From positions 186,001 through 250,000 of the forward strand of contig QPGO01000057.1 in NCBI GenBank assembly GCA_008632985.1: 64,000 nucleotides of DNA, given 5' to 3'. The position numbers and the translations under genes are program-made. Below are positions 1 to 64,000 of the stretch, piece by piece; within the stretch, counting starts at the first letter, position 1, and every line of letters begins with the position of its first letter. The notes under the pieces are model-generated. The model was not told where the DNA came from and searched no databases. It saw only the letters and a program-made list of their open reading frames with translations. The DNA is from Psammoneis japonica. Its lineage: Eukaryota.

Positions 1-935
1 ACCACAAAGTGCAAACATACTCTTCCTAATCCTCCTGGGGTAAGGCGTGCTTGTATGAAATGCTCACGGGCGGATCTTGCGCCAACAATCGTTTCAAATC
101 GGCTTGACAATCGGTTTCCTTCACGCGACTAATGTAGGCTTTGAATATGGTGCTCAACAGTTTCTCGACGACTCATTGTTTGTAAAGAGCTGGTTTCCGT
201 TTCATAGTTGGGTAGCACTGGTACTCCACTCTCCACTTTCATCAAGTTGTTGAGAAATTGGACAAAAGTTAAGAAGTTTGTAAAATCCTTACTCTTCACG
301 CATTACTCTGCTTTACTAACCGTAATTTTTATCTTCAATCGTAGTGTCTTCCATTGTGCACAAGCACATCATACCTTCACTAGGTTCTCCGTGTTGGAAC
401 TCGCCGTTGCTGAAACGGTTTTTCCTGCGATGGATTTTTGAACTTTATTGGCTGCTTATTTGGGCTTAGAATATGACAATTACATTTGTCTAAAGGCACG
501 CCAATGCGGTTACCAACAGAATTATTGAAACACTGCAACCCTGCGACTGCGAAAAGCGAGAAATAGCCTCCAGCTAGTACCCAGGGTAGCTAGAGTATTA
601 TAGCTCTACTCTACTCTAGAGAGAGTAGAGTAAGCACAAAGACAAAGGACACATGGAATCACGAGCGTGAATGAGAAAAAATGGCGGGAAAACCGCGTGA
701 CCGCGACGGACGACGGAAGAAGTTCCTTTTTATTTTATGGTCGTACTATGAAAGAGTAGAGAGTAGCTGTGCGCTGTGCACATTGGGGGGTTGGGATGGA
801 TTGATCGCTTCTTATTTGCTTATTTGAGCTCTGTGAACGACTAAGGTGTCTGTTTTCTCAGGAACTGATCCATTCAGTTTGATTCTCTATCGCCAGAGAA
901 ACCGCTGGATTTCACGAAGATTCTACCGATGAGAG

Positions 936-1793
936 ATGAAGCTGCCACATCAGCAAAGGCCAGTCGCCATGGCAACACTTACCTACACACTAGGACAGTC
1001 GCTTTACGTGCCACTCACGAGTAGATGCAATAGTTTGACGCTTCCACAGACCCGCGGACCAAATTTTTTGTTGCCTCGCGAGGTTGTCTCATCCTTGATG
1101 AATGTGCGGAAAATTGAAGAATCGTCGCTTGAGAGAGCAACGCGTTTGGACGACTCGTCGACGTTTAAAGGATCGCAAGAGGAGCGTATGCGCTTGCCAG
1201 CACCAACATCCCCCATGATTGAACGGCTTGACGATTTTAACGAGGTTGGGTACTCGAAAGAATTGTTACTTTCAGACGACGAACGACATCCATCCTCAGC
1301 TGTGTTATTTCACGAGATTCGAGAGCGATCAAAACAGCCCTGCTTTAAAGAGATTGTAATTGCTGGTGAAGGAGAACCAACCTTAAGACTAAGAGCACTT
1401 TTGTCCTTGGCGAGGACTTTGTCGCAAGACACAGCAACATCCATGACTCCCCTGCGAGTTGTTTCGAACGGCTTGGTATCAACCACTTGGGGTAATGAGG
1501 TGGTTGCGAGTCATCTGAGGGATGCTGGAGTTGATAATCTGACAGTAGCGCTCATGACGTCAAATCCCGATGACTACAACCAACTCATGAAACCCAAAGC
1601 CTCCAACTCAGAAAAAATGCAACCTCATCATGATATGTGTGAGTTTGTACGAGTTGCAGTCGAGGCCGGTTTGCATGTCCAAGTGACTGGAGTTGAAGGC
1701 GGTCCAATTAATGTCGACAAGGAGAAGGCCCAGGAGCTTGCAACTCGATTAGGGGTTGGAGCACCACTTCGGTGGCGTCCATATTATCCATAG
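936..1793 (+). CDS. TatD-associated radical SAM-like protein with degenerate Fe-S motif
   Basis: Intact 285-aa ORF. TLTYTLGQSLYVPLTSRC, EIVIAGEGEPTLRL, LRVVSNGL and C-terminal RWRPY resemble the bacterial TatD-associated radical SAM family. Only the first Cys of CxxxCxxC is present. Confidence 0.65.
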   Translation: MKLPHQQRPVAMATLTYTLGQSLYVPLTSRCNSLTLPQTRGPNFLLPREVVSSLMNVRKIEESSLERATRLDDSSTFKGSQEERMRLPAPTSPMIERLDDFNEVGYSKELLLSDDERHPSSAVLFHEIRERSKQPCFKEIVIAGEGEPTLRLRALLSLARTLSQDTATSMTPLRVVSNGLVSTTWGNEVVASHLRDAGVDNLTVALMTSNPDDYNQLMKPKASNSEKMQPHHDMCEFVRVAVEAGLHVQVTGVEGGPINVDKEKAQELATRLGVGAPLRWRPYYP

Positions 1794-1961
1794 TTCTTCT
1801 TCCAGTCGGACCTCGTGTCGAACGTCGGCTCCTTCACGTAGCCTACACTGACGATGCTACGGATTAGATCCACGACTTCACTTTCATCAATTGCGGCTCT
1901 TGGTGAACTAGTTTTCAATATTTTTTTAGATCATCGAAATAGTATGTGGGATTTTTTTTGC

Positions 1962-1986
1962 TGTGTGTGTGTGTGTGTGTGTGTGT
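1962..1986. repeat. (TG)n microsatellite
   Basis: Pure tgtgtg run of about 12 units in the intergenic region between convergent genes. Confidence 0.9.
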
Positions 1987-2186
1987 TTTTCTCCGGTAAA
2001 GGCAAGCCCTCCACCACTCCAGCAGTAGGTAAGACGGTGAAAGCTCTCTTTCATAAAGTTCATCGACGCTAGGAGTTCATAAAACAAGTATGATTCTGGA
2101 TTTATCGAGTTCTAGCATATTAAGACAATCCATACTCTAGAGACATCAAACAAAATCGTCGAACCCTGCAACAGCGGGATAGACCT

Positions 2187-4029
2187 TTATGCCTTGTCAA
2201 GTGGAGCAATTTCCGGGACCTCGACATCTTCCATGATGGTTTCCATGATCTTTCCAGTCACAACGTAAGGATCGGCGTTGGACGAAGGCCGGCGGTCCTC
2301 GAAGTAACCCTTACCCTCAGCCTCGGTGTCGCGTCCGATACGAATGGAAGCTCCGCGGTTGGCCACGCCATAGGAAAAGTCTTCAATGGAAGCAGTCTCG
2401 TGCTTTCCGGTGAGACGGAGTTCGTTACCCTCACCGTAAACAGCGATGTGTTCCGCATGCTTGGCACCAAGCTTGTTAATAGCCTTCTTGATGACTTCGA
2501 GTCCGCCTTCCTCGCGCATTGCTTTGGTGGAGACCTAGAGAGAGTGTGAGTCTTGCGCAACATCCATTCAAAAAAACTAAACTATGCATATCAACTTACA
2601 TTTGTATGCATCCCTGCGCCATTCCAGTCACCATCTACGATGGGCTTGGGGTGGAAAGTGCAGTAGACCTGGAAGTCCTCGCACACGCGCTGAAGAATGT
2701 AACGAGACATCATGAGTTGATCACCAGCATCAATTCCAACACATGGGCCGACTTGATATTCCTGTTGACCGGGCATGACTTCACCGTTGGTTCCGGAGAT
2801 CTCGATTCCAGCAAAGAGACAGGCCCTGTAGGCTGCCTCGGTCACGTGGCGTCCAAAGTTGTTCTCTGGGCCGACTGAGCAGTAGTATGGTCCCTGAGGC
2901 CTGCTGGGCATACCACCCTCTGGCCATCCAAGAGGGGTTTTCTCGTCCAGGTTGAAGAGAGTGAACTCCTGCTCGAGTCCAAACCAGATTTCTTCGTCTT
3001 CGTTAGGGCCAAAGGCTTCCATGGCTACATGATTGGCAGGAGAGGCATTGATTCGGGGCAAAAAGTTGGTGAGCAAAACGTGATGAAAAGTAATGCGCGC
3101 GCGCAGGTGTCATCTTCCGGAAGACGCAGACAAAAAACGGAGCACGATATATCTACATGACGTCACAACTTCTGAAAAAATTCGGGAAGATTTCGAAAAT
3201 CAAAACCAAAGTCAACATCAACATGATGCTCGTCGCCGATTTTTTTTTCGCGACGACACGGGGAATAGCTCCGAATCTGTTGAAACATAGACTTACCCTT
3301 GGCACGAGTGTTAGTGGGAAGAGGATCTCCCTTTGGGGTGTAGGTATCGCACATGACCAAAATATTGTATTCGCCATCAGTACGAATACGGAAGGGATCC
3401 TTAAAAATACGGCAGGGCTTGAGGATGACCTCGGAATCATCACCTGGTGCCTGATCTGTGCTCGACCCGTCAAAATTCCACTCTGGGAGCGTGTCCACAC
3501 TCTTGGTCTGTGTTTTTTGTGGAAAAAAAACTTTTAGAGAAATGACAAACAACCAAGTCTTCGACCACACCACGAATTGAGAAACTAACCTTTTTCAGAG
3601 GGAGTGTACGGGTCTTGGAGCGAGTGTTGCCAACAGCATCGACCCAGACGTACTCAGCAAGAATCTTGCCCTCGGGAAACTCAAGAGACTCATACTTGTT
3701 GACAACGGTTCTAAAAGAGAGAGCGCGAGAAAGAGATCGGCATTACAACGTAAGAATACATTCAAGTCATCTCATACAAGAATAAAGGAAACGGCACTCA
3801 CGGATCTAAAGCTGCCTGAACAGAGTACGAGAAAGAGATCAGAATAACATGTAAGAAATACATTCGAGTCATCTCATAAAGGGATGAAGGAATAGGCACG
3901 TACCTGGCCAGTTTTCGGCACCATCACCTTGGAGTTCAACGCTGTTGACGGGCGTCCAAATTGGGTCGGGGCAAATGCCGACACAGTACCAACAGCGGCA
4001 AGGGCGAGAACGGCGGTAGAAAACTTCAT
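2187..4029 (-). CDS. GLNII: Plastid-targeted glutamine synthetase type II; 6 exons (4029-3904, 3815-3802, 3710-3590, 3507-3297, 3024-2600, 2534-2187)
   Basis: Hand-spliced at GT-AG sites it reads [23 protein letters not shown] (signal peptide plus ASAFAP-type motif)...[19 protein letters not shown]...WNFDGSST...GLEQEFTL...[15 protein letters not shown]...[18 protein letters not shown]...RLTGKHET...NRGASIRI...[15 protein letters not shown], which are canonical GS-II motifs. Confidence 0.95.
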
Positions 4030-5360
4030 CTCGATAATCAAAAACAGATGCTGAAGAAAATATGATTGAATGAGAAAGCCAATCCAGATCCATAGATAGA
4101 TTCACTGCTGCTTCACGATTGGCTGTTGGCGGTTGGCGTTGGCGCTGTTTCCTGAATTTTCTTACAGATGAATGACGTGGTGCGTGGCGCAGTTGACCGT
4201 TGCGTACAGTAAGAGCTATGGTACACAGCATTGTATTGGTAGGGTCCTACGTCACTTTGACGTATGAAAGTCGCTCGTCCGACCGGCGTCCGGTCGGAGG
4301 GAGAATGCTCTAAGTATTTTGAAATTTTGACAAAATGTCATTTCTACGTCGTGTTCGAATATATTTCTACAGCGAAAGTGTTTCTGGGATCCGGCTTCAC
4401 TTTTTGCTTTGCTCGCTGCCCGCCGATCCATCAACGGGATTACCATACGGTGTTACCGAGAAGACTGACACTACTTCGCACAAAAAAAAGAAGACGACTA
4501 CAAAAGACGCAATACGATGGTAAGTGCATTGTTAAAGCAAATAACACTAACCTTGATTCTATTCTTTTTTCTGCTTTCGAAAGCGGTTGCTTACCTTCCG
4601 TTCTTCTCGTTGATATCGTCCTTTGCAGACTTCGACTACATTCACGACATTTCTTCTTTTTGCACTGGCGATGGTTGTATGGGGAAGGCGCCCGCACATA
4701 CACCGTGGAGGTGCCCGTGTCCGCGAACAAACTATGTCGGGACGAAGACTCGAAACCGCAAGAGCTGTTAACGGATATCCCAGCAGGCGCCAAAACAAGC
4801 ACAATTTGCATCGTATGAAAGGGCCTCGTGGGAGCCGTCGCGGTATGGCTGACAACCGTCCTTTTTAATTCCAAAGCGAAACTTTGAATTCAGTTTCACA
4901 AGATACCATACAGAGAATGCAACTTTTTGCAAAAGAAGCTGGCACACTATAATATTTCAATGAACAGTAGTAGCAAGCACTCATACAGTAATACTAAGGA
5001 AGGGCATTAGATTTGATTCTCTCTTTGGATCGTAATTTCAATCCGTGCTTTCTTTTGATTACTTGCTACTGTACCGATGCATCATCCTTTTTCGTTGTCG
5101 GCAGATGCGGTCCTGCAAGATCCTCATCACCGAGGTAGGAAAGATGAGAGACATGAGTGTGAGCATGTCGCGCAACATAGGCCTAGGGGCCTAGGCCCCT
5201 ACACACCCTTCATACCGTCACCAGCCACACACATGCGCTGCCAGTGCGACGCACCCGCACACCGCGCACCGCCGATGCTGCAAAACCCGCAACTATTAGT
5301 AGGGCCTACCTATTTCCAACAACATTAGAGGGTTCGCAGTGCGTTGCACATATCACAAAG

Positions 5361-5900
5361 ATGATCAAGGGTATAATAATTGTCAACAATCACGGGAAGC
5401 CTCGCTTAGTAAAGTTCTATCAGAGCGTGACCTCGGAGGCGAAACAACAGAGTGTGATTCGTCGAGTCTTTCAACAGGTGGCGCAGCGCCCCGACTCGTT
5501 TTGCAATTACTTGGAGGGAAGCATCCCAGAATGGGGCGAAAACATCAAGCTTATATATCGACACTACGCGACTCTGTATTTTGTGTTTGCGGTGGACTCG
5601 CAGGAGAGCGATTTGGGTATTTTGGATTTGATTCAAGTCTTTGTAGAAGCACTCGACAAGTGCTTTGAGAATGTTTGTGAACTGGATTTGATTTTCCACT
5701 CTGATAGGGTTCACTATGTACTTGACGAGGTTGTCATGGGAGGAATGGTATTGGAGACCAACATTGGTAGCGTGTTGCAGGCTATAAAAGATCAAGGAAA
5801 GATGCATTCTGACTCTCTCTCCAAATCTGACGCAGGCGAATCTGCAAGCGAAATTCGAGAACGACTCGGTGACAATTCCAAGTGGTCCTATAATTGGTAA
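5361..5900 (+). CDS. AP3S: Adaptor protein complex AP-3 sigma subunit
   Basis: MIKGIIIVNNHGKPRLVKFY...LIYRHYATLYFVFAVDSQESDLGILDLIQVFVEALDKCFENVCELDLIFH...GGMVLETN is the sigma-3 adaptin signature. Confidence 0.93.
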   Translation: MIKGIIIVNNHGKPRLVKFYQSVTSEAKQQSVIRRVFQQVAQRPDSFCNYLEGSIPEWGENIKLIYRHYATLYFVFAVDSQESDLGILDLIQVFVEALDKCFENVCELDLIFHSDRVHYVLDEVVMGGMVLETNIGSVLQAIKDQGKMHSDSLSKSDAGESASEIRERLGDNSKWSYNW

Positions 5901-5935
5901 ATTATCGAAAGAAATATAATATGCTTCTTGTTTCT

Positions 5936-7189
5936 CTATCTGTCATTGTCTTCTCCAATCATCCTTAGAATGTACAAAAAGATGTTGATGATGTCATTGT
6001 ACAAGGACATTGCGCCAAACACATAGTCCTTCTCGTTCATTTGGAATTTGCTGTGTTTTCCGCCCACAATGAGCTTGGTATGATAAGCCAAGTAAAACGA
6101 AAAGAGTCCAGCACCGAGAAGAGAGTATACAGATTCTCGATAAGGCAAGAATCCTTGTGGCAAGACGCCGGTTAGTTCCAACAAGTGGACGAGACCATAA
6201 ACAAGAAAGATCATTCCCACTCTGACAGCAAAGAAACAAGATCAGTTCGTGAGCATTTGACCAAGATTAGCGATAAGATGAAATGTTTCTCTCGTCTGAT
6301 ACTCACGATGATAGTCCCATTCCCCATTGTGATAAATCGTACTTGGGATTCTTTTGCATGATCGTGTAGAGAGACACGCTCGTGGTTGCAACTGCTGTTG
6401 CCAACATGGCGGACACTACTGACTGGAACTTGTACAGGCTAGAGATAAAACCAATTGAAACAGATTCTCCAGCAGTAAAGAGTGCCAACAGTTGCCACTT
6501 CATTGGTGACTCGTGTCGTGCTCTCGGAGACGAGCAAACAATAAACCATGCAATGGTTGAAAAGACCAAGGATACCAGTGGTACTGTCGCAAGTGTAATG
6601 TGAGTGTTGATAAGAGTAGGTTTTAAAGTCTGCAGGATACTGAACAAAAAGGAAACATACCAAATGATCCAGCGTTACGCATCCAAGCTGATAGCCCAGG
6701 GTTGAGTCCGAAATAGACAATGGAGAGCGCAGTGACCAGCAACTGCCCCGACAGGATCGCGTAAACCCGAGCTGAGAAAAGAAAGAAACACAGAATGAAC
6801 GTATAAGTTCCCTTCTGCATTGAAACTTTGTTTTCTGCCATCAAAAGTAACGGACGTCAACTTCAGCACGTACCGATAAAGGTATTTCTCGATTCTCTTG
6901 TCAAAAAGGAGTTAAGCATTTCCTTAGTTTCTCGTCTATTGTCGATTTGTTCTTCGTCGTCATCTAAATCTCGAACCACGGGATATCTTTGCTGCTCCTG
7001 TTGACGGATCCCCAAGGGTGATGAAGACCATTGCTGCGGCTTCCCTCTTGCGCCTCCGCGAACAAAAACAGTAGGAGGGACTCGAGTGTACACAGTACAA
7101 GCGTGTCGTGCTTGACATGGACGACCAAGGCAGAGAATAAGCGCCAGGGTGGTAAAAAACGAAATTCGTTCTACAAAGCACCTAAACAT
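5936..7189 (-). CDS. Bax inhibitor-1 / lifeguard (TMBIM) family membrane protein, about 4 exons
   Basis: Exon pieces RNTFI..RVYAILSGQLLVT, WQLLALFTAGES, YSLLGAGLFSFYLAYHTKLIVGG...DYVFGAMSLYNDIINIFLYIL (TMBIM di-Asp region), separated by GT-AG introns. Confidence 0.88.
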
Positions 7190-7379
7190 GGGCGCGTTGA
7201 ACTGAGGCCTAGCGGGAGGGGAATGCAGCTTCCTCTATTGTCTCTACTCTAGCTGTGGGTGATATGTACTTCTTGTTCTTGGGATCCGCTCATGCATCAA
7301 AGGCGATATCGTGTTTTCGTGTTGGCATCATCGCGTGTGGCATGCATGGCCGCGTGAAGCGAGCGCGACGCAGATAGTT

Positions 7380-10300
7380 GTGTGATTGCGCTGCCCCCGC
7401 CATCACCCATCACGCCACATCAACCCGGGTGGAGCTCGGACAGTTTGGAATTCGGCTGGGCTGCCTGACGGCATGTCTTCAATGGTCCCTTCTCCATCTT
7501 GTGGAATGAGGCCCAGCTGTCTCTCAGTTGTTGGACAATGGTGGATTGTCTCACCAGAGTCATTTGGTCTCAATGCCGGGGCCATCTGCTTGACGCTCGT
7601 GATGATGACACTCATGGACATGACTGGAAAGCCACCAGAAAGCCAGCACAGCATTGTGGTGCAGAAACTGAATTGAAGGTGACACACTGGTCAGCTGATG
7701 ACTTGCACTTGGCAAGGGGTGGAGGGTGTGCACCCACTTGCGACACTCACTTTTCATGAGATGATCTCCCACTCACTCAGTGCACAGCAGGTGTGTTGGG
7801 AAACTGGTTGGCCACAGCAAAGCCAATGTTCAAGTTGAGCATTGGGGGGGGGGGGGGGGCAACAATTTGCTGCCAGAGGCACGTGCACCATTGCCAGTTG
7901 TTTTTGTGCATCACAGCCATTTGTGACACATTTCCGTGCTTGGCCAGAACAGCACTGATGACCACATGTTCACAATTTTCACATTGTCCTGTGCTGTTTT
8001 TTACCTCACATGTGGTCAAACATTTTTCACATGTTTTTGAAGTCACCTGTGGCACTTTCATGGTTGTTCAAACATCTTGTTAAGAGCAGTTTCATTTGTT
8101 CACTTTTCTGTTTGTTTTGTTTTTTTTCCATTGGACGCTGCACAGCTTGTCCTCCAATCTGACACGCAATGATGACAGTGTGGCACAGCCCTGCTGCAAA
8201 CCACTCTGCTGTTCTGGTCTGACATCTCACAACAATGATGAGCATGATGCTCTCTGCAGACATTTTCAAAGGGATCTCCCTGCCCCAAAATTCTTCTTTC
8301 TTCCATTTTGGCCTGGACAGCACACCTCCTTCCACTGTCAGCTCCTCAGGGGACAATGCTGCCTTGTGACATCCTTCAGGAGAGGCATTGAACAAGTGTG
8401 CAGGAGTGTGCTGACCTGTCAAAGACAAATGAAAAAACATGGTTGTGAGTTGGGAAAAGAGTGTTCAAAGCAGATGAAGAAAACAACAACATGGTCACCT
8501 TCAACACCCAAATCACAGAGTTGTTTGTGCTGTGGTGTGTCTTGAAGACACTGTCCTGGGCAGCCACAAACAAGGTGCTGCTGGCCTTTGGCAGAAGAGT
8601 GCAATTGATTTGGTTTCAAAGGTGAGCCACAAAAGTGCTTCAATCTTGATTCACGACAGCCAATGCCATGGGGCCCACCTTCTTCCAAAACCTCGCACAA
8701 ATGGGAGCTGTGTTGCAGCGATTGTTTTTGTCCATGAGCGCATGTTCCCAAACCATGATTGCAAAGAGAGAGACTCTGAGTTCACACCAGCATCAAGGAG
8801 TGATTGGCAATTTGTGGTGCTTGCCATCTCTGTTTTGACAGAAAACCAAGAGAAAAAAGGAGGTCTCAACCAACCTTTGATTTGCCCACTTTCTGAAGAA
8901 AGTGGTTCTCCAAAGTGATCATTTTGTGGGCATGAAGTGTCCATTTCTGGGCTTTCTGGAGAGATGTCATCACAGCATTGTTGGCAGCAATTTTTTCCTT
9001 GTTGGCGTTGGGTGCTTGTTTGGCAAATGGGAGCAGAGCTTTTCCTGTTGTTTTTTGCATGGGCTGTGCATCTGCCAGTGAACTGACAGCCACATTTTGC
9101 ACCCCTTGTGGGACAAGTTGTTTGGGTTGAAAATGCATGGAGAATGATGCTCAGATGTTTTGAGCAGGTCTGGCATCTTCAAGGAAGAAATTTCATCACG
9201 ATTCATGAGAAAAGTGAGATCTTCAACTGGGGTTGCTGGAAAATGTGGGCCATCTGTGTCATTGGCCGGGGAGGCAGCGGCTGCACAGTTGATGGAGACA
9301 ACAGTGGCAACAGCAGCTGCTGGGTTGTTGGCAGCTGCTCATTGTTTCTGATGGCTTGTCCAGGTGCCTTGCACAGGAGGTTGACCATGAGATCAATGAC
9401 CAGCCCTGCCTGCACCACCACCACCATGACCAACAGCACTGGAGTGGGTGGAACTGCAGTTGCGTTCACCACCTTTACAGCCATGAGTGGCTCCACAAGA
9501 GTTGTTGCAAAATGGCACCATTGTGATGATGCACCAAAAAGCAACATGGTTGCAAGGGAGTGAACCAGGTTGCAAAGATTGCAAGTTGCACCTCTGAAGT
9601 TCTGGGACATTGAAAGAAGAGGGCATGCACCAGCATGACTGTGAAAATTTCCATCTCAACAAGAGCACATTGATGTGGCTAAAAATGAGATGTCAGCCCA
9701 CCCCAGACACAAAAATGCAATGAATCTGATTCAACAGTTCTTTGCACACAGCTGTGAAATTGTGCAACAGTTTGCAAATCAAAAATGTCAAACAGGCAAA
9801 AAACCTTGATGATTTGTTCAAGTCAGCTCAAATTGACAAAACTCTCAAAAGTGAATGTGAGCACATTTTAAAAAGAGCTCCACTTGAAAAGTGACACAGA
9901 CATGAATCACAAGGCCAACTGGTGGCTCAGCATCACCGTGAAAAACAAATCATCATTGCCTCGCATGACACAAAATGCAAAACACAGGACTTGTCCAACA
10001 CGCGCTGACAACAATGCAAACAACTGGCGCTTTTGCCAATCTCAATCATGCTCAGATGTGTTGACACACAAGTCAAGCACAAAGAGACATCAGCGCTGCA
10101 GGGGGGTGCACAAAGGTGAACAGAAGAAGCTGTGTGTGTGAGAGACTGATTCAAAACAAAATGCAAACAAAACTCAGATCTGCCACATGCTCTTTTTTCT
10201 TCTTGCAGGTGAAGTTTTAGCCACCCTGGCATGATGAACAACAGCGAGGTCGTCACAATGAAACAAACACTGGCAAGTCACAAGCTTCATTCATTGTCAT
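7380..10300. repeat. Unclassified degenerate repeat/TE-derived sequence, TpA- and CpG-depleted
   Basis: Same compositional signature as the adjacent copia. ORF-track peptides are Tyr-free and C/H/M/Q-rich, with no recognisable domain. Confidence 0.5.
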
Positions 10301-13300
10301 TCCCCACTTTGCCCATCACGTCAATTGCAAACAAAAATGAGTCATGCTGAAATCTCATGTCTGACAATGAGAGCACTCACTTGCCCCATTGATTTGCTTT
10401 TGCATTGGTGGCGCTGCTCTCAATCTAATTTGTGCATGCCACAATTTTTTTTCTGCACTGAATCTTTTTTTGTCCCCTGTTTCCTGCTCTTTCCTCTTTG
10501 CTTTGTGGGCCCTTCTGCCAGGAGTGCTCCCATCATGATCACACCAATTGTGAAAGACCCTTTGGTTGCAATCAACAAGCTCTTGTCAAGAACACAGAGT
10601 GCTTGTCAAGCACAGAGATCAACCCAAAACAAGAGCAACAGTGTTTTGCGAACTGCCAGCATCGGGACAATCCAACAGATGTCCAGGACAGATGACAATT
10701 GTGTGCCAGATGAGAAAGAAAGTGAGCAAAGGAGAGATCATCAGATCTCTCCATGCTGTCCACACCAGTCTGTCTGACACAAGGGAGTGCACTCCCCCCA
10801 TCTCGGATGTCTGCCACCCTCCCCTGATGAGCAAGCAATGCAGTGCTCATCAAGAAAGCAAGAGACAATCCAAAGAACAAAAATGAGGACCAGAGCAGCA
10901 GAAAAAAAGTGAGGACAAAAAAAAAATTGCCCAAGACTTGATCCACAAACACAACAACAATCAACAGCAGTGTCCTGTCAAGCGGCGGGCATGGCGGGAA
11001 TGAAGCATCCAACCCACAGCCTTGGTCAGTGCATCAGCAGGGTTGACGACACCCGGAATGTGTTGAGTGACAATTTTTCCTGCATTGCGTCAGTCTTGGA
11101 TTGCAAAATGTTGAACGTCAATGTGACGGGATTGCTCCATGGGCACCTTGCTGTTGATCATCTGAGTGGCAGAGGAGCCATCAATGTGCGGGGGAGTGGG
11201 GTCGTGCTGGGGGAAACCCAGCTCCTGGAGCACCATCCTGAGATGCAAAGTCTGCTTTGCACCAGCACCTGCTGCAAGAAATTCAGCTTCCATGGAGCTG
11301 GCAGCCGCAATCATCTGCACTCAACATCGGCAATCAATTGCAGCACCAGCAAGGACATGTGCATGTCCGGTGGCAGACTGCCAATGCCAAAGTTCATTGG
11401 CATGTGCTGCATCAATGAAGCCAAGAAGTTGGAAAAGATTGTCAGCATGAGGAAAATCTGGAAGGGATGGATCATCCTCTGGCCAATCAAAGGAACAAGG
11501 AGGAAGACATGGGTCACACTTGGACTTCTTGTGCATCAACCCCCAATGCTTGGTGCAGCACAAATGCTTGGCCATGCACTTGAGAGATGCACAATGGATC
11601 TCAGCTGGAGCTTTGGAGAACTTCAACAAAGCAACAATGGGATGACCAACACCCAAGCAACAACACAAGCAGGCAAAAACCAGCTCACCCAAGACAGACC
11701 AACAAGAGAAGCCCTGAGATTTGGAGAGGGCATCGTGCTCCAGAGCACCTTCTGCAGGACCTTTGGTGGCGTGCAAATCAGTGGTTCAATCAGCCGGCAC
11801 AGGAGCAGCCTTGAAGTTGGTGTCAGACTCATCTGCAGCAGGAGTGGTGTCCCACCCATGAGTCTTGAAGACATGATCAAGGCAACTTGCAATGTTGGTC
11901 GTGACTGAGTCATCATTCTGAACAACATCAATTCCATTGAATTCAGTGACCAAACCCAAATGCTTGAACGGGGGGCATCTTCATTCTCCATCTGGAGCGC
12001 CTTTCCAACATGGTCACAATCTCTTTTGAAAGCTTCTCCGACAGACAAGCAAGTGCAAAATCATCAACCTGATGGAGCAAGAGAACCTTTTGACACCATC
12101 ACATTCACCTGAATGGGCACACTTGTCATGTGTGGCATTGCAGAAGAGAAGCTTTGCACCCATTGGAATCAAGTTGATGTGCTTTTCCCAAAGTGCACCA
12201 GCTTCAGGGTGACCTTGGAGGGCATGTTTGAGCAGAAGAACACAGTGGCGGGGGGCACTTTCTTGCCAAAATGTTTTTCATGCCATGCAGCACATGCATC
12301 ATCAACAGCAACAAAAACAGGTTGTGAAGGACCAGGAGAACAAGCACAAGCATCCCAAGCATCGCCGCTGCAGATGTGATGTGACATGGCAGCATTGAGA
12401 GCAAAAAACATCTTCTCAATCGAGTGTTCCACAAAAGAAGAGCACGTGGAAGTCAGTTTGTGCAATGCTGGCACAGCCATCTTGGATCCATCACCACATT
12501 GTTGAGAATGATGCTGTCCATCTGGTCTCACCATGCAACCCCAATGTGGGTGCACAACATTTGCTCCAGGAGGTCATGGTTGAGGAGGATCACACACACC
12601 AAGTGCATGGAATTGATCCAATTGACGCTTCTCTCCTTCTTCCCATTCTGGCCATGTGTCAAGCTTGTGCAGCTTGGCACGGGCAAGATGATCAAGGGAA
12701 GCTTCTTCCGGAGTGACAGCACGGGAACTGATTGCGTGAAGATGGGCACACAAAAAGCATCTGTTGGAACAGCCTCATCAGAGAAGCCATCTTCTGGGCA
12801 GAGAACAGCCGCAATGGATTGCACGTCCTCCAAGGCAAGTTCAGGTGCATGGGAATCATCCTCCATCAAGGCAGGATCAAACAGCTCCCTTCCTCAAATG
12901 CTTTTTTAAGAGTTTGGGAGTCCAAACGTCTTTCCAGTGCAAAAGTGATCTCAAAAGTTGGAGTCCATTTGTGGAAGTCAAGACCCACGATGGAGTGCAG
13001 CTTCAGCATCTTTTGGTGTAAAGACTTTGTGCTTGTTGACAGAGACAACATGTGCACCCATGATCTTGTTGCAAGCAGCACAAAGCGATGAGAACAGGGA
13101 GGCCACAGGACTGCACTGCCTGATTTCAGATGCACAGACATGATCCATTGATGCACACTGGGAGAAACCAAAGCCACAGGTGGGATCCATGGGAGGGTGT
13201 TTCATGACACAAGCAACAGTCTTGGCAAAAGGATTCAATGAAGAAGTGAACATGGGAACAGTTGTTTCCTGTGTTTCAGCTGGAAAAGGCTGACCATTTT

Positions 13301-16300
13301 CCACTCATTGCAAATGAGTGGCATTCAGAGAAAGCTGAACAATGACAAGTCATTCATGCCTTCATCATGCTGTGCATGCTTGGCCATCTTGACTTTGTCA
13401 GTCTCAGGATCCCACCAAAGAACATGTTCTTCAAGGTGTTTGGCAGATGACCAAGGAGTGCACCTTTCTTCAAGTTTGTCCTGAACGTGGCTGGATGAGC
13501 AGAAGATTGTCAAGGGTGATGGGAGATGCATCTTGATCTTTGGCAGGAGCAGCATTCTTGGTGTGGAGGCAATGGCAAAAAGCACAGGGCCAGAATTGGA
13601 TTGAGAGGTTGGCACCAATTAAAAAATTGTGTGAGTCACGTTCTCAACAGTTGAATGTGAGTGTTCAACAGGACCACATTGGTTGGATGCACCAGCATCA
13701 GAAACACATGTGTCACACTGGAATTCTCATTCAAAGAGGCCACAAACTTTGGGGTTCTTGTGCAATTCCCCACCTTGATCCACAAACACACATTTGTCAT
13801 GACAGTTTGGTGAGTGTCAATCCAAGAATCGGCAAAGCCACTTGAGAGGACTGGCTTTAGAGACCCGTGCAACACCATGGAGCATGTGCATTTTATGACC
13901 ATGCACAGTGATCTCCAACATGTTTCATCATTGAAACCCAGACAGTCAGACTTGCGCGGTCATCATTCTTGGAAGCCTGACCAGCAAAAAAAAAATCCAC
14001 AGCAAGGCCTTGGCATTGCTGAGTCGCCTTGTGGGTTGCATCAGGTCCATCAGGCGTCTTGACTTGTTTTGCCTGAACACACATTGGACAAACATCAAGG
14101 ACTGGGTTGGCATGTTGGAACTTGGGGACCCCTTTGACACACTTGCAAGCATTGTGCAAGCAATGGTTGCTGGGATGTCCAAGGCAGTGGTGCCACAGTG
14201 AACGTTCAGTCTCAACTTTGAGAGAACGGACCAGAGGAGAAGCAGGCAATGGTGATGAGACTTCATCAAGAGAATGACATTGCATCAAAAACAACTCAGC
14301 ATCCATCACAAGGGTGTCTGTTGGAGCTTGTTGGACATTGACACAGAATGCAGCACGTTGGCGTGCATCTTGAAGATCATCACCCCAGGTTGGATCGGAC
14401 GTTGGAGGTGCTGGACAGGCAGCAGTCTTGGAGGGGGGGACCAAAGGTTGAGCAAAAACCTTTCCATGACAAAGGACACCATGAACTGCTGCCTCTTGGG
14501 TGTCAGTTGAAGCAGCACATTCATCGTGGGACCCCACAAATGCGGAGGGACCCGCAACCCGGAAATGTGCAGAGTTCTACGTGAATGTGTGGGGACTGTT
14601 CACGCAGGTTTTGCACCAGAGCCATCTCGCGAACTGGGCGTTTTTTCGGATTTTTGTCGTAGAAACTGTGCCAGTTTTGCGCATGTAGGCTACATGTTTC
14701 AGTGCCACATACAAAAATTCGCGTAGAGCTCTACAGGAGGGTCCCTCCGCATTTGTGGGGTCTCACGATGAACATGTGCAAGCACTGTCAGCACAGGTCT
14801 TCTCAAGGAGCTTGGAGCAAATGGCATGTGGTTTAAAGCCAGAAGCCCACACAAAATCGCATTCATCAATCAAAGTGGAATGCAGGCTTGGGTGGCAAAA
14901 GGTGCGCGCAAGGAGAAAACCATCTGCATTCTCTGCGGGTGCTTGCATGCAACCACAGCCATGAGGAACCACATCAGAACCTTCAGCAGCAGGGAGCATC
15001 TTCAAAGGACAGGGATTGTCCGGTCCAAATGGAGTGCAAGCATGAAGAAGGTTCTCATCTCCTGCATGGGATGCCCAAGCACCAGCATCAATCTGTGCAT
15101 GGCATGTCATTGAATCTTGGAGCACATGATTGATGGGGACAATGGGGGCATTCAATGATTCAAAGGTTGCAGGTGAATCCAGAGGAGAAAAAATCGGGGA
15201 GATGTGCGCAGCACTCAATGGCGACAAGTGTTGATGGGCAGTCATGTCAAGGCACTCAAATTCTTGGTCTTGAGCAGTGGACAAAGGGGTGTCCACATCT
15301 TGTGCAGGGGATTCATGAAGAATGGGTTCCCTCCCCTGATTGATGCTGTCAGGGTCATCACCCGGAATTGTCTTGACATCCGGAGTGCTGGCCTTTGTCC
15401 AATCCGAAAGAAGATTTGCAAATGACACACGTGAAAGAGGCAATTCAGTGGAAGGCAACAAGTCAGGTAGACCCTCTTTCACAGTCACCCCACTTGCAGG
15501 AGTTGGTGTCAGATTGGAGGGAGACAGGTGGCATTGTGCACCCAAACACAACAACGGCCCTGGGAAAAATCCTTCTTGGTCTTCTCAGCCTTGAGCACAT
15601 CTTGAGCATGCCAACAATGGCCCCAGGAAAAATCCTTCTTGGCTGTGTCAGACTTGAGTGCATCACAAGCACGCTGATCATGTTGAAGAAACTGGGAGAA
15701 CCGAATGAGGTGAGCATGCAAGCACTCAGCATTGTTTGGTGTGGGACACTCATGGAACAAGTGGCCATCACCACAGACAACACAGGGGCGAGTCTGTGCA
15801 CTGTGCAGCAGCAGGTGATGCCTTGATCCTGCAGACACAAGCCTTGCAAATGTCACACAGTGCTTGCACTTCATCATCTGGTGGAATGTCCACAGGCAAG
15901 CTCATTCACAAAGCACTCCACAGCATCTGGAAGCACTTCTGCAGGAGGGGGATTGGTTTCCTTTGGGGGGTTCTTCAACAACAGGGGGTGGATCAGATGA
16001 TTTGTCTGCAGGCAGCAGCAAGTTTAGACCTCAAACAGGAGCTGCAAGAGAAGGATTTGCTGGGGGATGAGGAGTCCTGATTGTGGAGACAATGTGGAGG
16101 ACACTTGGGAGGATCCTTGGTGCAAAGAGCAGGACTGTCCAGTTCCTTGAGGACAGTGCCAATGGTCTCAACAATCTTCTTCTGCGCAAACTTGTGTTGC
16201 TTGTTCTTGTCTTCTCGAGCATCTGCTGTTTTGCAGTGCAGATGCTCTCCAAGTTGGGTGTTGCTGAGAAAAACATCCAGCTCACCAGGGTCATCAAGGG

Positions 16301-18250
16301 AAGCATCAACATTGGAGATGATCGCCCGCAGCTGAAGGAAGTCCCTGAAAAGAGCATTGTAACTGAGAATCATGAGATTGTTCTGGTGCAGGCAGCTCTT
16401 GATCAATTCATGTGGATGCTTCATCCAAATTGGAAGGATGTCAAATGGGGTCATCTTGAGGGTGGCACATCAATCTCCATGGCACTGGCAAACAATGTCA
16501 GGGCACTTGGAGTCAGCTGGAAAAATCCCAACTTTCTGGATGTGCTGGAAAACAGTCAACTTCATCCAGTCAAGTGGCACTTGCATGCGAAGTGGCAGAT
16601 CATCTGCAGGATCATTGCCACTTGTGAAACCCCAATTTCCACCATCCTTGACAAAACACCAGAGAGGATCCATGTGTGTGTGCCACAAGCCGAGGCTTGT
16701 TGGGTTGCGGCAGCATGCCATGCATGGATTCCTTGGGGAAGATGTCATCACACAAGTGAGAGGATCATGCAGAAAAGACTTGTCATCCCAATTGGTGCAA
16801 TGGACAAAGAGAGAACCATCAGTGAGGATGAGACATTCTGCACTGTCTTTGCAACAAACATTTCCAGACTTGCAGGGTGTTGGTGATTTCCCTGACACCA
16901 CCTTGCCCACTTCCTTGCATTGACAGCAAGCCAGCGCATCCTTTGGAAGTCCTTTTGGATCAAAGGTGTGCACAGCACTGGTTGCAGTTGAGGCAGAAGC
17001 TGCAGCAGTTGCAGTTGTGGTGGAAGGTGCAGAAGATGGTGCAGGAGGAGCAGTCTTCTTCGATGCATTGGCCACAGCTTGCTCAAACTGTTTTGGACCA
17101 GGTGGGTGAGTGGCCAAGGCCTCGGCAAAGTCTTCAGGAGTCACACCTGCAGCGGCAGCCAGTGGAGGTGCAGGACTTGGAGCAGACAGCAATTTTGGAT
17201 GTGGAGTGTCAGAGATGTTGTCCCAACAATCACAACACTGAAAACCAGGACAGAAATGGAAACGCAGAGTCTCAACACATGCTGTCATGGTGCCCTCGTT
17301 CTCTGAGATTGCTTTGATCACAGTCTTCTGAAGATCGCTGAGGTTCAGACAAACTGGAGAACCTCAAGGGGTGGCCACAAAGAGAGGAGCCTTGTCAATG
17401 ATCGGTCTGATTTGTGCAAGATCTTCATGTTGATGCTTTGATGCACACGCCATTTTTGTTGACCATGGCAGAAGCTGGCATGCTTTGGCTTTCAGGAGCC
17501 TGGTGTTTTGTGCATGACATGGATCTCTTCTCTTGCTGGTTGCCTGCACTGCTTCTGCACATTTGGACTCTGCACACACTTCACTTGTTTGGCAGAACTC
17601 AGCATCTGAGCTTCTTTGGTGTGCTGAGATGTGTTGATGATGCAGGGGGCATGAATTGAAGTGCCGGCATTTTTGAACTTTTTGGCTTTTGTTGTGAGCA
17701 GTGCACAATGTTCTGCAAAAAATGACAGGCAGCTCTCCTTCCAGTGTGATGGAAAAATGAAGCAGTTCATTGATTTGGTGCTCCCATTGCCCCACAAACA
17801 ATGCTGAAAAACCAGAGCTCACAGTGCAACAATGGAGCGACCCCAGCACAAACAACAAGCACTTGGTGCACAGCACATGCAATGGCAGGTGGCAACACAG
17901 GGGAAAAATGGCAACCGCACATGTCCCAAACACAACAATGCATTTTTGACAAGTGAGCACACGTGCTTGTGCAGCAAATCTCAGCGGCATGTCGCATCTC
18001 AACCTCTGAAGGTGTGTGCTGATGTGCAGAAAAAGTGAGAGAGACACACAAGGAGGGGGGCCAACACGAGTGTTCACCACAGTTTGCAGGCAACAAAGTG
18101 GCACTCACACACTGTGTCAAACAGCAAACACATGTTGATGGGTTTGTGTGTGGGGGTGTGTGACTTTGGCAAGTGAATGTTCGTCCAATGCGAGTGTGAA
18201 GTGCTCCGATGATTCTGTTGTGCGTGATGTGTCTCGGCCAACGGACGGAC
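10300..18250 (-). mobile_element. Degenerate Ty1/copia (CoDi-like) LTR retrotransposon, gag-PR-IN-RT-RH; ends approximate
   Basis: Minus-strand domains in copia order: gag-like (16-17.3 kb), protease QIDAGA (~15.09 kb), pre-integrase LWHHCLGHP...CPMCVQAKQ (~14.1 kb), RT ALQGHPEAGALWEKHIN and LLLHQVDDFALAC (~12.05-12.2 kb), RNase H SSMEAEFLAA...SRHIDVQHFAIQD (~11.1-11.3 kb). A polypurine tract AGGGGAGGG followed by TG lies at ~10.82 kb. Many frameshifts and TGA stops; a matching LTR pair was not found. Confidence 0.93.
14521..14771. mobile_element. MITE (251 bp) with 33-bp TIRs and ACAT target-site duplication, inserted in copia pol
   Basis: TCATCGTGGGACCCCACAAATGCGGAGGGACCC (14521-14553) is the reverse complement, with 1 mismatch, of 14739-14771. 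ACAT flanks both sides (14517-14520, 14772-14775). Removing the element rejoins the copia frame (...DSACTC|AASTDTQ...). Confidence 0.9.
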
Positions 18251-18294
18251 GTGGACTTGTATTTTCTTCTTCTCATTTCTCATTCCCTCCAACC

Positions 18295-21200
18295 ATGGCG
18301 TCCGCACCACCGCTATCGTCGCCTGCAAAGTTCAAAGCCTGTCTGACGACATTCAAAGAGACTTCTCTCTCGAACAGTAATGCTAAATTACAGTACGGGT
18401 ATTTGCTGTTGAGCGAGTTGGTTCAACGTGGAGTCGACGTGTCATCACTCTTCGCTTCTGACAATTCAAACGATGACCTGACACTAGTTTTCAACGCGGT
18501 CCAATCGACAGCGGGCAAAGCAACGTTGGCAGAACAAACGTCCATTCCGAAGCCTCTTTTGGTTGCATCCTGTGCGCTGTCTGGTATGATTTGTGAAAAA
18601 TGTGTAGGGCTACAATCAGATGAAGAAGCCGTTTTCGAGTTGTCTCGAGAGGAAGATACCGCCCGTCGACAGGCGCTGGAAAAGTCTCAGCAAGTCCAGG
18701 ATGGGCGAATACAGTGTCTTCTGCAACTTGTGCTATCACAGAAGGATGAATGGATTATGCAATTGCTCCTTATCGCGGAAGGCAACTATCTTTGTGCTGC
18801 ATCCATGCAACCAGACACACCGCAAATGTGGAAGCGCGCTCTTGACGTGATTGTCCTTAGACAAGAACCTCACCAACAACTCGTTGAAGCTACGTTGCCT
18901 CTCCAAGAGCTGTCTCGAATTGCGCAATCAAAGCAAAATCAAAGGCGGGTTTCAGAGCTAAGCTTGCGCTTGGCGGAAAGTTACCTGGGGCAAGCACGTC
19001 AATACCCGACACGATCATTACAAGAACAAATCTACAATGCATTTGTTGCCCCCTACGAAAAACAGCCCACAAGCAAAATGGACGAGGTAGGTTGTGCAAG
19101 TCAAGCTGTGGAGGCCTTGAAAAACTGCGATTTGTCCTTGTTACAGGAGACGGATCAGCAAGAACGTTGGGAGTTGCGATACTTTATGATATCTTTTAGA
19201 GCAAGCATTGTGACCAACGAAACAAGCAAGGTGGATCAGCTGGCGCAAGAGCAGTGTACAGCGGCCAAAAACCGTTCAAAGGGAACGTCGTCAACTCTTC
19301 AAACCTACAAGGAGTCTGCACGACAAGAAATCTTGCAAGAAAAAAACTTTTTTGATATTCAAGAGAAAGCCTGTTTGCTAAGAGATATCGCCCTTGCTGC
19401 TCTCGGGGAATCGATGTCTTTGCATCACGTACTGAATGACTCCATGCAGTTGCTATGCCAGCATATGGAACGTTTAGAATTTAGAGCTCGTGCTGTCGGT
19501 GTTCAAGCACGGGCGACAGCATTGAATTACAAAGAAGCATGGTCTAACCTATCATCATTTGTGGCGCCCATTTTTGATTACATTCAATCGCAAACAAACG
19601 AGGATATTCTCTCCGTTCTTCGCAAACTTCCTCGTGATGCACGAAAACTAATAGAATATGCCTCAATGGCGTCCACTGCTGTTGTCTGGATGACGGCCGC
19701 TTTGTCAACTGAGGAAATTCCTTGCCGAGAACTGTGTTATGATGTTTTGTCTGGATCTCTTGTCATTGCAAACGAATTGGAGCAAGAACTCACCTCTTCT
19801 GGGGAGGAGAGCGTGGTAAAGACCAGGAAGAAGGATCCGTATGTGTTGCGATTATCTTGCGCACACTCCACGGCGATGTCACTCCTGGCAATGACCAGCC
19901 AATCAGATACAACGCACCTTGAATTGATACAACGAGTAACCGACGAGGCCATAAACATGTCCAATCGAATCGTCACCGAAGCGGAATATAATCAAGAAGA
20001 GTATAAGTGGAGTGTCAAGTATGGAAGCGGGTTCCTACAGTTCCTTGTTGCGTGGTCCGGATTGCAGGCATCACCATTTCCATACTGCAATGTGACGCAA
20101 GCGCGACTTCTTATTCAAGGTGCGAGAAATTGTCTCAAAGACGCTGCCAAGGAATGGGGCCGACCCAACTCTCTGATTGAAGCCATTTTGGTGGATTTAG
20201 GACAATCCGATTCGGAGGGTGGACATCTTAACGGTGGATTCATGGGCGAAGCCGAAAAGTTGTTTCAAACGATACAACAGCAAGTTTCAACGATTGAGCC
20301 TGACCAGGAAGAGCACTTAAATCGTCCTCTTCTGGCGCTAGTGCAGATTCACTGTACCAACGGACTCGCAAACATTGCCTTGAAGAGCTACGTAGATGCT
20401 GACGCTGAAAGGACAGCAACCGAGCGAGCAGAGGTATTGGCTCGCGAGAGTCTGGAAAAGTTGGATGAACTCCACTCTAGCATTTCTAACATCGATCCTG
20501 AGATTTACTTGTGGAAATCACCGAAAGCATATGGACAGTCCCTTCAATACCATTTAAGCGTGGCGAGGCAGCTTGTGGCTGATTCCCTTATTCGTGCATC
20601 ACGCCCGCGGGACGCACAGTCATTCCTGGAAGACGCCGTGACGGATTCACCCTTGGATGTTGATGCAGCGATTGCGCTCGGAGCATTTCGCCTGAGAATG
20701 CTATTTTTTCCGAACGAGCAGTCGACAACATCCATCAGCGACGATGAAAAGCTATCTCAAACTCAGCTTCTAAAAGCCGCCAAGTTGGATTCGACGAGGG
20801 CAGACCCTTTCGCCTTACTGGGCTTGTGGTACGAACGACGAGGGGATACCAGACGGAGCGTGGGGTGCTTTTCTAAGGCTCTCTTGCTAGAACCATCTCA
20901 TCCCGTTGCTGGGAGGGGACTGCTTCGTTTGGAACCTGTTGAGAAGCTAAGTTCAATTCTAAATGCTGCATCCACTTCAAACTCGTCTTTGAACGGTTGG
21001 GCATGGCGTGCAATAGGTCAAAGAAAGGCCATTGTGGAATGCAACGATGATTTGGCGACCGTTTGCTTCCACAAGGCACTCCGATGTCGTGATGTGGAAT
21101 GCCCACAAAATGAGTCCCTTGGAGTATTTTACGGGAAGCCTCCACCGCAGACACCAGAGCCAGTTGACTCTTCCCCTCAGAACGACCTGAGCGATGTCTG

Positions 21201-23320
21201 GTCAGAACTAGCAGGAAGCTATCGTCGCCTTGGACGTTACACAGCAGCTTCTCGTGCATTCGAATCGGCCGACAAAGCAGCCGTTGGTGGTCTTGCTTCA
21301 GCCGTGATGTGCTCGTGGGCACAAGGTGCGTCGTTCTTGGGAAAGATAAATGAAGTGTGACGTGGTGACTTGAGTATTGACCTTGCGCTTTCTTGTATGC
21401 GTCTCGCTTTTCACAGTTGACCTTGAACTAGGATTGCACGAGGATGCGTTAGAAAAATATGGGAAGGTTCTCTCAGAGTGTGAGAATCATCCAGCACAAC
21501 CGACTGCAGCGTACGGCCAAGGAAGAGCTCTTTTAGCTCTGGCACAACGAGACGCACAGGACGGAAAGAGTGGGCTAGCGTTTGAGTACATCAAACGTGG
21601 TATTCATGGGATACAGGAGTCCCTCGTACGGAAGCAACACGATCATTTAGCGTCGCCTTTTGTGTGTGCGCTGAAGCTTTTAGGAGACTTGTTTTCGCTC
21701 GGAGCCAGGTTGCCTCCAGATGTTTTTGCCGAGGATCACAGCGAAATATTGATTGGGTCCGAGAGCGATGTCCCGCAACAAGCACTAAGACGCCAGATAT
21801 CGTTTGTCCAGTGTGGTGAAGATGCCTATCGAGCAGCTCTTGAGAGTCACGAGAGCCAAGATAAAACGGAGGACGCAGGAGTTTTAGCCGCCAGTCTCAC
21901 GTGTGACCAGGGCACCAACAAGCTTTTACAAGCCCAACTGCTTGCTTCGCTTCATGGCCAGCCTGGTGGAAACATCGAAGAATCTTCTCTAGGTCAAGCC
22001 GTCGAGAGTGTGTCTGAAGTTAAGGAAATGTTTGACGGTGCGGCGAGGATGTTTAATAGAGCGATCGAAATTGAACCTCTACACCCGTTGGGATGGTGCG
22101 GTCTCGGTTGCGCAATTTGTCCTGTCGACCCCCTGTTGTCACAGCACGCATTCTGTCGAGCTCTGCAACTCGACAAGACTTTGCCTGATGTCTGGTCGAA
22201 TTTGGGCTTCCTTTATGCTACACATGATGCCTTGACGGCAAGTAATTCAATGATGGATGCACTGACGCAAGTTGCAGATGATCCAATGATGTGGGTAGGT
22301 CGAGCTTTGCTCCTAGAACGCAAGGCTGCTACTCTTGGCAACGAAGAAGCATCTGAAGAAAATCCCGAGGCGTTGGTTATTCGCGCGGCCGACGCTTACC
22401 GTGCTGCGCTGCAGGTGTCGAGGCATCCGAGTGCACTGCTTGGTCTTTCGCTAACCTGCAGAATAACAGGGTCGAGAACTTTCCACGACGGATCTGACTA
22501 CTTTGATGCCATAGGGAACCAAACGCGGGAGGAAAGCTTCGCATTCATGAGCGAATTCCTTGGTAGCACAGGCGGTATCAATGCAGCTGCATCGGACGTT
22601 GGCGATGTCATGGCGATAGAGGACAAGCTTGCGAAGCACGTCAGCTCGGGATTATCACCGAGCGTCGAAGGAAAGAACAAACATGCAGGCCTTTCTACTG
22701 ACGAGGAACTTCAATCCAAGTTGAGAAAGATAAAGCAGAAACGTGTGGTTCAAGCAGCGCCATTCGAAGAGGAAGGAGAGGACGCCTTGAACGATGGTGG
22801 GTTTATAGATGCGTCTGATTATGGATTGAGTGTGTCTCGTCAAATTATGTACGACCCTGAAAATGGGAAGCTATGGCTTCAGCTTGCAAAAGACGTTGCG
22901 AGAGAGATGATTGCAGTGTGCGGCTCGGGCTCTCCCAAACGAAAAGGTATTACTTCGACTATCGAGTCTGCCACGACTGTCACAGACAGAGCTTCCAATT
23001 TACTCGCTGAGCAGCTGTTCAAGCCAAAGGTTCTACACCCCACTCGCTGCTATGACGATCCAGATCAGAATGAAGCCACATCTGAAGCTCAACCGCTTGT
23101 CCGTGACTTTGTCAATCATCAAGACGTTTCCAGTGCTCTCTCGCTTTCCTATTGGGTAGCGAGAGCTGGTAGCGAAATTTCCGACGATTTCGCCTTTGCC
23201 GACAAGAGAAATTACGATTTACAACGTGCTCTGATCATGAACCCGACTAACCATCTTGCTCGAGAAGCTCTGGCAATGACTTTCGATGACGCTGACACAG
23301 TTGATAACGAAAATCTATAA
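18295..23320 (+). CDS. SKI3: Large TPR protein, superkiller SKI3/TTC37-like; one intron at ~21327-21416
   Basis: Two long ORFs joined by a GT-AG intron. TPR blocks LLKAAKLDSTRADPFALLG..YE, CFSKALLLEPSHPVAG, WAWRAIG, WSELAGSYRRLGRYTAA and LSQHAFCRALQLD..VWSNLGFLY resemble Ski3. Confidence 0.7.
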
Positions 23321-23334
23321 TTTTCACAGTCAAC

Positions 23335-25158
23335 TTACTCGCCGAACGGCTTTCTCGCAACAACGCACACGCGAGCACAAAGCTTGTTCATGTCGTATTC
23401 CTCCAAATGCTCATAATCTTTGCTACCTACATGAACGGTGCTTCTGTCTGGGTTCATATCTGAAATCTCGTCATTCTCTTCTTCAGAAAGCTCATACGCC
23501 ATGAGAGAATCACTGTCGTCTATGACAACACTCTCAAATCCAATCTTCTTGCAAAGCGGAAGCAGCTGGTTCAGGGGAATGAACATCCTCATGCAGAGTG
23601 GCCAAGTAACTCCGTCTTCCAGTTCGTCCACCTTTAGCGTTGACGTGCAAATTGAACACCGGCCTCCTGGCTTCAGGACACGGAAGATTTCTCGAAAAGC
23701 CTTTTCCTTATCGGGGGCAAGACAAAACGCCCCGTTGGAAATAACAACGTCAATCGAGTTGTCCGGCAACGGGATTGCCTCCATGTCTGCGACCGCAAAG
23801 CGAATGTCTAGGTCACGCCTAGCTGCGCATGCTTGAGCGTGTTCCACCTCTTGTTTGCTTATATCAATGCCAACGACCTTTCCTTCATCTCCTGCGTAGT
23901 GGCTCGCAATGAAGGAATCAATACCCAAGCCAGAGCCAACATCCAAGACACGTTCTCCCCTTTGTATTTTGGCGTGCAAGTGCGGATTCCCTACCCCCTG
24001 AAAGTTGTACGCGTCTTTTCCAGCAACCTCAAACTCTTCATCGGTATAACCTAGACTCGACATGATGGCCTTTGCTCGCTTCATGTTACCCTCTAAATGA
24101 GCCGTCTCACCGACCTTGTTGTAGGCTTGAGCAGTTTCCTCCTTGGCAACTTCGTCCTCGAGGCGAAAAACATACAAAAAGTCGGCAGGATTCGACCCCG
24201 GCGGTCCAAAGGCATCCTGGATATCCTTTGCCACGGCGTCCTGATCATTCACATCCACATGAGTTGCGTGAGAAAGCACCAAGCAGGTTTCATCCACAAG
24301 CTCTGGATGTCGCTCAAGCACTCGATCTGGAACCCCTTGATAATGCATAAGGTGTCCGTTCCCCGCAATCACTAGAAATCGCTCGTCTTTTTCGCTCTTG
24401 TCCAATAGACCATTGATCTTGTGTGCCATGGCCACGTCCTTGAGTACCTGCGCTTTGAAGATGCCACGAAACTGATCGCTGGGTGGTTTCGGATTCTGAA
24501 AAAGCGAGCGTCCGCTAATGAGGCTTTCAAACACATTGTAGTGAAAGTCGTTCCCGGCCAACATATTTGTAGTTTGTGACGGCAAGAATTCAGAAGCAGC
24601 CTTTAATGCTGCTGGTTCTCCTTCTCTCATGAGTTGTCTCGCAAAGGTTCTCGATAGAAATCCCGCGTGTAAAACAATTTCCTTCTTGTTTTCCCTAGCA
24701 TGCTCCAAGAGCGGTCGATATGGCTGCAAGTCGTGGTTCTCTGTTCCAATGCGTTTGTATTGCACCAGCAATTCATCAAAATCAATTTGTTCCTCTTGAT
24801 ATTGTCGAAGCAGTTCTTGCATCTCAAAGCTAAAGTGTTCGAGTACGACGTGAAGTCTGGATGATTCACTGCGGAGCTTTTCTTGAATTGCCAGTTGCAG
24901 CGCGACAATCGGAGACATGGAGTGTATTTCTCCAACAAAAATCAACTTGTGCTGTGCTACTTGGTCCAAAAAGGAAAATCGATCATAGACGTGACCAAAG
25001 TTGTTGGCAGCCGACGACTTGATGTGGTGCGTCGTCTGGGTGTTGTCGCCATTCAAGTGCGAGAACTTTTCTCCAACGTCCGTGTAGAGACTCGGTGAAG
25101 CACGAACTCCCACAAACATCTTGTAGGCAACCTCCGAAAGAGACTTCCACTTCAACAT
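23335..25158 (-). CDS. Fusion: ChaN-like (Tiki/EreA superfamily, haem-uptake) domain plus arsenite-methyltransferase-like class I SAM methyltransferase
   Basis: N-half LIFVGEIH...LEHFSFEMQ...Y.PLLE.AR...AQVLKDVAMA...VIAGNGH..YQGVP is ChaN-like. C-half FQGVGNP...GERVLDVGSGLGID...VVGIDIS...IPLPDNSIDVVISNGAFCLAPDKEKAFREIFRVLKPGG is ArsM/AS3MT-like. Start placed at MLKWK. Confidence 0.8.
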   Translation of the reverse strand: MLKWKSLSEVAYKMFVGVRASPSLYTDVGEKFSHLNGDNTQTTHHIKSSAANNFGHVYDRFSFLDQVAQHKLIFVGEIHSMSPIVALQLAIQEKLRSESSRLHVVLEHFSFEMQELLRQYQEEQIDFDELLVQYKRIGTENHDLQPYRPLLEHARENKKEIVLHAGFLSRTFARQLMREGEPAALKAASEFLPSQTTNMLAGNDFHYNVFESLISGRSLFQNPKPPSDQFRGIFKAQVLKDVAMAHKINGLLDKSEKDERFLVIAGNGHLMHYQGVPDRVLERHPELVDETCLVLSHATHVDVNDQDAVAKDIQDAFGPPGSNPADFLYVFRLEDEVAKEETAQAYNKVGETAHLEGNMKRAKAIMSSLGYTDEEFEVAGKDAYNFQGVGNPHLHAKIQRGERVLDVGSGLGIDSFIASHYAGDEGKVVGIDISKQEVEHAQACAARRDLDIRFAVADMEAIPLPDNSIDVVISNGAFCLAPDKEKAFREIFRVLKPGGRCSICTSTLKVDELEDGVTWPLCMRMFIPLNQLLPLCKKIGFESVVIDDSDSLMAYELSEEENDEISDMNPDRSTVHVGSKDYEHLEEYDMNKLCARVCVVARKPFGE

Positions 25159-25674
25159 GGTCTTGAATAATACTGCAAAGAGAAAGCGCGTCTCAGATTT
25201 GCTCAATATTCGATGCGGCTCACCTCCAGAACAGCGAACACTACGAAACAATAGAGAATACCAAAAGCGGGTGTCAACTGCGGCCGGGTGAGTCAACCTT
25301 GCGTTCTGCGTTCTGGTTCTGCGATCTTATCCCGCGATCTTTCACCTCGCGCGGTGAACTCGCGAGTGGACGACTTACTCGACTCCTCTGTTTGTTCAGG
25401 ATCAGTCGAACCGTCAACCGTACGGTCATTACGATCGTGGATATGTTGAATAATCAATCCTTATGAATGAATAAATACAGTCATCGCGGTCACAAGTTTG
25501 AGTGCCGATCGGTACTCGCCGGCCGTGCGACGTGCGACGACTCAACCATGCTCATCCAAAGAATTAGGCGAAGCTGGAAGCGCTACATATTCATACACAT
25601 CGAACACAAGGGTTCTTTGTTGCTATCACAGTAGGTCGTATGCTTGTTTGCTCGCAATAGATATAGCCTCAGTG

Positions 25675-26586
25675 ATGTTCTTGTACTCGTTAGCGTTGCT
25701 CCTGGGCGTCCTCCAGTTGTGCTCCGCAAACGATAACTTCACTGACTTTGTGGCGATCTCCAACCCACCTCAAGATTTCACCGTGATTGAACTTGGGCCG
25801 ACATGTCCGAGTGGAGCAAACTTTAGTACCATTCTGGATATCATTAGTTTTGTTGTGGAACCTGTCAAGACAAGCGACGTTGTGATAAAGACATTCCCTG
25901 CAAACCTACTTGATGTTTTCTCGGCCGACGGCGTTCTCCGATTCCACTACAACGACGTGTCTTCCAAGCTGAGCAATGGCACGGGTGTACTTGTTCAAGT
26001 GCCAGAGAGCCAACTTGAAGGCATTAGAGGTGCGCCTCAGTCATCCTTTCGGGCGTGGGTTCTCAACGGCTTTACCAACCTTCGTTCCATAAACCAGCAG
26101 GGATGGGATTCGCAGCTTGTGTTTGACGTGGACAGCAGTGTTGGTCGTCTGCAGGTGTTTCACGGAGGAGAAAGCAACTCCATTTTCCTCGGACACGACG
26201 TGGAAGTTGATCTGGATGTTGTAGGCTCAAGTCACTCGGTGACTTTGAACGCACTCTTAAAGACCGGGACTATCTCCGCCTCCAAAACACTTTTATGGAC
26301 GAATGGTGAGGTGGAGCAGCTCGCGGTTACCGGTGTTCAGAATCGGGTTTTTGTATCCAGTACCAATGGATGCAACAATGTTGACCTACAAGGTGACCCA
26401 GCAACGTGTGAAATACTGTCTACCATCATTAGGCCTCCAGAAATGAAACCCGTGTCAGAGGCAACACTGTTTGTAACCTGCCCAGCCGTTCAGCCCAGCA
26501 CTTTGGCTCCAACAAGTGCGGCTGCAGGCAAAACATTCTTTCATGTCGTTCTCGCTGTTACAGTTGGTTTTGCGTTTATCTTGTAA
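25675..26586 (+). CDS. Secreted, probably GPI-anchored or surface protein (beta-rich, adhesin-like)
   Basis: Signal peptide MFLYSLALLLGVLQLCSA, S/T/P-rich linker, then PTSAAAG followed by a hydrophobic C-terminal tail. Confidence 0.6.
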   Translation: MFLYSLALLLGVLQLCSANDNFTDFVAISNPPQDFTVIELGPTCPSGANFSTILDIISFVVEPVKTSDVVIKTFPANLLDVFSADGVLRFHYNDVSSKLSNGTGVLVQVPESQLEGIRGAPQSSFRAWVLNGFTNLRSINQQGWDSQLVFDVDSSVGRLQVFHGGESNSIFLGHDVEVDLDVVGSSHSVTLNALLKTGTISASKTLLWTNGEVEQLAVTGVQNRVFVSSTNGCNNVDLQGDPATCEILSTIIRPPEMKPVSEATLFVTCPAVQPSTLAPTSAAAGKTFFHVVLAVTVGFAFIL

Positions 26587-27425
26587 GCATCTTTTCATAA
26601 CAATTATATAGATTGAAGTCGATGAGTGAACCCGTAACATTCGTACACCTTCTTTCTCTCATTGTTCACTTAAATACGGTGCAGACTGTTTCAAAGTCAT
26701 GGACGCAGTTGCATTCTATCTGACTTCGCTGTGGTTATACGGCTACTATCTGGTAGATTTCATATAAATATTGCTTTCCATGCTGTTCCACGCCACGGGG
26801 CTGGTGATATTGCAAGTTCCTATGACTTCGATGTATTTGTTTGACATTGCAGCCCGTATTATAGCCCGTAACTCTGTACCGGTAATGAAAGTTTTTGAGG
26901 ATGTGTGGCATTCACGGGATACCTTAGAACTGGTTTGCTCCTACGGTATGTATTAGAGAAGTGTTGCTTTCTATATCCTGCTACATTGTTGCCGAGGTTG
27001 TGGTCGGGCTTGGGTACTTCCTGTAGCCATGTAGTGACTAATGAATCAAAATGTACATAGCAGATCTCATTGGCGGAGCAGCCAATTGGAGTACAGTTGG
27101 AAACAAGAACTTGTTGCTAGGACTGTGATAACCTGGGCAAGTCACCTACTAGCTAGAGCATGCCGCCACATCCAACAACAGCTGTCCAAATCGCCCAAGC
27201 TCAGCTGTTTCAAAAAGAGCTCAGTTGCTCTATGACGCGATATTGGCTAGAAAATGTACAGTATATCGAGTGAACAGGTTACAGAGAGAAAAGAAAGTTC
27301 CGTTCGTCCCATTACTTAATGTGTTGAAAACGAATGGCTCCAATGCAGGAGCCGGGCGTGAGCTGGGGTCGACAGAGTAGCACAGTTGATGGGTATGTTA
27401 TCTTACCGATCTTCAGCTACTTGAC

Positions 27426-28226
27426 CTACCCTGAATTATCCACTGACCCTATTTCTGACTCTATTACGCCTTGAAAAATACACATATCTGGGTCGTTGGC
27501 AGCTAGAAACTCGGGTATTGTGAAAGCTGCTTGTCTAGGTAAAATGCCGCGGTACCTCCTCACCAGCCGACAACCATCTGTAGGATGCGGATTATCATCA
27601 CAAGGAGCACGTCTCATGCTCATTGTGCCTGCTTTCAAAGGCAAAAACTCGAGGTGCATTGCAAAGGTTTCAAAAGCTTCTAACCCGTCCAACAAGACAA
27701 GAGAGACCTTGTAATTCGAATCGTCGTAATCGAGAAACACGGTTGCATCCATACCTTGATATTTGTACTGATATGTCTTGTCGCCAGTCTGAGTCACATG
27801 GGTTACTCCCGTAGCATGGAACAAGTTCAAGGGCGCGTGAAAGGTTGGTGAGAAGAACGCCTTGTTGCACGGCGCTGCAACATCGACGAAAACTTCATCT
27901 TGTAGCAATCGACTGCTGTCCGTCAACGACGACAAATGACCACCACGATAACGAGCATGTCCCTTGTAGCGCTGAGCAGCACTCTTTCGTAACGTCTCAT
28001 TCTCTAGCGATTGAAGTACCATCTCGTCTCGACCGCAACCTGTTATAACGGCCAGTACAAAGAACACCACAACTGACGAGAAGATACAGCCAACCAATCG
28101 CTGTTTTTCACTCTCCGATGCTTCTACAGGGTTTTCATGTTCACTTGTAATTGATATTGAAGAATCAAGAGTATCCCCATTACGAAGATGGGGATTGATG
28201 GAGTCAATGCTTCGGTAGTTCTTCAT
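27426..28226 (-). CDS. Hypothetical single-pass membrane protein
   Basis: 266-aa ATG-started ORF with normal composition and one hydrophobic segment (LVGCIFSSVVVFFVLAVITG). Confidence 0.55.
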   Translation of the reverse strand: MKNYRSIDSINPHLRNGDTLDSSISITSEHENPVEASESEKQRLVGCIFSSVVVFFVLAVITGCGRDEMVLQSLENETLRKSAAQRYKGHARYRGGHLSSLTDSSRLLQDEVFVDVAAPCNKAFFSPTFHAPLNLFHATGVTHVTQTGDKTYQYKYQGMDATVFLDYDDSNYKVSLVLLDGLEAFETFAMHLEFLPLKAGTMSMRRAPCDDNPHPTDGCRLVRRYRGILPRQAAFTIPEFLAANDPDMCIFQGVIESEIGSVDNSG

Positions 28227-28533
28227 CCTGAAGCTGTCCTAGCTAGCTAGTAGTGTTCTTTTGCTCTATTGTTCCGAAACTTGCTTCCGACCTTGATGTC
28301 GGAGGGAAAAAATTCTTTCTCGCTCCGCGAGCTCGCTCTCTCGAAAATATAATTGATCTCATAACCTACCACGTCATTGAATTTCCGTTCACGTAGATTC
28401 AGTACCAATCTCCACAGTGAATGGGCAGACAGACAGTACTTTTGGCGCAATTTTTGGTCCGTCACCCCTCCGACCAAAAGCGGCAGGTCGAGAAAAGTGC
28501 AACTCCACTTCCTATCCACAATAATTGAGCACC

Positions 28534-30303
28534 ATGAGCGGATTCAACGCAAACGCAGCAGAGTGGAAGCCTTCGGCGGCTGCAGCGGAATGGACTCCTG
28601 CAGGAATGACAGCTCCAGCACCAGCTCCAGCGCCACCTCCGGCTCCTGCTCGTTCTGAATCACAAGAGTCAGTCATTGACGAATCAGATCCTCTGTGGCA
28701 AGTTGTTCTCAAGATTGCAGAAGGAGACCGTGAAAAGGCGCTCAAAATGATTGCTGATCCCGATTCTTTGACGCAATATCCAGAGGTAGAAGCCTTATTG
28801 GAATCTTCTGAAGCCATGGATGTAGACGATGACGAAGCAGTGGAGGAATTGGCAGAGGAAATACAAGAGAAAATGGCTGTAGAGGAAACACCAGAAAAAA
28901 AGAAGCCAGCGCCAGCAGCACCAAAGGCACCGCTGGAAGAGGTCCCGGCAGAAGAACTCAAAGAAGGAGACCCTCGCGAGCACCTGAATCTCGTCTTTAT
29001 TGGTCATGTTGATGCCGGAAAGTCGACTCTGTCGGGTAACATTCTCTACCTTACAGATAATGTGGATAAGCGTACGATTGAAAAGTACGAACGCGAAGCA
29101 AAGGATCTGAATCGCGAGTCTTGGTTCTTGGCCTTCATCATGGACACGAACGAGGAGGAGCGTGCCAAGGGAAAGACAGTTGAGGTGGGTCGCGCTCACT
29201 TTGAAACCGACGTCAAACGCTACACGATTCTGGATGCTCCTGGTCACAAGAATTACGTCCCAAACATGATTATGGGTGCCAGTCAGGCTGATGTTGGTGT
29301 CTTGGTCATTTCGGCACGAAAGGGTGAATTTGAGACTGGATTTGACCGTGGTGGCCAAACTCGAGAACACGCCATGCTCGCCAAGACCTTGGGTGTGTCG
29401 TATTTGGTGGTGGTGATCAACAAAATGGATGACCCGACTGTGCAGTGGAAGAAGGAGCGTTACGACGAGTGCGTCACCAAGATTCGCCCTTTCCTCAAGA
29501 GCTGTGGCTATGTCATTAAGCGTGAAGTCAAGTTCATCCCCATTTCGGGTCTGAGCGGAGCCAACGTGAAGGATGAGGTGGAGTCGTCCGAGTGCGCGTG
29601 GTGGAAACCGTCCTATACGGCGGGAGAGAACAACACAACCGCCGCTACGCTGATGAGTTTATTGGACTCGCTTGAAATAAAGGGGCGCGATTCAAACGCA
29701 CCGGTGCGAATTCCAGTTTTGGAACGTTATGTGGACCGTGGTACGATTGCCATGGGCAAGGTGGAGAGCGGTGTCATCCGACCTGGCATGAAAGTGACGC
29801 TGATGCCCACAAGAAACTCCTACAAGGTGGAAGGAGTCTGGGCAAACGAGGAACCCGTGGCGGCAGCGCGACCCGGTGAAAATGTCCTCATCAAGATTGG
29901 CGGTGGCTGTGGCGTGGAAGACGTGCGTAAGGGATACGTCATTTGCACCGACCCGCCTTGCCGAGCCGTGGACAAGATTATTTGCCACATGGCGGTGTTG
30001 GACATGCCAGAAAATACTCGTATTATGACTGCCGGTTTCCAATCCATCTTTCATGCTCATTGTTGTGAAGAAGAATGCACTGTTGTCAAGATCTTTGAAA
30101 CCACAAACAACAAGGGTCACGTACACAAGGGAGCCCGTTTCGCTAGTGTTGGGATGCGTGCCGTGGTCATGCTCGAACTCGCACGAACCGTTCCCGTTGA
30201 AACCTTTGACGAGATGCCCTTTTTGGGTAGATTTACGCTACGAACGGAAGGGAAGACCGTGGCTATCGGAAAGATCACGAAGCTGCCACCAAAGAAGGAG
30301 TAA
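28534..30303 (+). CDS. SUP35: Eukaryotic peptide chain release factor 3 (GTPase)
   Basis: N-terminal PAM2 motif FNANAAEWKP; GHVDAGKST, RAKGKTVEVGRAHFET, DAPGHKNYVPNMI, GGQTREHAMLAKTLGV, NKMDDPTV; C-terminal LGRFTLRTEGKTVAIGK. Confidence 0.96.
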   Translation: MSGFNANAAEWKPSAAAAEWTPAGMTAPAPAPAPPPAPARSESQESVIDESDPLWQVVLKIAEGDREKALKMIADPDSLTQYPEVEALLESSEAMDVDDDEAVEELAEEIQEKMAVEETPEKKKPAPAAPKAPLEEVPAEELKEGDPREHLNLVFIGHVDAGKSTLSGNILYLTDNVDKRTIEKYEREAKDLNRESWFLAFIMDTNEEERAKGKTVEVGRAHFETDVKRYTILDAPGHKNYVPNMIMGASQADVGVLVISARKGEFETGFDRGGQTREHAMLAKTLGVSYLVVVINKMDDPTVQWKKERYDECVTKIRPFLKSCGYVIKREVKFIPISGLSGANVKDEVESSECAWWKPSYTAGENNTTAATLMSLLDSLEIKGRDSNAPVRIPVLERYVDRGTIAMGKVESGVIRPGMKVTLMPTRNSYKVEGVWANEEPVAAARPGENVLIKIGGGCGVEDVRKGYVICTDPPCRAVDKIICHMAVLDMPENTRIMTAGFQSIFHAHCCEEECTVVKIFETTNNKGHVHKGARFASVGMRAVVMLELARTVPVETFDEMPFLGRFTLRTEGKTVAIGKITKLPPKKE

Positions 30304-31194
30304 CTATGTGCTGCACGGTACAGCATAGGCAGCAGCGGCCATTTGCGCTACTGCAGTTACTCTACCACGAGAATACAGCCGGTGTCACACTTTAGATCAC
30401 GGCTATAATTTTTCCTCTGTGACTAAGACAATAACTTGTCGTTCTTAAGTAAACCGATGCTCTTTGCCAGTGTTAAGGTTATCGACTCACAATGTTTTCA
30501 ATAATTAGTCATACGGTTATAGCGTTAGATATATGAGCTACGATTCAGCATGAATCTATCTCAAAAAAGCCTCGAACCCGAGCTACTTCCCTTGGCTTCC
30601 TTAGCCCAATCTCGCTATGGAGTCAATCGGGCCATCCTACTTCATGAAAAGTCAAGCTTCTCACTCTACTCACTCTTCTAACTCTCTGCCATACTACTTT
30701 CAACTGCACAGCCTACGGTCAGTGACAATGACAAAAAGGCCAGCCAAGTTTCTCCTTCATCACTCCTCATTCAACTCTATAGAGCTAGAGAGCAGTATTC
30801 GTAATAGCTGCACTCTCAGCGCCGCGGCTACCGAGTAGAAAAATGAGCTCATATCCCACCGACTAACGCCATTCGTGACAACCAAAATGAGAACACGCCA
30901 GAATGTTCGTCAAAGTGGCCTGGTCAGAAAGGTGTCACGCAGGGGAAGGCGGGCCGGCTTACAGCAGTACTTTTCTTCGTACACTTTCACGTCGCAGAAG
31001 AAGAACAGCACAGGTGGTGATGGTCATGTTTGGCGCTGCGCACTTCAACCGTGACCTTGACAACAGAAAACGTGGGAAACGAAAGGCAGCGCACAACGGT
31101 TGAGAACAACAACGAATCCGAATACTCAATTAATATAGTAATTGGAACGAGCATGAAGCAATAGCAGCTGAGATACTATCAATAGAAGGACATC

Positions 31195-32471
31195 ATGACA
31201 AATCTTTGGCCTCTGGGAATCGCAATTTATGTTTCCGGAACAATCGGGGAGGCATTGGGCGCGAACTTTCAACGCAAGTCACTCACAACGGAAGCCGCCA
31301 GGGCAGAACATGATCCGTCATACGTTGAACGGGGGAAGTTCAAGCAGCAACTCTGGGTTTTGGGTTTCTTTCTGTTTGTTCTGGCTGGCATATTCATGTC
31401 AGTAGCACTTTTCTTCGCGAGTCAGACCGTCCTGGCTCCTTTGCAGCTCTTTCTGTTTGTCTCGAACGCCTTCTTTGCCCACCTTATCAACCAAGAGGTA
31501 TTTTTATGGTTAGGACTGGACGGAATGTTTCTGGGACTTGTCATCGTGGGCGTAACCATGGCAATCATAAGTGCCCTAAACATTCCGAAAGTTACAGTGA
31601 CGAGGAAATGGTATGGTTGATGAGACAGCCCGGGTTTATTGCATTTTGCTGCTTTGCTGGGTCGTTCATTATCGGCATGTGGTGCATCAGAAGAAGGATT
31701 CTAGTAGTCTGTAATCGAGATCCTCGCAACATTCACCGGCGCTGGCTCCGTACCTTGCTCAACATGAGTTATGGTTCAATAGCTGGTGCCTTTGGGGGAG
31801 TCAATGTGACGTTGACCAAAACTCTGTTCTCACTTGTGGTCGGGCAATATCAAAACGGCGGAATGTTGGCCCTTATATCTTCACCTGTTATCTGGCTTAC
31901 CTCCTTTGTTCTCGTCGGCACTTATGTGATGCAAATTGTCGCGACGGTATCAGGGCTTGAAGTAACGTCCGCGATTATTGTTATCTCTGCACACTCTGTC
32001 ACCGAGGAGGTCATGGCCACATCGGGAGGAATACTCTACTTCCAAGATTACCTTCAATTCGAAAGCTGGTCCTGGGCGATGTTTATCATTGGAAATACCA
32101 CAGCAATCTTTAGCGTAATTGGTCTCTCTCACCTCCGACTGCGAGACGCAGAAGCCAAGGAGGCACAAGCAAGACTTCTCGCCGCTGAAGCTGACAGCGA
32201 CACTGACCCCGACGCTGACAACAATGATGTTTTGTACACTCCTTCTGTTGCATCAGAGTCAGATATTGAATGTCCCCGAAAGCGAGCTACTTCGGATGGA
32301 TACCTTGGCTTCATCACACATCACCACCAAAACCCTCAGTTCAAACGATCGAGAACAATGGCGTCCATGGGTCTCCACTTTGAAGAAGATGCCGAACTAG
32401 ATACTACCGTTCCCTTGAGCAGAGCCAGTACCTTGACAAGCTTTACGAACGAGGAACCCGTGACTGCATAA
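31195..32471 (+). CDS. NIPA-family (DMT superfamily) Mg2+ transporter-like; apparent 1-nt frameshift at ~31575
   Basis: ALGANFQRKS, LWVLGFFLFV, ALFFASQTVLAPL and GGILYFQDY motifs with multiple TM helices. The two ORFs join if one C is added to 'gccct'. Confidence 0.8.
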
Positions 32472-32812
32472 ACCAAAACTAACTCTTTAAGTCGATGTAA
32501 AATAGTGTTGAGATCCCCTTCGACCAGGTATGCCTGTGAAACCAACAAAACATGATGCAAGGCTGCTGCACAAATTCCAACCTGACCCCAGTTGAGCTCA
32601 TCTCTACCCGATAGGCGTACATAAACACGAATTACACACTACAGAGCAGCGCCAGAGAATGGCCTAACTAGAGAAGAATGTCGATCAAAAGAGGCTCTTG
32701 ATTTTAACTTGAAAGGAAGACGTTCGCTGTTCTTACCCAAGACACCGGGGCACACAAGACTTTGCAAAAGGTAATTTTGCACAGCGCTATCCATAATCAA
32801 TCTCACCATACC

Positions 32813-33538
32813 CTATACCTTGATCTTCTTGGCCTCCGCCAGCGCCGCCCTGTCATCCGGAGTGCAAACGTCCGCATCAAGAAGCTTCTTAAGCCACTCC
32901 TTCGCTTCAGCTTTTTTACCCATCGCCACCAACGCCTTGACAATCATGAGCCAGTTTCTGTTGTAGTGCCCACCCTGATTCTCGTAGCACTTGTGGGGGC
33001 AGAGAGACTCTGCCTTCATGAACAAGTCGTAGGCTCCCTCGTACGTGCCCTTGAGCCCCATGACTCGCGCAGCCCGTCCGGCATCGGCAAAGCCATACTC
33101 CGCCGATCCAAGAGCGTGATAGGGCTCTGGAGAAGAGTCACCTGCAATATCGCATGCCTTCTGGAAGCAATCCTTCATCTCTTTCGCCGATCCGAGCTTG
33201 TGAAGAATCTCAAAGCGGGAACATACCCCCAACAACGCACCGAGAAACATGCTCGCCTCCCATACCTCGTTGTTCGAGTCGAGTTCCACGGCGCGCTTGG
33301 CTACATCTTTTCCTTCGTATGCGTACTTCTTGCTCGTGGCCGTATCGAGGTTGGCTGTTTCGGACATGTCCTTGCAGGCCCTCGCCAAACGCCACTTCAC
33401 CTGAACATTGTCAGGATGCTTCGCGTCGAGCTCCTTGAGGAACTCATAGACGGGTTTATGGTCACTGGGAGACTGCGATTCCGCGTAGCGCCATAATTCA
33501 TCCGCCTTCTGGATCTCAGCATCAACGGGGCCGGTCAT
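32813..33538 (-). CDS. Regulator of microtubule dynamics (RMDN/FAM82)-like TPR protein
   Basis: ADELW...VKWRLARAC...AKRAVELD...KEMKDCFQKA...YHALG...F.KAE...AKEWLKK pattern of the RMD family; intact 241-aa ORF. Confidence 0.75.
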   Translation of the reverse strand: MTGPVDAEIQKADELWRYAESQSPSDHKPVYEFLKELDAKHPDNVQVKWRLARACKDMSETANLDTATSKKYAYEGKDVAKRAVELDSNNEVWEASMFLGALLGVCSRFEILHKLGSAKEMKDCFQKACDIAGDSSPEPYHALGSAEYGFADAGRAARVMGLKGTYEGAYDLFMKAESLCPHKCYENQGGHYNRNWLMIVKALVAMGKKAEAKEWLKKLLDADVCTPDDRAALAEAKKIKV

Positions 33539-33848
33539 GGTTTGGGTCTTGCGATGTTGTGATATCTTTGCGTGTTGCTATGCTTCGTTGTGTTGGCTGT
33601 TGGCTCGCTGTCGGCTCGCTGCTCGCTGGTTTGCGTTTTTGCTGACGTTTTGGCGATGTGGCAGTGCCGGCGACATTCTCTCTGAAATATTGTAACTTCA
33701 GATGTGGTCTCGTGTGCTTGTTTGTTGTTGCAATAGTCGATCGATTAGATTTTAAAAAAAAAAACGGCGTTACACCTTTATCTAGAGTACAAGTAGCAGG
33801 ACTTAGGACTTTAGCCCTACAACCTAAGCAATTTACCGGTATGGTATG

Positions 33849-35497
33849 TTATAACTCGGTCCAGGTCGTCAAGGGCGCATCTGAACGATGAATATCTCCA
33901 CCAGGACAGGGTATTCCCAAGTTATATTCCTTGCTGTAGGCGCATTTGGCAATGTGATGATACTCGGCAATGACAACCGTCCGTTCTCGGTTTCCCTCAA
34001 CCGTGCCCTTGTGCGCAGTGTGAGTATCAAAGAGAAAACCACCGCCACGTTTGCCACATCCTTTTACAATTTCATAATTCTTCTCCACATAATCATCCAC
34101 AAACCTCGTGACGGGGTAATCTTCCGACTTGTAGTAGAGAAGGTTTTGAGACCCGGCAGCAACCCTCGTGGGATGACCATGCACGCAGTCCACGTCGTTG
34201 AGAAACATAAAGAGCTTGATGCGGCGACCAGCTCGATCGTGATGGTACATCCCGGCATTGTATTGGTCGGTACTTGTCAAACCTTTTGTGAGGCGAGTGA
34301 CCTTGTATCCATGCAGAATAGATGGGCCCAGATAAGCATTGATGACGGATGCCAGTGTCTTGTTGTGAACTAACAAGTCGTCAAGCTGAGGAATAGGTCT
34401 TCTGGAGGTAATAATGGAGCCTCCTCCAGCAATGCTGGTTTCATTCTTGTGGTAAAGCGCATCTCCCGTCATTGCAGCTTCGCTTGACGGACGATTGCGT
34501 CCGTGTCTGCTCCGAAGTCGTCAATCAGAACAATCCCGTCGCGCTGGAGTGTACTGAACAAAGCTTGAGCAGTTGGGTCGAGTCCCTCGGCTTTTGAGTA
34601 GTAGCGATACGGCGAATCCAAAAACCAATGTATGGGGTTGTGTTGATTTGCAGAAAGATACAAGTCCCTGGCTGCTTGAAGAAAAGGAGAATCTCGCATC
34701 AGGGACTTGACTTGGTCCAATGTCATGGGAGGTGAAAAGAATCCTGAGAAATCCATCCCCAAGGCGTTCCACCGAATCTTTGAAAGATTTTCTTGTAAAA
34801 GTTCTACTGACGACCCAGCATGAATCATGGATTTGTTAAAGTTTGTCTTGATTTGTTCGTAGGTACCCGCTACATCGTCTGGGAAAAGATAGGCTTCCTT
34901 GATTGCCCGGACATCATGAAAGGGAGTCGGAAGGCCCTGGAACGAAGGATCTTCAATGACGCAATCTTGTTGCTGCTGTCGCTGCTTCTCAATTTCAAAC
35001 CAAGATGACATTTCCGCCATGAAATTTTGGACTTGGCTTTCAATTGTAGCAGGGTATGTCGATGCGGCGTCATTGGAGGTCGCGGTGGTACATGCAGCAC
35101 CCACAGCCTCGTGAATAGTGCATGCTGAATCTACTCCAAGTTTGCAATCTCGGAGTGATCGTTCGTCCCCTTGACAGCTTTCTATGTAAATCCCTGTATC
35201 TACAACTCCCGAATCGACAGTTTCTCCAAAGGCCATTGCCGAAGCTTTCTGAGCCATGTTTGCGGATTCATATCCTAGCTGACGACACGCCACATTGGCA
35301 GTCGCCAAGGACCAGTCTTGGTGCGAGCACACGTATCGCCACGTTGATTCATGACATAGTTCCACTCGACCAGCATCTCCTCCACTTCCAAAGAACCGAA
35401 TGTCATCTCGCTCCACATCACAGGGGGAGCCACGGCATTGCAAAACAAAGATTGAAATCACCAGCATGGGAATGACAAGAGTGCGCAACAGACACAT
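33849..35497 (-). CDS. Secreted SRCR-domain plus PhyH-like 2OG-Fe(II) dioxygenase; apparent 1-nt frameshift at ~34480
   Basis: Signal peptide; SRCR motif GRVELCHESTWRYVC..DWSLATANVACRQLG...CQGDERSLRDC; dioxygenase YHHDRAGRRIKLFMFLNDV...FDTHTAHKG...RTV. Frames join if one G is added (AEAAMTG). Confidence 0.8.
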
Positions 35498-36047
35498 TTT
35501 ATGGGGAATGAGGAGCTTAATTGCAGCTCTTATCAAAGATCAGGGGAGAGAGCTGAGTAGTATAATACTGTATGAGAGATGAGAGATAACGCTTCCATAA
35601 GACAACAACCTGCTCTATCTTTTTGGCAATGGTTTGTTGCATAGTTATCATGCATCATGCCGCCGTTCTAGGATGCTGAGGCGGGTTCGCATACCGAATA
35701 ATTCGATATTAGTACTCGAAGAAAAAATAATTGGGCGTTAAATCAACGGACAAAGATGGAAATACTTTTTATATGTTATAATACAATAGTGTGGTCAAAT
35801 ATGTACTTTCTCATCTACTATTTAAATTTAATTAAGATATATTTATATAACAGGCACATGAATGACCGCTGCTGGTTTGTGCTGGCATCGGCGAAGTGAT
35901 GCAAAGAGGCAGATGAAGTCAGTGCACTTTCGTTTCTGCGACGCAAAGATACCGCTGCCGCTACGCTGTCGTCGGGTTACAAGTTACAAGCTTACCACCG
36001 GGAGAAGGATTGTATTATACAGGACATTGGCTTGTTACTAGCAAAAG

Positions 36048-37322
36048 ATGGCTGGGTCCTTTTCACTAAAGACCGTAATTGGAGTCGCGTTGGGTAGCGT
36101 GATTCTCTATCAGATTTATGCCTGGACCTATGTGATCACCAAGTTCCTCGCTGCTGGCTCTGGTCCATACGGAAGGACCTTGGCGGTCTCGGATGAGTTG
36201 GCTCTCAAGTTTCCCACCCAGTTCGTCCTCTTGCAGAAGATGGTGGTGCTTCCTATTCCCAACTACGCTGCAAAGGAGTATTATGAAAGTCAGAAAGAGA
36301 TCTTTGCGGAAGCCGCCCGCAACTTTGAGGTGCATCCATACTGGTTCACCTACAACGAGGCGAAGGACGGCATGACCTTTCGAGAAGTCGTGACGGAAAG
36401 AATCCGAGCCATGCACAAGCAGTACCAAGAGAGTGGTCGTATGGATTACCGTCTCGAGAAGGACCGCTGCGCACAGTTTGAGTTTTTGCGTCGCAACAAC
36501 ATTCGTCATCCCGAGATCAAGAAGACGTGGTATTCCCGTGAAGACGCGTTGAAGGAGATTGAATCAGGAACCGCCGTCGAGACAATGGAACACTGGCCGG
36601 TCTTTTTCAAGGCGTGCCACCTCACGCAACGGTCTTCCATGGGAAGTTTCGCCGTGTCCAACAAGAAGAAGTTTGATGAGGACAAGGAAGAGCTCATTGA
36701 ATGGCTCAACGACAAGTGGACGTATCGCTCGCGAGATGTGGACAGGCCGTGGCAAAAAGAGGGAGATGCATTGACCGACGAGCTCACCCCCGCCATTATC
36801 ATTCAAGAACCCATGGTTCAGACAGGAGCAAAGCCTCACGCTGCGTTTGAACTAGAAGGACGCGTGTCTGTTGGCCTTGTGGAAATCAAGGCAGAAGTTT
36901 TCTGGGGTAGGGTCTACCTTATGCAGTTTGATGCCACTACTGTGTTCCATCGCGATCATGGTGTGATTGAGGAGTATGGCAAGGGAATTGCTTCGGTCAT
37001 TCACAAGCCCGGAGAACCAGACGAACGCTCTTTGTGGATGCGTGACGAGGGACACATTGACTGTGTCATTGAGCTTGCCGAGCGTGTTGCAAAGGCTGCC
37101 CACATTGAGTACATTCGTGTGGATATCTTTTTGGACAGGGGTGATCCTAAGGGCTGCGTCGTAAATGAAGTTTCTCTCAGCAGTGGTTACGTGTATTATG
37201 GGCATGAGCAGTATATGGCAAGCCTTTGGGCCACGCCTCTCCAAAACAAGTCATACAAGGTTTACGACTCCACCGAACCTGTGTACATGCTCGCTCCTGA
37301 TGATGAACCGACCTCAGAGTAG
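36048..37322 (+). CDS. Type II membrane ATP-grasp protein (TupA-like)
   Basis: N-terminal TM helix; FFKACHL, IIIQEP, AERVAK..IEYIRVDIF...VVNEVSLSSG are ATP-grasp C-terminal motifs. Confidence 0.7.
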   Translation: MAGSFSLKTVIGVALGSVILYQIYAWTYVITKFLAAGSGPYGRTLAVSDELALKFPTQFVLLQKMVVLPIPNYAAKEYYESQKEIFAEAARNFEVHPYWFTYNEAKDGMTFREVVTERIRAMHKQYQESGRMDYRLEKDRCAQFEFLRRNNIRHPEIKKTWYSREDALKEIESGTAVETMEHWPVFFKACHLTQRSSMGSFAVSNKKKFDEDKEELIEWLNDKWTYRSRDVDRPWQKEGDALTDELTPAIIIQEPMVQTGAKPHAAFELEGRVSVGLVEIKAEVFWGRVYLMQFDATTVFHRDHGVIEEYGKGIASVIHKPGEPDERSLWMRDEGHIDCVIELAERVAKAAHIEYIRVDIFLDRGDPKGCVVNEVSLSSGYVYYGHEQYMASLWATPLQNKSYKVYDSTEPVYMLAPDDEPTSE

Positions 37323-37487
37323 TTCTGAGACGTATTTGCGGGATGATTATTATTTGTGTGAATGTATAAGTGCAGAATTATTTACTTTCTTTGGTTGTCT
37401 ACTTTCGTTCAATTTGTATGAACCACTCTACGGTGCAGTACTGTAGGCGGCTCGACTTGGTCTGAAGCTCCCCAAATCAAATCAAAC

Positions 37488-40400
37488 TTGGCTTGGCGCT
37501 TGTTGGATGATGATTCTTTCTCCGAGTCTATGGATAGTCCCGGTTATTCTAGTCAGCCAGACGTACGCAACCCGACGACCGTCCATCGTACGCTGATTTG
37601 TAAATTGACATCGACACCAAAAAAACACACCGCACCATGGTGCATGAAATTCGGAGGCCCACCAATCGATGACTGTAACGATTTCAAAAGCGACACCGCA
37701 CAGTCTATCAATCACCACACTAACTGCATTTTATCTGTCCAATGTGAGTGGTCGTGTGAGGATAAAACGTCTGTCTTGTTCTTCATGATCATCACGATTG
37801 TCACCCAATCCCCCAAGCGTCCTCGACATGATGTGCTCGCAGTGATGGAACCAGAGGGTTTAGAGTGCTCCAAATGCAACATGCAGACATCAAATGCACT
37901 GGGAACATGTTTTATGGAGCAATTGGTTGTTTGAGAAAACACACGCTTTGTGTTGGATGCTTCGCGAGAGCATGTGTGCAGCGGTCTCTGGGAAAACACA
38001 ACAAACAACTGACATGCCCAAAGAGTGACACCCTTTGCGCCAAGTGTCAGAGCCATTCTTTTTAACACACTCCATGAGATGGAAAAAATAGAATGCAGAG
38101 AAGAGCCTCTGATCATAAAATGGAGCAACCTGGCCCAGAAGAAGGAGACTTTGTTCGACAGGTGTTTGCACCTCGACTTGGCAAATGTGTTCGATTTGAA
38201 TCGACAGTCATGGAGAGCCCAACAGTGCAGGTGTGGCTGTGTGGCTTGCAATTCAAAGTGGGCTGAGGAGATGAAAGCCATGAACCAAGTGCAGCTTGAC
38301 ATGTTGGAGGGATGGCTGTCTGCTGTGCAGTCGCAACTCAACAAGGAGGAGGCAATTGTCCATGCTGCCTTTTCAGCCTTTTGCAAGAGCACCGCTGCAA
38401 ATGCAGGGACCTGTGTGAGAAGTTCTCCACATGGTTCTCTGGAGCTGGGGCCATTGCACAAGCCATGCCCAAACTGTCCAGGCATGTTTGCTCATCACTG
38501 AGATGACACAATCGACTGGCCCTGTCACAAGCACTGACAAGTGTCATGGGATTTCCTGACATTCTTCTTTGCAATTTGCCAATGCATTGTTTGATGCCAA
38601 TGTCACCTCATGTGAAGGGGATTACATTCAAGTTCATGACTGTGCCCAAAAGGCAGATCACACCAACATTGAAGGAGACAACTGCTTTCATTGCAACAAA
38701 CCTCCCGCCACTGCTGGATTGGTGCATTTGGCCAAAGGTCACCATTGCAAGGCTCTGCCCTCAAGCTGGCCTCTGTTTCTGGTCCACTGGACAGCTTCAA
38801 CACTGTGCTGAGCATGAAAGATGTTGCGCTGCATGGTGCTCTTTTGGCAATTGCTGCAAACTGAAAAGAAGCCAGCTTTGCTTCATGTTGGTGCCACTGT
38901 CAGTGACTGGCACAGTGCTTGCAGATGGAAACTCAATGGGGCGGTTTGCTGCTGGACTGGAGTCAAGTTGGCTCCCTTGGTTTGTGATGGGCACAAGTTG
39001 TGCATGGACCAGCTTCATTCAGGAGCTGAAACCACAGCTCCTGCTTGACCTGCAACACTTGGACTTCCATGTTAACATGATCTTGCTTGATGAGATCTGG
39101 GGCTGGTGCTTGGTCAAGCACCTTTCTCCCTGCCGGCATGCGCAACTTTTGATGTCATGTGTCTCAAGTTTGGCTTGTCAGCCAACAAGTTGCAGATGTT
39201 CTGCAGGTCACCAAGTGTCAACGCTGGAGGAGAACATGTTGAGCGATGCTCATGCCATGATTTTCTGCAAGCAATTTCCTGTTGTGGAAATGTGCACATG
39301 CCTGGACCAACGGCTGGTCTCTCACTTCTTGCACATGTCACTTCTGAGTGAACCCAGGAATGGTGTGTTCAGAGCACAATTTGGTGCTTTGAGGGAGGAG
39401 ACAAGAAACAAAGTGATCAGGGGTCAAAATGGGGCACTTGTCTGGCTCCTGAAATGAGAGACATTGCTGAAGGAGTTTTGATGTGGATGACAGCAGTGAT
39501 GATGACAATGAGCTCATGGTTGACTTTGATGCCATGAATCCAGAAGATTTGTGCCAAATCACCATGGGGAGGGGGGGGGCAAATCTGCAGTGGTGGGTGC
39601 CATTGTTCCCAACAGAGTGGAGCTTGTGCATTGACAAAGAATCTCTGGAACAGGCGCTTTGTGTGCACTGTCATCTCCATGTCCATTTCACCATTGGCGC
39701 ATTGGGCGGCAAATGATGCCACCACACATTCAGGCCAAGGACCGCCACAATCACACCAGATGTTGCCAGCATCACAAAGCACCTGCACATCTGCATCATC
39801 AAACAACTTGAAAGAAAAGATTTCATGATTCAATTGAACATGATTGGCGCTGTTGCTTTTTGGAATAACCCATCTGTGAACGGCTGGTGCATCACTTTTT
39901 GTTCAATGAAGTGCAGCAAAACATGAGAGCCTGACACACACCACACTTTTGCCCAAATCCAGCAACCAACCCACCAGCCATTTGTCAGTGAATTGGAAGC
40001 TTCTTTCAATTTGCATTCACCACAGAGTGGAGAGCAACTAATGAAAGTGGCAAAATGAATGTGCCATGAGCAATGGCCACTGACTCCAACAGACCTCACT
40101 TCCCTCAAACAGCAGACATTCTCCAAAGCGATTTTTGGAAGAGATTTTGAAGGTGTTTGTGCCCAATCAGATTGATGGTGGAGATCAAGCAATGATCAAG
40201 ACAGGCCAGATTGAGCTCTTCCAAATTTTCACAATGTGCCTTGAAGGCTTCTCTCAAATCTGGACCTCCAGGTGTTTTGGCAAAGATGAGCAGTGTTTGT
40301 TGCGATCCCGTCAAAGCCATTTTGGCTCAAAGCAGATCTTTTTGCAAGTTGTCTTCTTGTGCAGCTCCCTTTCCCAATGCTCTAAATTCTTAACCTTCAA

Positions 40401-40930
40401 TCTCTCAAAATCATGGTGATGTTTGTCGAGCATGACAAAATCCTTGGCTTTCTCATCAACAATTCCGGGGCACTTGGAGCAAACCGCGGCTGATCTTGGG
40501 GTTGCCGCAGAAGCCCCCACCAACTTTGTGACACATTGCGGCAAACCTTTGCTGTTGACTCCCTTTGTGTCATTAAAATCAAGCTTCAGCAGCTTCAAAG
40601 TTCCATCAAGCAACTGACAGACAATTCAACGTGAAAATCGTTCAACACTTTGGGGGCACAATTCATGACAACATCGGTCGGTTGCTGTGTGATGAAAAAA
40701 TCCTTGTCATTTAAAGAAGACAGAGACAAGGTGTCACTTGTCAAACAGTTGCAGTTGTTGAGTTGTGGGCCTCCAAATTTCACATGCCGTGGTGCGGTGT
40801 GTTTCTTTAGTGTCGGGTGCAGAGGTGTCAACTTGCAAATCAGCTTGCAACGGACGGTCCCCGGCTTGCATTTTCTTGGGAGTGCACAGATGAAATTAAG
40901 AAAGCCAGAGTGGAAGATACCTAAGCACAT
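37488..40930. pseudogene. Convergent (inverted) pair of degenerate paralogous genes or repeats, hypermutated
   Basis: Plus-strand TVHRTLICKLTSTPKKHTAPWCMKFGGPPIDDCNDFKSDT (~37.58-37.7 kb) matches minus-strand TVRCKLICKLTPLHPTLKKHTAPRHVKFGGPQLNNCNCLTSDT (~40.73-40.86 kb). The interior is TpA-depleted. Confidence 0.65.
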
Positions 40931-41261
40931 TGAAAATTACCGGTAACAAGTTTAGATTCATGTCAGAGATGGTAGAGGAAAAACGGGACCGCAATCCCTG
41001 TTGTAGCAAGAGCTGTCACATCACACCACCGTCGAGAGTGAGTCTTGAATCGGTCGTAGCATCCAAGTCTTGGGTGCGAACGACGGGAAGTCACTTTTGC
41101 GCTTACGTCACATCCGAAATTTTGCAACGAACATACAGATATGAAGGAAGCATTACCGTACTTTTTCTACTGAGAGCTACAGGAGCAGGATGAAGGACGG
41201 GCCAGCGACGCAAAATTCACGAGAATTGCATGCCAATGCTCTGTGATCACAGTGCGTGACG

Positions 41262-42879
41262 ATGAGGAGCTTTCACGCTTGATTTTAGTCGCTATTCTGA
41301 CTGCTGTATTTGCGGAAACTACCCCTCAAACAGCTGCTGACAAGGACAGTCGCAACATCAACGATGACTGTGTGGTATGGCAAACTTACAACGATACGTT
41401 CAAAGCAAGCTTGCTTCAACAGCAGAAAGATACTGCTGTAGGTGCGGATAGTCAAGTCGCTTGCCGAGTGCTTCAGCAAAGGAACGGTGACTCCGCCAAT
41501 GAATATTATGAATTCGGAACCATGGATCTATCTGATGTCGCTTTAGGAAGCTCATCGACGCCGCCGTGTATCCTCCACAGGGATCCTTCTCAGCCTCGGG
41601 AGGAATTTGAAATCGCAGTTAAAGACGAGGCGAGGTGTGATCACTTTTGGGCACCGATATCGTTTGACGTGGATCCCCTTGGGCCCAACATTGTAAAGGT
41701 GATATCGAGGCTCCTGAATTGGACGCGCTGACGGACATTGCGATTTGTCGCTTCAAGAGTGAGGGTCACGAGTACATTGGGCGAATGTTGATGAAAGGAA
41801 AGATGTTTGGGCACTGTGCATTCCTACCCACAGGCAGTAACGAGGCAGTCCTTGTCGGTGGGAACTTTTTAGTCTTAAGTGCCATACCTAGAGAGAATGC
41901 AGAGATTGCTGAGCCTGACGACGGACACAGTCAACAGCGGAGCATCCTAGTTGGCGAGATTCAGAAACGCGTCAATCTCTATCTCTCTGAGCAGGACGGA
42001 AATCTCATCTCCTCCATCTCCGGATATTCGGTAGAAGAGCTTATGAAGGATCTGAGCAATCCCTCTGTTACCAGCTACAATACCTTAACCCGTATCCTTT
42101 CCACGGACCGATTTATTCCTCACGACGTGTTGAACACAAAGGGTCTGACACTGCTAAGAGCTGTACTAGCAGAACGAATGACGTTGGCGCGAAGGAGGCA
42201 TCTTGGACTTGATCGCCATGCTGACACTGCAGCTTGGGAAAGAGACGGAGTGCTACTGAAGGACTTTGACTACTACACCAACCAGGATAACTTGGAAGAG
42301 TTCGAGGAACTTTTGAAAATGGTTGCGGCAGCGAAATCTGTATCTGTCTCGAAATTCACGTGGGTCGAACGAAATGTGACAAGCGTGGCTGATGACCCAC
42401 AACTAGAACCGCACATTGACACCTTTTACAGTGTCGTCAAGATTTGGGTTTATGAGAAGGGCGTCGTCACGGCTGACAAGGGACCACTGCACTACATGCG
42501 CGGTTCCAATCGAAACACCAAGGGCAAACTCCAATGGATGTACAATGTGTCCCTGCCTCCTGCTACCGAGGCAATCCGAGAACCATCCCTGCGCTTCCAT
42601 GGAGACGTCAGAGCGTTTTCGGGAGAAAGTATCATGACGGATATCCTTCGACCAGTGTTGCCTCTGGACAGCTTTAACCGCACAATGATTATTGCTGATA
42701 CGAGCGGAATTCATCATCGCGGAAGCGCGGTGCCAGGAACGGTGCGAAAGACAATACGAGTATCAAATGGTAATGACGGCGGTCTTCCCAGAGTAGATCC
42801 CTATTTCTGGGATGGCTGGGAACGGCCTGAAGCGACCCACGATGAGGCCGCAGAATGTTTGGTGGAACCCGTCTCGTAG
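41262..42879 (+). CDS. Secreted protein with DM9-like repeats plus PhyH-like 2OG-Fe(II) dioxygenase; two apparent 1-nt frameshifts
   Basis: Reconstructed signal peptide MRSFHALILVAILTAVFA; AICRFKSEGHEYIGRM; PHIDTFYSVVKIWVY...GPLHYMRGS...IADTSGIHHRG (HxD...H triad). Confidence 0.72.
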
Positions 42880-45800
42880 CTTGCTTGAAAAGACAAAATA
42901 ACCCTACTATATGTGAAAAGTTAAAATAATGAAATGAACAGTGACTTTATTCTTGGAGGGTTTGAAATACGTCCACTAGGGCAAGCTAGTCTTATCCGAT
43001 GCCGTCGCGGTTGTGTTTGATTTGAGCCGCCCATGGGCAAGGTAACGGCAAATGTTACGGAGGCAAGGCATCATTATCCGGAATCTTGCTCAAGCGACAA
43101 AACTACCTCAGAGTGGTATTAGTTGCCACGGCTAGGAGTGAAAAAGTCCGTCCTGATTGGAGAGTAAACGCGTGAGAGCATAGCCAGATCATCTGGTGGC
43201 AGAGACGGCCCTATGTGATTTCGTGAGCCTGCAATGAGTGCTTCAAACTGATGTTCACAACCCAGGTAAACATTCTTTCCCGATGCTGATATACCGGTAT
43301 AAGCTGAGGCTCGCATTCGCTAACTCTGCCTAGCACATATACCGGTACTTGCAAGGAAACGAGCGCTTACATTTCAAATTATGTTTTCTCTTGCCGGCTA
43401 AGGAGTGATGCGCAGACAAGTCGTTCGACTCACCTTACTCTCTAGGTAATGTATCCAACCTGGTATTATTTTGAATCGACTAGGGTGCAGCAGCGCTGGA
43501 TATGCCGCAATAGAATTATTTCTCACCTTCGTCGTCGAGAAAGGTCCAGATCTGATGTAACAACACGTTCGTCAGCCCTGCGTGGTCGACTCACGACGTG
43601 GTGTACTACGTCAAATTTAGAAAGAAAAGGAGCAGCGCTGCCGCATAGACTTTGGCTTCGCTCGAACCGACATCTTTGTGAGAGGTGTTTCAATGGCAAA
43701 AGTTGCTGTTACAGAGCTACACGGAAGAAAGAAGATAAACGGAGTGAATTGCATTCGTTGGTGCATAAAATATCGTCAATCAAACAGGCTGAGAAGGAAG
43801 GTAACAGTACGTGGTCTCAACATGCAGGGCATTCTGTGGTAGTGACAATGCACTGATTCGGCATTGGCCTGGCAACCGATAGAACACCTCCAACACCCTT
43901 TTTACGGTGCGCACCTTGAGATTGTACTACGTTTCGAGCTACCATAACCCGCCATTGTAGGATGCATAAGCAAGTAGAGCAGAACACTGTTGCCAACGAA
44001 TGAATGAATCTCAACAAGAACGAGCCAGAGAGTTGTCCGAAATGCAGGAACGATTCCCACGTCACCAAATCTCCCATTCGAAAGAAGAGCTTTCAGCATG
44101 TCCCTGTATCCACCGTCTGGAGTTTGAGAGTCAGCAGATAAGCCAAGAAGACGTGCTCCTTTTTCTTGCCTCATTTACACTCTCTCCGTTGCACTTGAGC
44201 TCAACATCGTTTAGCTTTTGCATCCTCTGGTCAGTGCTGGTTTCATTAATGTGTCACAACGTCGATTAGTTCGGGTTTTTGTCACTCGTGATAGACTTTA
44301 GACGAACAAAGAACTCTGGTTTGCAATTGGGCGAACTCAATGGGACCCCGACAAGCGGAGGTGCAGTCTTGGGAGGAGTGATTCGAATATTCAAGCTAAC
44401 ATGGCAACGCCCCGTTTTATACATGCGTGGTTGCCGTTCGAAATGTCTTTCTCACCAATCCTTATCTTTCGAATAATCTAAGCTCCAAGCTCATACCACT
44501 TTCTGGTCTCATTTACAACAACAGAGGCCGTCATCATTCCTCAAAGCAAAACCTCGTCCTTGCATGCCCGCGCTTGATAGTATACGATACAGCTTCAAGG
44601 AAGGTGATGGAGAGTAGGCTTTTTTTCTTAGGCATCACTCGATTTCGCCAATCGAACCCGTCCTTTCGGATCTATTACGCTCTATTGATAACAACAAATC
44701 GACATTGCAGCAAGTCAAGCGAGTCACGTGATAGTCTCCATTTCCAACTAGTCAAGCCTCCAAGCATGTCTGCTCCACATAGTCAGCCAAAAGCATGCAG
44801 GGATGCCGTTTCTCCACCGGTTCTTGAGGGAAGCAGAAGGGAAGTGAACAGCATTAAGTTTTCTGTCCGTGATCCCCAGATTGTTCTACACTACACATGG
44901 TATTCACCTACATGCCGGCAGCTTTCTTTCAAAGCATTTTCGCTCCACCTATGAACAGGATGCGAAGGTGAGATGGAGCCCGTAGCGGTTGTTCTGATGG
45001 TAATTTTGAATTTGTAGCAAAGTCTTGCTTGGCAGTTCTACAGGTGTTCTGTATATGAGATAGCCCCAATGCACCATGCACCGTCCAGAGCCCACACTAG
45101 TGAAGCATTTGAAAGAAGCTCGAGCGTCGTACAAGGTCCAAACGGCAACGATCGCATCGTGCTGATCAGTCGATAAGGACGACTCCTTCCACTTCATGGT
45201 CGTTTTGAGTACCAGAATGTTTTTCTTTAAACCTTGAAAGCAGCTGCTAGCGAGAATTGGGTCACGCTTAGCACCCAAATCGTTGAACCTGTAAAGTGTT
45301 TGATGTCACTTTCAGGGCTTGGCTTCCATGCGTTTGCCTTGAGCACTTATGCCTTCCACCAAGTTTGGTACGGTATATTCCCGTCTTCTCGTCAGCCATG
45401 GCGGCGAACATCCCAATATCGATCGGATATGAATCATCAGCTGCACCAAAGGCATACTGTAGCAGTGTTAGTTGCGAGCTGGATGTCGGTTGGTTGGGCC
45501 ATTGTCAGTTGTTGGTGGTTGCGGTGCCGTTATTGACAGGAAATTGGAGAAGAAGGAAATCGGAAAATCAGGAATCGCTTCCAAACTGATGCGGGCTATA
45601 TTTTTCTGTGGAGGGAGATTTGCGGTACAAGTTTATGTAGACTTCTACGCGTTTTTGAAAATTTGCCTGCGATGGACGGAGCGCACGATGCAGTCTCAAT
45701 AGTTGAGAGTTGGGAGATAGAGTCTGTCGCCATGGCACTCTTGTCAATAGGAAAAGATTCTTTTGTGTCTACACGATCATGTTTTGGTAGCCATCAAGTC

Positions 45801-46874
45801 TGCAACAGAGTTTTCCGTCACTTCTGGTGAATGAAACTGAAGCGTGGGTGCGCCTTTGCCAGACTTGCTCATGGTGCATACGGGGTTTGCGTGTTGACAC
45901 CTACTGTATTGTGTATAGCCATCAGCAGGCCGCCCATCAAGTCATCACCAGAATGAGACGAAAGACCGAGAACGGCATTGTTCGGTTTATGGCGTGCACA
46001 GCTTTCCCGTTGTGTTTTTTCGATATTCCTTTCTTGTCTCCCGCGCTCGCGATGAAGCGCAAAACGGAATAAGCTGGTAGTTTCACTCAGAGAATGTGAT
46101 CGACATGCTTTTATCAATCGATTCTTATACGCCATCAAACTGCCAATCTCAATGAAACGGTAAAGTTTGACAGTAAACTTCCGGGAATGCTTGTGATTGA
46201 TACACCAGTCCACGAGTCCTTCACCAATCTTCGATCTCGCGGATCTTCCCCTTGTGACCTTGCTATTCTCGCTGTCGATCTTCTGCATGGTTTGTAGCAG
46301 CAGACAATCGAAAGTCTCACCATGTAGAGTAAGCGATACTGTCCTTTTGTTGTAGGATTGAACAAGGTGAACAGATGCTACGTGTTCTGTAGAATTTCTA
46401 CGGAAGCGAAGGTTCAGCTGCAGGAACAGGGCGGTAACTCAAACTTGTACTGGGAAATGGGAGACGATGATTGGACCAATTCTGACTTTGTCCCGCTCGC
46501 CGTGACGTGGACTACAGAGGGAGTTCAAGGTGTCTTGATGCTACTTTGTGGAATGGCTCAACGCAAGCTATCGAAGAAAATCATGGAAGAAAAATCATGT
46601 GGTGCGGCAACTTGCAGCGTACGGATTTGGAAGTGTGGGCATGACTGTAGATGCTCTGGTGCTGAATGGCCACCCTCCTACGAGTACGGGAGGTGATTTG
46701 TACCCTGGATGGTCCAATTGTTACTGAAATGCGAGGCTTGTCGTTGCCACCACCACGCCGAGAAATGAGGATCAAGTCTGATTACATGCATCATAAAGAT
46801 ATGGTACGCTGGCGATAGTCCTGTGCATTGGACTCGTCGGTTGTGGTCTACTATCTTGGCTACATTCGATTCTT

Positions 46875-47770
46875 AGACTGTTGGAGAAAATGGCGAAGAG
46901 GAAGATATCAAGGCGGAGGTCACGTCTGATATGATTGAGCTCGATGACAAGTTGAGTACAGACGAAAAAGGAGTAATGGTCCAGGCGTCAACCTTGGGTG
47001 CACTCAAAGTGCTCCTTCGGTTCTCGAGCAAAGGAACAAACCCGATGATAGCCGTCAGTTTTATCGGGGTTGGAGTGGTACACAAGCGTGACGTGACGAT
47101 AGTCTCCGTTATGAACGGAAAAGGCTGTCCCGAGTACGCCACGTTTGATGTGACGATGGAGCGAGAGGCCCGAGAATGTGCCAAAGAGATGAGCATCCAA
47201 ATCTTCGTGACGAACATTATCTACTAGGGCCCCACCTTGTTGATCAGTTCACCGGGTTCATGGACGAACTAGCGGAGAGGCAGCAGCGTAAGTCGCATCC
47301 GCGTGCTTTGCTGCGTACGAGTAGTTGCAGGTCTGTACTTGATTAACTCACACTTAATTTGTCTTTTTAGCTCATAGTGCCGCTGTGTTTCTCAGCATTA
47401 TCTAGATTTGCTTCTACACATTTTAAGCAAAAAGGATCCAATCATTGTTGGTGTTGAAGTTGCGGAAGGTATTCTCAAAGTTGGTGCTACATTGTGTATC
47501 CGAGGCTTGGGAGGACGACACATTGGAAAAGTGACCTCCATTGAGAGCAACAGCAAGGAGCGACCGCTCGCAAGGGTTCGTCCGTGGCCATCATGATTGT
47601 CAATGAAGAATTCCCAATATTCAATACTGTCGTCCATTTGATTCGTCTCACAGCCTCGACTCGACCCCGACACGTGCATCAGTCAATGCGCTCAAGGCCA
47701 ACTTCAAAAACAAGCTCGAGAACATTGATTGGAGACTTGTTGTCCAGCTGAGAAAGGTATTGAATAATAT
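46875..47770 (+). pseudogene. EIF5B: Decayed C-terminal fragment of translation initiation factor eIF5B
   Basis: GVMVQASTLGALKVLLRF...IGVGVVHKRDV...FDV...IFVTNIIY*..HLVDQFT; after an intron-like GT..AG, KKDPIIVGVEVAEGILKVG...IGKVTSIESN; C-terminal INALKANFK...DWRLVVQLRKV. Contains stops and indels, and the GTPase domain is missing. Confidence 0.8.
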
Positions 47771-48694
47771 CTATAACAGCCAGTGGAGGATGTGGTACCG
47801 TCACATCAATAAACTCACGAATTTCGAATCTTTTTCGTTCGTCTCTGGGGAGTATTCTAGCTAGCTACTTCAGAATCGAAATTCTTCTGTTGCTCCGCCA
47901 GTTCGGCAGAACACTTGTAACTCCCTAACACGACGAATCCATAAAAAACGTGCAGGCGATATCAGCGCCAACATATCATCTCGGGGCATACCGTACCGGT
48001 AACGAATACCCCATCGTGGAACCCTTCTGAAAAAGAGAGCGGTATGGTACAAAAAATAGAAATGACAACATCAAAGTACGCAACAACAACGCAAGCGCTA
48101 CGACCGTCATCGTAGTCCATTGACGTACGTACGGAATAACTTACACGCAACTAAAGATCGCTATATTGTACTATTAGTCTTTCTACTTCTATTGGAAAAG
48201 TTTCAAAATGTGTTTCAAAAATTTGAAACACACAAATGTCAAAAGTTGATATAGAAATCGGTCGCGTAGGGTAGTGATGCCTCAAGAGCAACATCAAAAG
48301 ATGGCGCTCAAGCTTTTTCGTATCTTTAAAGTGAAATATCACCCAAAAAAAAGAAAAAGGGGGGACGTAATACGGAGACAACAAGAAAACTTGCAAGTCA
48401 ACCGCTTGCTAAGCCATTCACTCCCTACGAGTGAAGGCTTACCGTGCTACCGTGTCACCGGTACGGCGAAACCCCGATTCAGCGTTCCATCAACGGTATG
48501 ATCTGCTCGACAAGCTCTTGCTGCTTTGCAGACGAACACTTGCTGTCTGTTTCAACAGCCGTGGTCTTGACTGACCAAGTGAACGGACAACTTCCTACGC
48601 TCAAAGACACGAGAGTGACATGGACTCAAGGCCGGAGAGACGCATTCGATTTGCCCCGACCTCCGGACTTAACTGGCAACACCTACGCTACCGA

Positions 48695-49050
48695 TTGGAG
48701 ACAACACGCCATCAAGCATGATGAGTTGTGGAACACCAAACAAGAGCTAGCTCTCTATTATCCGCAAGAAGGGCGAGCCATCCTGGGCGATCGCGGCAAT
48801 CGTTGCTTGGCGAACAACAACACATCGTGCGAGACAACGAGTTGTGAGTGAAAGAGCGCGAAAGGAAAAGCTTTCGAGAGATTTTGTGTGTCGTGACCGT
48901 TGCTAATTTTCTCAATCACTATCATTTTTGTGTATCTTTGTATAATCGATACCATCACTTCGTATGTAGAACATTCGTGAGATCTTGGTACTTTCAAAAT
49001 TATTACCAATTCCTACGTAAACTTTACGTAACGGTCCAAAACGCAAAAAA
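48695..49050 (+). repeat. Non-hypermutated copy of a dispersed repeat (partner at 52325-52670)
   Basis: Alignable by eye over ~350 bp (acaacac.ccatcaagc...gagattttgtg...ctcaatcact.tcattttt...ctttcaaaatt). Confidence 0.9.
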
Positions 49051-52000
49051 ACTGCCGACTTTGACGTCCTTGCTTTGTACTGTAGCCCTATTGAGCACCG
49101 GCATGGCATGTCGAGGGCAGGTCGTCAAACAGTGTGGGATACCGTACATAACGACAACGCTGACGTGGAAGGTCATCCTCTAAGTAATTGCGCCTTATGT
49201 ACGGTACAAATTTTATACCGAACATAAGGCGGAGGATGTAACAAGGTTATACCGTACATAAAGGCGAATTTTTACTTACTTAATGGGGTACTTTTTTGAG
49301 TCATCACACATTGCCCTTTGTCATTTTAATCAAGTTAGTCAAACACAGCTTTTTAAACCGCCGCATCGCAGTGCGCACGGAGAAGACGGATCTTGTGGCA
49401 CAAATGTCGCCAGTCTAACGCAAGCAACTAGGCCAGTGAACATAGAAAATGTGATGGCATCCCAAGCAGAAAGAATTGCTGTTGTCAGCTGTTGCTTGCT
49501 TCCTGTCTCTCTGTTGTTGTCTCTTCTTTTGCAAGTGTTCTGAGTTGACAATGCACGGGGCCGGCTCTCTGAGCTCTGGCAGCTCCTGGGAGCTGGCCAG
49601 CACTGCTGCTGCTCTTGGCTGGCACCTCACAAGCAGTGGCTGTGCACAATGATGTGCACTCTTGAGCCACCACCTGGTGCCAAGACTGCGCCAAGTTGGC
49701 TTGCTTCTCTCTGTGTGGCTTCTTGACTTTGCCCCCATGCCATCCTCATCAAAGCAAGCCTTTGTTTTCTCACCCTGCTTTTGCCGCTGCTTGTCTTGTG
49801 CTGGCACACACTGGAGATCATTTCCGGGCACCTCAGATGCTGCGTGCTTTTGAGCTTCTGCTCTTTTCATCTTTTTTTTTTTGTTGTTGTTGCTCTGGCT
49901 GCTTGCTGCTCCAACACACAGCAGAGCTGCTTTTTGCTGCTGACACTGCTGCTCTTGCCCGTGACCTTGTTGGTGCCACAGCAAAGCACTGTGCTGGAAG
50001 CTCTGCACCAAACACCAAAGCTGCAAAGACAATTGCCCAGCTCTGCAAAGAGGTCATGGAGCACATGCTTGTGCTCTCATTTGACAGAAGCAGCGCACAG
50101 CAGCAGAGAGACATCTTCAGCAAGCTCCGGTGCTTTCGCACATGCTCGGAGATTCACTGACAAGCACTGGAGCAGTTTTTTGCAAGGCACAGCTCTCAAC
50201 GACAACTGGGTCACAACCGAAAGTGGTGTTGAAAACACTTTTCAGGGAGCTGCTGCTTGGTCATGGACAACACACAGAGATTCTTGGCTGGCCTGCTGGG
50301 GCAGCAATGTGAGCTTTTGCTGGGTTGTGCTGCAAAGCATCTCACAACTGCTTGCTTTCAGCTCCCAAAACAGAGTCTCACAATTTCCCCTTTTGGCATT
50401 CTCTTCACCCCTTCCACCCAGTTCTTCAAGGCACAGCACATGCCGCTGTCCTCTGTGCAGGCTCTTGTCCCCTTTGGCGGCTTCTCTCTTCTTGCTTCCT
50501 CCTTGTGTTGCTCTGCCTCCTCTTGTGGCCTCCTCCACTGGTGCTGGTGTGGCTGGACACTTTGTTTCTGCACACGCTCCTTGTCTGCATGTTGCATTTT
50601 GCTTCACACGTTGTCCCTTGTCCTTGAGTGCAGCTGCCTTTGATGATGGTTGCTTGTGCAGTTGTTGTCAGTTCTCCCCACTTTAACACACGGGTCACTT
50701 TTGTGACATGACGACTCTTGCTTCGCTCGAGTCGAGTCAATCAAAACCTGCTGCCCACACCAGGTGAAAAAATGCCATGTCGAGGCCCGAGCTCCAGACA
50801 GAATTCTCCAGAAAATGCACGGCACTCAGCACCAACTCTGAACTGAGAACTGATCAGCGCCTCATTCACCCAAAGGTGCGCCTGTGACCTGCCTGCATCC
50901 TGCATCCTGGCACCTGGCACTGACAAAGTTCAAAGTGAACACAGTGAATCAAAGAAGACAAAGAACGGACTGCCCCATCTGAAGAGAACAAGGAATCGCG
51001 ATTCTCTGCAGCAAGAGTCAGCCGAGAATGGAGATTGAAGAAGATGCATTTTGTTTTGTCGAGTCGCCGTCGTCAGAGCATCCGGAGCTGACACATGTGC
51101 AATCGCAGTCGGCTCGCATGTGAACGCATGGGACTCCACTCCGATGTCACGTTCTTTTTGCTCCCGGGGTGGAAGACAATGTGCGAACCTCGTGCGGATT
51201 GTGAATCTTGACATTTTTGGTCTGTTCAAGTGCTTGCTGGTTTGTTCACGCACATGGCGACAGTCTCGTTGCCCTGGAGAATGGCCAACTTTTGGCACGT
51301 TTGGTTGCGGTTCACGGAAGAACACTGCAGGCCTTGATCTCTGTGCTCTTCCCACCAAAGACATTTGGAACGCAAGTGTCTTCGAACTGAATTTTTGACT
51401 TGTTCCAGCTCTGGGTGGGACCTCATGCTGCTGAACTGTGACACAATTGTTTTTCATCATCCGTCCCATGTTTTGCACATGCATTTCTGCATGTTCCATT
51501 GTAAAAAATTGTTCCACACTGCCTGTTTTGCGAAGCCAAAGGCTTTCTGTCATCTGCATTCATGTCAATGAAAATGCGCTGGGTGTGTTCTTTAATGTCT
51601 GAAGAACACACCCGGGCATGCTGCAAAGAATGCACTTCAAGTGTGGAGGAGGAGACACGTTCGCAAAATTGCCTCTTTTTCTGTTGGCTGTCATTCACAC
51701 ATCCATTGCTTGACAATTTTGCTGCGGAGCTCGCACGTAGAATTCTGCGGGCCCAATGTCACAAAAAGTCCCACCTGGGACTGGAACCCATCTTTTGTTT
51801 GTTTGGATTGATTGGTGCATTGGCATGCAAATTGTTTCGTCTCTTGTCTCATGGCCCTTGTCCCTTTCTCCTTTGAAACATGTGGCCCATCTGCTGCCGG
51901 CACAGCTGTGAGCTTCAGGCGGAACATGGATTAGAGGTCACCACATTTTTTGCAATGAGTTTCACATTTGCATTTCTTGCCTTCATGTGGATGTCATTGG

Positions 52001-52199
52001 AGACCTTCAAATTACGATGGGCGAATCCAGGGTTCTTTGCGGATGGAGAGTCTCCCGCCGACATGGTCAAGAAGCACTGGAACAGTCATTGTGGCCGCAT
52101 GTGTGGCGGTGGCAGAGCTGAAGATGAAAACAGTGACGCTGAAATGGAAACCACTGAAAGCAAAATTCAATGCCACCACGAAGACCCAACAAAGAAATC

Positions 52200-52465
52200 T
52201 TGTGGAGCACCAAACAAGAGCGAGTGCTCAATCCAGAGGAAGGGCGAGCCATCCTTGGCAATTGCGGCATTCAAGCTTGGCGAACAACAACACAACGTGC
52301 GAGACGACGAGTTGAAAAAGAGAGACAACACACCATCAAGCAAAATGAGTTGTGGAATGCCAAACAAGAGCAAGCTCTCAATCCAGAGGAGGGCAAGCCA
52401 TCCTTGGAGATTGCGGCTTCCAGCTTGGCAAACAACAACACATCGTGTGAGATGACGAGTTGTGA
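52200..52465 (+). repeat. 150-bp tandem duplication
   Basis: tgtgga...caaacaagagc...ctcaatccagagga...gccatccttgg...gcttggc.aacaacaacac occurs at 52201 and again at 52351. Confidence 0.88.
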
Positions 52466-53149
52466 CCGAAAATCGAGTGCGAAAGAAAAACGCTTTCCGA
52501 GAGATTTTGTGTTGTGACCGTTGCTAAATTTCTCAATCACTGTCATTTTTGTGTGGCTTGGCAGAATTAATGCCATGTGTTCATGTGCAGAACATTCGTG
52601 GAAGTTGGTGCTTTCAAAATTGTCGCCAATTCCTGCGCACACTTTGCGGCAACCGCAGACGCATGCAAAAGAAAAACACTGCCAAGAGGCAGGTGTGACG
52701 CCTCTCAGGGAGGCGCCGTGCATGATGTGTGTTCACAAACTGGCCAGCCAATGAATCTCCCCCATGGGCAGCCCATCGGGCTCTCACAGCAAAGAGGCTC
52801 TTGGTGCCAGACAAAAATCAGCAGGCATCAAAGGAGGCATTTGTGTGATGCATGTGCTCTGGGAACAGGGAGCAGCACAAGTTCAAAGATGACTGCACTT
52901 TTCTGTTTTCCCATCAATGCACCCAGTGGATTCAATGATGAGCTGAGCAGCAGGAGGGCCTTGATGTTGCTCACGACATGAGACATGCTTGGCCATTTTT
53001 TGCTGCTTTCAATTGTTGCAGTCATTGGGCCATTCCAGTTGTCCGCAGCCACTTTGGCGAGGTGGCCTTCTTGCTCAGTCAGCAACGGGGAAAGGTGTTG
53101 ATGCCCAAAAGTTGATCCACTGGGGCTGGCAGCATGATGCTGCAGCAGC

Positions 53150-53720
53150 CACATGGCTGGGGCTTCTTCTGCAACCAGCTCAAGACATGAGTGCTCATTT
53201 CCCCAAAATGCCCAGTCACCTCCTTCTTGGTGCGCTGATGACTCAGCAGCAGCGGGAAAATTTCAAGCAAGCAGCTCAGAAGTTCTTTCTTGCTCTGCAC
53301 AACATCAGACCCAAGCACAGTTGTCATCCTGTTGACAACTCCCAGAACATTCCAGTTGTTCCAGAGTGCAGTCTGGGGCAGAAAGCCAGGTTTGGTGGTT
53401 GATGTTGGTGCTCCAGAAGTGGGGCGCAAAATCACATCTCAACCCAAGACACCAGAACAGGTTCTGGTGGATCATGAACAAAAAAGATGCAAGCATCTCA
53501 AGCCTTGTCTTCACCAATGATGTCATTTCACACCATTTGTCACATCATGTAGTTGGCTGCTTGGCAAGGAAGCCAAGGCAATGCTCTGCATGATTGCTGC
53601 AAAGCTTGTGGACAACTGGCAAAAGCCTCGCTCAGAAGTTTGTGGCTCAATGACTTGCGCAAGAACAAGCATTGCTGTGCAGCTGGATTTGGTCATCAAT
53701 GCCCCAGGGGGGGCATGCAC
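53150..53720 (+). mobile_element. Remnant of non-LTR retrotransposon C-terminal restriction-like endonuclease region (CRE-like)
   Basis: KTPEQVLVDHEQKRCKHLKPCLHQ*CHFTPFVTSC..LLGKEAKAMLCMIAAKLVDNWQKPRSEVCG...ARTSIAV resembles the diatom RLE-type consensus from memory (E..K..KYL..C...RRHFTPFV.S.DGLLG.EA...W.KPYS.V.G...AR.SIA). Confidence 0.6.
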
Positions 53721-55949
53721 CCCGTCTTCACAAATTGGCTCCAGACATCCTCAGTGGGAAAGATGGCACTGGTTTGTTCTCCTTTGCAGCAGCGCCAAGA
53801 AACACCGAGAGCAATCTTGAGTGTGCCACATGCCAAGACAATGTGCTGACCCCCCATTTCACAAGATGCTGCTAAAACCACTCTTCAAGATGACCATCTT
53901 GCTGACCAAAAATGGCATGGCCAACAATGCTGCACTGGATGCCACTGAGTGATGCGTCCAAGAAATGTTGTTCATGCAAACTGGCACATGATGCTGGAAC
54001 TCCCTTCTGTTGCAAGCATGCCCTGTGGGATTGTCAGAAAGGATGTTTGACTGCAGATCACACTTGAAGCATTGCCCGCATGCAGGCCAGTCATGCTGGG
54101 TTTTGAAGCAGCAGCGCCAGACACACAGAAGAAAAAGAGCAACATCTGAAGGCTTGGAATCAAAAATCAGTTTTTGTTTCTTGCCCACAGTGTGACAGCA
54201 AGACAAACTTCATGACGCTCACCTGGTTGCCACATTGCTGCTCAAGATGCTGCTGAGCTTCATGTGCTGACATCAAGCTTCTGTGCACAAGCACCTTGCC
54301 AATGTGCATGTTCATGACTGCTGCAAGCACCCCGCAGCAGACTGGAGGCATCTTTTGCAGCATTGGGGGCAAAGAGAGCTGGAAAGAAGGCAACTGTGTG
54401 CATTTGATTGAGAACATTGTGGGTTCTGGTGCAGGGCATGAGCAGAAAAAGGCAGGAGCAGGGGTGGGTGATGGCCTCAGTGCTGTGCCAGGAGGGGCTC
54501 TGGGACAAGGTGTTGAGGATGCAGCAGACAAAGCAGGGGCAGTTGATGTGGGGGCAAACAGCAGCAGTGTCACTGGGTTGGAGATGGCATCATCAATGCT
54601 CTGCAGTTGAAGAAAGAAAGTTGTTTGATGCACCTTGAACTTTGTGATCAGCTGTTTCATGATGTCCCAAACATTTGAGCATGATGTTGATTCTTTGTTG
54701 GAGCTGGGCAAGATCTGGCAAGGTTGTCAAAGAGGAGTTGAGAAGGGTGCAGGGCATGTCTTTGACAGAGAGCAACACAAGGGGGAGCTGACAGATTGCC
54801 AGGGATGTTGGAAAAGGGGTTGCCAACAGCAAAAGCAGAGTGCTTTTTCAGGGCTCAGGGAATGGGCAGTGGCATCAGCAGTGGCCAGCAGCATCTGTTG
54901 TTTCTGGCACCACAGATGAACAAGGAATGTCCCCCATTGGTGGCAGTGATGTTGTGCAAGGAATTGGAGGGGGGGTCCTCATTGGAGGCAAGAAGCCTCA
55001 GACTTCAAAGCATCAGTGCAAAAAGCACTCAGTGTGCACATGTGCACAGTGTTGGTGGCTTCTTTGTCATTCTTGAAGTTGCAGCCACCACCTCCAAATT
55101 AACTCTGGCTGGGCCAACTCCAGTTCTTGCACAAGACACTTTCTCTTCCATCGCAGGTGCAACAATGGCAGCAGCACATCATTGTCTGATGGCCACAATG
55201 AAGACCTTGCTGAAGGTGCAAAAGCGCACACATGCCAGCTGATGGAAAGCTGCACATGCGCCAAACAGAAAATTTTTGGTGTGTTTGTGCTTTGCCCCCC
55301 CCCCCCCCCCTCCTCAGCAGACTGCAGCAACATGCTCAAAGGACTCTTTGTGCACCAACATTGTTGCTGAGAGAATCTGACATTTTGTCATCTGTCACGC
55401 ACCAAGGTGCACATTGCAAGAGCAGCAATTGAGGCAGCAGCACATCAGTGCTCACACAACACACAAGCCTGCATGGCGTGCCAGCTGATGAAAAAATGAC
55501 AAATGCCAAACACATGAAACATGTGGTGCACTTGTGCTTTGCCTTCTGCTGGCGAGCTGCAGCAATGTGCTGACTGGACTCCTCATGTGTGCTGTGTTCA
55601 CACCTGCATTGCAGATGAGAGAATCTGACGTTCAAGGTGGCAGCAGCATTTCAGTGCTCTGATGCATTTGATGCCATGGCAGCAGTGGATTCAGGGGCAC
55701 CTGTTTCAGAATTTTGATGAGGACATGGCTGCCAACTTTGATGAATTTGTGCAATTTTTGACCAACATCCTTAGAGCCAGTGTCCTTTGCTGCCAGGGCA
55801 GTCTTGTGACATTGCTGCTGCCAGAATCACCTGTGCTGCAAGCTTGTCATTGCCCAGTGCTGTCGGGGACTGGTCAGATGACATTGAGGAACTTGGGGAA
55901 ATTGAGGCTGTTTGCCTGCTCTCCTGCTGACACATTGGATGACACTCAA

Positions 55950-58900
55950 GAAGTGGAGCTCAAGCACCCATGGGGGGAGGCACTGTCTGGTCCATTGAGT
56001 GGTGGGTGCAAAATCCACAGCACATGGTCCAAACAGAGATGGCAGTCAGCCTCCACACAACATCTCTGCATGCTTGGCAGAGCAAACTCAATGCTGCTGG
56101 CAACAATGGCAAACAAAGAAGCAGAGTGCAGTGGGCCCAACACCTTCTTGCCTTGATGCTGTCAAACCTCCCACCAGCAACAATGAAAGAGAAGCTTGCT
56201 GCTGATCATCAAGGTGGCTGTTGCCTCTCAGCTCTCAACCCTTGGCCTGTTCAGTGCAGGGTGCGGGCTGTTTTGTGTGTGCCACAAACAAAATCTGCCC
56301 AACCATGTTTGGTGTGGCAGAGAGTGGCAACATTTGGGAACAAGGCCACAACACAGGAAATGAAAAGCACAAAGGCACAGCATGAGAATGCATGGCAGCA
56401 CAGCATCTTGCTTTGGAAGCTGGAGGCAAGTTTGCATGAGCTTTCAATTAAAAACAAACTGTGAAAGCTGCCAAGGTTTGAGCAGATGGTCTGTGCAAAA
56501 AATGCCAATGCACCCAATGGTGTGCTGCAGCAATGTGCCCTGGACACTCTGTCTGTTGCTGCCATCACAATTTTGTTGGCATTTGAAAGAACAGCAGCCA
56601 CACCGCTGAGAAATGCCAGAGACACAGGGGAGCATGAGGAGCTGTGCTGTTGACATGCTGAGTTGTTGCAAAAAGCAGCAACAAAGGGCTCCACCAAAGG
56701 CAATGTGTTGGACATTGGGCATGGCATTTTGTCACGAATGGCATGTTGACTCAACTCCAGCACCCACTTCTCAATCTGTGCCGCGTCATTTTTCCAACTC
56801 TTGGCGCTGCTTGCATTTTGCAAGCCAGGGTGAAATCATCATCCCCTCCCTTCAATTTTGCTGCTGCTGCCAAGAGAGATGCCAAAGCTGCTCTGCTGCA
56901 ACTCAGGCTTCTTTTGCATTTGTGCCACAAGAAGTTGTTCTTGTCATCTGGCAGGGGATCTTCCCAAGCTTCTGAGGCCCTCTGATCTCTGCTCTTGGCA
57001 AAAGAGCAGTGCCCCATTTGCAGGCCTCTTTTTGCAAGAGCTCAAAAGAAGCTGTGCACCACACCAAAAACTTTCTCTCTCATGCATGGAGCCAGCATCC
57101 TGCTCATTGACAAAAATGGCCCTCTCCAAAAACAGACACAGTGGCAAAATGCTGGCACACAAGTGGGCTGTCTTGTTCTTCTTGTGCTGAGCCACTGTTG
57201 TTCCTGTCAAGATGCACCTCTCCTCTTGACCATGATGCAATCTGTTGATTCTGAGTTGGCCCACTTCATTTTGGTTGTGACTTTGGCCATGACTTTGTAA
57301 AGATGATGGTTTTGAGTTGAAGCACTCATGGGAGGCAAGGCATTGACTGGTTCATTGAGTGGGTAGAAAAACCACAGAGCACAGTCCAAACAGGGGCAGC
57401 AGTCGTCCACACAACATCTCTGCACATGCTTGGCAAAACAAATTTGATGCTGGCAATGATGGTGAACAACGTGGTGGCTGCAGTGCACCATCTAACACCT
57501 TGCCTTGTTGCTGTCAAACCTCCCACCAGTGGTGACAAAAGAGGCTTGCTTTGCTGATCATGGTGGCTCTTGCTGCTCAGCTCTTTTGACCCTTCACCTG
57601 CTCAGTGTGGGATTGGGGGGGGGGGGGGTTGTGTGTGCTGCAAACAAGAAAGTCTGCAACACACAGGAAGAGAAAAGCAAGGGCAGCATTGGAGTGCATG
57701 GCAGCATCATCTTGCTTTGGAAACTGGAGGTCACCAGCACACAACAGTTTTCAGTTAAAAACAAACTGTGAAAGCTGCAGCTGCCAAGGTCTCAGCAGAT
57801 GGTCTTTGCCAAAAATGCCAGCACCACATCAAATGGTCATGTTTGCAGCAATGTTCGCTGGCTGACTGCTGACTGGACACACTCCATCTGTCTGTTGCTG
57901 CCTTCATTTTTTGTTGGCATTTGAAAAAATGACAGCAGCCACACTGCTGAGAGCTGTTGGAGAGACACACGGGAGCATGAGGCATGCTGTTCTTGACATG
58001 ATGCTGAGTCATTGCAAAAAGCAACAAAGAGCTCCAAAGAAGGCAATGTTTTGGACATTGTTGGACATTGGGCATGGCATTTTGTCACGAATGGAGTGTT
58101 GACTCAACTCCAGCATTTGCTTCTCAAGCTGTGCCGTGCCATTGTTCTGACTCTTCTTGATGCTTGCATTTTGCAAGCCAGGGTGAAATCATCATCATCT
58201 TCTTTCAACTGCACTGCTGCTGGAAAGAGAGATGCAAAAACCATTCTTCCACAACTCAGGCTTTTTTTGCAATTGCCCCAAGAAGTCATTGTCATCTGGC
58301 AGAGGATGATCTTCTTGAGCTTCTAAAACCCTCTGATCTGCTCTTGGCCAAAGAGCAGTGCCCCAGTTGCAGCCTTTTTTTTGCAAGAGCTCAAAAGAAG
58401 CTGTGCACCACACCAAAAGCCCTCTCCCTCATGCATGTGGAGCCAACAGCCAGCAGCAGCATCACTGTCAAAAACGACCCTTCCCAATGACAGACAGTGG
58501 CAAAATGCTGGCATGCAAGTGGGCTGTCTTGCCCCTCTTTTGCCAAAGAGCTGGTGTTGTTCTCTCATCAAGATGCACCTCTCTTGACCGTGATGCACTC
58601 TGTTGATTCTAAGTTGATTTGAATCATTTTGTTTGCAACTTTGCAAAGATGATGATTTTGAGCTCAAGTGCTCATGCTGGGAGGCAAGGCACCAACTGTT
58701 CCATGATTGAGAGGGTGGAAAAAACACAANNNNNNNNNNNNNNNNNNNNNNNNNNNNNNNNNNNNNNNNNNNNNNNNNNNNNNNNNNNNNNNNNNNNNNN
58801 NNNNNNNNNNNNNNNNNNNNNNNNNNNNNNNNNNNNNNNNNNNNNNNNNNNNNNNNNNNNNNNNNNNNNNNNNNNNNNNNNNNNNNNNNNNNNNNNNNNN

Positions 58901-59950
58901 NNNNNNNNNNNNNNNNNNNNNNNNNNNNNNNNNNNNNNNNNNNNNNNNNNNNNNNNNNNNNNNNNNNNNNNNNNNNNNNNNNNNNNNNNNNNNNNNNNNN
59001 NNNNNNNNNNNNGCACAGGCAGAGTGTGGCAACACTTGGGCAAGGCTGTGACACAGAAAGAGAAAAGTGCAGCTGGCGTGAGGAGAATGTGCAGCAGCAC
59101 AGCATGTTGCTTTGATTGAAAGCTGCTGGAAGTCAGTGTGCAGCGGCTGCTTGAACAAGAGCTGTGAAAAGCCACCTGCCAAGGCTGTTTGAGAAGACGG
59201 CTGTTGCAAAAAATGCTGGCATGCCCAATGCTGCGCAGCAATGTGTGCTGGACACTCCATCTTTTGCTGTCATCATTTTCTTGGCATTTGCAAGAGCAAG
59301 GGGCCCACACCACCATTGACAGCCGTTAGACACCCACAGGAGAGCATGGGGTCATTGGCTCGTCAAGCTCTTCTTGTTGCAAAAGCATTTTGAAGCCCCT
59401 CAAGAAGGCAACATTTGGAGCTTGGAGCGGCACGGCTTTGTCATGAATTTGAGCTTTGGCTGAGTTTCAGCATGCACTTCTTGAGTTGTGCCATGCAATT
59501 TTCCAGCTTGTGCTTCTTGCAAAGTGCGACACTGAGAAAAGCTGTGCTTGGCCACAATGTCCCACCAGCAGGCTTCTTCTCTTGGATCTTTCACAAAAAG
59601 TGTCCAAGACACTCCAACTCATCCTTTGCTCTTGACAGAAAAGCTGCCCCCTTGTGCAACTTTTCTTTTTGCAAGAGCTCAAAAGAAGTGACACAGCACA
59701 CATGCCAGAGCTCTCCAACTCCATTGCACGTGTGTGGTGTGAGCCCGCAGCACAGCCCCTCATTTTGGCAAAAACAGCCTCTCAACCACAGGCAGTGGCA
59801 AAAACCACCAGGCAGCGCACAAGTGGAGCAAGTGCCTTGTTTTTTGCGGTTGCCAAAACCACTCTTTTCACATCAAGAAAAATGCATCTCTCTCTTGACC
59901 AACAAAGTTTCGATGCGGTTTTGATTCCGAGTGGATCCGCGTCATTTTGG
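55950..59950. repeat. Three diverged tandem copies of a ~1.3-1.35 kb unit
   Basis: Shared anchors: cacaacatctctgca (56057, 57409), aaacaaactgtgaaagctgc (~56452, ~57759; related ~59162), gcaagagctcaaaagaag (57033, 58383, 59671). Confidence 0.85.
58730..59012. other. Assembly gap (N run)
   Basis: Run of n characters. Confidence 1.
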
Positions 59951-60306
59951 TCGTGACTTCTTCTCGAAGATGACGGGTGAACTTCCGAATGCCTTTAGGA
60001 AGTTGAAGGTCAGATAAAAAGCACGGTGTGTCAGTGCTTTTGCTGACGTGTCAGAAAGCCCTATCACCTAATTCTTGATGACGTGTCTCGACACTCGATC
60101 AACGTCAGAACGGTTGACAAGATCGATTCTGAGCATTTTGTGGATGACTGGCTGGCGGAAAGCGAGTTCGTATCCGCATTGTCACGTCAAGCGCATTTTG
60201 GAGTCGTGGTGTATTGTTGTTCACTTCTTGCCAATCCTGCTTTCGGTGTGATTGTCAAGAAGCACACAACTCTCAACTACAACTACTCGTTCTTTACACA
60301 ATAATC

Positions 60307-61847
60307 ATGAAATACCCCACTCGCTTTCGTTTGTTGGCGTTGCTGAGCTTTCTGTTTGCTGTAGCGACCGTGGTGGTTCTCGCTCTGGCTCCAGTCATGG
60401 CGAGTCGCAGTCCGGTTGGCGATACGTTTTTCGCAGCCGACGATCGTACCTTTGCGTACGCGGGTCGGTGGGAGCTGAATGAACGTGTTGCCAAGGCGGA
60501 TTGGCCCTGCAGTGGCGTTCAGTTTAGCGTCACGGCTGCGTCGTCGTCAGAAGAGTCCTTTTTCATTTCCCTCAAGCTCAATCTTCATCGAGTCCGCGTC
60601 AAGGTGGCCGTCAGCAACAGCATTACCGGTGCTGTGGAAAGCGAAACGATCCTCGAGGGCAACAGTATTATCGATTATGAGAAGAACTACAATGTCATGA
60701 TTGACAACAAGAGCGGAGCAGGAACCTATGTGGTCTCTCTCACCAAGCTGACGCAGGCATCTCCGTATGGAAACGGGGTTGGAAAGATGTTCAAGTCGAT
60801 TCTCGAGTTTTACGGAGTGGACGTCGATGGTAGGGTGGCGACTCTTGGCGAAGCACCGCTACCGTCACGGCGGATTTCCGTAATTGGCGCAAGTGACACG
60901 GCTGGATACTGTGTAGACGGCTCTCCCGAAACGAGCGACTCGCACATCAACCCGTGGAGGTACGGCAATTGCGACATGACAAGTCACGGGGTCTTGGGGA
61001 AGCGTCTCAAGGCAGAGACGAGTGTTCAGGCCATTGCTGGCATTGGTTTGACGCAAAACGCCTATGCCGAGAAACCCATTCTGCTTGGAAAAGACACCAT
61101 GCCGGATTACTTTGATAGAAGACTTCAGACCGAAGAGGAGCGCATGAAGGACATGACCCAATGGCGCCCTGATGTGGTCATGGTATCGTTGGGCGGGAAC
61201 GACTTTAATCATCAAAAGGTGGTTCCTTCGAACGAGACGTTTGCTTCTGCCTATGAAGACTTTTTACTCCGAGTCGCCACGCCCTACATGAGCGAGGGTG
61301 AGACGACTCCCACGATTGTCAGCATTTGTGGCCAAGGCGATCCTACCGAGTCTGCAAGAGACCCCAACAATGACCGTTGCCGACCCTGTCCGCACGTGGA
61401 AGCGGCAGTGGAATCCTTCCGTGCCAAGCACGGCGAGACCATCCGAGCCGAGTATGTTTTATCCCCTGCGATGGCTCTGTCGTGACGGGCAAGGATGACA
61501 TTGGCTGTGACGGACACAAGAACCAGCTCGGACAAAAGAGAGTGGCTGACTTTTTGGAGCCTCACCTTCGAGATATTATGGACTGGCCCAAGGAATCGGA
61601 TGACGAGACTGATCCGTTGTTGGTCCCGTTCCAGTGCTCAAGGTGGTTGCCGCCAAGGACGACTTTTGCTTTTCCCCGCTTGGCGGTATTGCCATGGCTG
61701 TCTCTTTGCAGTCCTGGCCATTCGGATAAGCGAGAAGCCACGAGAAGCGGGCCTTATGAAGAAGCTGCTACTTCGGAAATTGAAGCTACTGTCATGGCCA
61801 GCAAGGTCGAGGATGACGAAGAATCCACTCTTGCTACGGTTCTCTAG
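60307..61847 (+). CDS. Secreted SGNH/GDSL esterase, carbohydrate esterase family 2-like; apparent 1-nt frameshift at ~61460
   Basis: Signal/TM MKYPTRFRLLALLSFLFAV; YAGRW...DWPCSG; ISVIGASDTAGY (block I), AIAGIG, VSLGGNDF (block III), and GCDGHKN in the shifted frame (block V). Confidence 0.8.
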
Positions 61848-62014
61848 AGAGTTTCTTCAAGCGGAGAAGCTGCTTCAGGATACGCCCAAGCGAGACCACG
61901 ATGGTCTCGATCCGCTCTCTCCCAAGTGTCTCTCCCGTATGATATCTACCTTTGTTGCATTGGAATCCTTTGCACGTCTTTCGACCTAGATTTTTGACCT
62001 GGATAACTTTTGAA

Positions 62015-63060
62015 GGATGCAGGATAATGTACTGTAAACAATGAGTACCCTTTTAGAGACTACAGTGATCTTGCTACAGTACACGATGGCAACATATGTT
62101 TGACTGGTTTTCTACCTGTGATGTAGAAGGGAAATGAATGACTCTGTTGTATTGGCAACACTCAACACGCCTCAAGAACTAGACTATGACCTGGATAACT
62201 TTTGAAATAAGCAATGAGTACCCGTTTAGAGACTAGCTTGACAGTGCTGTAGTACACGGTGACCTAACATCTTAGATTAGCTCTCTACCGGTGACTTCTT
62301 AGCTAGGGAGGAGATCTGCCACTGTATCGGCAACGCCGATCACGCTTCAGGAACTATGACACCTCAGCATCTGTGATCCTCTTGAAAAAAAAAAAAAACA
62401 GGATGATGTACAGAAAACAACGAGTGCCCTCTAGACTACAGTAACACATAGTAGGGATATGCATCATGCTCTATCTAGTATTAAATTAGAATAACTCTTT
62501 GTTTCTCTCTACTCTAGAAAGAGGAGCTGCAACTCAATTTGACTCTACTAGCCCTAGAGACTTGAAGTAGTAGGGCATAGTCTAGCTAGAGAGAAGCCGG
62601 AACCCCAACTGGTTTTTGTTCTGTCGTTTTTTGGCTCTGACATTGTCAAAATTTAATCCACAAATTCATGATGACACAATGTCTAGGATTAGGTATATAC
62701 AGGCGATTTCTTATCTAGAAAGGAGATATCTCTGTTGTATCACCAACGCTCAGCACGCCTCAAGAAGGATTACAAAAGACCTTAGCGGATCTAACGTGCA
62801 GTAGCAATGATACCCTCTTTAGCTAGATTACACTATCAAATAGCAGGGATATGCATAGTGCTCTTTCTAGTATTAAATCACAATAACTCTCTAGTTTCTT
62901 TCTACTCTAGAGATAGGAGCTAAAACTCAATTACTAGAGTGTAGTAGGTCTCTACTCTAGACCGGACCCCAACTACTGCGGTTTTTTGTTGTTGTCTCGG
63001 TTTTTTGTTCCTGTTCTGTCGTTTTTTGGCTCTGGCATTTTCAAAATTTAATCTACATAT
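62015..63060. repeat. Diverged TA/CTAG-rich local tandem repeats
   Basis: tgacctggataacttttgaa..aatgagtaccc.tttagagacta at ~62016 and ~62187; gggatatgcat..tgctct.tctagtattaaat...ttctgtcgttttttggctctg at ~62455-62640 and ~62846-63035. Confidence 0.8.
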
Positions 63061-63896
63061 TCATACTATTAGAAGGGGCTCGCTAATTGGGATTGAGTCT
63101 CTGCGTACAATGCATGTAGGATGTACTGAGTAATCGGACATTAATGACTTATATATGTATAAAAATATTTGTCTACGTGGATAACAATTATGAATGTCTT
63201 TTCCACACAACTTTATTACCAGAAAGTACGCATGTAGGTACAATACCAATCCCGAAATTCACGAATATTTCATGGTCAACGGGTATGTATACTATTAGAC
63301 CACGCACGTGGTCCCGCTGTAGATTTCTGTCAACTCAACCGTCACGGTACTGAGCGACCGTAAATTCCACACAGCCGCGATCTCCGCACTGCGAGCGTGA
63401 ATGAAAGGCACAAGCGCGAAGCATCGTCTCTCGCTTCATCCCGCAAAAGCAAGAACGGCCTGGATCGTTCTTGTCTGTATTGTCCTCATTATCCTTGCAC
63501 CCCTCCCCACGATTTGACAAGCTCCTTTTTCCCATAATCTTCCCTTGTATCTTTTGTTACAAGGATTGATCGTCGTCTCAAATGAAATTGAAAAGTGATG
63601 GTACGTAGTCGATATATGAGCGGCGCACATATGGTAGTCATTCATCATGGCGCTCGGTAGATTCAACGGTCCCGGGTCTCAGTCATGAAGTGAAACAAAT
63701 GACACTCACTCGCCCTCTCTACGCTCCTGTTTTCTTTTTAGTTTAAACTAAGTCGTGTCTCATGCTCACCTCAGGCTCCCATCAAGGGGCATCCGGAAAA
63801 GGACAAGCTTGACTATGGCCGCAGCAGCAGTAGCAACAGCAACAACAAGGCTTCGCGGCAACAGAATCATCAAGACGTCGTTATGTGGGCCGAAGG

Positions 63897-64000
63897 ATGA
63901 ATCAGGTAGAGCCAAACACTACTACTACATCATCCAGACCTCACGACGCTCCCATGTCAAAGAGTGATTTGTACTTTGCGTTGGATTGTGAAATGGTGGG
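63897..64000 (+). CDS. 5' part of DEDDh RNA exonuclease (REX1/REX4-like), truncated by window end; start uncertain
   Basis: Open frame ending ...MSKSDLYFALDCEMVG, the Exo I motif of the REX family. Confidence 0.7.
   Translation, partial: MNQVEPNTTTTSSRPHDAPMSKSDLYFALDCEMV

Follow-up and report, generated by a model that had tools for sequence, protein, structure and literature searches.

Three stretches of the diatom nuclear DNA analysed here have been hypermutated at the DNA level, in a region-confined manner. The window, by which we mean the whole stretch of 64,000 nucleotides from Psammoneis japonica (GCA_008632985.1 QPGO01000057.1:186001-250000), retains almost no TpA in these stretches: TpA has been converted to TpG or CpA, that is, from A to G on either strand, and both strands have been acted on, site by site and in situ, until about 96% of the TpA was gone. 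TpA was changed most readily on the strand with a 3' T or C, less readily with a 3' G and least readily with a 3' A. We consider it probable that the pattern as a whole is explained by region-confined hypermutation of TpA in DNA, with a half-site preference, accompanied by a separate loss of CpG. The stretches (hereafter referred to as blocks 1 to 3) and an insert in block 1 are located as follows:
7376..18260, no strand assigned: block 1, a hypermutated, TpA- and CpG-poor stretch of 10.9 kb with CA/TG doubled
14515..14779, no strand assigned: foldback (MITE-like) insert of 265 bp, with terminal inverted repeats of about 40 bp
38117..40574, no strand assigned: block 2, likewise hypermutated but smaller, its edges being gradual (about 37850-40900)
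49444..59996, no strand assigned: block 3, a hypermutated stretch of 10.6 kb that includes an N gap (58730-59012)

Per 500 bases, and excepting the surroundings of the insert, the observed/expected values in block 1 were 0.00-0.08 for TA, 0.07-0.33 for CG and 1.6-2.05 for CA+TG, with gaps free of TA of up to 2481 bases. The values for TA and CG were 0.03-0.10 and 0.13-0.28 in block 2, and 0.00-0.13 and, outside a sub-stretch that has kept its CG, 0.00-0.48 in block 3. Block edges are otherwise sharp, ending about 36 bases short of the ATG of a host gene, and the sharp left edge of block 3 lies at 49443/49444. With the insert and the fuzzy borders masked, 23,575 bases were left inside the three blocks and 39,021 outside. 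The densities per kb, inside versus outside, were 1.87 and 42.7 for TpA, 13.9 and 55.4 for CpG, and 222 and 144 for CA+TG, the blocks thus keeping about 4% of the outside density of TpA and about 25% of that of CpG. The gain in CA+TG equals the amount of TpA and CpG lost, and the total of pyrimidine-purine steps was unchanged (237.6 per kb inside, 241.8 outside), so transitions alone suffice. A Pfam search with the ORFs of blocks 2 and 3 gave no match, and recognisable genes were not found in these two blocks or in the part of block 1 lying outside the following feature:
10970..15389, minus strand: remnant of a dead Ty1/copia-type polyprotein, matched collinearly by tblastn in the order gag, integrase, RT, RNase H, with frameshifts and stops

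To judge from these matches, at least one of the hypermutated stretches is a dead Ty1/copia retrotransposon. Residues 1-1277 of polyprotein P0122, for example, match 14996-10970; the matching polyproteins bear RVT_2, gag_pre-integrs and SH3_retrovirus domains, the best named relative comes from the diatom Cylindrotheca fusiformis, and the ORF at 13896-14576 (minus strand) matches gag_pre-integrs (E=2.3e-6). Even with transitions forgiven, no LTR pair for the remnant scored above shuffled controls (score 95; shuffle mean 103). None of its 26 conserved Tyr columns has been kept (Cys 13, His 9, Phe 3, Trp 1), and Arg persists in 11 of 46 columns (His 10, Gln 7, Lys 5, Cys 4, stop 2, and 7 others); the columns kept for other residues were 46/52 for Gly, 45/54 for Pro and 23/26 for His. 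The foldback insert, the inverted repeat of which (14515-14553/14779-14739) has 92.7% identity, is of normal composition, with 7 TA and 16 CG.

The blocks were made by hypermutation rather than by a quirk of composition: unmutated paralogs show TA or CG where the block copies show TG or CA. The copies available in the window are:
48697..49045, plus strand: unmutated copy of a duplicated 350-bp segment, with normal TA/CG, 400 bases outside block 3
52321..52663, plus strand: block copy of this segment, with 80% identity to 48697-49045 (90% in purine/pyrimidine coding)
37557..37701, plus strand: unmutated left arm of an inverted repeat that flanks block 2, with an 87% match to 40726-40879 (purine/pyrimidine coding)
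40726..40879, minus strand: right arm of this inverted repeat, partly mutated, with CA/TG where the left arm has TA/CG
55956..58729, plus strand: tandem repeat in block 3, two copies with a unit of about 1.36 kb, with a third, partial copy at 59018-59545

The copy at 48697-49045 was used as the ancestral proxy in the copy alignments. The 24 TA of the unmutated copies are read in the block copies as TG (11), CA (6), TA (1), CG (1) or other steps (5), and the 38 CG as CG (11), TG (10), CA (9) or other steps (8); the block copies retain CA at 30 of 38 and TG at 21 of 30 sites of the unmutated copies. In the blocks, the copy alignments and the metagenome copies described below, the loss is specific to TpA, with T directly 5' of the changed A. 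The product at mixed contexts is predictable, YTAY giving YTGY and RTAR giving RCAR. Between unmutated and block copies, transitions at YTAY led to TG in 6/6 cases and those at RTAR to CA in 4/4, the changed strand in these ten cases always being that bearing TAY. The Tyr codons of the Copia remnant gave Cys 9 and His 2 after a 5' pyrimidine, and Cys 4 and His 7 after a 5' purine, a polarity that is not significant on its own (p=0.08); when they were pooled with the paralogs, the TAY strand was changed in 19 of 21 mixed-context cases (p=2e-4). The ratio of favoured to disfavoured products was 1600:1070 inside the blocks and 1587:1370 outside (p=2.4e-6), in a block-wide count that mixes TA- and CG-derived products. 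The gain was far larger for TGC (818) than for TGT (424), a gap for which the half-site model does not fully account. Both strands were affected about equally (CA 2647, TG 2583 in the blocks), and CA-versus-TG runs tests revealed no strand runs in any of the three blocks (z between -2 and +2). The tandem copies in block 3 have 73% identity as four-letter sequence, rising to 84% when coded as purine/pyrimidine, and are discordant for CA/TG at 28 sites versus 232 concordant sites, about five times the level of other double transitions. This excess of discordance indicates that the change occurred in situ, after the DNA was in place.

The TpA sites that survive fall predominantly into one tetramer class, as had been claimed from the sequence alone. 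The masked blocks retain 44 TpA (29 YTAR, 14 mixed and 1 RTAY, the last at 18260, the extreme edge of block 1), as compared with 1666 outside (280 YTAR, 883 mixed, 503 RTAY), giving an enrichment in YTAR (Fisher p=1.5e-12) and a shortage of RTAY (p=5e-6). YTAR accounted for 9/16, 5/7 and 15/21 of the survivors in blocks 1, 2 and 3, respectively, and by tetramer for TTAA 13, CTAA 9, TTAG 7 and CTAG 0; TTA or TAA was present in 39 of the 44 survivors. The interval 8075-16365, to which the original prediction referred, contains 22 TpA in all: ten YTAR (8081, 9680, 9869, 10218, 10426, 12907, 13620, 13858, 14834 and 16025), five YTAY/RTAR (9476, 13019, 13894, 15468 and 16360) and seven at 14578-14732, within the foldback insert. 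Each of the 13 block-1 sites that it had listed lies within 1-3 bases of the stated position. It had recognised only a few exceptions, and those at 9476, 15468 and 16360 are real, but it did not list 13019, 13894 or the seven clustered sites. Survivors often sit where a T-run meets an A-run.

Normalised NTAN counts inside and outside the blocks rejected uniform survival: a first-order Markov model built from the blocks themselves expects 14.2 YTAR, where 29 were observed (p=6e-6), and a half-site model was favoured over uniform survival in a likelihood-ratio test (2dLL=86.6, df=3, p=1.2e-18). The half-site survival values were 0.66 for A, 0.21 for G, 0.10 for C and 0.02 for T; A at +2 and +3 was also protective (especially in TAAA), and survival was 2.2% for TAC and 0.5% for TAT. 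For the ancestral NTAN mix, the window outside the blocks, the Markov expectation of the blocks and the majority sequence of the Copia family (20 YTAR among 158 TA columns) served as stand-ins. This half-site preference leaves TTAA, CTAA/TTAG and a few GTAA/TTAC as survivors. The proposed preference for 5'-TAY, which had been presented as not absolute, agrees with the paralogs, the Tyr codons and the rates in the metagenome family, three tests that make no use of surviving sites; nevertheless, the preference is graded (TAT, TAC > TAG > TAA), with no strict division between purines and pyrimidines.

The metagenome family provides an independent sample of 59 related Copia copies, from metagenome contigs. 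These copies have TG/CA at 3% to 69% of the family-majority TA sites, a spread that fits episodic hypermutation, though it is not a rate. In one copy (L034), 84 of 123 TA sites were changed, versus 0.039 transitions per other site. The hit rate by the base 3' of TA was 0.22 for A, 0.57 for C, 0.31 for G and 0.54 for T, in a table the cells of which are not independent, and Y lay above R in 100/100 bootstraps. TAY rates are about twice TAR rates in this family, the preference of which (about 2-2.6 fold) is weaker than that in the window, with rates 4-9 fold above that of TAA. Proteins of at least 100 aa that are free of Tyr, high in Cys and low in Arg numbered 10 among the 150 homologs listed, and six of these have Cys 11, His 4 and Phe 4 at conserved Tyr columns.

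The change at TpA may come about through a T-A-specific deaminase acting on adenine in DNA, the mechanism put forward for Bigelowiella natans, and the target could be picked through a silent-chromatin or foreign-DNA mark. A thymine-centred chemistry appears improbable: in this reading, the T of R-T-A is modified (e.g. oxidised by a dioxygenase of the TET/JBP type) and, through mispairing with G, is replaced by C, the A-to-G changes being this event as read on the opposite strand. TAY is RTA on the opposite strand, and through this symmetry every context count fits such a chemistry equally well. Moreover, a 5-methylpyrimidine (T or 5-methyl-C) occurs at each of these self-complementary YpR steps, which would tie together the losses of TA and CG, a link drawn in this analysis. 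Base excision from oxidised thymine is expected to produce more transversions, whereas 17 of the 23 changed TA became TG or CA, i.e. mostly transitions. The TA and CG losses are also uncoupled, and the authors of the B. natans study favour adenine deamination in the text available (bioRxiv 10.64898/2026.01.13.699255).

The loss of CpG from the blocks (about 75%) behaves as a second, separable process. A single bifunctional enzyme stripping both TpA (by A deamination) and CpG (by C deamination) would account for the coincidence of the two depletions in the same blocks, and for ADAT2 proteins, deamination of A as well as of C has been reported (cited in the available part of bioRxiv 10.64898/2026.01.13.699255). 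We nonetheless regard it as unlikely. In the sub-stretch 51000-52500 of block 3, TA is gone and CG is kept at an observed/expected value of 0.8 (0.81-0.82 at 51001-51500 and 52001-52500); at three block edges, the TA-free zone reaches 78-94 bases past the CG-poor zone; and CG loss in the blocks is much less complete than TA loss. In the 59 metagenome copies, the two losses were uncorrelated (rho 0.14, p=0.28), and a 3'-base bias like that at TA was not seen at CpG. The simplest source of the CpG loss would be the deamination of methylated CpG in silenced DNA. CpG is known to decay in methylated transposons through deamination of 5-methylcytosine, and the likeness extends to CG becoming TG/CA in the blocks (19/38 in the copy alignments) and to Arg becoming His, Gln, Cys or stop in the Copia remnant; however, it covers only the CpG part of the changes.

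That the surviving TpA are new, having arisen after the hypermutation by ordinary mutation of CA/TG or changes in A/T runs, is very unlikely. Many survivors do lie in T-runs followed by A-runs, and in the unmutated copy a CG stands opposite one block TA and a CA opposite another, but regeneration from the CA/TG of the blocks predicts 23.5% YTAR and 25.4% RTAY, against 29/44 (p=3e-9) and 1/44 (p=8e-5) observed; one CTAA is common to the unmutated and block copies, and product polarity and metagenome rates yield the same ranking without recourse to survivors. We give hardly any credence to an artefact, in which heavily modified DNA would be systematically misread at TA and CG in sequencing or assembly. 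The sole read run containing the stretch probably served as source for the assembly itself; however, contigs made from run X1 contain 92% of the 31-mers sampled from 5001-15000, an interval of which blocks make up three quarters, the Copia remnant also shows frameshifts, TGA stops and transversions, block 1 houses an insert of normal composition, the signature occurs at intermediate levels in 59 contigs of other assemblies, the Tyr-free proteins come from other collections, and the B. natans process is reported from Illumina reads of mutation-accumulation lines (bioRxiv 10.64898/2026.01.13.699255, available text). Equally negligible is ADAR-like A-to-I editing of retrotransposon RNA, or the editing of cDNA as it is reverse transcribed, with re-integration fixing the changes: ADAR typically prefers a 5' U/T (also stated in the part of bioRxiv 10.64898/2026.01.13.699255 available) and block 1 does contain a retrotransposon, but the strands were changed about equally (Tyr to Cys 13, to His 9) with no strand runs of CA or TG, the changes span 6 kb of block 1 beyond the polyprotein as well as blocks without retroelement genes, and the tandem copies diverged in situ.

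For the preferred reading, TpA hypermutation of DNA in place, the only precedent found is a 2026 preprint by Mettrop et al. (bioRxiv 10.64898/2026.01.13.699255), the available text of which describes A-to-G/T-to-C hypermutation, only at TpA, of integrated NCLDV and virophage DNA in B. natans, with TpA-poor genes enriched in reverse-transcriptase and DDE domains. As in the diatom, nearly all the changes described there are A-to-G/T-to-C at TpA, with TpG or CpA resulting depending on the strand, and they leave TpA depletion and a gain in CpA+TpG as their long-term trace. In both cases the changes are restricted to particular stretches, which in B. natans are foreign or mobile DNA and in the diatom include at least one retrotransposon. 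However, B. natans is a chlorarachniophyte (Rhizaria), its depletion is mild (TpA 3.3% in the NCLDV region versus 6.0%), whereas that of the diatom blocks is near-complete, and its target is viral DNA rather than an LTR retrotransposon and blocks without recognisable content. CpG is also depleted in the diatom blocks, whereas the words 'CpG', 'flanking', 'trinucleotide' and 'diatom' do not occur in the available preprint text. The process in B. natans was seen in mutation-accumulation lines, that in the diatom in its sequence trace.

Like the process in the blocks, fungal RIP resembles a genome defence: transposons are killed by hypermutation through transitions, within confined regions, and a dinucleotide signature is left behind. 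In the descriptions available, however, it changes C to T mostly at CpA, making TpA and removing CpA/TpG, which is the opposite trace, and it was rejected for the blocks, in which observed/expected is about 0.03 for TpA and about 1.9 for CA+TG. RIP is also triggered by duplication, with mutation of both copies, whereas here one 350-bp copy and one inverted-repeat arm are untouched. The tRNA adenosine deaminases TadA and ADAT2-ADAT3, and TadA-derived DNA base editors, act at the same T-A step as that changed in the blocks, the natural target A34 always following U33. The TadA motif is T-A-C, with C preferred 3' of the edited A, but TAT was removed from the blocks at least as well as TAC, so T-A-C is not singled out. 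We know of no double-stranded, chromatin-limited action over 10 kb by TadA/ADAT. Some ADAT2 proteins have been reported to act on DNA (cited in the available part of bioRxiv 10.64898/2026.01.13.699255). ADAR hyperediting and APOBEC3 also produce deaminase-driven clusters of transitions in retroelement copies. Such clusters are strand-specific and made on RNA or single-stranded cDNA, whereas the diatom blocks were changed on both strands, interleaved site by site, and the 3' G preference of ADAR was not seen in them.

To our knowledge, TpA-specific hypermutation in eukaryotes is known from a single 2026 preprint. The window shows such hypermutation run to completion, in a second, distant lineage and on a retrotransposon. 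It provides a fingerprint for a candidate enzyme, comprising the 3' rank T, C > G > A, protection by A-tracts, predictable polarity, the absence of strand runs and independence from CpG loss. It also provides a signature for genome scans (no TA, few CG, CA/TG doubled, G+C and the purine/pyrimidine skeleton unchanged), and purine/pyrimidine recoding, or a search for Tyr-free, Cys/His-rich translations, recovers dead elements missed by ordinary searches. Far more tentatively, the blocks might record a chromatin-targeted DNA-editing defence in diatoms, which would strip TpA from both strands of silenced transposons through an enzyme with the half-site rank TAT, TAC > TAG > TAA, and which would be the same system as in B. 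natans, old and shared across SAR lineages. If this were true, it would be an old, SAR-wide genome defence and a mirror image of fungal RIP, writing CA/TG instead of TA.

A 500-base scan of the window delimited three blocks of unusual dinucleotide composition:

7376-18260, block 1, TpA and CpG nearly absent, CA+TG doubled
~38117-40574, block 2, TpA and CpG nearly absent, CA+TG doubled
49444-59996, block 3, TpA and CpG nearly absent, CA+TG doubled

After the masking of one insert (14515-14779) and of the fuzzy borders, TpA was counted at 1.87 per kb in the blocks versus 42.7 in the rest of the window, and CpG at 13.9 versus 55.4 per kb. The loss of TA+CG was matched by an equal gain of CA+TG, and all pyrimidine-purine steps together amounted to 237.6 per kb in the blocks versus 241.8 outside. 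Given this unchanged total, the purine/pyrimidine skeleton is untouched and transitions alone suffice. The blocks are invisible in an ordinary composition profile, because their G+C content is unchanged.

Outside the blocks lie ordinary eukaryotic genes with long open frames, including those for a clathrin adaptor small chain, an eRF3-type GTPase, TPR proteins and a fusion of a ChaN haem-binding domain with a methyltransferase. In the last of these, a single ORF (23335-25326, minus strand) joins a ChaN/Tiki-type haem-binding domain to a class I SAM methyltransferase domain. The GTPase (28525-30303) displayed 70-80% identity with named diatom proteins, from Seminavis, Ditylum, Cyclotella, Pseudo-nitzschia, Nitzschia and Bacillariaceae, with no exact match. 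The window was treated as diatom nuclear DNA. A separate AT-rich segment at 62251-63065 (G+C 0.41) has a composition that is the reverse of the blocks', with a TpA observed/expected ratio of about 1.0 and a CpG ratio of about 0.5, and holds a 400-bp tandem duplication.

The edges of the blocks can be sharp: block 3 begins within a few bases of 49444, and block 1 stops about 36 bases short of the ATG of the next gene. Three of the four sharp edges show an offset, loss of TA reaching 78-94 bases further than the CG-poor zone (chance about 0.02-0.04 per gap), into sequence where CpG density is normal again:

7375-7469, TA-free overshoot
18182-18260, TA-free overshoot
59911-59996, TA-free overshoot

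These offsets suggest that the TpA and CpG processes differ slightly in footprint at the edges. Within block 3, the interval 51000-52500, which includes the block copy of a 350-bp segment with an unmutated twin at 48697-49045, has lost its TpA (observed/expected 0-0.12) and kept its CpG at 0.8. On the strength of the edge offset and of this CG-keeping interval, the loss of CpG is read as a separate process. Relative to the density outside, CpG survives in blocks 1-3 preferentially between G/C flanks (GCGC 0.50, CCGG 0.48, GCGG 0.47) and is scarce between A/T flanks (ACGA 0.13, TCGT 0.15, TCGA 0.15).

The direction of change was read from two duplicated segments that each pair a block copy with an outside one, the latter serving as the ancestral proxy:

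48697-49045 (outside) and 52321-52663 (block 3), duplicated segment pair
37557-37701 (unmutated) and 40726-40879 (partly mutated), inverted-repeat arms of about 150 bp bracketing block 2

The 24 TA sites of the unmutated copies became TG (11), CA (6), CG (1) or other dinucleotides (5) in the block copies, with one remaining TA, and the 38 CG sites were read as CG (11), TG (10), CA (9) or other (8). CA was retained in 30 of 38 cases and TG in 21 of 30. The blocks are therefore mutated DNA, and the direction of change is from TA and CG to TG/CA. Of the two arms bracketing block 2, the left is intact and the right is mutated in part; the mutated zone thus ignores the symmetry of the bracketing element. 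Block 3 also contains two and a half tandem copies of a unit of about 1.36 kb (55956-59545; 73% identity), with an assembly N gap (58730-59012) in the second copy. Two of these tandem copies were discordant for CA versus TG at 28 sites and concordant at 232, a discordance about five times that of other double transitions. A strand-run test of CA versus TG for processive editing of one strand was negative, the two strands being hit in an interleaved manner. Editing of retroelements by ADAR or APOBEC would be strand-specific. The changes span 6 kb of block 1 outside the polyprotein described below. The process works in situ, on the DNA itself.

Block 1 contains the remnant of a dead Ty1/copia polyprotein. 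An ORF at 13896-14576 (minus strand) matched the gag_pre-integrs domain, which was the sole relevant Pfam match among 122 block ORFs of at least 90 aa. Nothing further of relevance was obtained with 74 minus-strand ORFs of block 1 (59 new ORFs of 40-89 aa and 15 re-scanned), nor was any relevant domain detected in 100 ORFs of 55-89 aa from blocks 2 and 3; the remaining weak Pfam matches in block ORFs look like chance. A full HMMER search with the Copia ORF yielded 240 relatives, and a word-based protein search against longer proteins gave no match. The long relatives are Ty1/copia polyproteins, the best named one being from the diatom Cylindrotheca fusiformis, and the relatives are collinear with 15389-10970 (minus strand) across frameshifts and stops. 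No long terminal repeats scored above shuffles for this remnant, by purine/pyrimidine BLAST or transition-tolerant alignment. The remnant is interrupted by one insert:

14515-14779, foldback element of 265 bp with terminal inverted repeats of about 40 bp and normal TA/CG content

No second copy of this element was found in the window, and it evidently post-dates the hypermutation or escapes it.

Residue retention was scored at the 620 columns at which the Copia relatives agree. The block element retained Gly (46/52), Pro (45/54), His (23/26) and Trp (13/17). Tyr was retained at none of 26 positions, being replaced by Cys (13), His (9), Phe (3) and Trp (1), and Arg at only 11 of 46, with replacement by His (10), Gln (7), Lys (5), Cys (4) or a stop (2), the other seven lying outside the six commonest outcomes listed. 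Changes of TAY to TGY/CAY and of CGN to CAN/TGN are just what the hypermutation should do to Tyr and Arg codons.

The TpA sites that survive are not a random sample of contexts. The original prediction held that they are mostly YTAR. All 13 of the block 1 sites that it listed exist; the list itself was incomplete, lacking 13019 and 13894 as well as seven clustered sites (14578-14732) that fall within the foldback insert of normal composition. Over all blocks, 29 of 44 survivors are YTAR (9/16, 5/7 and 15/21 in blocks 1, 2 and 3), 14 are mixed (YTAY or RTAR) and one is RTAY, this last site (18260) being a block edge; the 1666 outside TpA sites comprise 280 YTAR, 883 mixed and 503 RTAY (p=1.5e-12 for YTAR enrichment). 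The proposed comparison of NTAN tetramers with a Markov background also bore the prediction out, with 14.2 YTAR expected from the blocks' own first-order composition and 29 observed (p=6e-6). The enrichment also stood against two further nulls: the contexts found in a related Copia family (p=3e-16), and those that regeneration of TpA from block CA/TG would produce (p=3e-9). The ancestral context mix of the blocks is assumed, with the outside sequence, the blocks' own Markov expectation and the Copia-family majority as stand-ins. YTAR survivors are unevenly distributed between TTAA (13), CTAA (9), TTAG (7) and CTAG (0). A model in which the half-sites of the two strands (TA plus the 3' base) survive independently fitted all 16 tetramers and outperformed uniform survival (p=1.2e-18), with fitted survival by 3' base of 0.66 for A, 0.21 for G, 0.10 for C and 0.02 for T. 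CTAG was considered as an exception and rejected, as this model expects only 2.45 survivors. A was found at positions +2 and +3 of 51% and 40% of survivors, versus 26% and 27%, so A-tracts protect.

The predicted TAY-preferring process can also be assessed without survivors. If the TAY strand were preferentially hit, YTAY should yield YTGY and RTAR should yield RCAR, and the paralog alignments displayed the predicted product in 6/6 YTAY and 4/4 RTAR transitions. Tyr codons with a 5' pyrimidine gave Cys 9 times and His twice, and those with a 5' purine, which have TAY on both strands, gave Cys 4 times and His 7 times. Pooling of paralogs and Tyr codons gave the expected polarity in 19 of 21 cases (p=2e-4; p=0.08 for Tyr codons alone). 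Throughout the blocks, favoured and disfavoured products stood at 1600:1070, versus 1587:1370 outside (p=2.4e-6), in a comparison mixing TA- and CG-derived products. The gain of TGC/GCA in blocks 1-3 was 818 over the scaled outside count, and that of TGT/ACA only 424, despite TAC and TAT having been about equally common and both nearly all removed; secondary T-to-C change at TGTA accounts for only part of this excess.

Among the 150 Copia ORF relatives listed, ten are Tyr-free proteins of at least 100 aa, with raised Cys and low Arg, and all 10 derive from metagenome assemblies. At the Tyr columns of normal relatives, six of these ten carried Cys (11), His (4) or Phe (4), with Tyr at none. Scanning of metagenome contigs provided 80 loci with DNA, and 59 of these could be aligned to a single family reference for 1000 bases or more. 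TA sites of the family majority were read as TG or CA at frequencies of 3% to 69%, depending on the copy. In the locus L034, 84 of 123 TA sites were changed, with transitions at other sites at 0.039. TG and CA were about equally frequent among the TA changes (42+42 in L034, 27+26 in L024). CG loss ranged from 4 to 50% and showed no correlation with the loss of TA (rho 0.14, p=0.28). Copies rich in TpA changes had somewhat more transitions at other sites too (rho 0.65), which could reflect age, wrongly polarised differences between subfamilies or some weaker activity off target. A competing-risk fit, from which L017 was left out (92% identical to L027), gave, for the four 3' bases, TA hit rates of 0.22 (A), 0.57 (C), 0.31 (G) and 0.54 (T) in seven strongly mutated copies, and of 0.07 (A), 0.14 (C), 0.05 (G) and 0.13 (T) in the other 51. 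The rate for Y exceeded that for R in 100/100 column bootstraps for both sets; the cells are not independent, as the loci are related by a family tree and fall under a small number of shared dataset prefixes. No such 3'-base bias was found at CG sites in the same fit. The TAY preference is weaker in this family than in the window.

The TpA chemistry would be either adenine deamination or a thymine-centred route, which the strand symmetry makes indistinguishable here. The simplest reading of the CpG loss would be that methylated CpG decayed in silenced DNA. The region may be chosen through a mark of silent chromatin or foreign DNA. Fungal RIP is a functional analogue, but the trace it leaves is opposite to that in the blocks. 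One 350-bp duplicate and one inverted-repeat arm are untouched, and a RIP-like trigger acting on all repeat copies is therefore unsupported, although these repeats are short.

For diatoms, no account of TpA hypermutation or of blocks free of TpA was found in the literature, the sole relevant precedent being a 2026 preprint on Bigelowiella natans (Mettrop et al., bioRxiv 10.64898/2026.01.13.699255). In its mutation-accumulation lines, two integrated viral regions acquired 231 mutations, of which 230 were A-to-G or T-to-C, every one at TpA. Its authors report clusters poor in TpA and rich in CpA+TpG elsewhere in the genome, and propose an ADAT2-like DNA deaminase. The terms "CpG", "flanking", "trinucleotide" and "diatom" do not occur in its text. 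We file the window case with the TpA hypermutation of B. natans, from which it differs in its distant lineage, saturation, retrotransposon target and added CpG component. In the literature searched, the flanking rule at TpA had not been described before.

Follow-up and report, generated by a model that had tools for sequence, protein, structure and literature searches.

The window, 64,000 bp of Psammoneis japonica contig QPGO01000057.1, contains a dead copia element in which the conserved tyrosines have vanished and most conserved arginines have been replaced. This recoding belongs to a 10.9-kb block reaching well past the element and not to the element itself; its cause is regional. The best reading, held at a probability of about 0.8, is DNA-level hypermutation of TpA to TpG or CpA in silenced diatom transposon DNA with a separate decay of CpG. 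The recoding of tyrosine and arginine is probably the protein-level trace of these two DNA-level processes, the vanished tyrosines showing in coding sequence what a targeted DNA mutator would have done. The direction of change, its dinucleotide and flanking context, its action on both strands and the sharp edges of the affected regions were established here, and TA and CG were shown to be lost independently. The only account of a targeted TpA mutator to date is a 2026 preprint on an unrelated alga, and a full-text literature search found no report of TpA hypermutation in diatoms.

The features of the element and its surroundings were as follows (positions are those of the window).

10970..15190, minus strand: Ty1/copia polyprotein remnant, located by tblastn of P0002, P0005, P0120, P0107, P0089 and others
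11090..14576, minus strand: stretch of recoded motifs named by the sequence-only reading, from peptide strings and the alignment of relatives
11090-11320, minus strand: RNase H ORF, containing KQTLHLRMVLQELGFPQHDPTPPHID and SRHIDVQHFAIQD
11943-12098, minus strand: ORF of the RQVDD box, containing LLLHQVDDF
12169-12573, minus strand: RT ORF, containing STCSS ... HICSGDAWDACAC
13893-14576, minus strand: ORF of the integrase zinc-binding HHCC region, containing LWHHCLGHP
14515..14779: MITE-like insertion inside gag, from inverted repeats and self-comparison
10609..11009: segment of highest copy number, immediately past the downstream end of the polyprotein, from contig depth

All four peptide strings quoted by the sequence-only reading (RNase H, RT, LLLHQVDDF and LWHHCLGHP) were found on the minus strand. 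The domain order of the remnant is gag, integrase, RT and RNase H, which places integrase before RT. Residues 1-1277 of P0002 were collinear with positions 14996 to 10970 of the minus strand by tblastn. The intact relatives carry the Pfam domains gag_pre-integrs and SH3_retrovirus before RVT_2. On the element's own ORFs, which are fragmented and recoded, RVT_2 was undetected by Pfam and gag_pre-integrs was the only domain seen (13896-14576, minus strand; E 2.3e-6; 27.7 bits, slightly below the 28.4-bit cut-off). Copia homology was assigned from tblastn to relatives that carry these domains. The best relative was P0001, whose cluster derives from the diatom Cylindrotheca fusiformis; the CoDi membership presumed by the sequence-only reading is a candidate assignment.

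The element is dead, and its functional destruction, as first claimed, was confirmed. Its reading is split among three frames and broken by frameshifts and TGA stops. Aligned to P0002 by tblastn, it crosses 20 in-frame stops and at least four frame changes, a further frameshift lies near 12090, and gag carries a 265-bp insertion. This MITE-like insertion has 34-nt terminal inverted repeats (97% complementary) and a candidate 5-bp target duplication, AAGCA. It is multi-copy in the genome, as the run X2 contigs that match it do so at 14520-14772 only, with unrelated sequence on either side. It is unhypermutated, with 7 TA and plentiful CG. Summed contig depth at 10609..11009 was 6649 compared to 55-65 for single-copy flanks. 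This segment is possibly the remainder of a 3' LTR; no matching 5' LTR was found, and no LTR direct-repeat pair was detected in 7000-18500 by exact-seed search, blastn self-comparison or purine/pyrimidine-recoded 26-mers.

Codon changes were tabulated against intact relatives, along the lines proposed with the original claim. A HMMER search of the whole library with the translated minus-strand ORF 13896-14576 gave 240 matches at E≤0.001, of which 150 were listed. The 14 relatives of at least 700 amino acids among those 150 formed the test panel and were aligned to the window by tblastn. Columns were classed as conserved where at least five relatives aligned with at least 70% agreement (419 columns). 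The window copy matched the consensus in 301 of these, the ancestral residues being taken from relatives only 36-46% identical to it and not from an unmutated member of its own family.

None of the 20 conserved tyrosines was retained. Eleven had become Cys (TGY), seven His (CAY), one Trp (TGG) and one Phe (TTT), so that 18 of 20 were replaced by TGY or CAY. Of 33 conserved arginines nine were kept. Eighteen of the 24 changes were of the CpG-transition type (8 His, 4 Cys, 3 Gln, 2 Trp and 1 TGA stop); the other six were 4 Lys, 1 Ala and 1 Met. In a leave-one-out control the relatives kept Tyr in 109/140 and Arg in 207/229 cases (Fisher p = 5e-12 and 2e-14, respectively). The systematic change of Tyr to Cys or His and of Arg to Cys, His or Gln described from the sequence was thus upheld. 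Its attribution of the Arg and Thr changes to CpG transitions also agreed with the data, ACG having become ATG at two Thr codons (11293 and 11140, both now Met). Four residues with no room for TA or CG inside their codons, namely Gly, Pro, Glu and Trp, were kept at 38/41, 31/32, 13/13 and 11/12, compared to 89, 88, 84 and 91% in the relatives. The element is therefore not simply old. Codons starting with A (Ile, Met, Thr, Asn, Lys) had become G-initial in 13/18 cases after a T; where no T preceded, A was kept in 45/51 and G was found in 2/51 (Fisher p = 2e-8).

Six of the seven consensus motifs on which the sequence-only reading relied were borne out. LHLR corresponds to (K/R/L)YLR and PPHID to lY.D, each with Tyr in 5/6 relatives, the latter having His in one intact relative. 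STCSS and DACAC correspond to TYsS and DA.nAya. Arg is present in 6/6 relatives where the window has LLLHQVDDF (..(L/C/A)RQVDDF) and in 13/14 where it has LWHHCLGH (LWHqRLGH). The seventh, HIDVQHF as a recoded HIDxRYF, failed. Intact P0002 and P0089 likewise read QHF, so HIDVQHF is natural and not recoded.

The element lies in the first of three blocks from which TA has been erased. A further repeat pair and a tandem array were found in or next to the third.

7376..18259: TA-erased block 1, 10.9 kb, from TA and CG density
38117..40711: TA-erased block 2, from TA and CG density
49444..59995: TA-erased block 3, from TA and CG density
48698..49028, plus strand: unmutated paralogue of 330 bp just outside block 3, from pair alignment with 52322-52648
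52322..52648, plus strand: hypermutated paralogue, from pair alignment with 48698-49028
55956..59700, plus strand: tandem array of ~1.35 kb units inside block 3, from self-comparison

The three blocks hold 43 TA in 23,766 bp (1.81/kb) compared to 42.15/kb outside, and CG is 13.9/kb compared to 55.4/kb. The observed/expected (O/E) ratio is 0.03 inside and 0.62 outside for TA, and 0.23 and 0.97 for CG. CA/TG stand at 1.8 inside the blocks. AA and TT are undepleted (1.19/1.25 inside, 1.11/1.12 outside), so depletion is limited to TA and CG. All three blocks are sharply bounded, with edges within ~100 bp, and the host ORFs alongside, which are diatom-like, have normal TA. The right edge of block 1 lies 35-95 bp ahead of the first ATG (18295) of the adjoining TPR-gene ORF. 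Block 1 was erased uniformly, including flanks of 3.6 kb and 3 kb beyond the polyprotein, and has low CG and 16 TA apart from the MITE-like insertion. No protein family was recognised in block 2, on whose two sides lie the arms of a 140-bp inverted repeat, 73% identical (37567-37697 and 40730-40869). The tandem array in block 3 is broken by an N gap and its units share most TG/CA states. TA loss is separable from CG loss since two stretches keep CG with hardly any TA: 50501-52500 in block 3 (12-25 CG and 0-4 TA per 500 bp) and a 2.5-kb stretch of metagenome contig L044, almost without TA.

The original claim that TA was lost and not ancestrally absent was supported by the tyrosine codons, all 20 replaced and nearly all by TGY or CAY, and by the unmutated paralogue, which has TA. 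Its 16 aligned TA correspond in the hypermutated copy to 8 TG, 3 CA, 1 CG, 1 TA and 3 other dinucleotides. In the same pair 8 of 21 CG had turned into TG or CA. Genomic copies of the block 1 family show CA/TG swaps at 8148/9, 10763/4, 10976/7 and 15067/8, indicating independent hits after copying. The copies differ from one another chiefly by transitions (A>G 149, G>A 129, C>T 110, T>C 98), with 16-26 transversions per type.

Both strands were hit. On the coding strand 12 Tyr changes were A>G (Cys-type, including TGG) and seven were T>C (His-type). Among surviving TA in the blocks YTAR made up 29/43 compared to 288/1684 outside (p = 1e-12), and RTAY made up 0/43 compared to 507/1684. Since most survivors are YTAR and none is RTAY, 5'-TAY appears to be the target. 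Sites with TAY on one strand only gave the predicted product 13 times against one (one-sided binomial 15/16384). Tyr codons preceded by Y became Cys in seven cases and His in one. In the paralogue pair YTAY gave 4 TG and no CA, while RTAR gave 2 CA and no TG. The excess per kb in the blocks was +10.8/+11.7 for TGY and +13.5/+15.0 for RCA, compared to +4.2/+8.5 for TGR and +5.7/+6.5 for YCA. On Tyr codons alone the strand rule was non-significant (7:1 compared to 5:6, Fisher p = 0.15), and a metagenome family breaks it, its YTAY sites having become TG in 54 and CA in 49 cases.

A base-calling or assembly artefact, in which modified TpA and CpG in heterochromatin are miscalled in long reads, is very improbable. 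Motif-specific miscalls at modified bases occur in nanopore data, and no sequencing platform is recorded for the assembly or for runs X1 and X2. The MITE embedded in block 1 nevertheless retains TA and CG, and the same signature is present in metagenome contigs with SPAdes-style names (L044). Contigs built from run X1 k-mers match the block with 0-2 differences in pieces as long as 2.9 kb and reveal numerous distinct copies that differ in TG/CA state, although X1 could itself be the data set behind the assembly and is not independent proof. The mutations in Bigelowiella natans were called from Illumina reads (available sections of bioRxiv 10.64898/2026.01.13.699255). Neutral decay of an old element under background bias, or a lineage that always avoided TA, is scarcely tenable. 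TA is under-represented outside the blocks too (O/E 0.62), but non-coding DNA there holds 42 TA/kb. Tyr loss is 20/20 while Gly, Pro, Glu and Trp are retained at the level of intact relatives, the changes run into non-functional residues, stops and frameshifts, and the block edges are sharp.

The element being a retrotransposon, ADAR-like A-to-I hyper-editing of its RNA before reverse transcription, with integration of edited copies, would give A>G with a 5' U/T neighbour. This too is most improbable. RNA editing predicts A>G on the sense strand only, and this signature was rejected because 7/19 polarised Tyr changes are sense-strand T>C. The entire 10.9-kb block was erased alike, including the 3.6 kb and 3 kb flanks outside the polyprotein, as were blocks 2 and 3, which have no retroelement signature. 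ADARs favour a 3' G whereas the surviving TA precede a purine, and ADAR is not known outside animals. A preference of ADAR for an upstream U is described in the available sections of the B. natans preprint (bioRxiv 10.64898/2026.01.13.699255). The same regional TpA mutator working by another chemistry, such as thymine modification or error-prone patch synthesis in repeat chromatin, is unlikely. The thymine variant would use a modification of the 5-hydroxymethyluracil or base-J type, made by a TET/JBP-like enzyme at 5'-RTA and miscopied as C. TpA is its own reverse complement, so T>C at R-T-A cannot be told in sequence from A>G at T-A-Y. Repair-coupled mutagenesis would also suit the link of CG-poor, presumably methylated, DNA with TA-poor DNA. 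Against these, the products are nearly all transitions (18/20 Tyr columns) and at 50.5-52.5 kb, as in L044, TA was lost while CG stayed. The WA motif is the signature of polymerase eta in somatic hypermutation; a mutator of that kind should also deplete AA/TT, which are undepleted in the blocks.

Under the preferred reading a region-targeted mutator would convert A:T to G:C at TpA on either strand, yielding TpG or CpA. It would prefer 5'-TAY and would have run nearly to saturation. The chemistry may be enzymatic adenine deamination in DNA, in which a candidate deaminase of the TadA/ADAT kind would turn A into hypoxanthine that is then read as G, and targeting may depend on a silenced-chromatin or small-RNA mark and not on pairwise homology. 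The natural substrate of TadA/ADAT2-type enzymes is the UACG anticodon loop. These enzymes edit tRNA, converting A to inosine that is read as G, whereas nuclear DNA is affected here and the enzyme is putative. TadA-derived editors have been modelled with TAC as substrate, and the first versions had a strict preference for a pyrimidine on the 5' side (available sections of PMC7056309), in agreement with the 5'-TAY target suggested here. Few such enzymes are reported to act on nuclear DNA; the sections available of bioRxiv 10.64898/2026.01.13.699255 cite amphioxus and Trypanosoma ADAT2.

The same preprint (Mettrop et al., bioRxiv 10.64898/2026.01.13.699255, 2026) describes, in the sections available, how integrated NCLDV and virophage DNA of B. 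natans is hypermutated by A>G/T>C changes at TpA only, as measured in mutation-accumulation lines, and proposes an ADAT2-like candidate. It also reports TpA-poor clusters rich in CpA and TpG, with an enrichment of reverse-transcriptase and DDE Pfam domains. As far as those sections describe it, the two cases share A:T to G:C transitions confined to TpA sites, the formation of TpG as well as CpA with either strand hit, and discrete foreign or selfish regions in an otherwise normal nuclear genome. They differ in host (a chlorarachniophyte there, a diatom, i.e. a stramenopile, here), in target (NCLDV/virophage DNA there, a copia retrotransposon and other repeats here) and in extent (Rho 0.45 in the NCLDV region, TA O/E 0.03 here). 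Here CpG decay is added and a 5'-TAY preference with YTAR survivors is seen; the preprint's main text, as available, lacks the words 'trinucleotide', 'flanking', 'CpG' and 'diatom'.

Ascomycete repeat-induced point mutation (RIP, as in Neurospora; cf. PMC2621366 and PMC7296669) likewise inactivates transposons by regional, near-saturating transitions in a dinucleotide context, filling reading frames with missense and nonsense changes while neighbouring genes stay intact. It works in the opposite direction, making TpA from CpA (C>T) where TpA is destroyed here (A>G). Fungal RIP was rejected on direction, given the block O/E of 0.03 for TA and 1.8 for CA/TG and the polarised change of TA to TG/CA. 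RIP also mutates both copies of a duplication, whereas the 330-bp copy at 48698-49028 and the multi-copy 265-bp MITE are untouched; both are short, so a RIP-like length threshold could explain their escape.

The second process would be a slower, separable decay of CpG to TpG or CpA, most simply by deamination of methylated cytosine. Diatom transposable elements are controlled by cytosine methylation and diatoms have DNMTs, according to the available sections of PMC9998398. As in CpG decay of methylated diatom transposons, CG is at about one quarter of the outside density and TG/CA were gained. Such decay explains the changes of Arg to Cys, His, Gln, Trp or stop and of Thr to Met; it cannot explain the separable loss of TA. 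Among copia-bearing metagenome contigs some were partly and some fully TA-erased, which is a new observation.

Three sharply bounded blocks in which TA is almost erased were found in the window, totalling 23,766 bp. The blocks and the features in and beside them are:

7376-18259, block 1
10970-15190, minus strand, Ty1/copia polyprotein remnant within block 1
14515-14779, MITE-like element of 265 bp inside the copia gag, with 34-nt terminal inverted repeats (97% complementary)
38117-40711, block 2
49444-59995, block 3
48698-49028, 330-bp sequence just outside block 3
52322-52648, its paralogue inside block 3
55956-59700, tandem array in block 3

The blocks contained 43 TA (1.81/kb compared to 42.15/kb outside) and had 13.9 CG per kb compared to 55.4/kb outside. 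TA and CG were the sole depleted pairs, with observed/expected ratios of 0.03 vs 0.62 and 0.23 vs 0.97, respectively, for blocks vs outside. The ratios of CA and TG in the blocks reached up to ~1.8, AA, TT and AT were unchanged, and base composition was nearly equal within and outside. The change was confined to the blocks, whose edges span about 100 bp, and was saturated. The right edge of block 1 lies at 18200-18260, 35-95 bp ahead of the first ATG (18295) of a TPR-gene ORF of 1073 codons with normal TA content. Block 1 exceeds the polyprotein by 3.6 kb on one side and 3 kb on the other; the recoding is a property of the blocks and not of the element. TA loss and CG loss are independent and TA loss is the faster. 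Positions 50501-52500 of block 3 held 0-4 TA per 500 bp and 12-25 CG per 500 bp, vs about 28 outside. With TA poor and CG largely kept in this stretch, TA erasure saturates before CpG decay is far advanced.

Pfam was run on 338 stop-to-stop ORFs, comprising 223 of at least 90 aa from the whole window (E ≤ 0.001) and 115 from the blocks (E ≤ 0.01). Among these ORFs the only matches within the blocks were gag_pre-integrs and one chance PBAN match. No protein family was recognisable in the stop-to-stop ORFs of blocks 2 and 3, and those of the block 1 flanks gave no Pfam identification. Block 2 lies between the arms of a 140-bp inverted repeat (37567-37697 and 40730-40869; 73% identity). This arrangement suggests a DNA transposon about 3.3 kb long, and no Pfam match was obtained in its interior. 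The host ORFs were diatom-like, an eRF3-like ORF having its best named relatives (70-80% identity) in diatoms only. A host ORF of 663 codons at 23338-25326 on the minus strand fuses ChaN/Tiki haem-binding and class I SAM methyltransferase domains, an unusual pairing.

The four peptide strings cited in the sequence-only reading were all found on the minus strand. The sole Pfam match on the element was gag_pre-integrs at 13896-14576 (minus strand; E 2.3e-6, 27.7 bits, below the 28.4-bit cut-off). Because Pfam recognised only this sub-threshold domain, the 227-aa piece was searched with HMMER against 1.84 billion representative proteins, giving 240 matches at E ≤ 0.001. Fourteen relatives of at least 700 aa, taken from the 150 listed of these matches, were placed on the window by tblastn. 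They were collinear with 14996 to 10970 on the minus strand, and to 15188 with the intact relative P0005, in the order gag, integrase, RT and RNase H with three reading frames crossed. The domains gag_pre-integrs, SH3_retrovirus and RVT_2 were present in six long relatives. The Tyr content of the relatives was normal at 2.5-4.5%, and the source of the best relative's cluster was the diatom Cylindrotheca fusiformis. The element is a dead Ty1/copia and, as had been claimed, is functionally destroyed. Twenty in-frame stops and at least four frame changes interrupt it along the path to the intact relative P0002, a further frameshift lies near 12090, and gag contains a 265-bp insertion. Three methods (exact-seed search, blastn self-comparison and purine/pyrimidine-recoded 26-mers) detected no LTR pair in 7000-18500. 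A word-indexed homologue search with 11324-11785 (minus strand) returned 297 candidates, none at E ≤ 0.001.

A column was counted as conserved when five or more relatives aligned there and 70% or more of them agreed. The window copy kept 301 of 419 such columns. None of the 20 conserved Tyr was kept. Codons tabulated from the tblastn alignments were TGY Cys in 11 columns, CAY His in seven, and TGG and TTT in one each, so the predicted replacement by TGY or CAY held in 18 of 20. Arg was kept in nine of 33 columns. Eighteen of the 24 lost Arg were His (8), Cys (4), Gln (3), Trp (2) or TGA (1), the expected outcome of CpG transitions at CGN and again the proposed pattern; four Lys, one Ala and one Met are set apart. 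The anticipated Thr to Met change was seen in two cases (ACG to ATG). Six of the seven consensus motifs from which these changes had been read agree with the relatives; the exception was 'HIDxRYF', where QHF stands in the intact relatives P0002 and P0089. Well-kept columns were Gly (38/41), Pro (31/32), Glu (13/13), Trp (11/12) and His (21/23). In a leave-one-out control among the relatives Tyr was kept in 109/140 and Arg in 207/229, with Gly, Pro, Glu and Trp at 84-91%. The window deficit compared to the relatives was significant for Tyr (p 5e-12) and Arg (p 2e-14). Once TA- and CG-dependent changes are put aside, preservation of the window copy equals that of a living relative. A second, internal control used codons that are necessarily A-initial (Ile, Met, Thr, Asn and Lys). 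After T, 13 of 18 such codons began with G, two with A and three with T; after other bases, 45 of 51 kept A and two had G (p 2e-8). The many Ile to Val and Thr to Ala changes are due to A-initial codons becoming G-initial after T. This protein-anchored test gives the direction of mutation without an unmutated family copy and can be reused on other genomes.

Direction was also read from the paralogue pair at block 3, in which 260 of 326 aligned bases are identical. The 16 aligned TA of the outside copy corresponded inside to TG (8), CA (3), CG (1), TA (1) and other pairs (3). Of its 21 CG, eight were kept and eight were TG or CA inside. That TA was lost rather than ancestrally absent, as had been argued, is supported both by the conserved Tyr columns and by this unmutated copy, which has TA where the inside copy has TG or CA. 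A TA-rich stretch at 49200-49443 (20 TA) adjoins the edge of block 3. The Tyr codons comprised 12 changes of Cys type (coding-strand A>G) and seven of His type (coding-strand T>C); both strands are mutated, with no significant bias here. The surviving TA of the blocks were in YTAR context in 29 of 43 cases compared to 288/1684 outside (p 1e-12) and in RTAY in none of 43 compared to 507/1684. These contexts fit a putative 5'-TAY target. TAY is present on both strands of RTAY, on one strand of YTAY or RTAR and on neither strand of YTAR, so that YTAR would survive and RTAY be lost. Tyr codons after a pyrimidine gave seven Cys and one His, and those after a purine five Cys and six His; on Tyr codons alone the strand rule was not significant (p 0.15). 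In the paralogue pair YTAY gave TG four times and CA never, and RTAR gave CA twice and TG never. Pooling the sites with TAY on a single strand from Tyr codons and the paralogue pair, the predicted product was favored 13:1 (one-sided binomial 15/16384). The product excess in the blocks was of TGY and RCA rather than TGR and YCA.

Contigs of one DNA run were compared with 7000-19000 at an 85% similarity threshold. Contig depth was 55-65, the single-copy level, over the outer parts of block 1 and the host gene. It rose to 300-2000 over copia and the sequence upstream, reaching 6649 at 10609-11009. The other copies differed mainly by transitions (A>G 149, G>A 129, C>T 110 and T>C 98), with 16-26 of each transversion type. 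The best-supported differences included four adjacent TG<->CA swaps and nine TG/CA<->CG. These would be expected of family copies mutated INDEPENDENTLY, as independent resolution of one ancestral TA or CG would give TG<->CA and TG/CA<->CG. The outer parts of block 1 with near-single-copy depth (7401-9405 and 17426-18227) were erased too and could be old repeats now under the 85% threshold. The units of the tandem array are about 1.35 kb long and 73-79% identical, and 283 N break the array. Concordant states between units (CA/CA 101, TG/TG 97) far exceeded discordant ones (27), with 152 transitions and 101 transversions, so most erasure preceded the tandem duplication. As a natural experiment the units were mostly uninformative, most TG/CA states being common to them.

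The MITE-like element kept seven TA and many CG within an otherwise TA-free block, with AAGCA as candidate target duplication. Contigs of a second run matched 14520-14772 only and then diverged, so the element is multi-copy in the genome. It either arrived after erasure or is below the targeting length. Since this element and the 330-bp paralogue at 48698-49028 are untouched, being repeated is not sufficient for erasure. Their escape means either that short sequences are spared, or that both are recent arrivals, or that a domain mark rather than homology is targeted.

Metagenome contigs were scanned with an alignment of six intact relatives. Eighty copia loci were found, most with a TA observed/expected ratio of 0.55-0.8. 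The scan depends on conserved peptide patterns, so strongly erased copies are under-represented in it. None of the 80 was a close unmutated DNA relative of the window element, with 67-73% identical patches only. This is therefore another family, probably in another organism. For one family of about 35 copies an 807-bp segment was aligned; 32 copies were kept, three with less than 70% identity to the consensus being excluded. There are 40 TA and 116 CA/TG in this consensus. TA had become CA or TG at 28/40 sites in locus L052, 25/40 in L049 and 16/40 in L046, with the reverse change at 2/116, 2/116 and none, respectively. The same TA site was CA in some copies and TG in others. Over all copies RTAY was most often lost (100/310). 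The YTAY sites gave TG 54 and CA 49, against the strand rule, in a count that treats related copies as independent. On contig L044 (250-2750) about 2.5 kb held 0-2 TA per 250 bp, with CA+TG doubled and CG normal, adjoining an unmutated copia N-terminus.

The process observed is a directional A:T to G:C change at TpA on either strand, with TAY preferred and separate copies mutated independently of each other. The UACG anticodon loop is the substrate of natural TadA editing. Adenine in DNA may be deaminated by a TadA/ADAT-like enzyme to hypoxanthine, which is read as G, and a silencing mark may guide the mutator. Adenine deamination is suggested by published work. In Bigelowiella natans exactly such a spectrum was measured de novo, and an ADAT2-like candidate is named there (bioRxiv 10.64898/2026.01.13.699255). 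TadA-derived DNA editors are described as needing a 5' pyrimidine, with TAC as the model substrate (PMC7056309). Modification of thymine would leave the same sequence pattern and is inseparable from adenine deamination on that basis. Editing of RNA before reverse transcription is contradicted by sense-strand T>C changes and by the erasure of non-retroelement DNA. A polymerase-eta-like process acting at WA is rejected, as AA/TT are not depleted in the blocks. Simple age of the element is contradicted, since its Gly, Pro, Glu and Trp columns are preserved. An artefact of base calling is unlikely; the DNA run may be the assembly's own data, and its contigs are no independent confirmation of the sequence.

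A tentative wider reading is given a probability of roughly 0.35. Diatoms and at least one uncultured metagenome organism would have a dedicated nuclear DNA adenine-deaminase defence, a natural 5'-TAY 'adenine base editor' that is directed to silenced transposon chromatin. The defence would be shared with the rhizarian Bigelowiella, and so old within SAR. As a mirror image of fungal repeat-induced point mutation (RIP), it would remove TA from invading DNA together with every TAA/TAG stop and every Tyr codon.

Among known systems the closest is that of B. natans, in which integrated viral DNA undergoes TpA hypermutation; it is described in a 2026 preprint only (Mettrop et al., 2026). The preprint's main text has no mention of diatoms, CpG or flanking context; its Table S2 may list flanking bases. 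The TAY/YTAR context, the near-complete saturation on a retrotransposon and the occurrence in metagenomes go beyond that main text. Full-text literature searches, several naming diatoms, found no diatom report of TpA erasure. PMC10661471 was without TadA context data and a SPLASH preprint was irrelevant to TpA erasure. Fungal RIP runs in the opposite direction and its defining feature is absent from the window. If the reading is true, inactivation of transposons via TA to TG/CA in DNA occurs in a second algal lineage, distantly related to the first, and a one-species curiosity of one preprint becomes a candidate widespread genome defence. The process points to a natural enzyme deaminating nuclear-DNA adenine in TAY context, which is relevant to base-editing technology. 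The signature would escape standard RIP indices. Profile searches fail on TA-erased DNA, and its lack of TAA/TAG stops produces long spurious ORFs, so that gene and repeat annotation in diatoms is misled. Open frames of 316-331 codons were present in the blocks at 10913-11905, 38507-39454 and 49727-50683, all on the plus strand, and gene callers would take such TA-free frames for genes. The first of these (331 aa) is antisense to the RNase H region.

Follow-up and report, generated by a model that had tools for sequence, protein, structure and literature searches.

Probable in-place mutation of TA sites in three tracts of a diatom genome, with one spared and one mutated copy of a repeat

The window analysed here, a stretch of 64,000 nucleotides of Psammoneis japonica, is nuclear DNA of a diatom, and it contains a repeat of which one copy reads TA at many sites where another reads TG or CA. 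The questions are in which direction these sites changed, by what kind of process, and what set the two copies apart. An earlier note had paired the copies and proposed that TA became TG or CA in place in the inner copy, with a preference for a pyrimidine after TA, and that this depended on chromosomal location rather than on duplication. The copies lie beside and inside block 3, one of three TA-erased tracts described further below.

48698..49045, + strand: outer repeat copy, unmutated, with 16 alignable TA, some 400 bases before the left edge of block 3
52322..52667, + strand: inner repeat copy, mutated, in block 3, found by self-BLAST to the outer copy
52172..52325, + strand: partial third copy, in tandem, inside block 3 (self-BLAST part 52200-52314)

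Self-BLAST aligned 48698-49028 with 52322-52648 at 80% identity over 336 columns (E 1e-75), which confirms the pairing, and, the partial third copy apart, this is the sole match in the window between sequence outside and inside a block. All differences that had been listed are present, i.e., cacTAtc/cacTGtc, gtgTAt/gtgTGg, aTAcc/aTGcc, ttCGTAtgTAgaac/ttCATGtgCAgaac, ggTActt/ggTGctt, aatTAt/aatTGt, ccTAcgTAa/ccTGcgCAc, and ttTAcg/ttTGcg, and gcTAa is indeed kept in both copies (48904/52525). The 54 mismatches in 322 aligned bases consist of 34 transitions and 20 transversions, and purine/pyrimidine coding lifts the identity of the pair from 80% to 90%; the same recoding of the whole window gave no further outside/inside repeat pairs. 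At the 16 outer TA sites the inner copy reads TG eight times, CA four times, and CG, TA, AA, and GA once each, and an inner TA opposite an outer TG or CA occurs nowhere in the pair alignment. Change of A is concentrated in TA context (14/34 versus 7/156 non-TA A/T, p=1.3e-7), and when counted per strand it affects 13 of 21 TAY and 1 of 13 TAR (Fisher p=0.003). The statement that many CpGs survive agrees with 9 of 19 aligned CG being kept; seven others are TG or CA and one is TA. At one site the third copy carries CG where the other two read CA and TG.

Please note that the direction of change is not derivable from the pair alone and is therefore taken from four other lines of evidence: a Copia remnant in which conserved tyrosine codons are now TGY or CAY, a multi-copy metagenome Copia family whose majority reads TA where one copy reads TG or CA, tandem copies in block 3 whose most frequent dinucleotide difference is TG versus CA, and losses of TA and CG that equal the gains of TG and CA. 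BLASTN of the window against 80 metagenome loci matched the Copia coding region and left the 48.7-kb repeat without relatives; because an outgroup of this repeat was not found, its polarity rests on its tract and on the other data sets. With this evidence from beyond the pair, the proposed polarity, TA to TG or CA in the inner copy, is supported.

The three blocks together hold 47 TA in 23.4 kb and are also CG-poor.

7376..18259, no strand: block 1, TA-erased and CG-poor tract of 10.9 kb (TA/CG composition)
38117..40382, no strand: block 2, TA-erased tract, with a flank partly depleted to about 40.9 kb
49444..59995, no strand: block 3, TA-erased tract of 10.5 kb (dinucleotide composition)

In 1-kb windows wholly within a block, the observed/expected ratio of TA is 0.00-0.06 (0.14 in a single window of block 1), versus 0.17-0.55 in windows across block edges and 0.43-0.83 in the ordinary ones. 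The longest run without TA has 2481 bases, and the TA frequency in this end state is 0.002. Inside the blocks the ratio for TG+CA is 1.6-2.0, and that for CG varies from 0.06 to 0.64 across them; within block 3 it is 0.35-0.64 at 50-53 kb versus 0.06-0.19 at 53-59 kb. Per 1000, the dinucleotide balance of the blocks is TA -40.0, CG -40.4, TG +39.7, and CA +39.7, and the base composition is unchanged despite the loss of TA and CG.

Pfam was run on 16 long ORFs and then on the set of 132 block ORFs, and the latter gave a single match, to the Copia remnant of block 1, and none in blocks 2 and 3. Atlas searches with the longest ORFs of blocks 2 and 3 returned nothing usable, with low recognition, and these reading frames probably arose as a side effect when TAA and TAG were lost. 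Among the three blocks, transposon origin is recognisable in block 1 only; block 3 contains repeat arrays and block 2 sits between inverted repeats, with no recognisable gene in either. An eRF3-like ORF in the window has diatom proteins as its best matches (71-80% identity).

10970..15389, - strand: degenerate Ty1/copia-type polyprotein (gag, integrase, RT/RNase H), recognised by Pfam, phmmer, and tblastn
14515..14779, no strand: MITE-like insert of about 265 bp that splits the Copia remnant and has terminal inverted repeats some 40 bases long

By tblastn, residues 1-1277 of P0122 align in order along the - strand, from 14996 down to 10970. The matches are spread over three frames and contain 20 in-frame stops, and none of the 1234 aligned residues is Tyr. 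The Pfam match to gag_pre-integrs (E 2.3e-6) has 27.7 bits versus a cut-off of 28.4. With the mutated integrase ORF as query, a word-indexed protein search gave no relatives of greater length, and phmmer later found 240 relatives. As to LTRs flanking the remnant, no direct repeat was found, whether the bases themselves or their purine/pyrimidine coding were compared; this is an old or a truncated element. Tyr is conserved among Copia relatives in 20 columns, and there the block 1 remnant reads Cys 11, His 7, Phe 1, Trp 1, and never Tyr, i.e., on the sense strand the codon has become TGY at 11 and CAY at 7 positions (18/20). The 38 conserved Arg columns now read R 10, H 8, Q 6, C 4, W 2, and stop 1, with CAN or TGN codons in 21 of them, and the control residues are largely retained (His 22/25, Trp 12/15, Gly 40/44). 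At first codon positions, A became G in 12 of 17 cases after T versus 2 of 40 otherwise. Among Copia relatives of at least 100 residues, 10 of 135 are Tyr-free, all on short metagenome contigs; five Tyr-free proteins (four of these ten and the 95-residue P0205) were aligned with the window ORF, and there they span no conserved Tyr column. The MITE-like insert keeps 7 TA, in the strongly targeted TAC/GTA contexts, and many CG, and its DNA fold has -82.8 kcal/mol (z -11.2). This retention of TA and CG indicates that it arrived after the hypermutation.

The copies of the Copia family were taken from metagenome contigs that are named in the style of short-read assemblers. In the copy L014, A changed to G relative to the family majority at 30 of 66 TA positions versus 18 of 398 non-TA A (p=6e-17). 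Its tract ends inside gag: of the 82 family TA sites, conversion is almost complete over the first 49, and 30 of the final 33 still read TA. The contig of L014 may be chimeric, with two copies joined.

Repeats of blocks 2 and 3 give a comparable picture within the window.

37557..37701, + strand: left inverted-repeat arm around block 2, unmutated (self-BLAST)
40726..40879, - strand: right inverted-repeat arm around block 2, partly mutated (self-BLAST)
55956..60017, + strand: tandem array of about 1.35-kb units in block 3, ending together with the block on the right

Relative to the left arm, the right arm of block 2 shows TA to CA three times, TA to TG once, and CG to TG four times. Among the tandem copies of block 3, TG versus CA makes up 22 of 68 adjacent double differences and is the commonest kind. 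With change bounded by tracts and partner repeat copies spared, the view that the substitutions were acquired in place holds. The further view that location decides, not duplication, holds in part: one copy of a repeat can escape, as seen in the outer copy and also in the arms of block 2, but location alone is insufficient, and timing also matters since the MITE-like insert within block 1 retains TA and CG.

The following base sets a degree of preference, T > C > G > A, and not an absolute rule. Conversion in L014 is 8/12 at TAT, 13/23 at TAC, 8/23 at TAG, and 1/8 at TAA, and TAY versus TAR when pooled gives p=2e-4. In the blocks, the residual TA amounts to 0.3% of the outside frequency for RTAY, 3% for YTAY, 5% for RTAR, and 15% for YTAR. 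The TAY preference of the earlier note thus survives as a preference of TAY over TAR but is not absolute, TAR being lost to about 85-95% in the blocks. CTAG is wholly lost there (0 versus about 52 expected) though other YTAR are the most spared, and a model with the following base only therefore does not fit CTAG. Both strands were struck: the TG share is 0.49 in 500-base windows, with a dispersion not above that outside the blocks, and strand-coordinated runs of TG versus CA in the blocks were none above background. A->G on one strand is indistinguishable from T->C on the other, and the target base may be either the A or the T.

The change of CG to TG or CA is a second, slower process separable from TA loss. 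Similar CG loss is found in all family copies and TA loss is particular to some, and in the L014 tract the CG observed/expected ratio is 0.4-0.9 while that of TA is near 0, which is why we treat the two as separate. CG loss would most likely proceed via deamination of methylated CpG; methylation of diatom transposons is described as established in PMC9998398. Such decay gives the same CG to TG/CA changes in the same tracts, as in the 21 conserved Arg columns, but it explains the CG half only: TA has been lost more completely than CG, and its loss can take place where CG is little reduced.

Taken together, we consider it highly probable that three old transposon-derived tracts were saturated by in-place TA-directed mutation, accompanied by a separate CpG decay. 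Each TA became TG (A->G on the + strand) or CA (A->G on the - strand), strand-symmetrically and at a rate that is higher with a pyrimidine after A, in the order given above. The action is limited to tracts, with edges that can be sharp within tens of bases, and proceeds copy by copy, not on all copies of a repeat; the outer 48.7-kb copy outside the tract kept its TA, and the inner 52.3-kb copy inside it lost them. As for the agent, it may be an episodic adenine deaminase acting on DNA, which turns A into inosine (read as G) and would have silent foreign DNA as its target, in line with the proposal made for Bigelowiella natans; the effect may be the destruction of transposon genes (Tyr to Cys or His, reading frames lost). 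For this account of agent and effect as a whole we see the chances as about even. A wider reading is held only tentatively, as somewhat doubtful on present evidence: diatoms might have a dedicated episodic adenine-editing defence at 5'-TA (TAT and TAC fastest), shared with B. natans and old across SAR, and it might work through silenced transposons one tract at a time, editing either strand of double-stranded DNA, as an A-to-G mirror of fungal RIP. If true, the following-base preference would be the enzyme's fingerprint, and the partial conversion of family copies in environmental DNA would show it to be active in nature today.

An alternative without deaminase bursts is that a standing TpA modification (e.g., oxidised thymine or methylated adenine) in silent chromatin decays slowly by mispairing to TG/CA over generations. 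Like CpG, TpA reads the same on both strands, the two have given way to TG/CA in the same tracts, and the process is strand-symmetric; the flanks of block 2 are partly depleted in a gradient-like manner, and many family copies have intermediate conversion levels, which all would fit such a decay. We nevertheless regard it as unlikely, because the tract edge of L014 is abrupt and the MITE-like insert in block 1 keeps its 7 TA, which speaks against a continuing process. A literature search gave no paper on such a TpA modification in diatoms, and we know of none. In the B. natans preprint (bioRxiv 10.64898/2026.01.13.699255), the signature is reported to have arisen in bursts that affected only part of the lines, one line having as many as 45 changes.

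Block 1 does contain a retrotransposon, block 3 and a repeat array end together on the right, and the left edge of the L014 tract is a junction between two repeat families, all of which would be expected if retrotransposon RNA or cDNA were edited before integration (ADAR- or APOBEC-like) and the mutated copy then inserted, making block edges insertion edges. This is very improbable: single-strand editing would be one-sided, but both strands are equal within the element (TGY 11, CAY 7; TG share 0.49), the tandem copies diverged by TG versus CA after duplication, the L014 tract ends within an element, the two arms of one inverted repeat differ, and block 1 is about twice as long as its Copia coding remnant, which spans 4.4 kb.

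Signal-based long-read base callers miscall modified C as T and modified A as G at methylated sites, and an artefact of this kind would mean that the true sequence keeps TA and CG. We find this hardly credible. The sized gap of 283 N in the window suggests a paired-read scaffold and not a signal-based long-read consensus; a palindromic site miscalled on both strands should yield TA and CG too, not TG/CA only; copies within a tract also differ by other changes and indels; and the same tract type occurs in the independent metagenome contigs.

The reverse, RIP-like polarity, in which TG/CA is ancestral and the outer copy gained TA by C->T, could draw on the pair itself, which is symmetric on direction, and on a TA-rich 130-base stretch of the outer copy (15 TA). 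It has next to no chance: conserved Tyr and Arg codons of Copia relatives make TA and CG ancestral, the family majority carries TA, the surroundings of the outer copy at 48-49 kb are ordinary (observed/expected 0.67 for TA, 1.08 for TG+CA), and the TA-less state spans 10.5 kb, well past the repeat. For blocks 1 and 3 as wholes, this polarity is refuted.

That the blocks always avoided TA and CG, through foreign origin (e.g., a transferred element) or selection against UpA, has nothing for it beyond the composition itself and is next to impossible given a Copia remnant that is a wrecked gene (20 in-frame stops, three frames, no Tyr), a loss of TA+CG equal to the gain of TG+CA at unchanged base composition, and a loss of at least 20-fold on both strands compared with the mild depletion known from selection against UpA, which is rejected as an explanation of the blocks. 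GC-biased gene conversion is likewise rejected since base composition is unchanged.

In-place TA-directed mutation has few precedents. Hypermutation as a defence is well established for cytosine deamination only (RIP in fungi, APOBEC in animals), and an adenine- or TpA-directed counterpart has been reported once so far, in a 2026 preprint on one chlorarachniophyte. Our literature search found no diatom report of TpA hypermutation, and the diatom retrotransposon paper PMC2806351 makes no mention of hypermutation, dinucleotides, RIP, TpA, or deamination. The diatom end state, together with partly converted copies in environmental contigs, suggests that the process is widespread in one major group of marine primary producers. 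Here it is seen tract-wise and separate from CpG methylation decay, and the fingerprint T > C > G > A after the target is usable for testing candidate enzymes. Tracts without TAA/TAG stops or Tyr codons produce long false ORFs and Tyr-free "proteins" in predictions and databases, and similarity-based transposon annotation fails on them.

The closest known system is B. natans, where TpA hypermutation of integrated giant-virus and virophage DNA was described (Mettrop et al., bioRxiv 10.64898/2026.01.13.699255). As reported there, the changes are almost exclusively A->G/T->C, all on TpA, giving TpG or CpA by strand, and restricted to regions of foreign origin; the genome has clusters with TpA depletion and CpA+TpG enrichment, rich in reverse transcriptase and DDE domains, and a coding-sequence set has a TpA frequency of 0.0018, versus 0.002 here. 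B. natans is a rhizarian chlorarachniophyte, whereas the present genome is that of a diatom (stramenopile), another branch of the supergroup. Its targets are integrated viruses, and ours are transposon islands including a Copia remnant, with no viral genes recognised. Mutation here is saturated and apparently finished, whereas in B. natans it was observed while under way, at a rate of about 6e-7 per site and generation, with the de novo rate locally raised about 1000-fold in the lines. The graded following-base preference, edges inside elements, and separable CpG decay are absent from the main text of that preprint, whose supplementary tables may hold flanking bases. Adenosine deaminases are named there as candidate enzymes.

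Known enzymes of this class, TadA and ADAT2-ADAT3 on tRNA and ADAR on double-stranded RNA, likewise turn A into inosine, read as G, and prefer U/T before A, but they are RNA enzymes, with DNA activity reported in special cases only. The target loop of bacterial TadA, U-A-C-G, resembles TAY; eukaryotic ADAT2/3 have tRNA targets with mostly a purine after A34, unlike the pyrimidine preference found here.

Fungal RIP also hypermutates transposon copies through transitions that fall on a preferred dinucleotide in both strands, destroys genes, and leaves edges that relate to repeat edges, and diatoms are reported in PMC9998398 to have DNMT4 enzymes related to fungal RID. In chemistry it is the opposite, with C->T mostly at CpA creating TpA, whereas here TpA is removed; and RIP mutates both duplicates, whereas here one escapes, be it the outer copy of the 48.7-kb repeat or the left inverted-repeat arm of block 2.

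Dinucleotide composition delimits three TA-erased tracts, and self-BLAST a repeat whose copies lie on both sides of the left border of the third:

7376-18259, TA-erased tract, block 1
38117-40382, TA-erased tract, block 2
49444-59995, TA-erased tract, block 3, containing the inner repeat copy
48698-49028 (outer copy, left of block 3) and 52322-52648 (inner copy), repeat pair, 80% identity over 336 columns, E 1e-75
52200-52314, partial third copy of the repeat, in tandem arrangement

The three blocks together hold only 47 TA over 23.4 kb. In 1-kb windows wholly within a tract, TA observed/expected was 0.00-0.06 (0.14 in one block 1 window), with CG at 0.06-0.64 and a TG and CA mean of 1.6-2.0; windows across tract edges had TA at 0.17-0.55, and ordinary ones had TA at 0.43-0.83 and CG at 0.78-1.26. 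Tract edges are sharp; at the left of block 3, TA occurs at 49416, 49429, and 49443 and then not until 50684. The right edge of this block falls where a tandem array of 1.35-kb units stops. TA is equally missing throughout block 3, whereas CG observed/expected is 0.35-0.64 at 50000-53000 and 0.06-0.19 at 53000-59000, which indicates that the two parts differ in age or methylation. Long open frames occur in the blocks on both strands, e.g., 10913-11905 (+) in block 1, with 331 codons opposite the reverse transcriptase part of the Copia remnant; they are by-products of the loss of TAA and TAG, and not genes.

Judged from its sequence, the whole window is eukaryotic nuclear DNA of a diatom. A 592-residue eRF3-like ORF (28525-30303) shows 71-80% identity in its best protein matches, and every match with a name comes from a diatom (Seminavis, Ditylum, Pseudo-nitzschia, Nitzschia, Cyclotella, and others). 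Another ORF, 23335-25326 (-), encodes a fusion of two domains, one haem-binding of the ChaN/Tiki type (E 2e-35) and one a class I methyltransferase (E 5e-28). The segment 61950-63065 is AT-rich (GC 0.41) and contains ~400-base tandem repeats, with TA observed/expected of 1.04 and CG of 0.48, a TA bias opposite to that of the blocks.

The outer and inner copies differ at 54 of 322 aligned bases, 34 of these mismatches being transitions, and purine/pyrimidine coding lifts their likeness from 80% to 90%. The 16 aligned TA of the outer copy appear in the inner copy as TG (8), CA (4), CG, TA, AA, and GA (1 each); no outer TG or CA stands opposite an inner TA, and the two TA of the inner copy face an outer TA and an outer CG. 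When the A of each strand is tallied separately, 13/21 are changed in TAY and 1/13 in TAR (p=0.003), compared with 7/156 for A/T outside TA (p=1.3e-7). The observation in the earlier note, that the two stretches align and differ by TA conversion with many CpGs surviving, is thus confirmed far beyond chance: all of its TA differences are present in the pair, as is the retained gcTAa, and 9/19 aligned CG are kept, with 7/19 now TG or CA.

The repeat pair by itself cannot give the direction, TA to TG/CA or the reverse. At the sequence level, the former polarity is backed by four independent lines, namely the dinucleotide balance, tandem copies, a Copia remnant, and a family consensus. With both strands pooled, the blocks differ from the rest of the window by -40.0 TA, -40.4 CG, +39.7 TG, and +39.7 CA per 1000 dinucleotides at the same base composition, i.e., they resemble this genome's ordinary DNA after conversion of its TA and CG to TG and CA. 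Between the tandem copies 55956-57376 and 57314-58728 of block 3, TG versus CA is the most frequent dinucleotide difference (22 of 68 adjacent double differences), and a second tandem pair inside the block has 6/20. Such differences would be expected if an ancestral TA or CG had been resolved independently in each copy, and they show that the copies were mutated in place, once the duplication had occurred.

The third line is provided by block 1, where Pfam, phmmer, and tblastn recognized a wrecked retrotransposon gene, interrupted by a small insert:

15389 to 10970, minus strand, wreck of a Ty1/copia polyprotein
14515-14779, MITE-like insert, ~265 bases, terminal inverted repeats of ~40 bases

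A gag_pre-integrs domain (E 2.3e-6) is the sole Pfam match among 132 block ORFs, and the full phmmer search returned 240 relatives. One of them, P0122 (1280 residues), is collinear with the remnant at 27-46% identity in three frames, against which the remnant has 20 in-frame stops and not a single Tyr in 1234 residues. Conserved columns were defined by at least 70% agreement among four or more relatives, and the remnant is unchanged at 323 of these 484. Where Tyr is conserved (20 columns), block 1 has Cys 11 (TGY), His 7 (CAY), Phe 1, Trp 1, and Tyr 0; where Arg is conserved (38 columns), it has Arg 10, His 8, Gln 6, Cys 4, Trp 2, and stop 1. Most positions of control residues are retained (His 22/25, Trp 12/15, Gly 40/44, Pro 37/44), so the ancestral codons were TAY and CGN. 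In the public protein library, 135 Copia relatives reach 100 residues or more, and ten of these are free of Tyr with abundant Cys and His (P0158, P0180, P0201, P0210, P0211, P0216, P0221, P0233, P0245, P0248). All ten are encoded on metagenome contigs of short length and probably represent translated TA-erased DNA, in which case such tracts contaminate protein databases.

The MITE-like insert retains seven TA, several in the strongly targeted TAC/GTA, and many CG. Its insertion must therefore postdate the hypermutation and most of the CpG decay, and as the insert has been untouched ever since, the process is episodic or finished at block 1. The inverted-repeat arms flanking block 2 (37557-37701 and 40726-40879) are a second natural experiment in the window: they differ by TA to CA (3), TA to TG (1), and CG to TG (4), and the right arm is the mutated one at every differing site listed. 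Duplication alone thus brings no mutation, as the earlier note held, but position alone is insufficient too, as the spared insert indicates.

For the fourth line, the integrase alignment was used to scan metagenomes, which gave 80 loci. One locus, L014 (3711 bases), has a ~2.6-kb tract nearly without TA (about 199-2797) in which CG observed/expected is still 0.4-0.9, and 36 further loci are copies of its element at 67-88% identity. With the commonest base among the other copies as reference, A changed to G in 30/66 TA-context adenines within the tract versus 18/398 others (p=6e-17), and beyond it in 3/46 versus 3/230. The majority at these sites is TA, the reverse of the TG/CA consensus that the earlier note had named as refuting, although in another family than that of the repeat pair. 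Of the family's 82 TA sites, L014 has converted nearly all of the first 49 and retained 30 of the last 33. Its Copia gag starts near 2405, so that the tract end near 2797 falls within gag and tracts do not keep to element borders, although the L014 contig may be a chimera. Five loci (L056, L044, L057, L007, L012) show heavy, patchy TA conversion, and most copies roughly 6-25%. CG has been lost to a like extent in all copies, so that CpG decay is general to the family, and TA loss is copy-specific.

The proposed 5'-TAY preference is real (p=2e-4, L014 and repeat pair pooled) but graded, as TAR sites are also lost. Conversion in L014 was 8/12 for TAT, 13/23 for TAC, 8/23 for TAG, and 1/8 for TAA. 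Relative to the frequency outside, leftover TA in the blocks amounts to 0.3% for RTAY (1 site), 3% for YTAY (8), 5% for RTAR (12), and 15% for YTAR (26); survival is best where a pyrimidine follows A on neither strand, and ~85% of such sites are still lost. Of the YTAR contexts, TTAA, CTAA, and TTAG survive best, while CTAG, with 0 seen in the blocks against ~52 expected from the outside frequency, misfits a next-base-only model, which predicts ~5. In the Copia remnant, Tyr codons after a pyrimidine are TGY in 7/8, those after a purine are CAY (6) or TGY (4), and conserved Ile, Thr, and Met codons have first-position A to G in 12/17 after T versus 2/40 otherwise (p=6e-7).

Taken together, we consider it quite probable that TA-directed transitions, strand-symmetric, limited to tracts, acting in place, and favoring a next base in the order T > C > G > A, have erased TA from transposon-derived DNA and wrecked its genes, with a separate CpG decay alongside. 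Adenine deamination to inosine would be the simplest reading of the chemistry, in line with a precedent in Bigelowiella natans, and a DNA adenine deaminase as the agent is, by analogy, an evenly balanced proposition. A mutagenic modification of thymine in R-T-A is a tenable alternative, since an A to G change read on one strand appears as T to C on its complement. One-strand editing of RNA or cDNA before integration is argued against by the balance of TG and CA (TG share 0.49 in 500-base windows of the blocks, with dispersion no greater than outside) and by Tyr codons mutated on both strands within the single Copia element. As a guess, silent chromatin or small RNAs might select the tracts.

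We found no report of TpA hypermutation in diatoms in the literature; a paper on diatom retrotransposons (PMC2806351) is without any relevant hypermutation term, and diatom DNMT4 enzymes, whose function is described as unknown, are relatives of RID, a factor in fungal RIP (PMC9998398). The one direct precedent found is that of Mettrop et al. (bioRxiv 10.64898/2026.01.13.699255), whose main text does not mention diatom, CpG, trinucleotide, or flanking. According to that text, two integrated viral regions in B. natans mutation-accumulation lines mutate ~1000x faster than the remaining genome, nearly every change is A to G or T to C, invariably at TpA, the hypermutation is confined to some lines, and an ADAT2-type DNA adenine deaminase is proposed. 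This kind of system has hence been described once before, very recently, and our case is not categorically new. It differs in concerning a diatom, transposon islands, and a saturated end state, and it adds the sequence context, the tract structure, and the independence from CpG decay.
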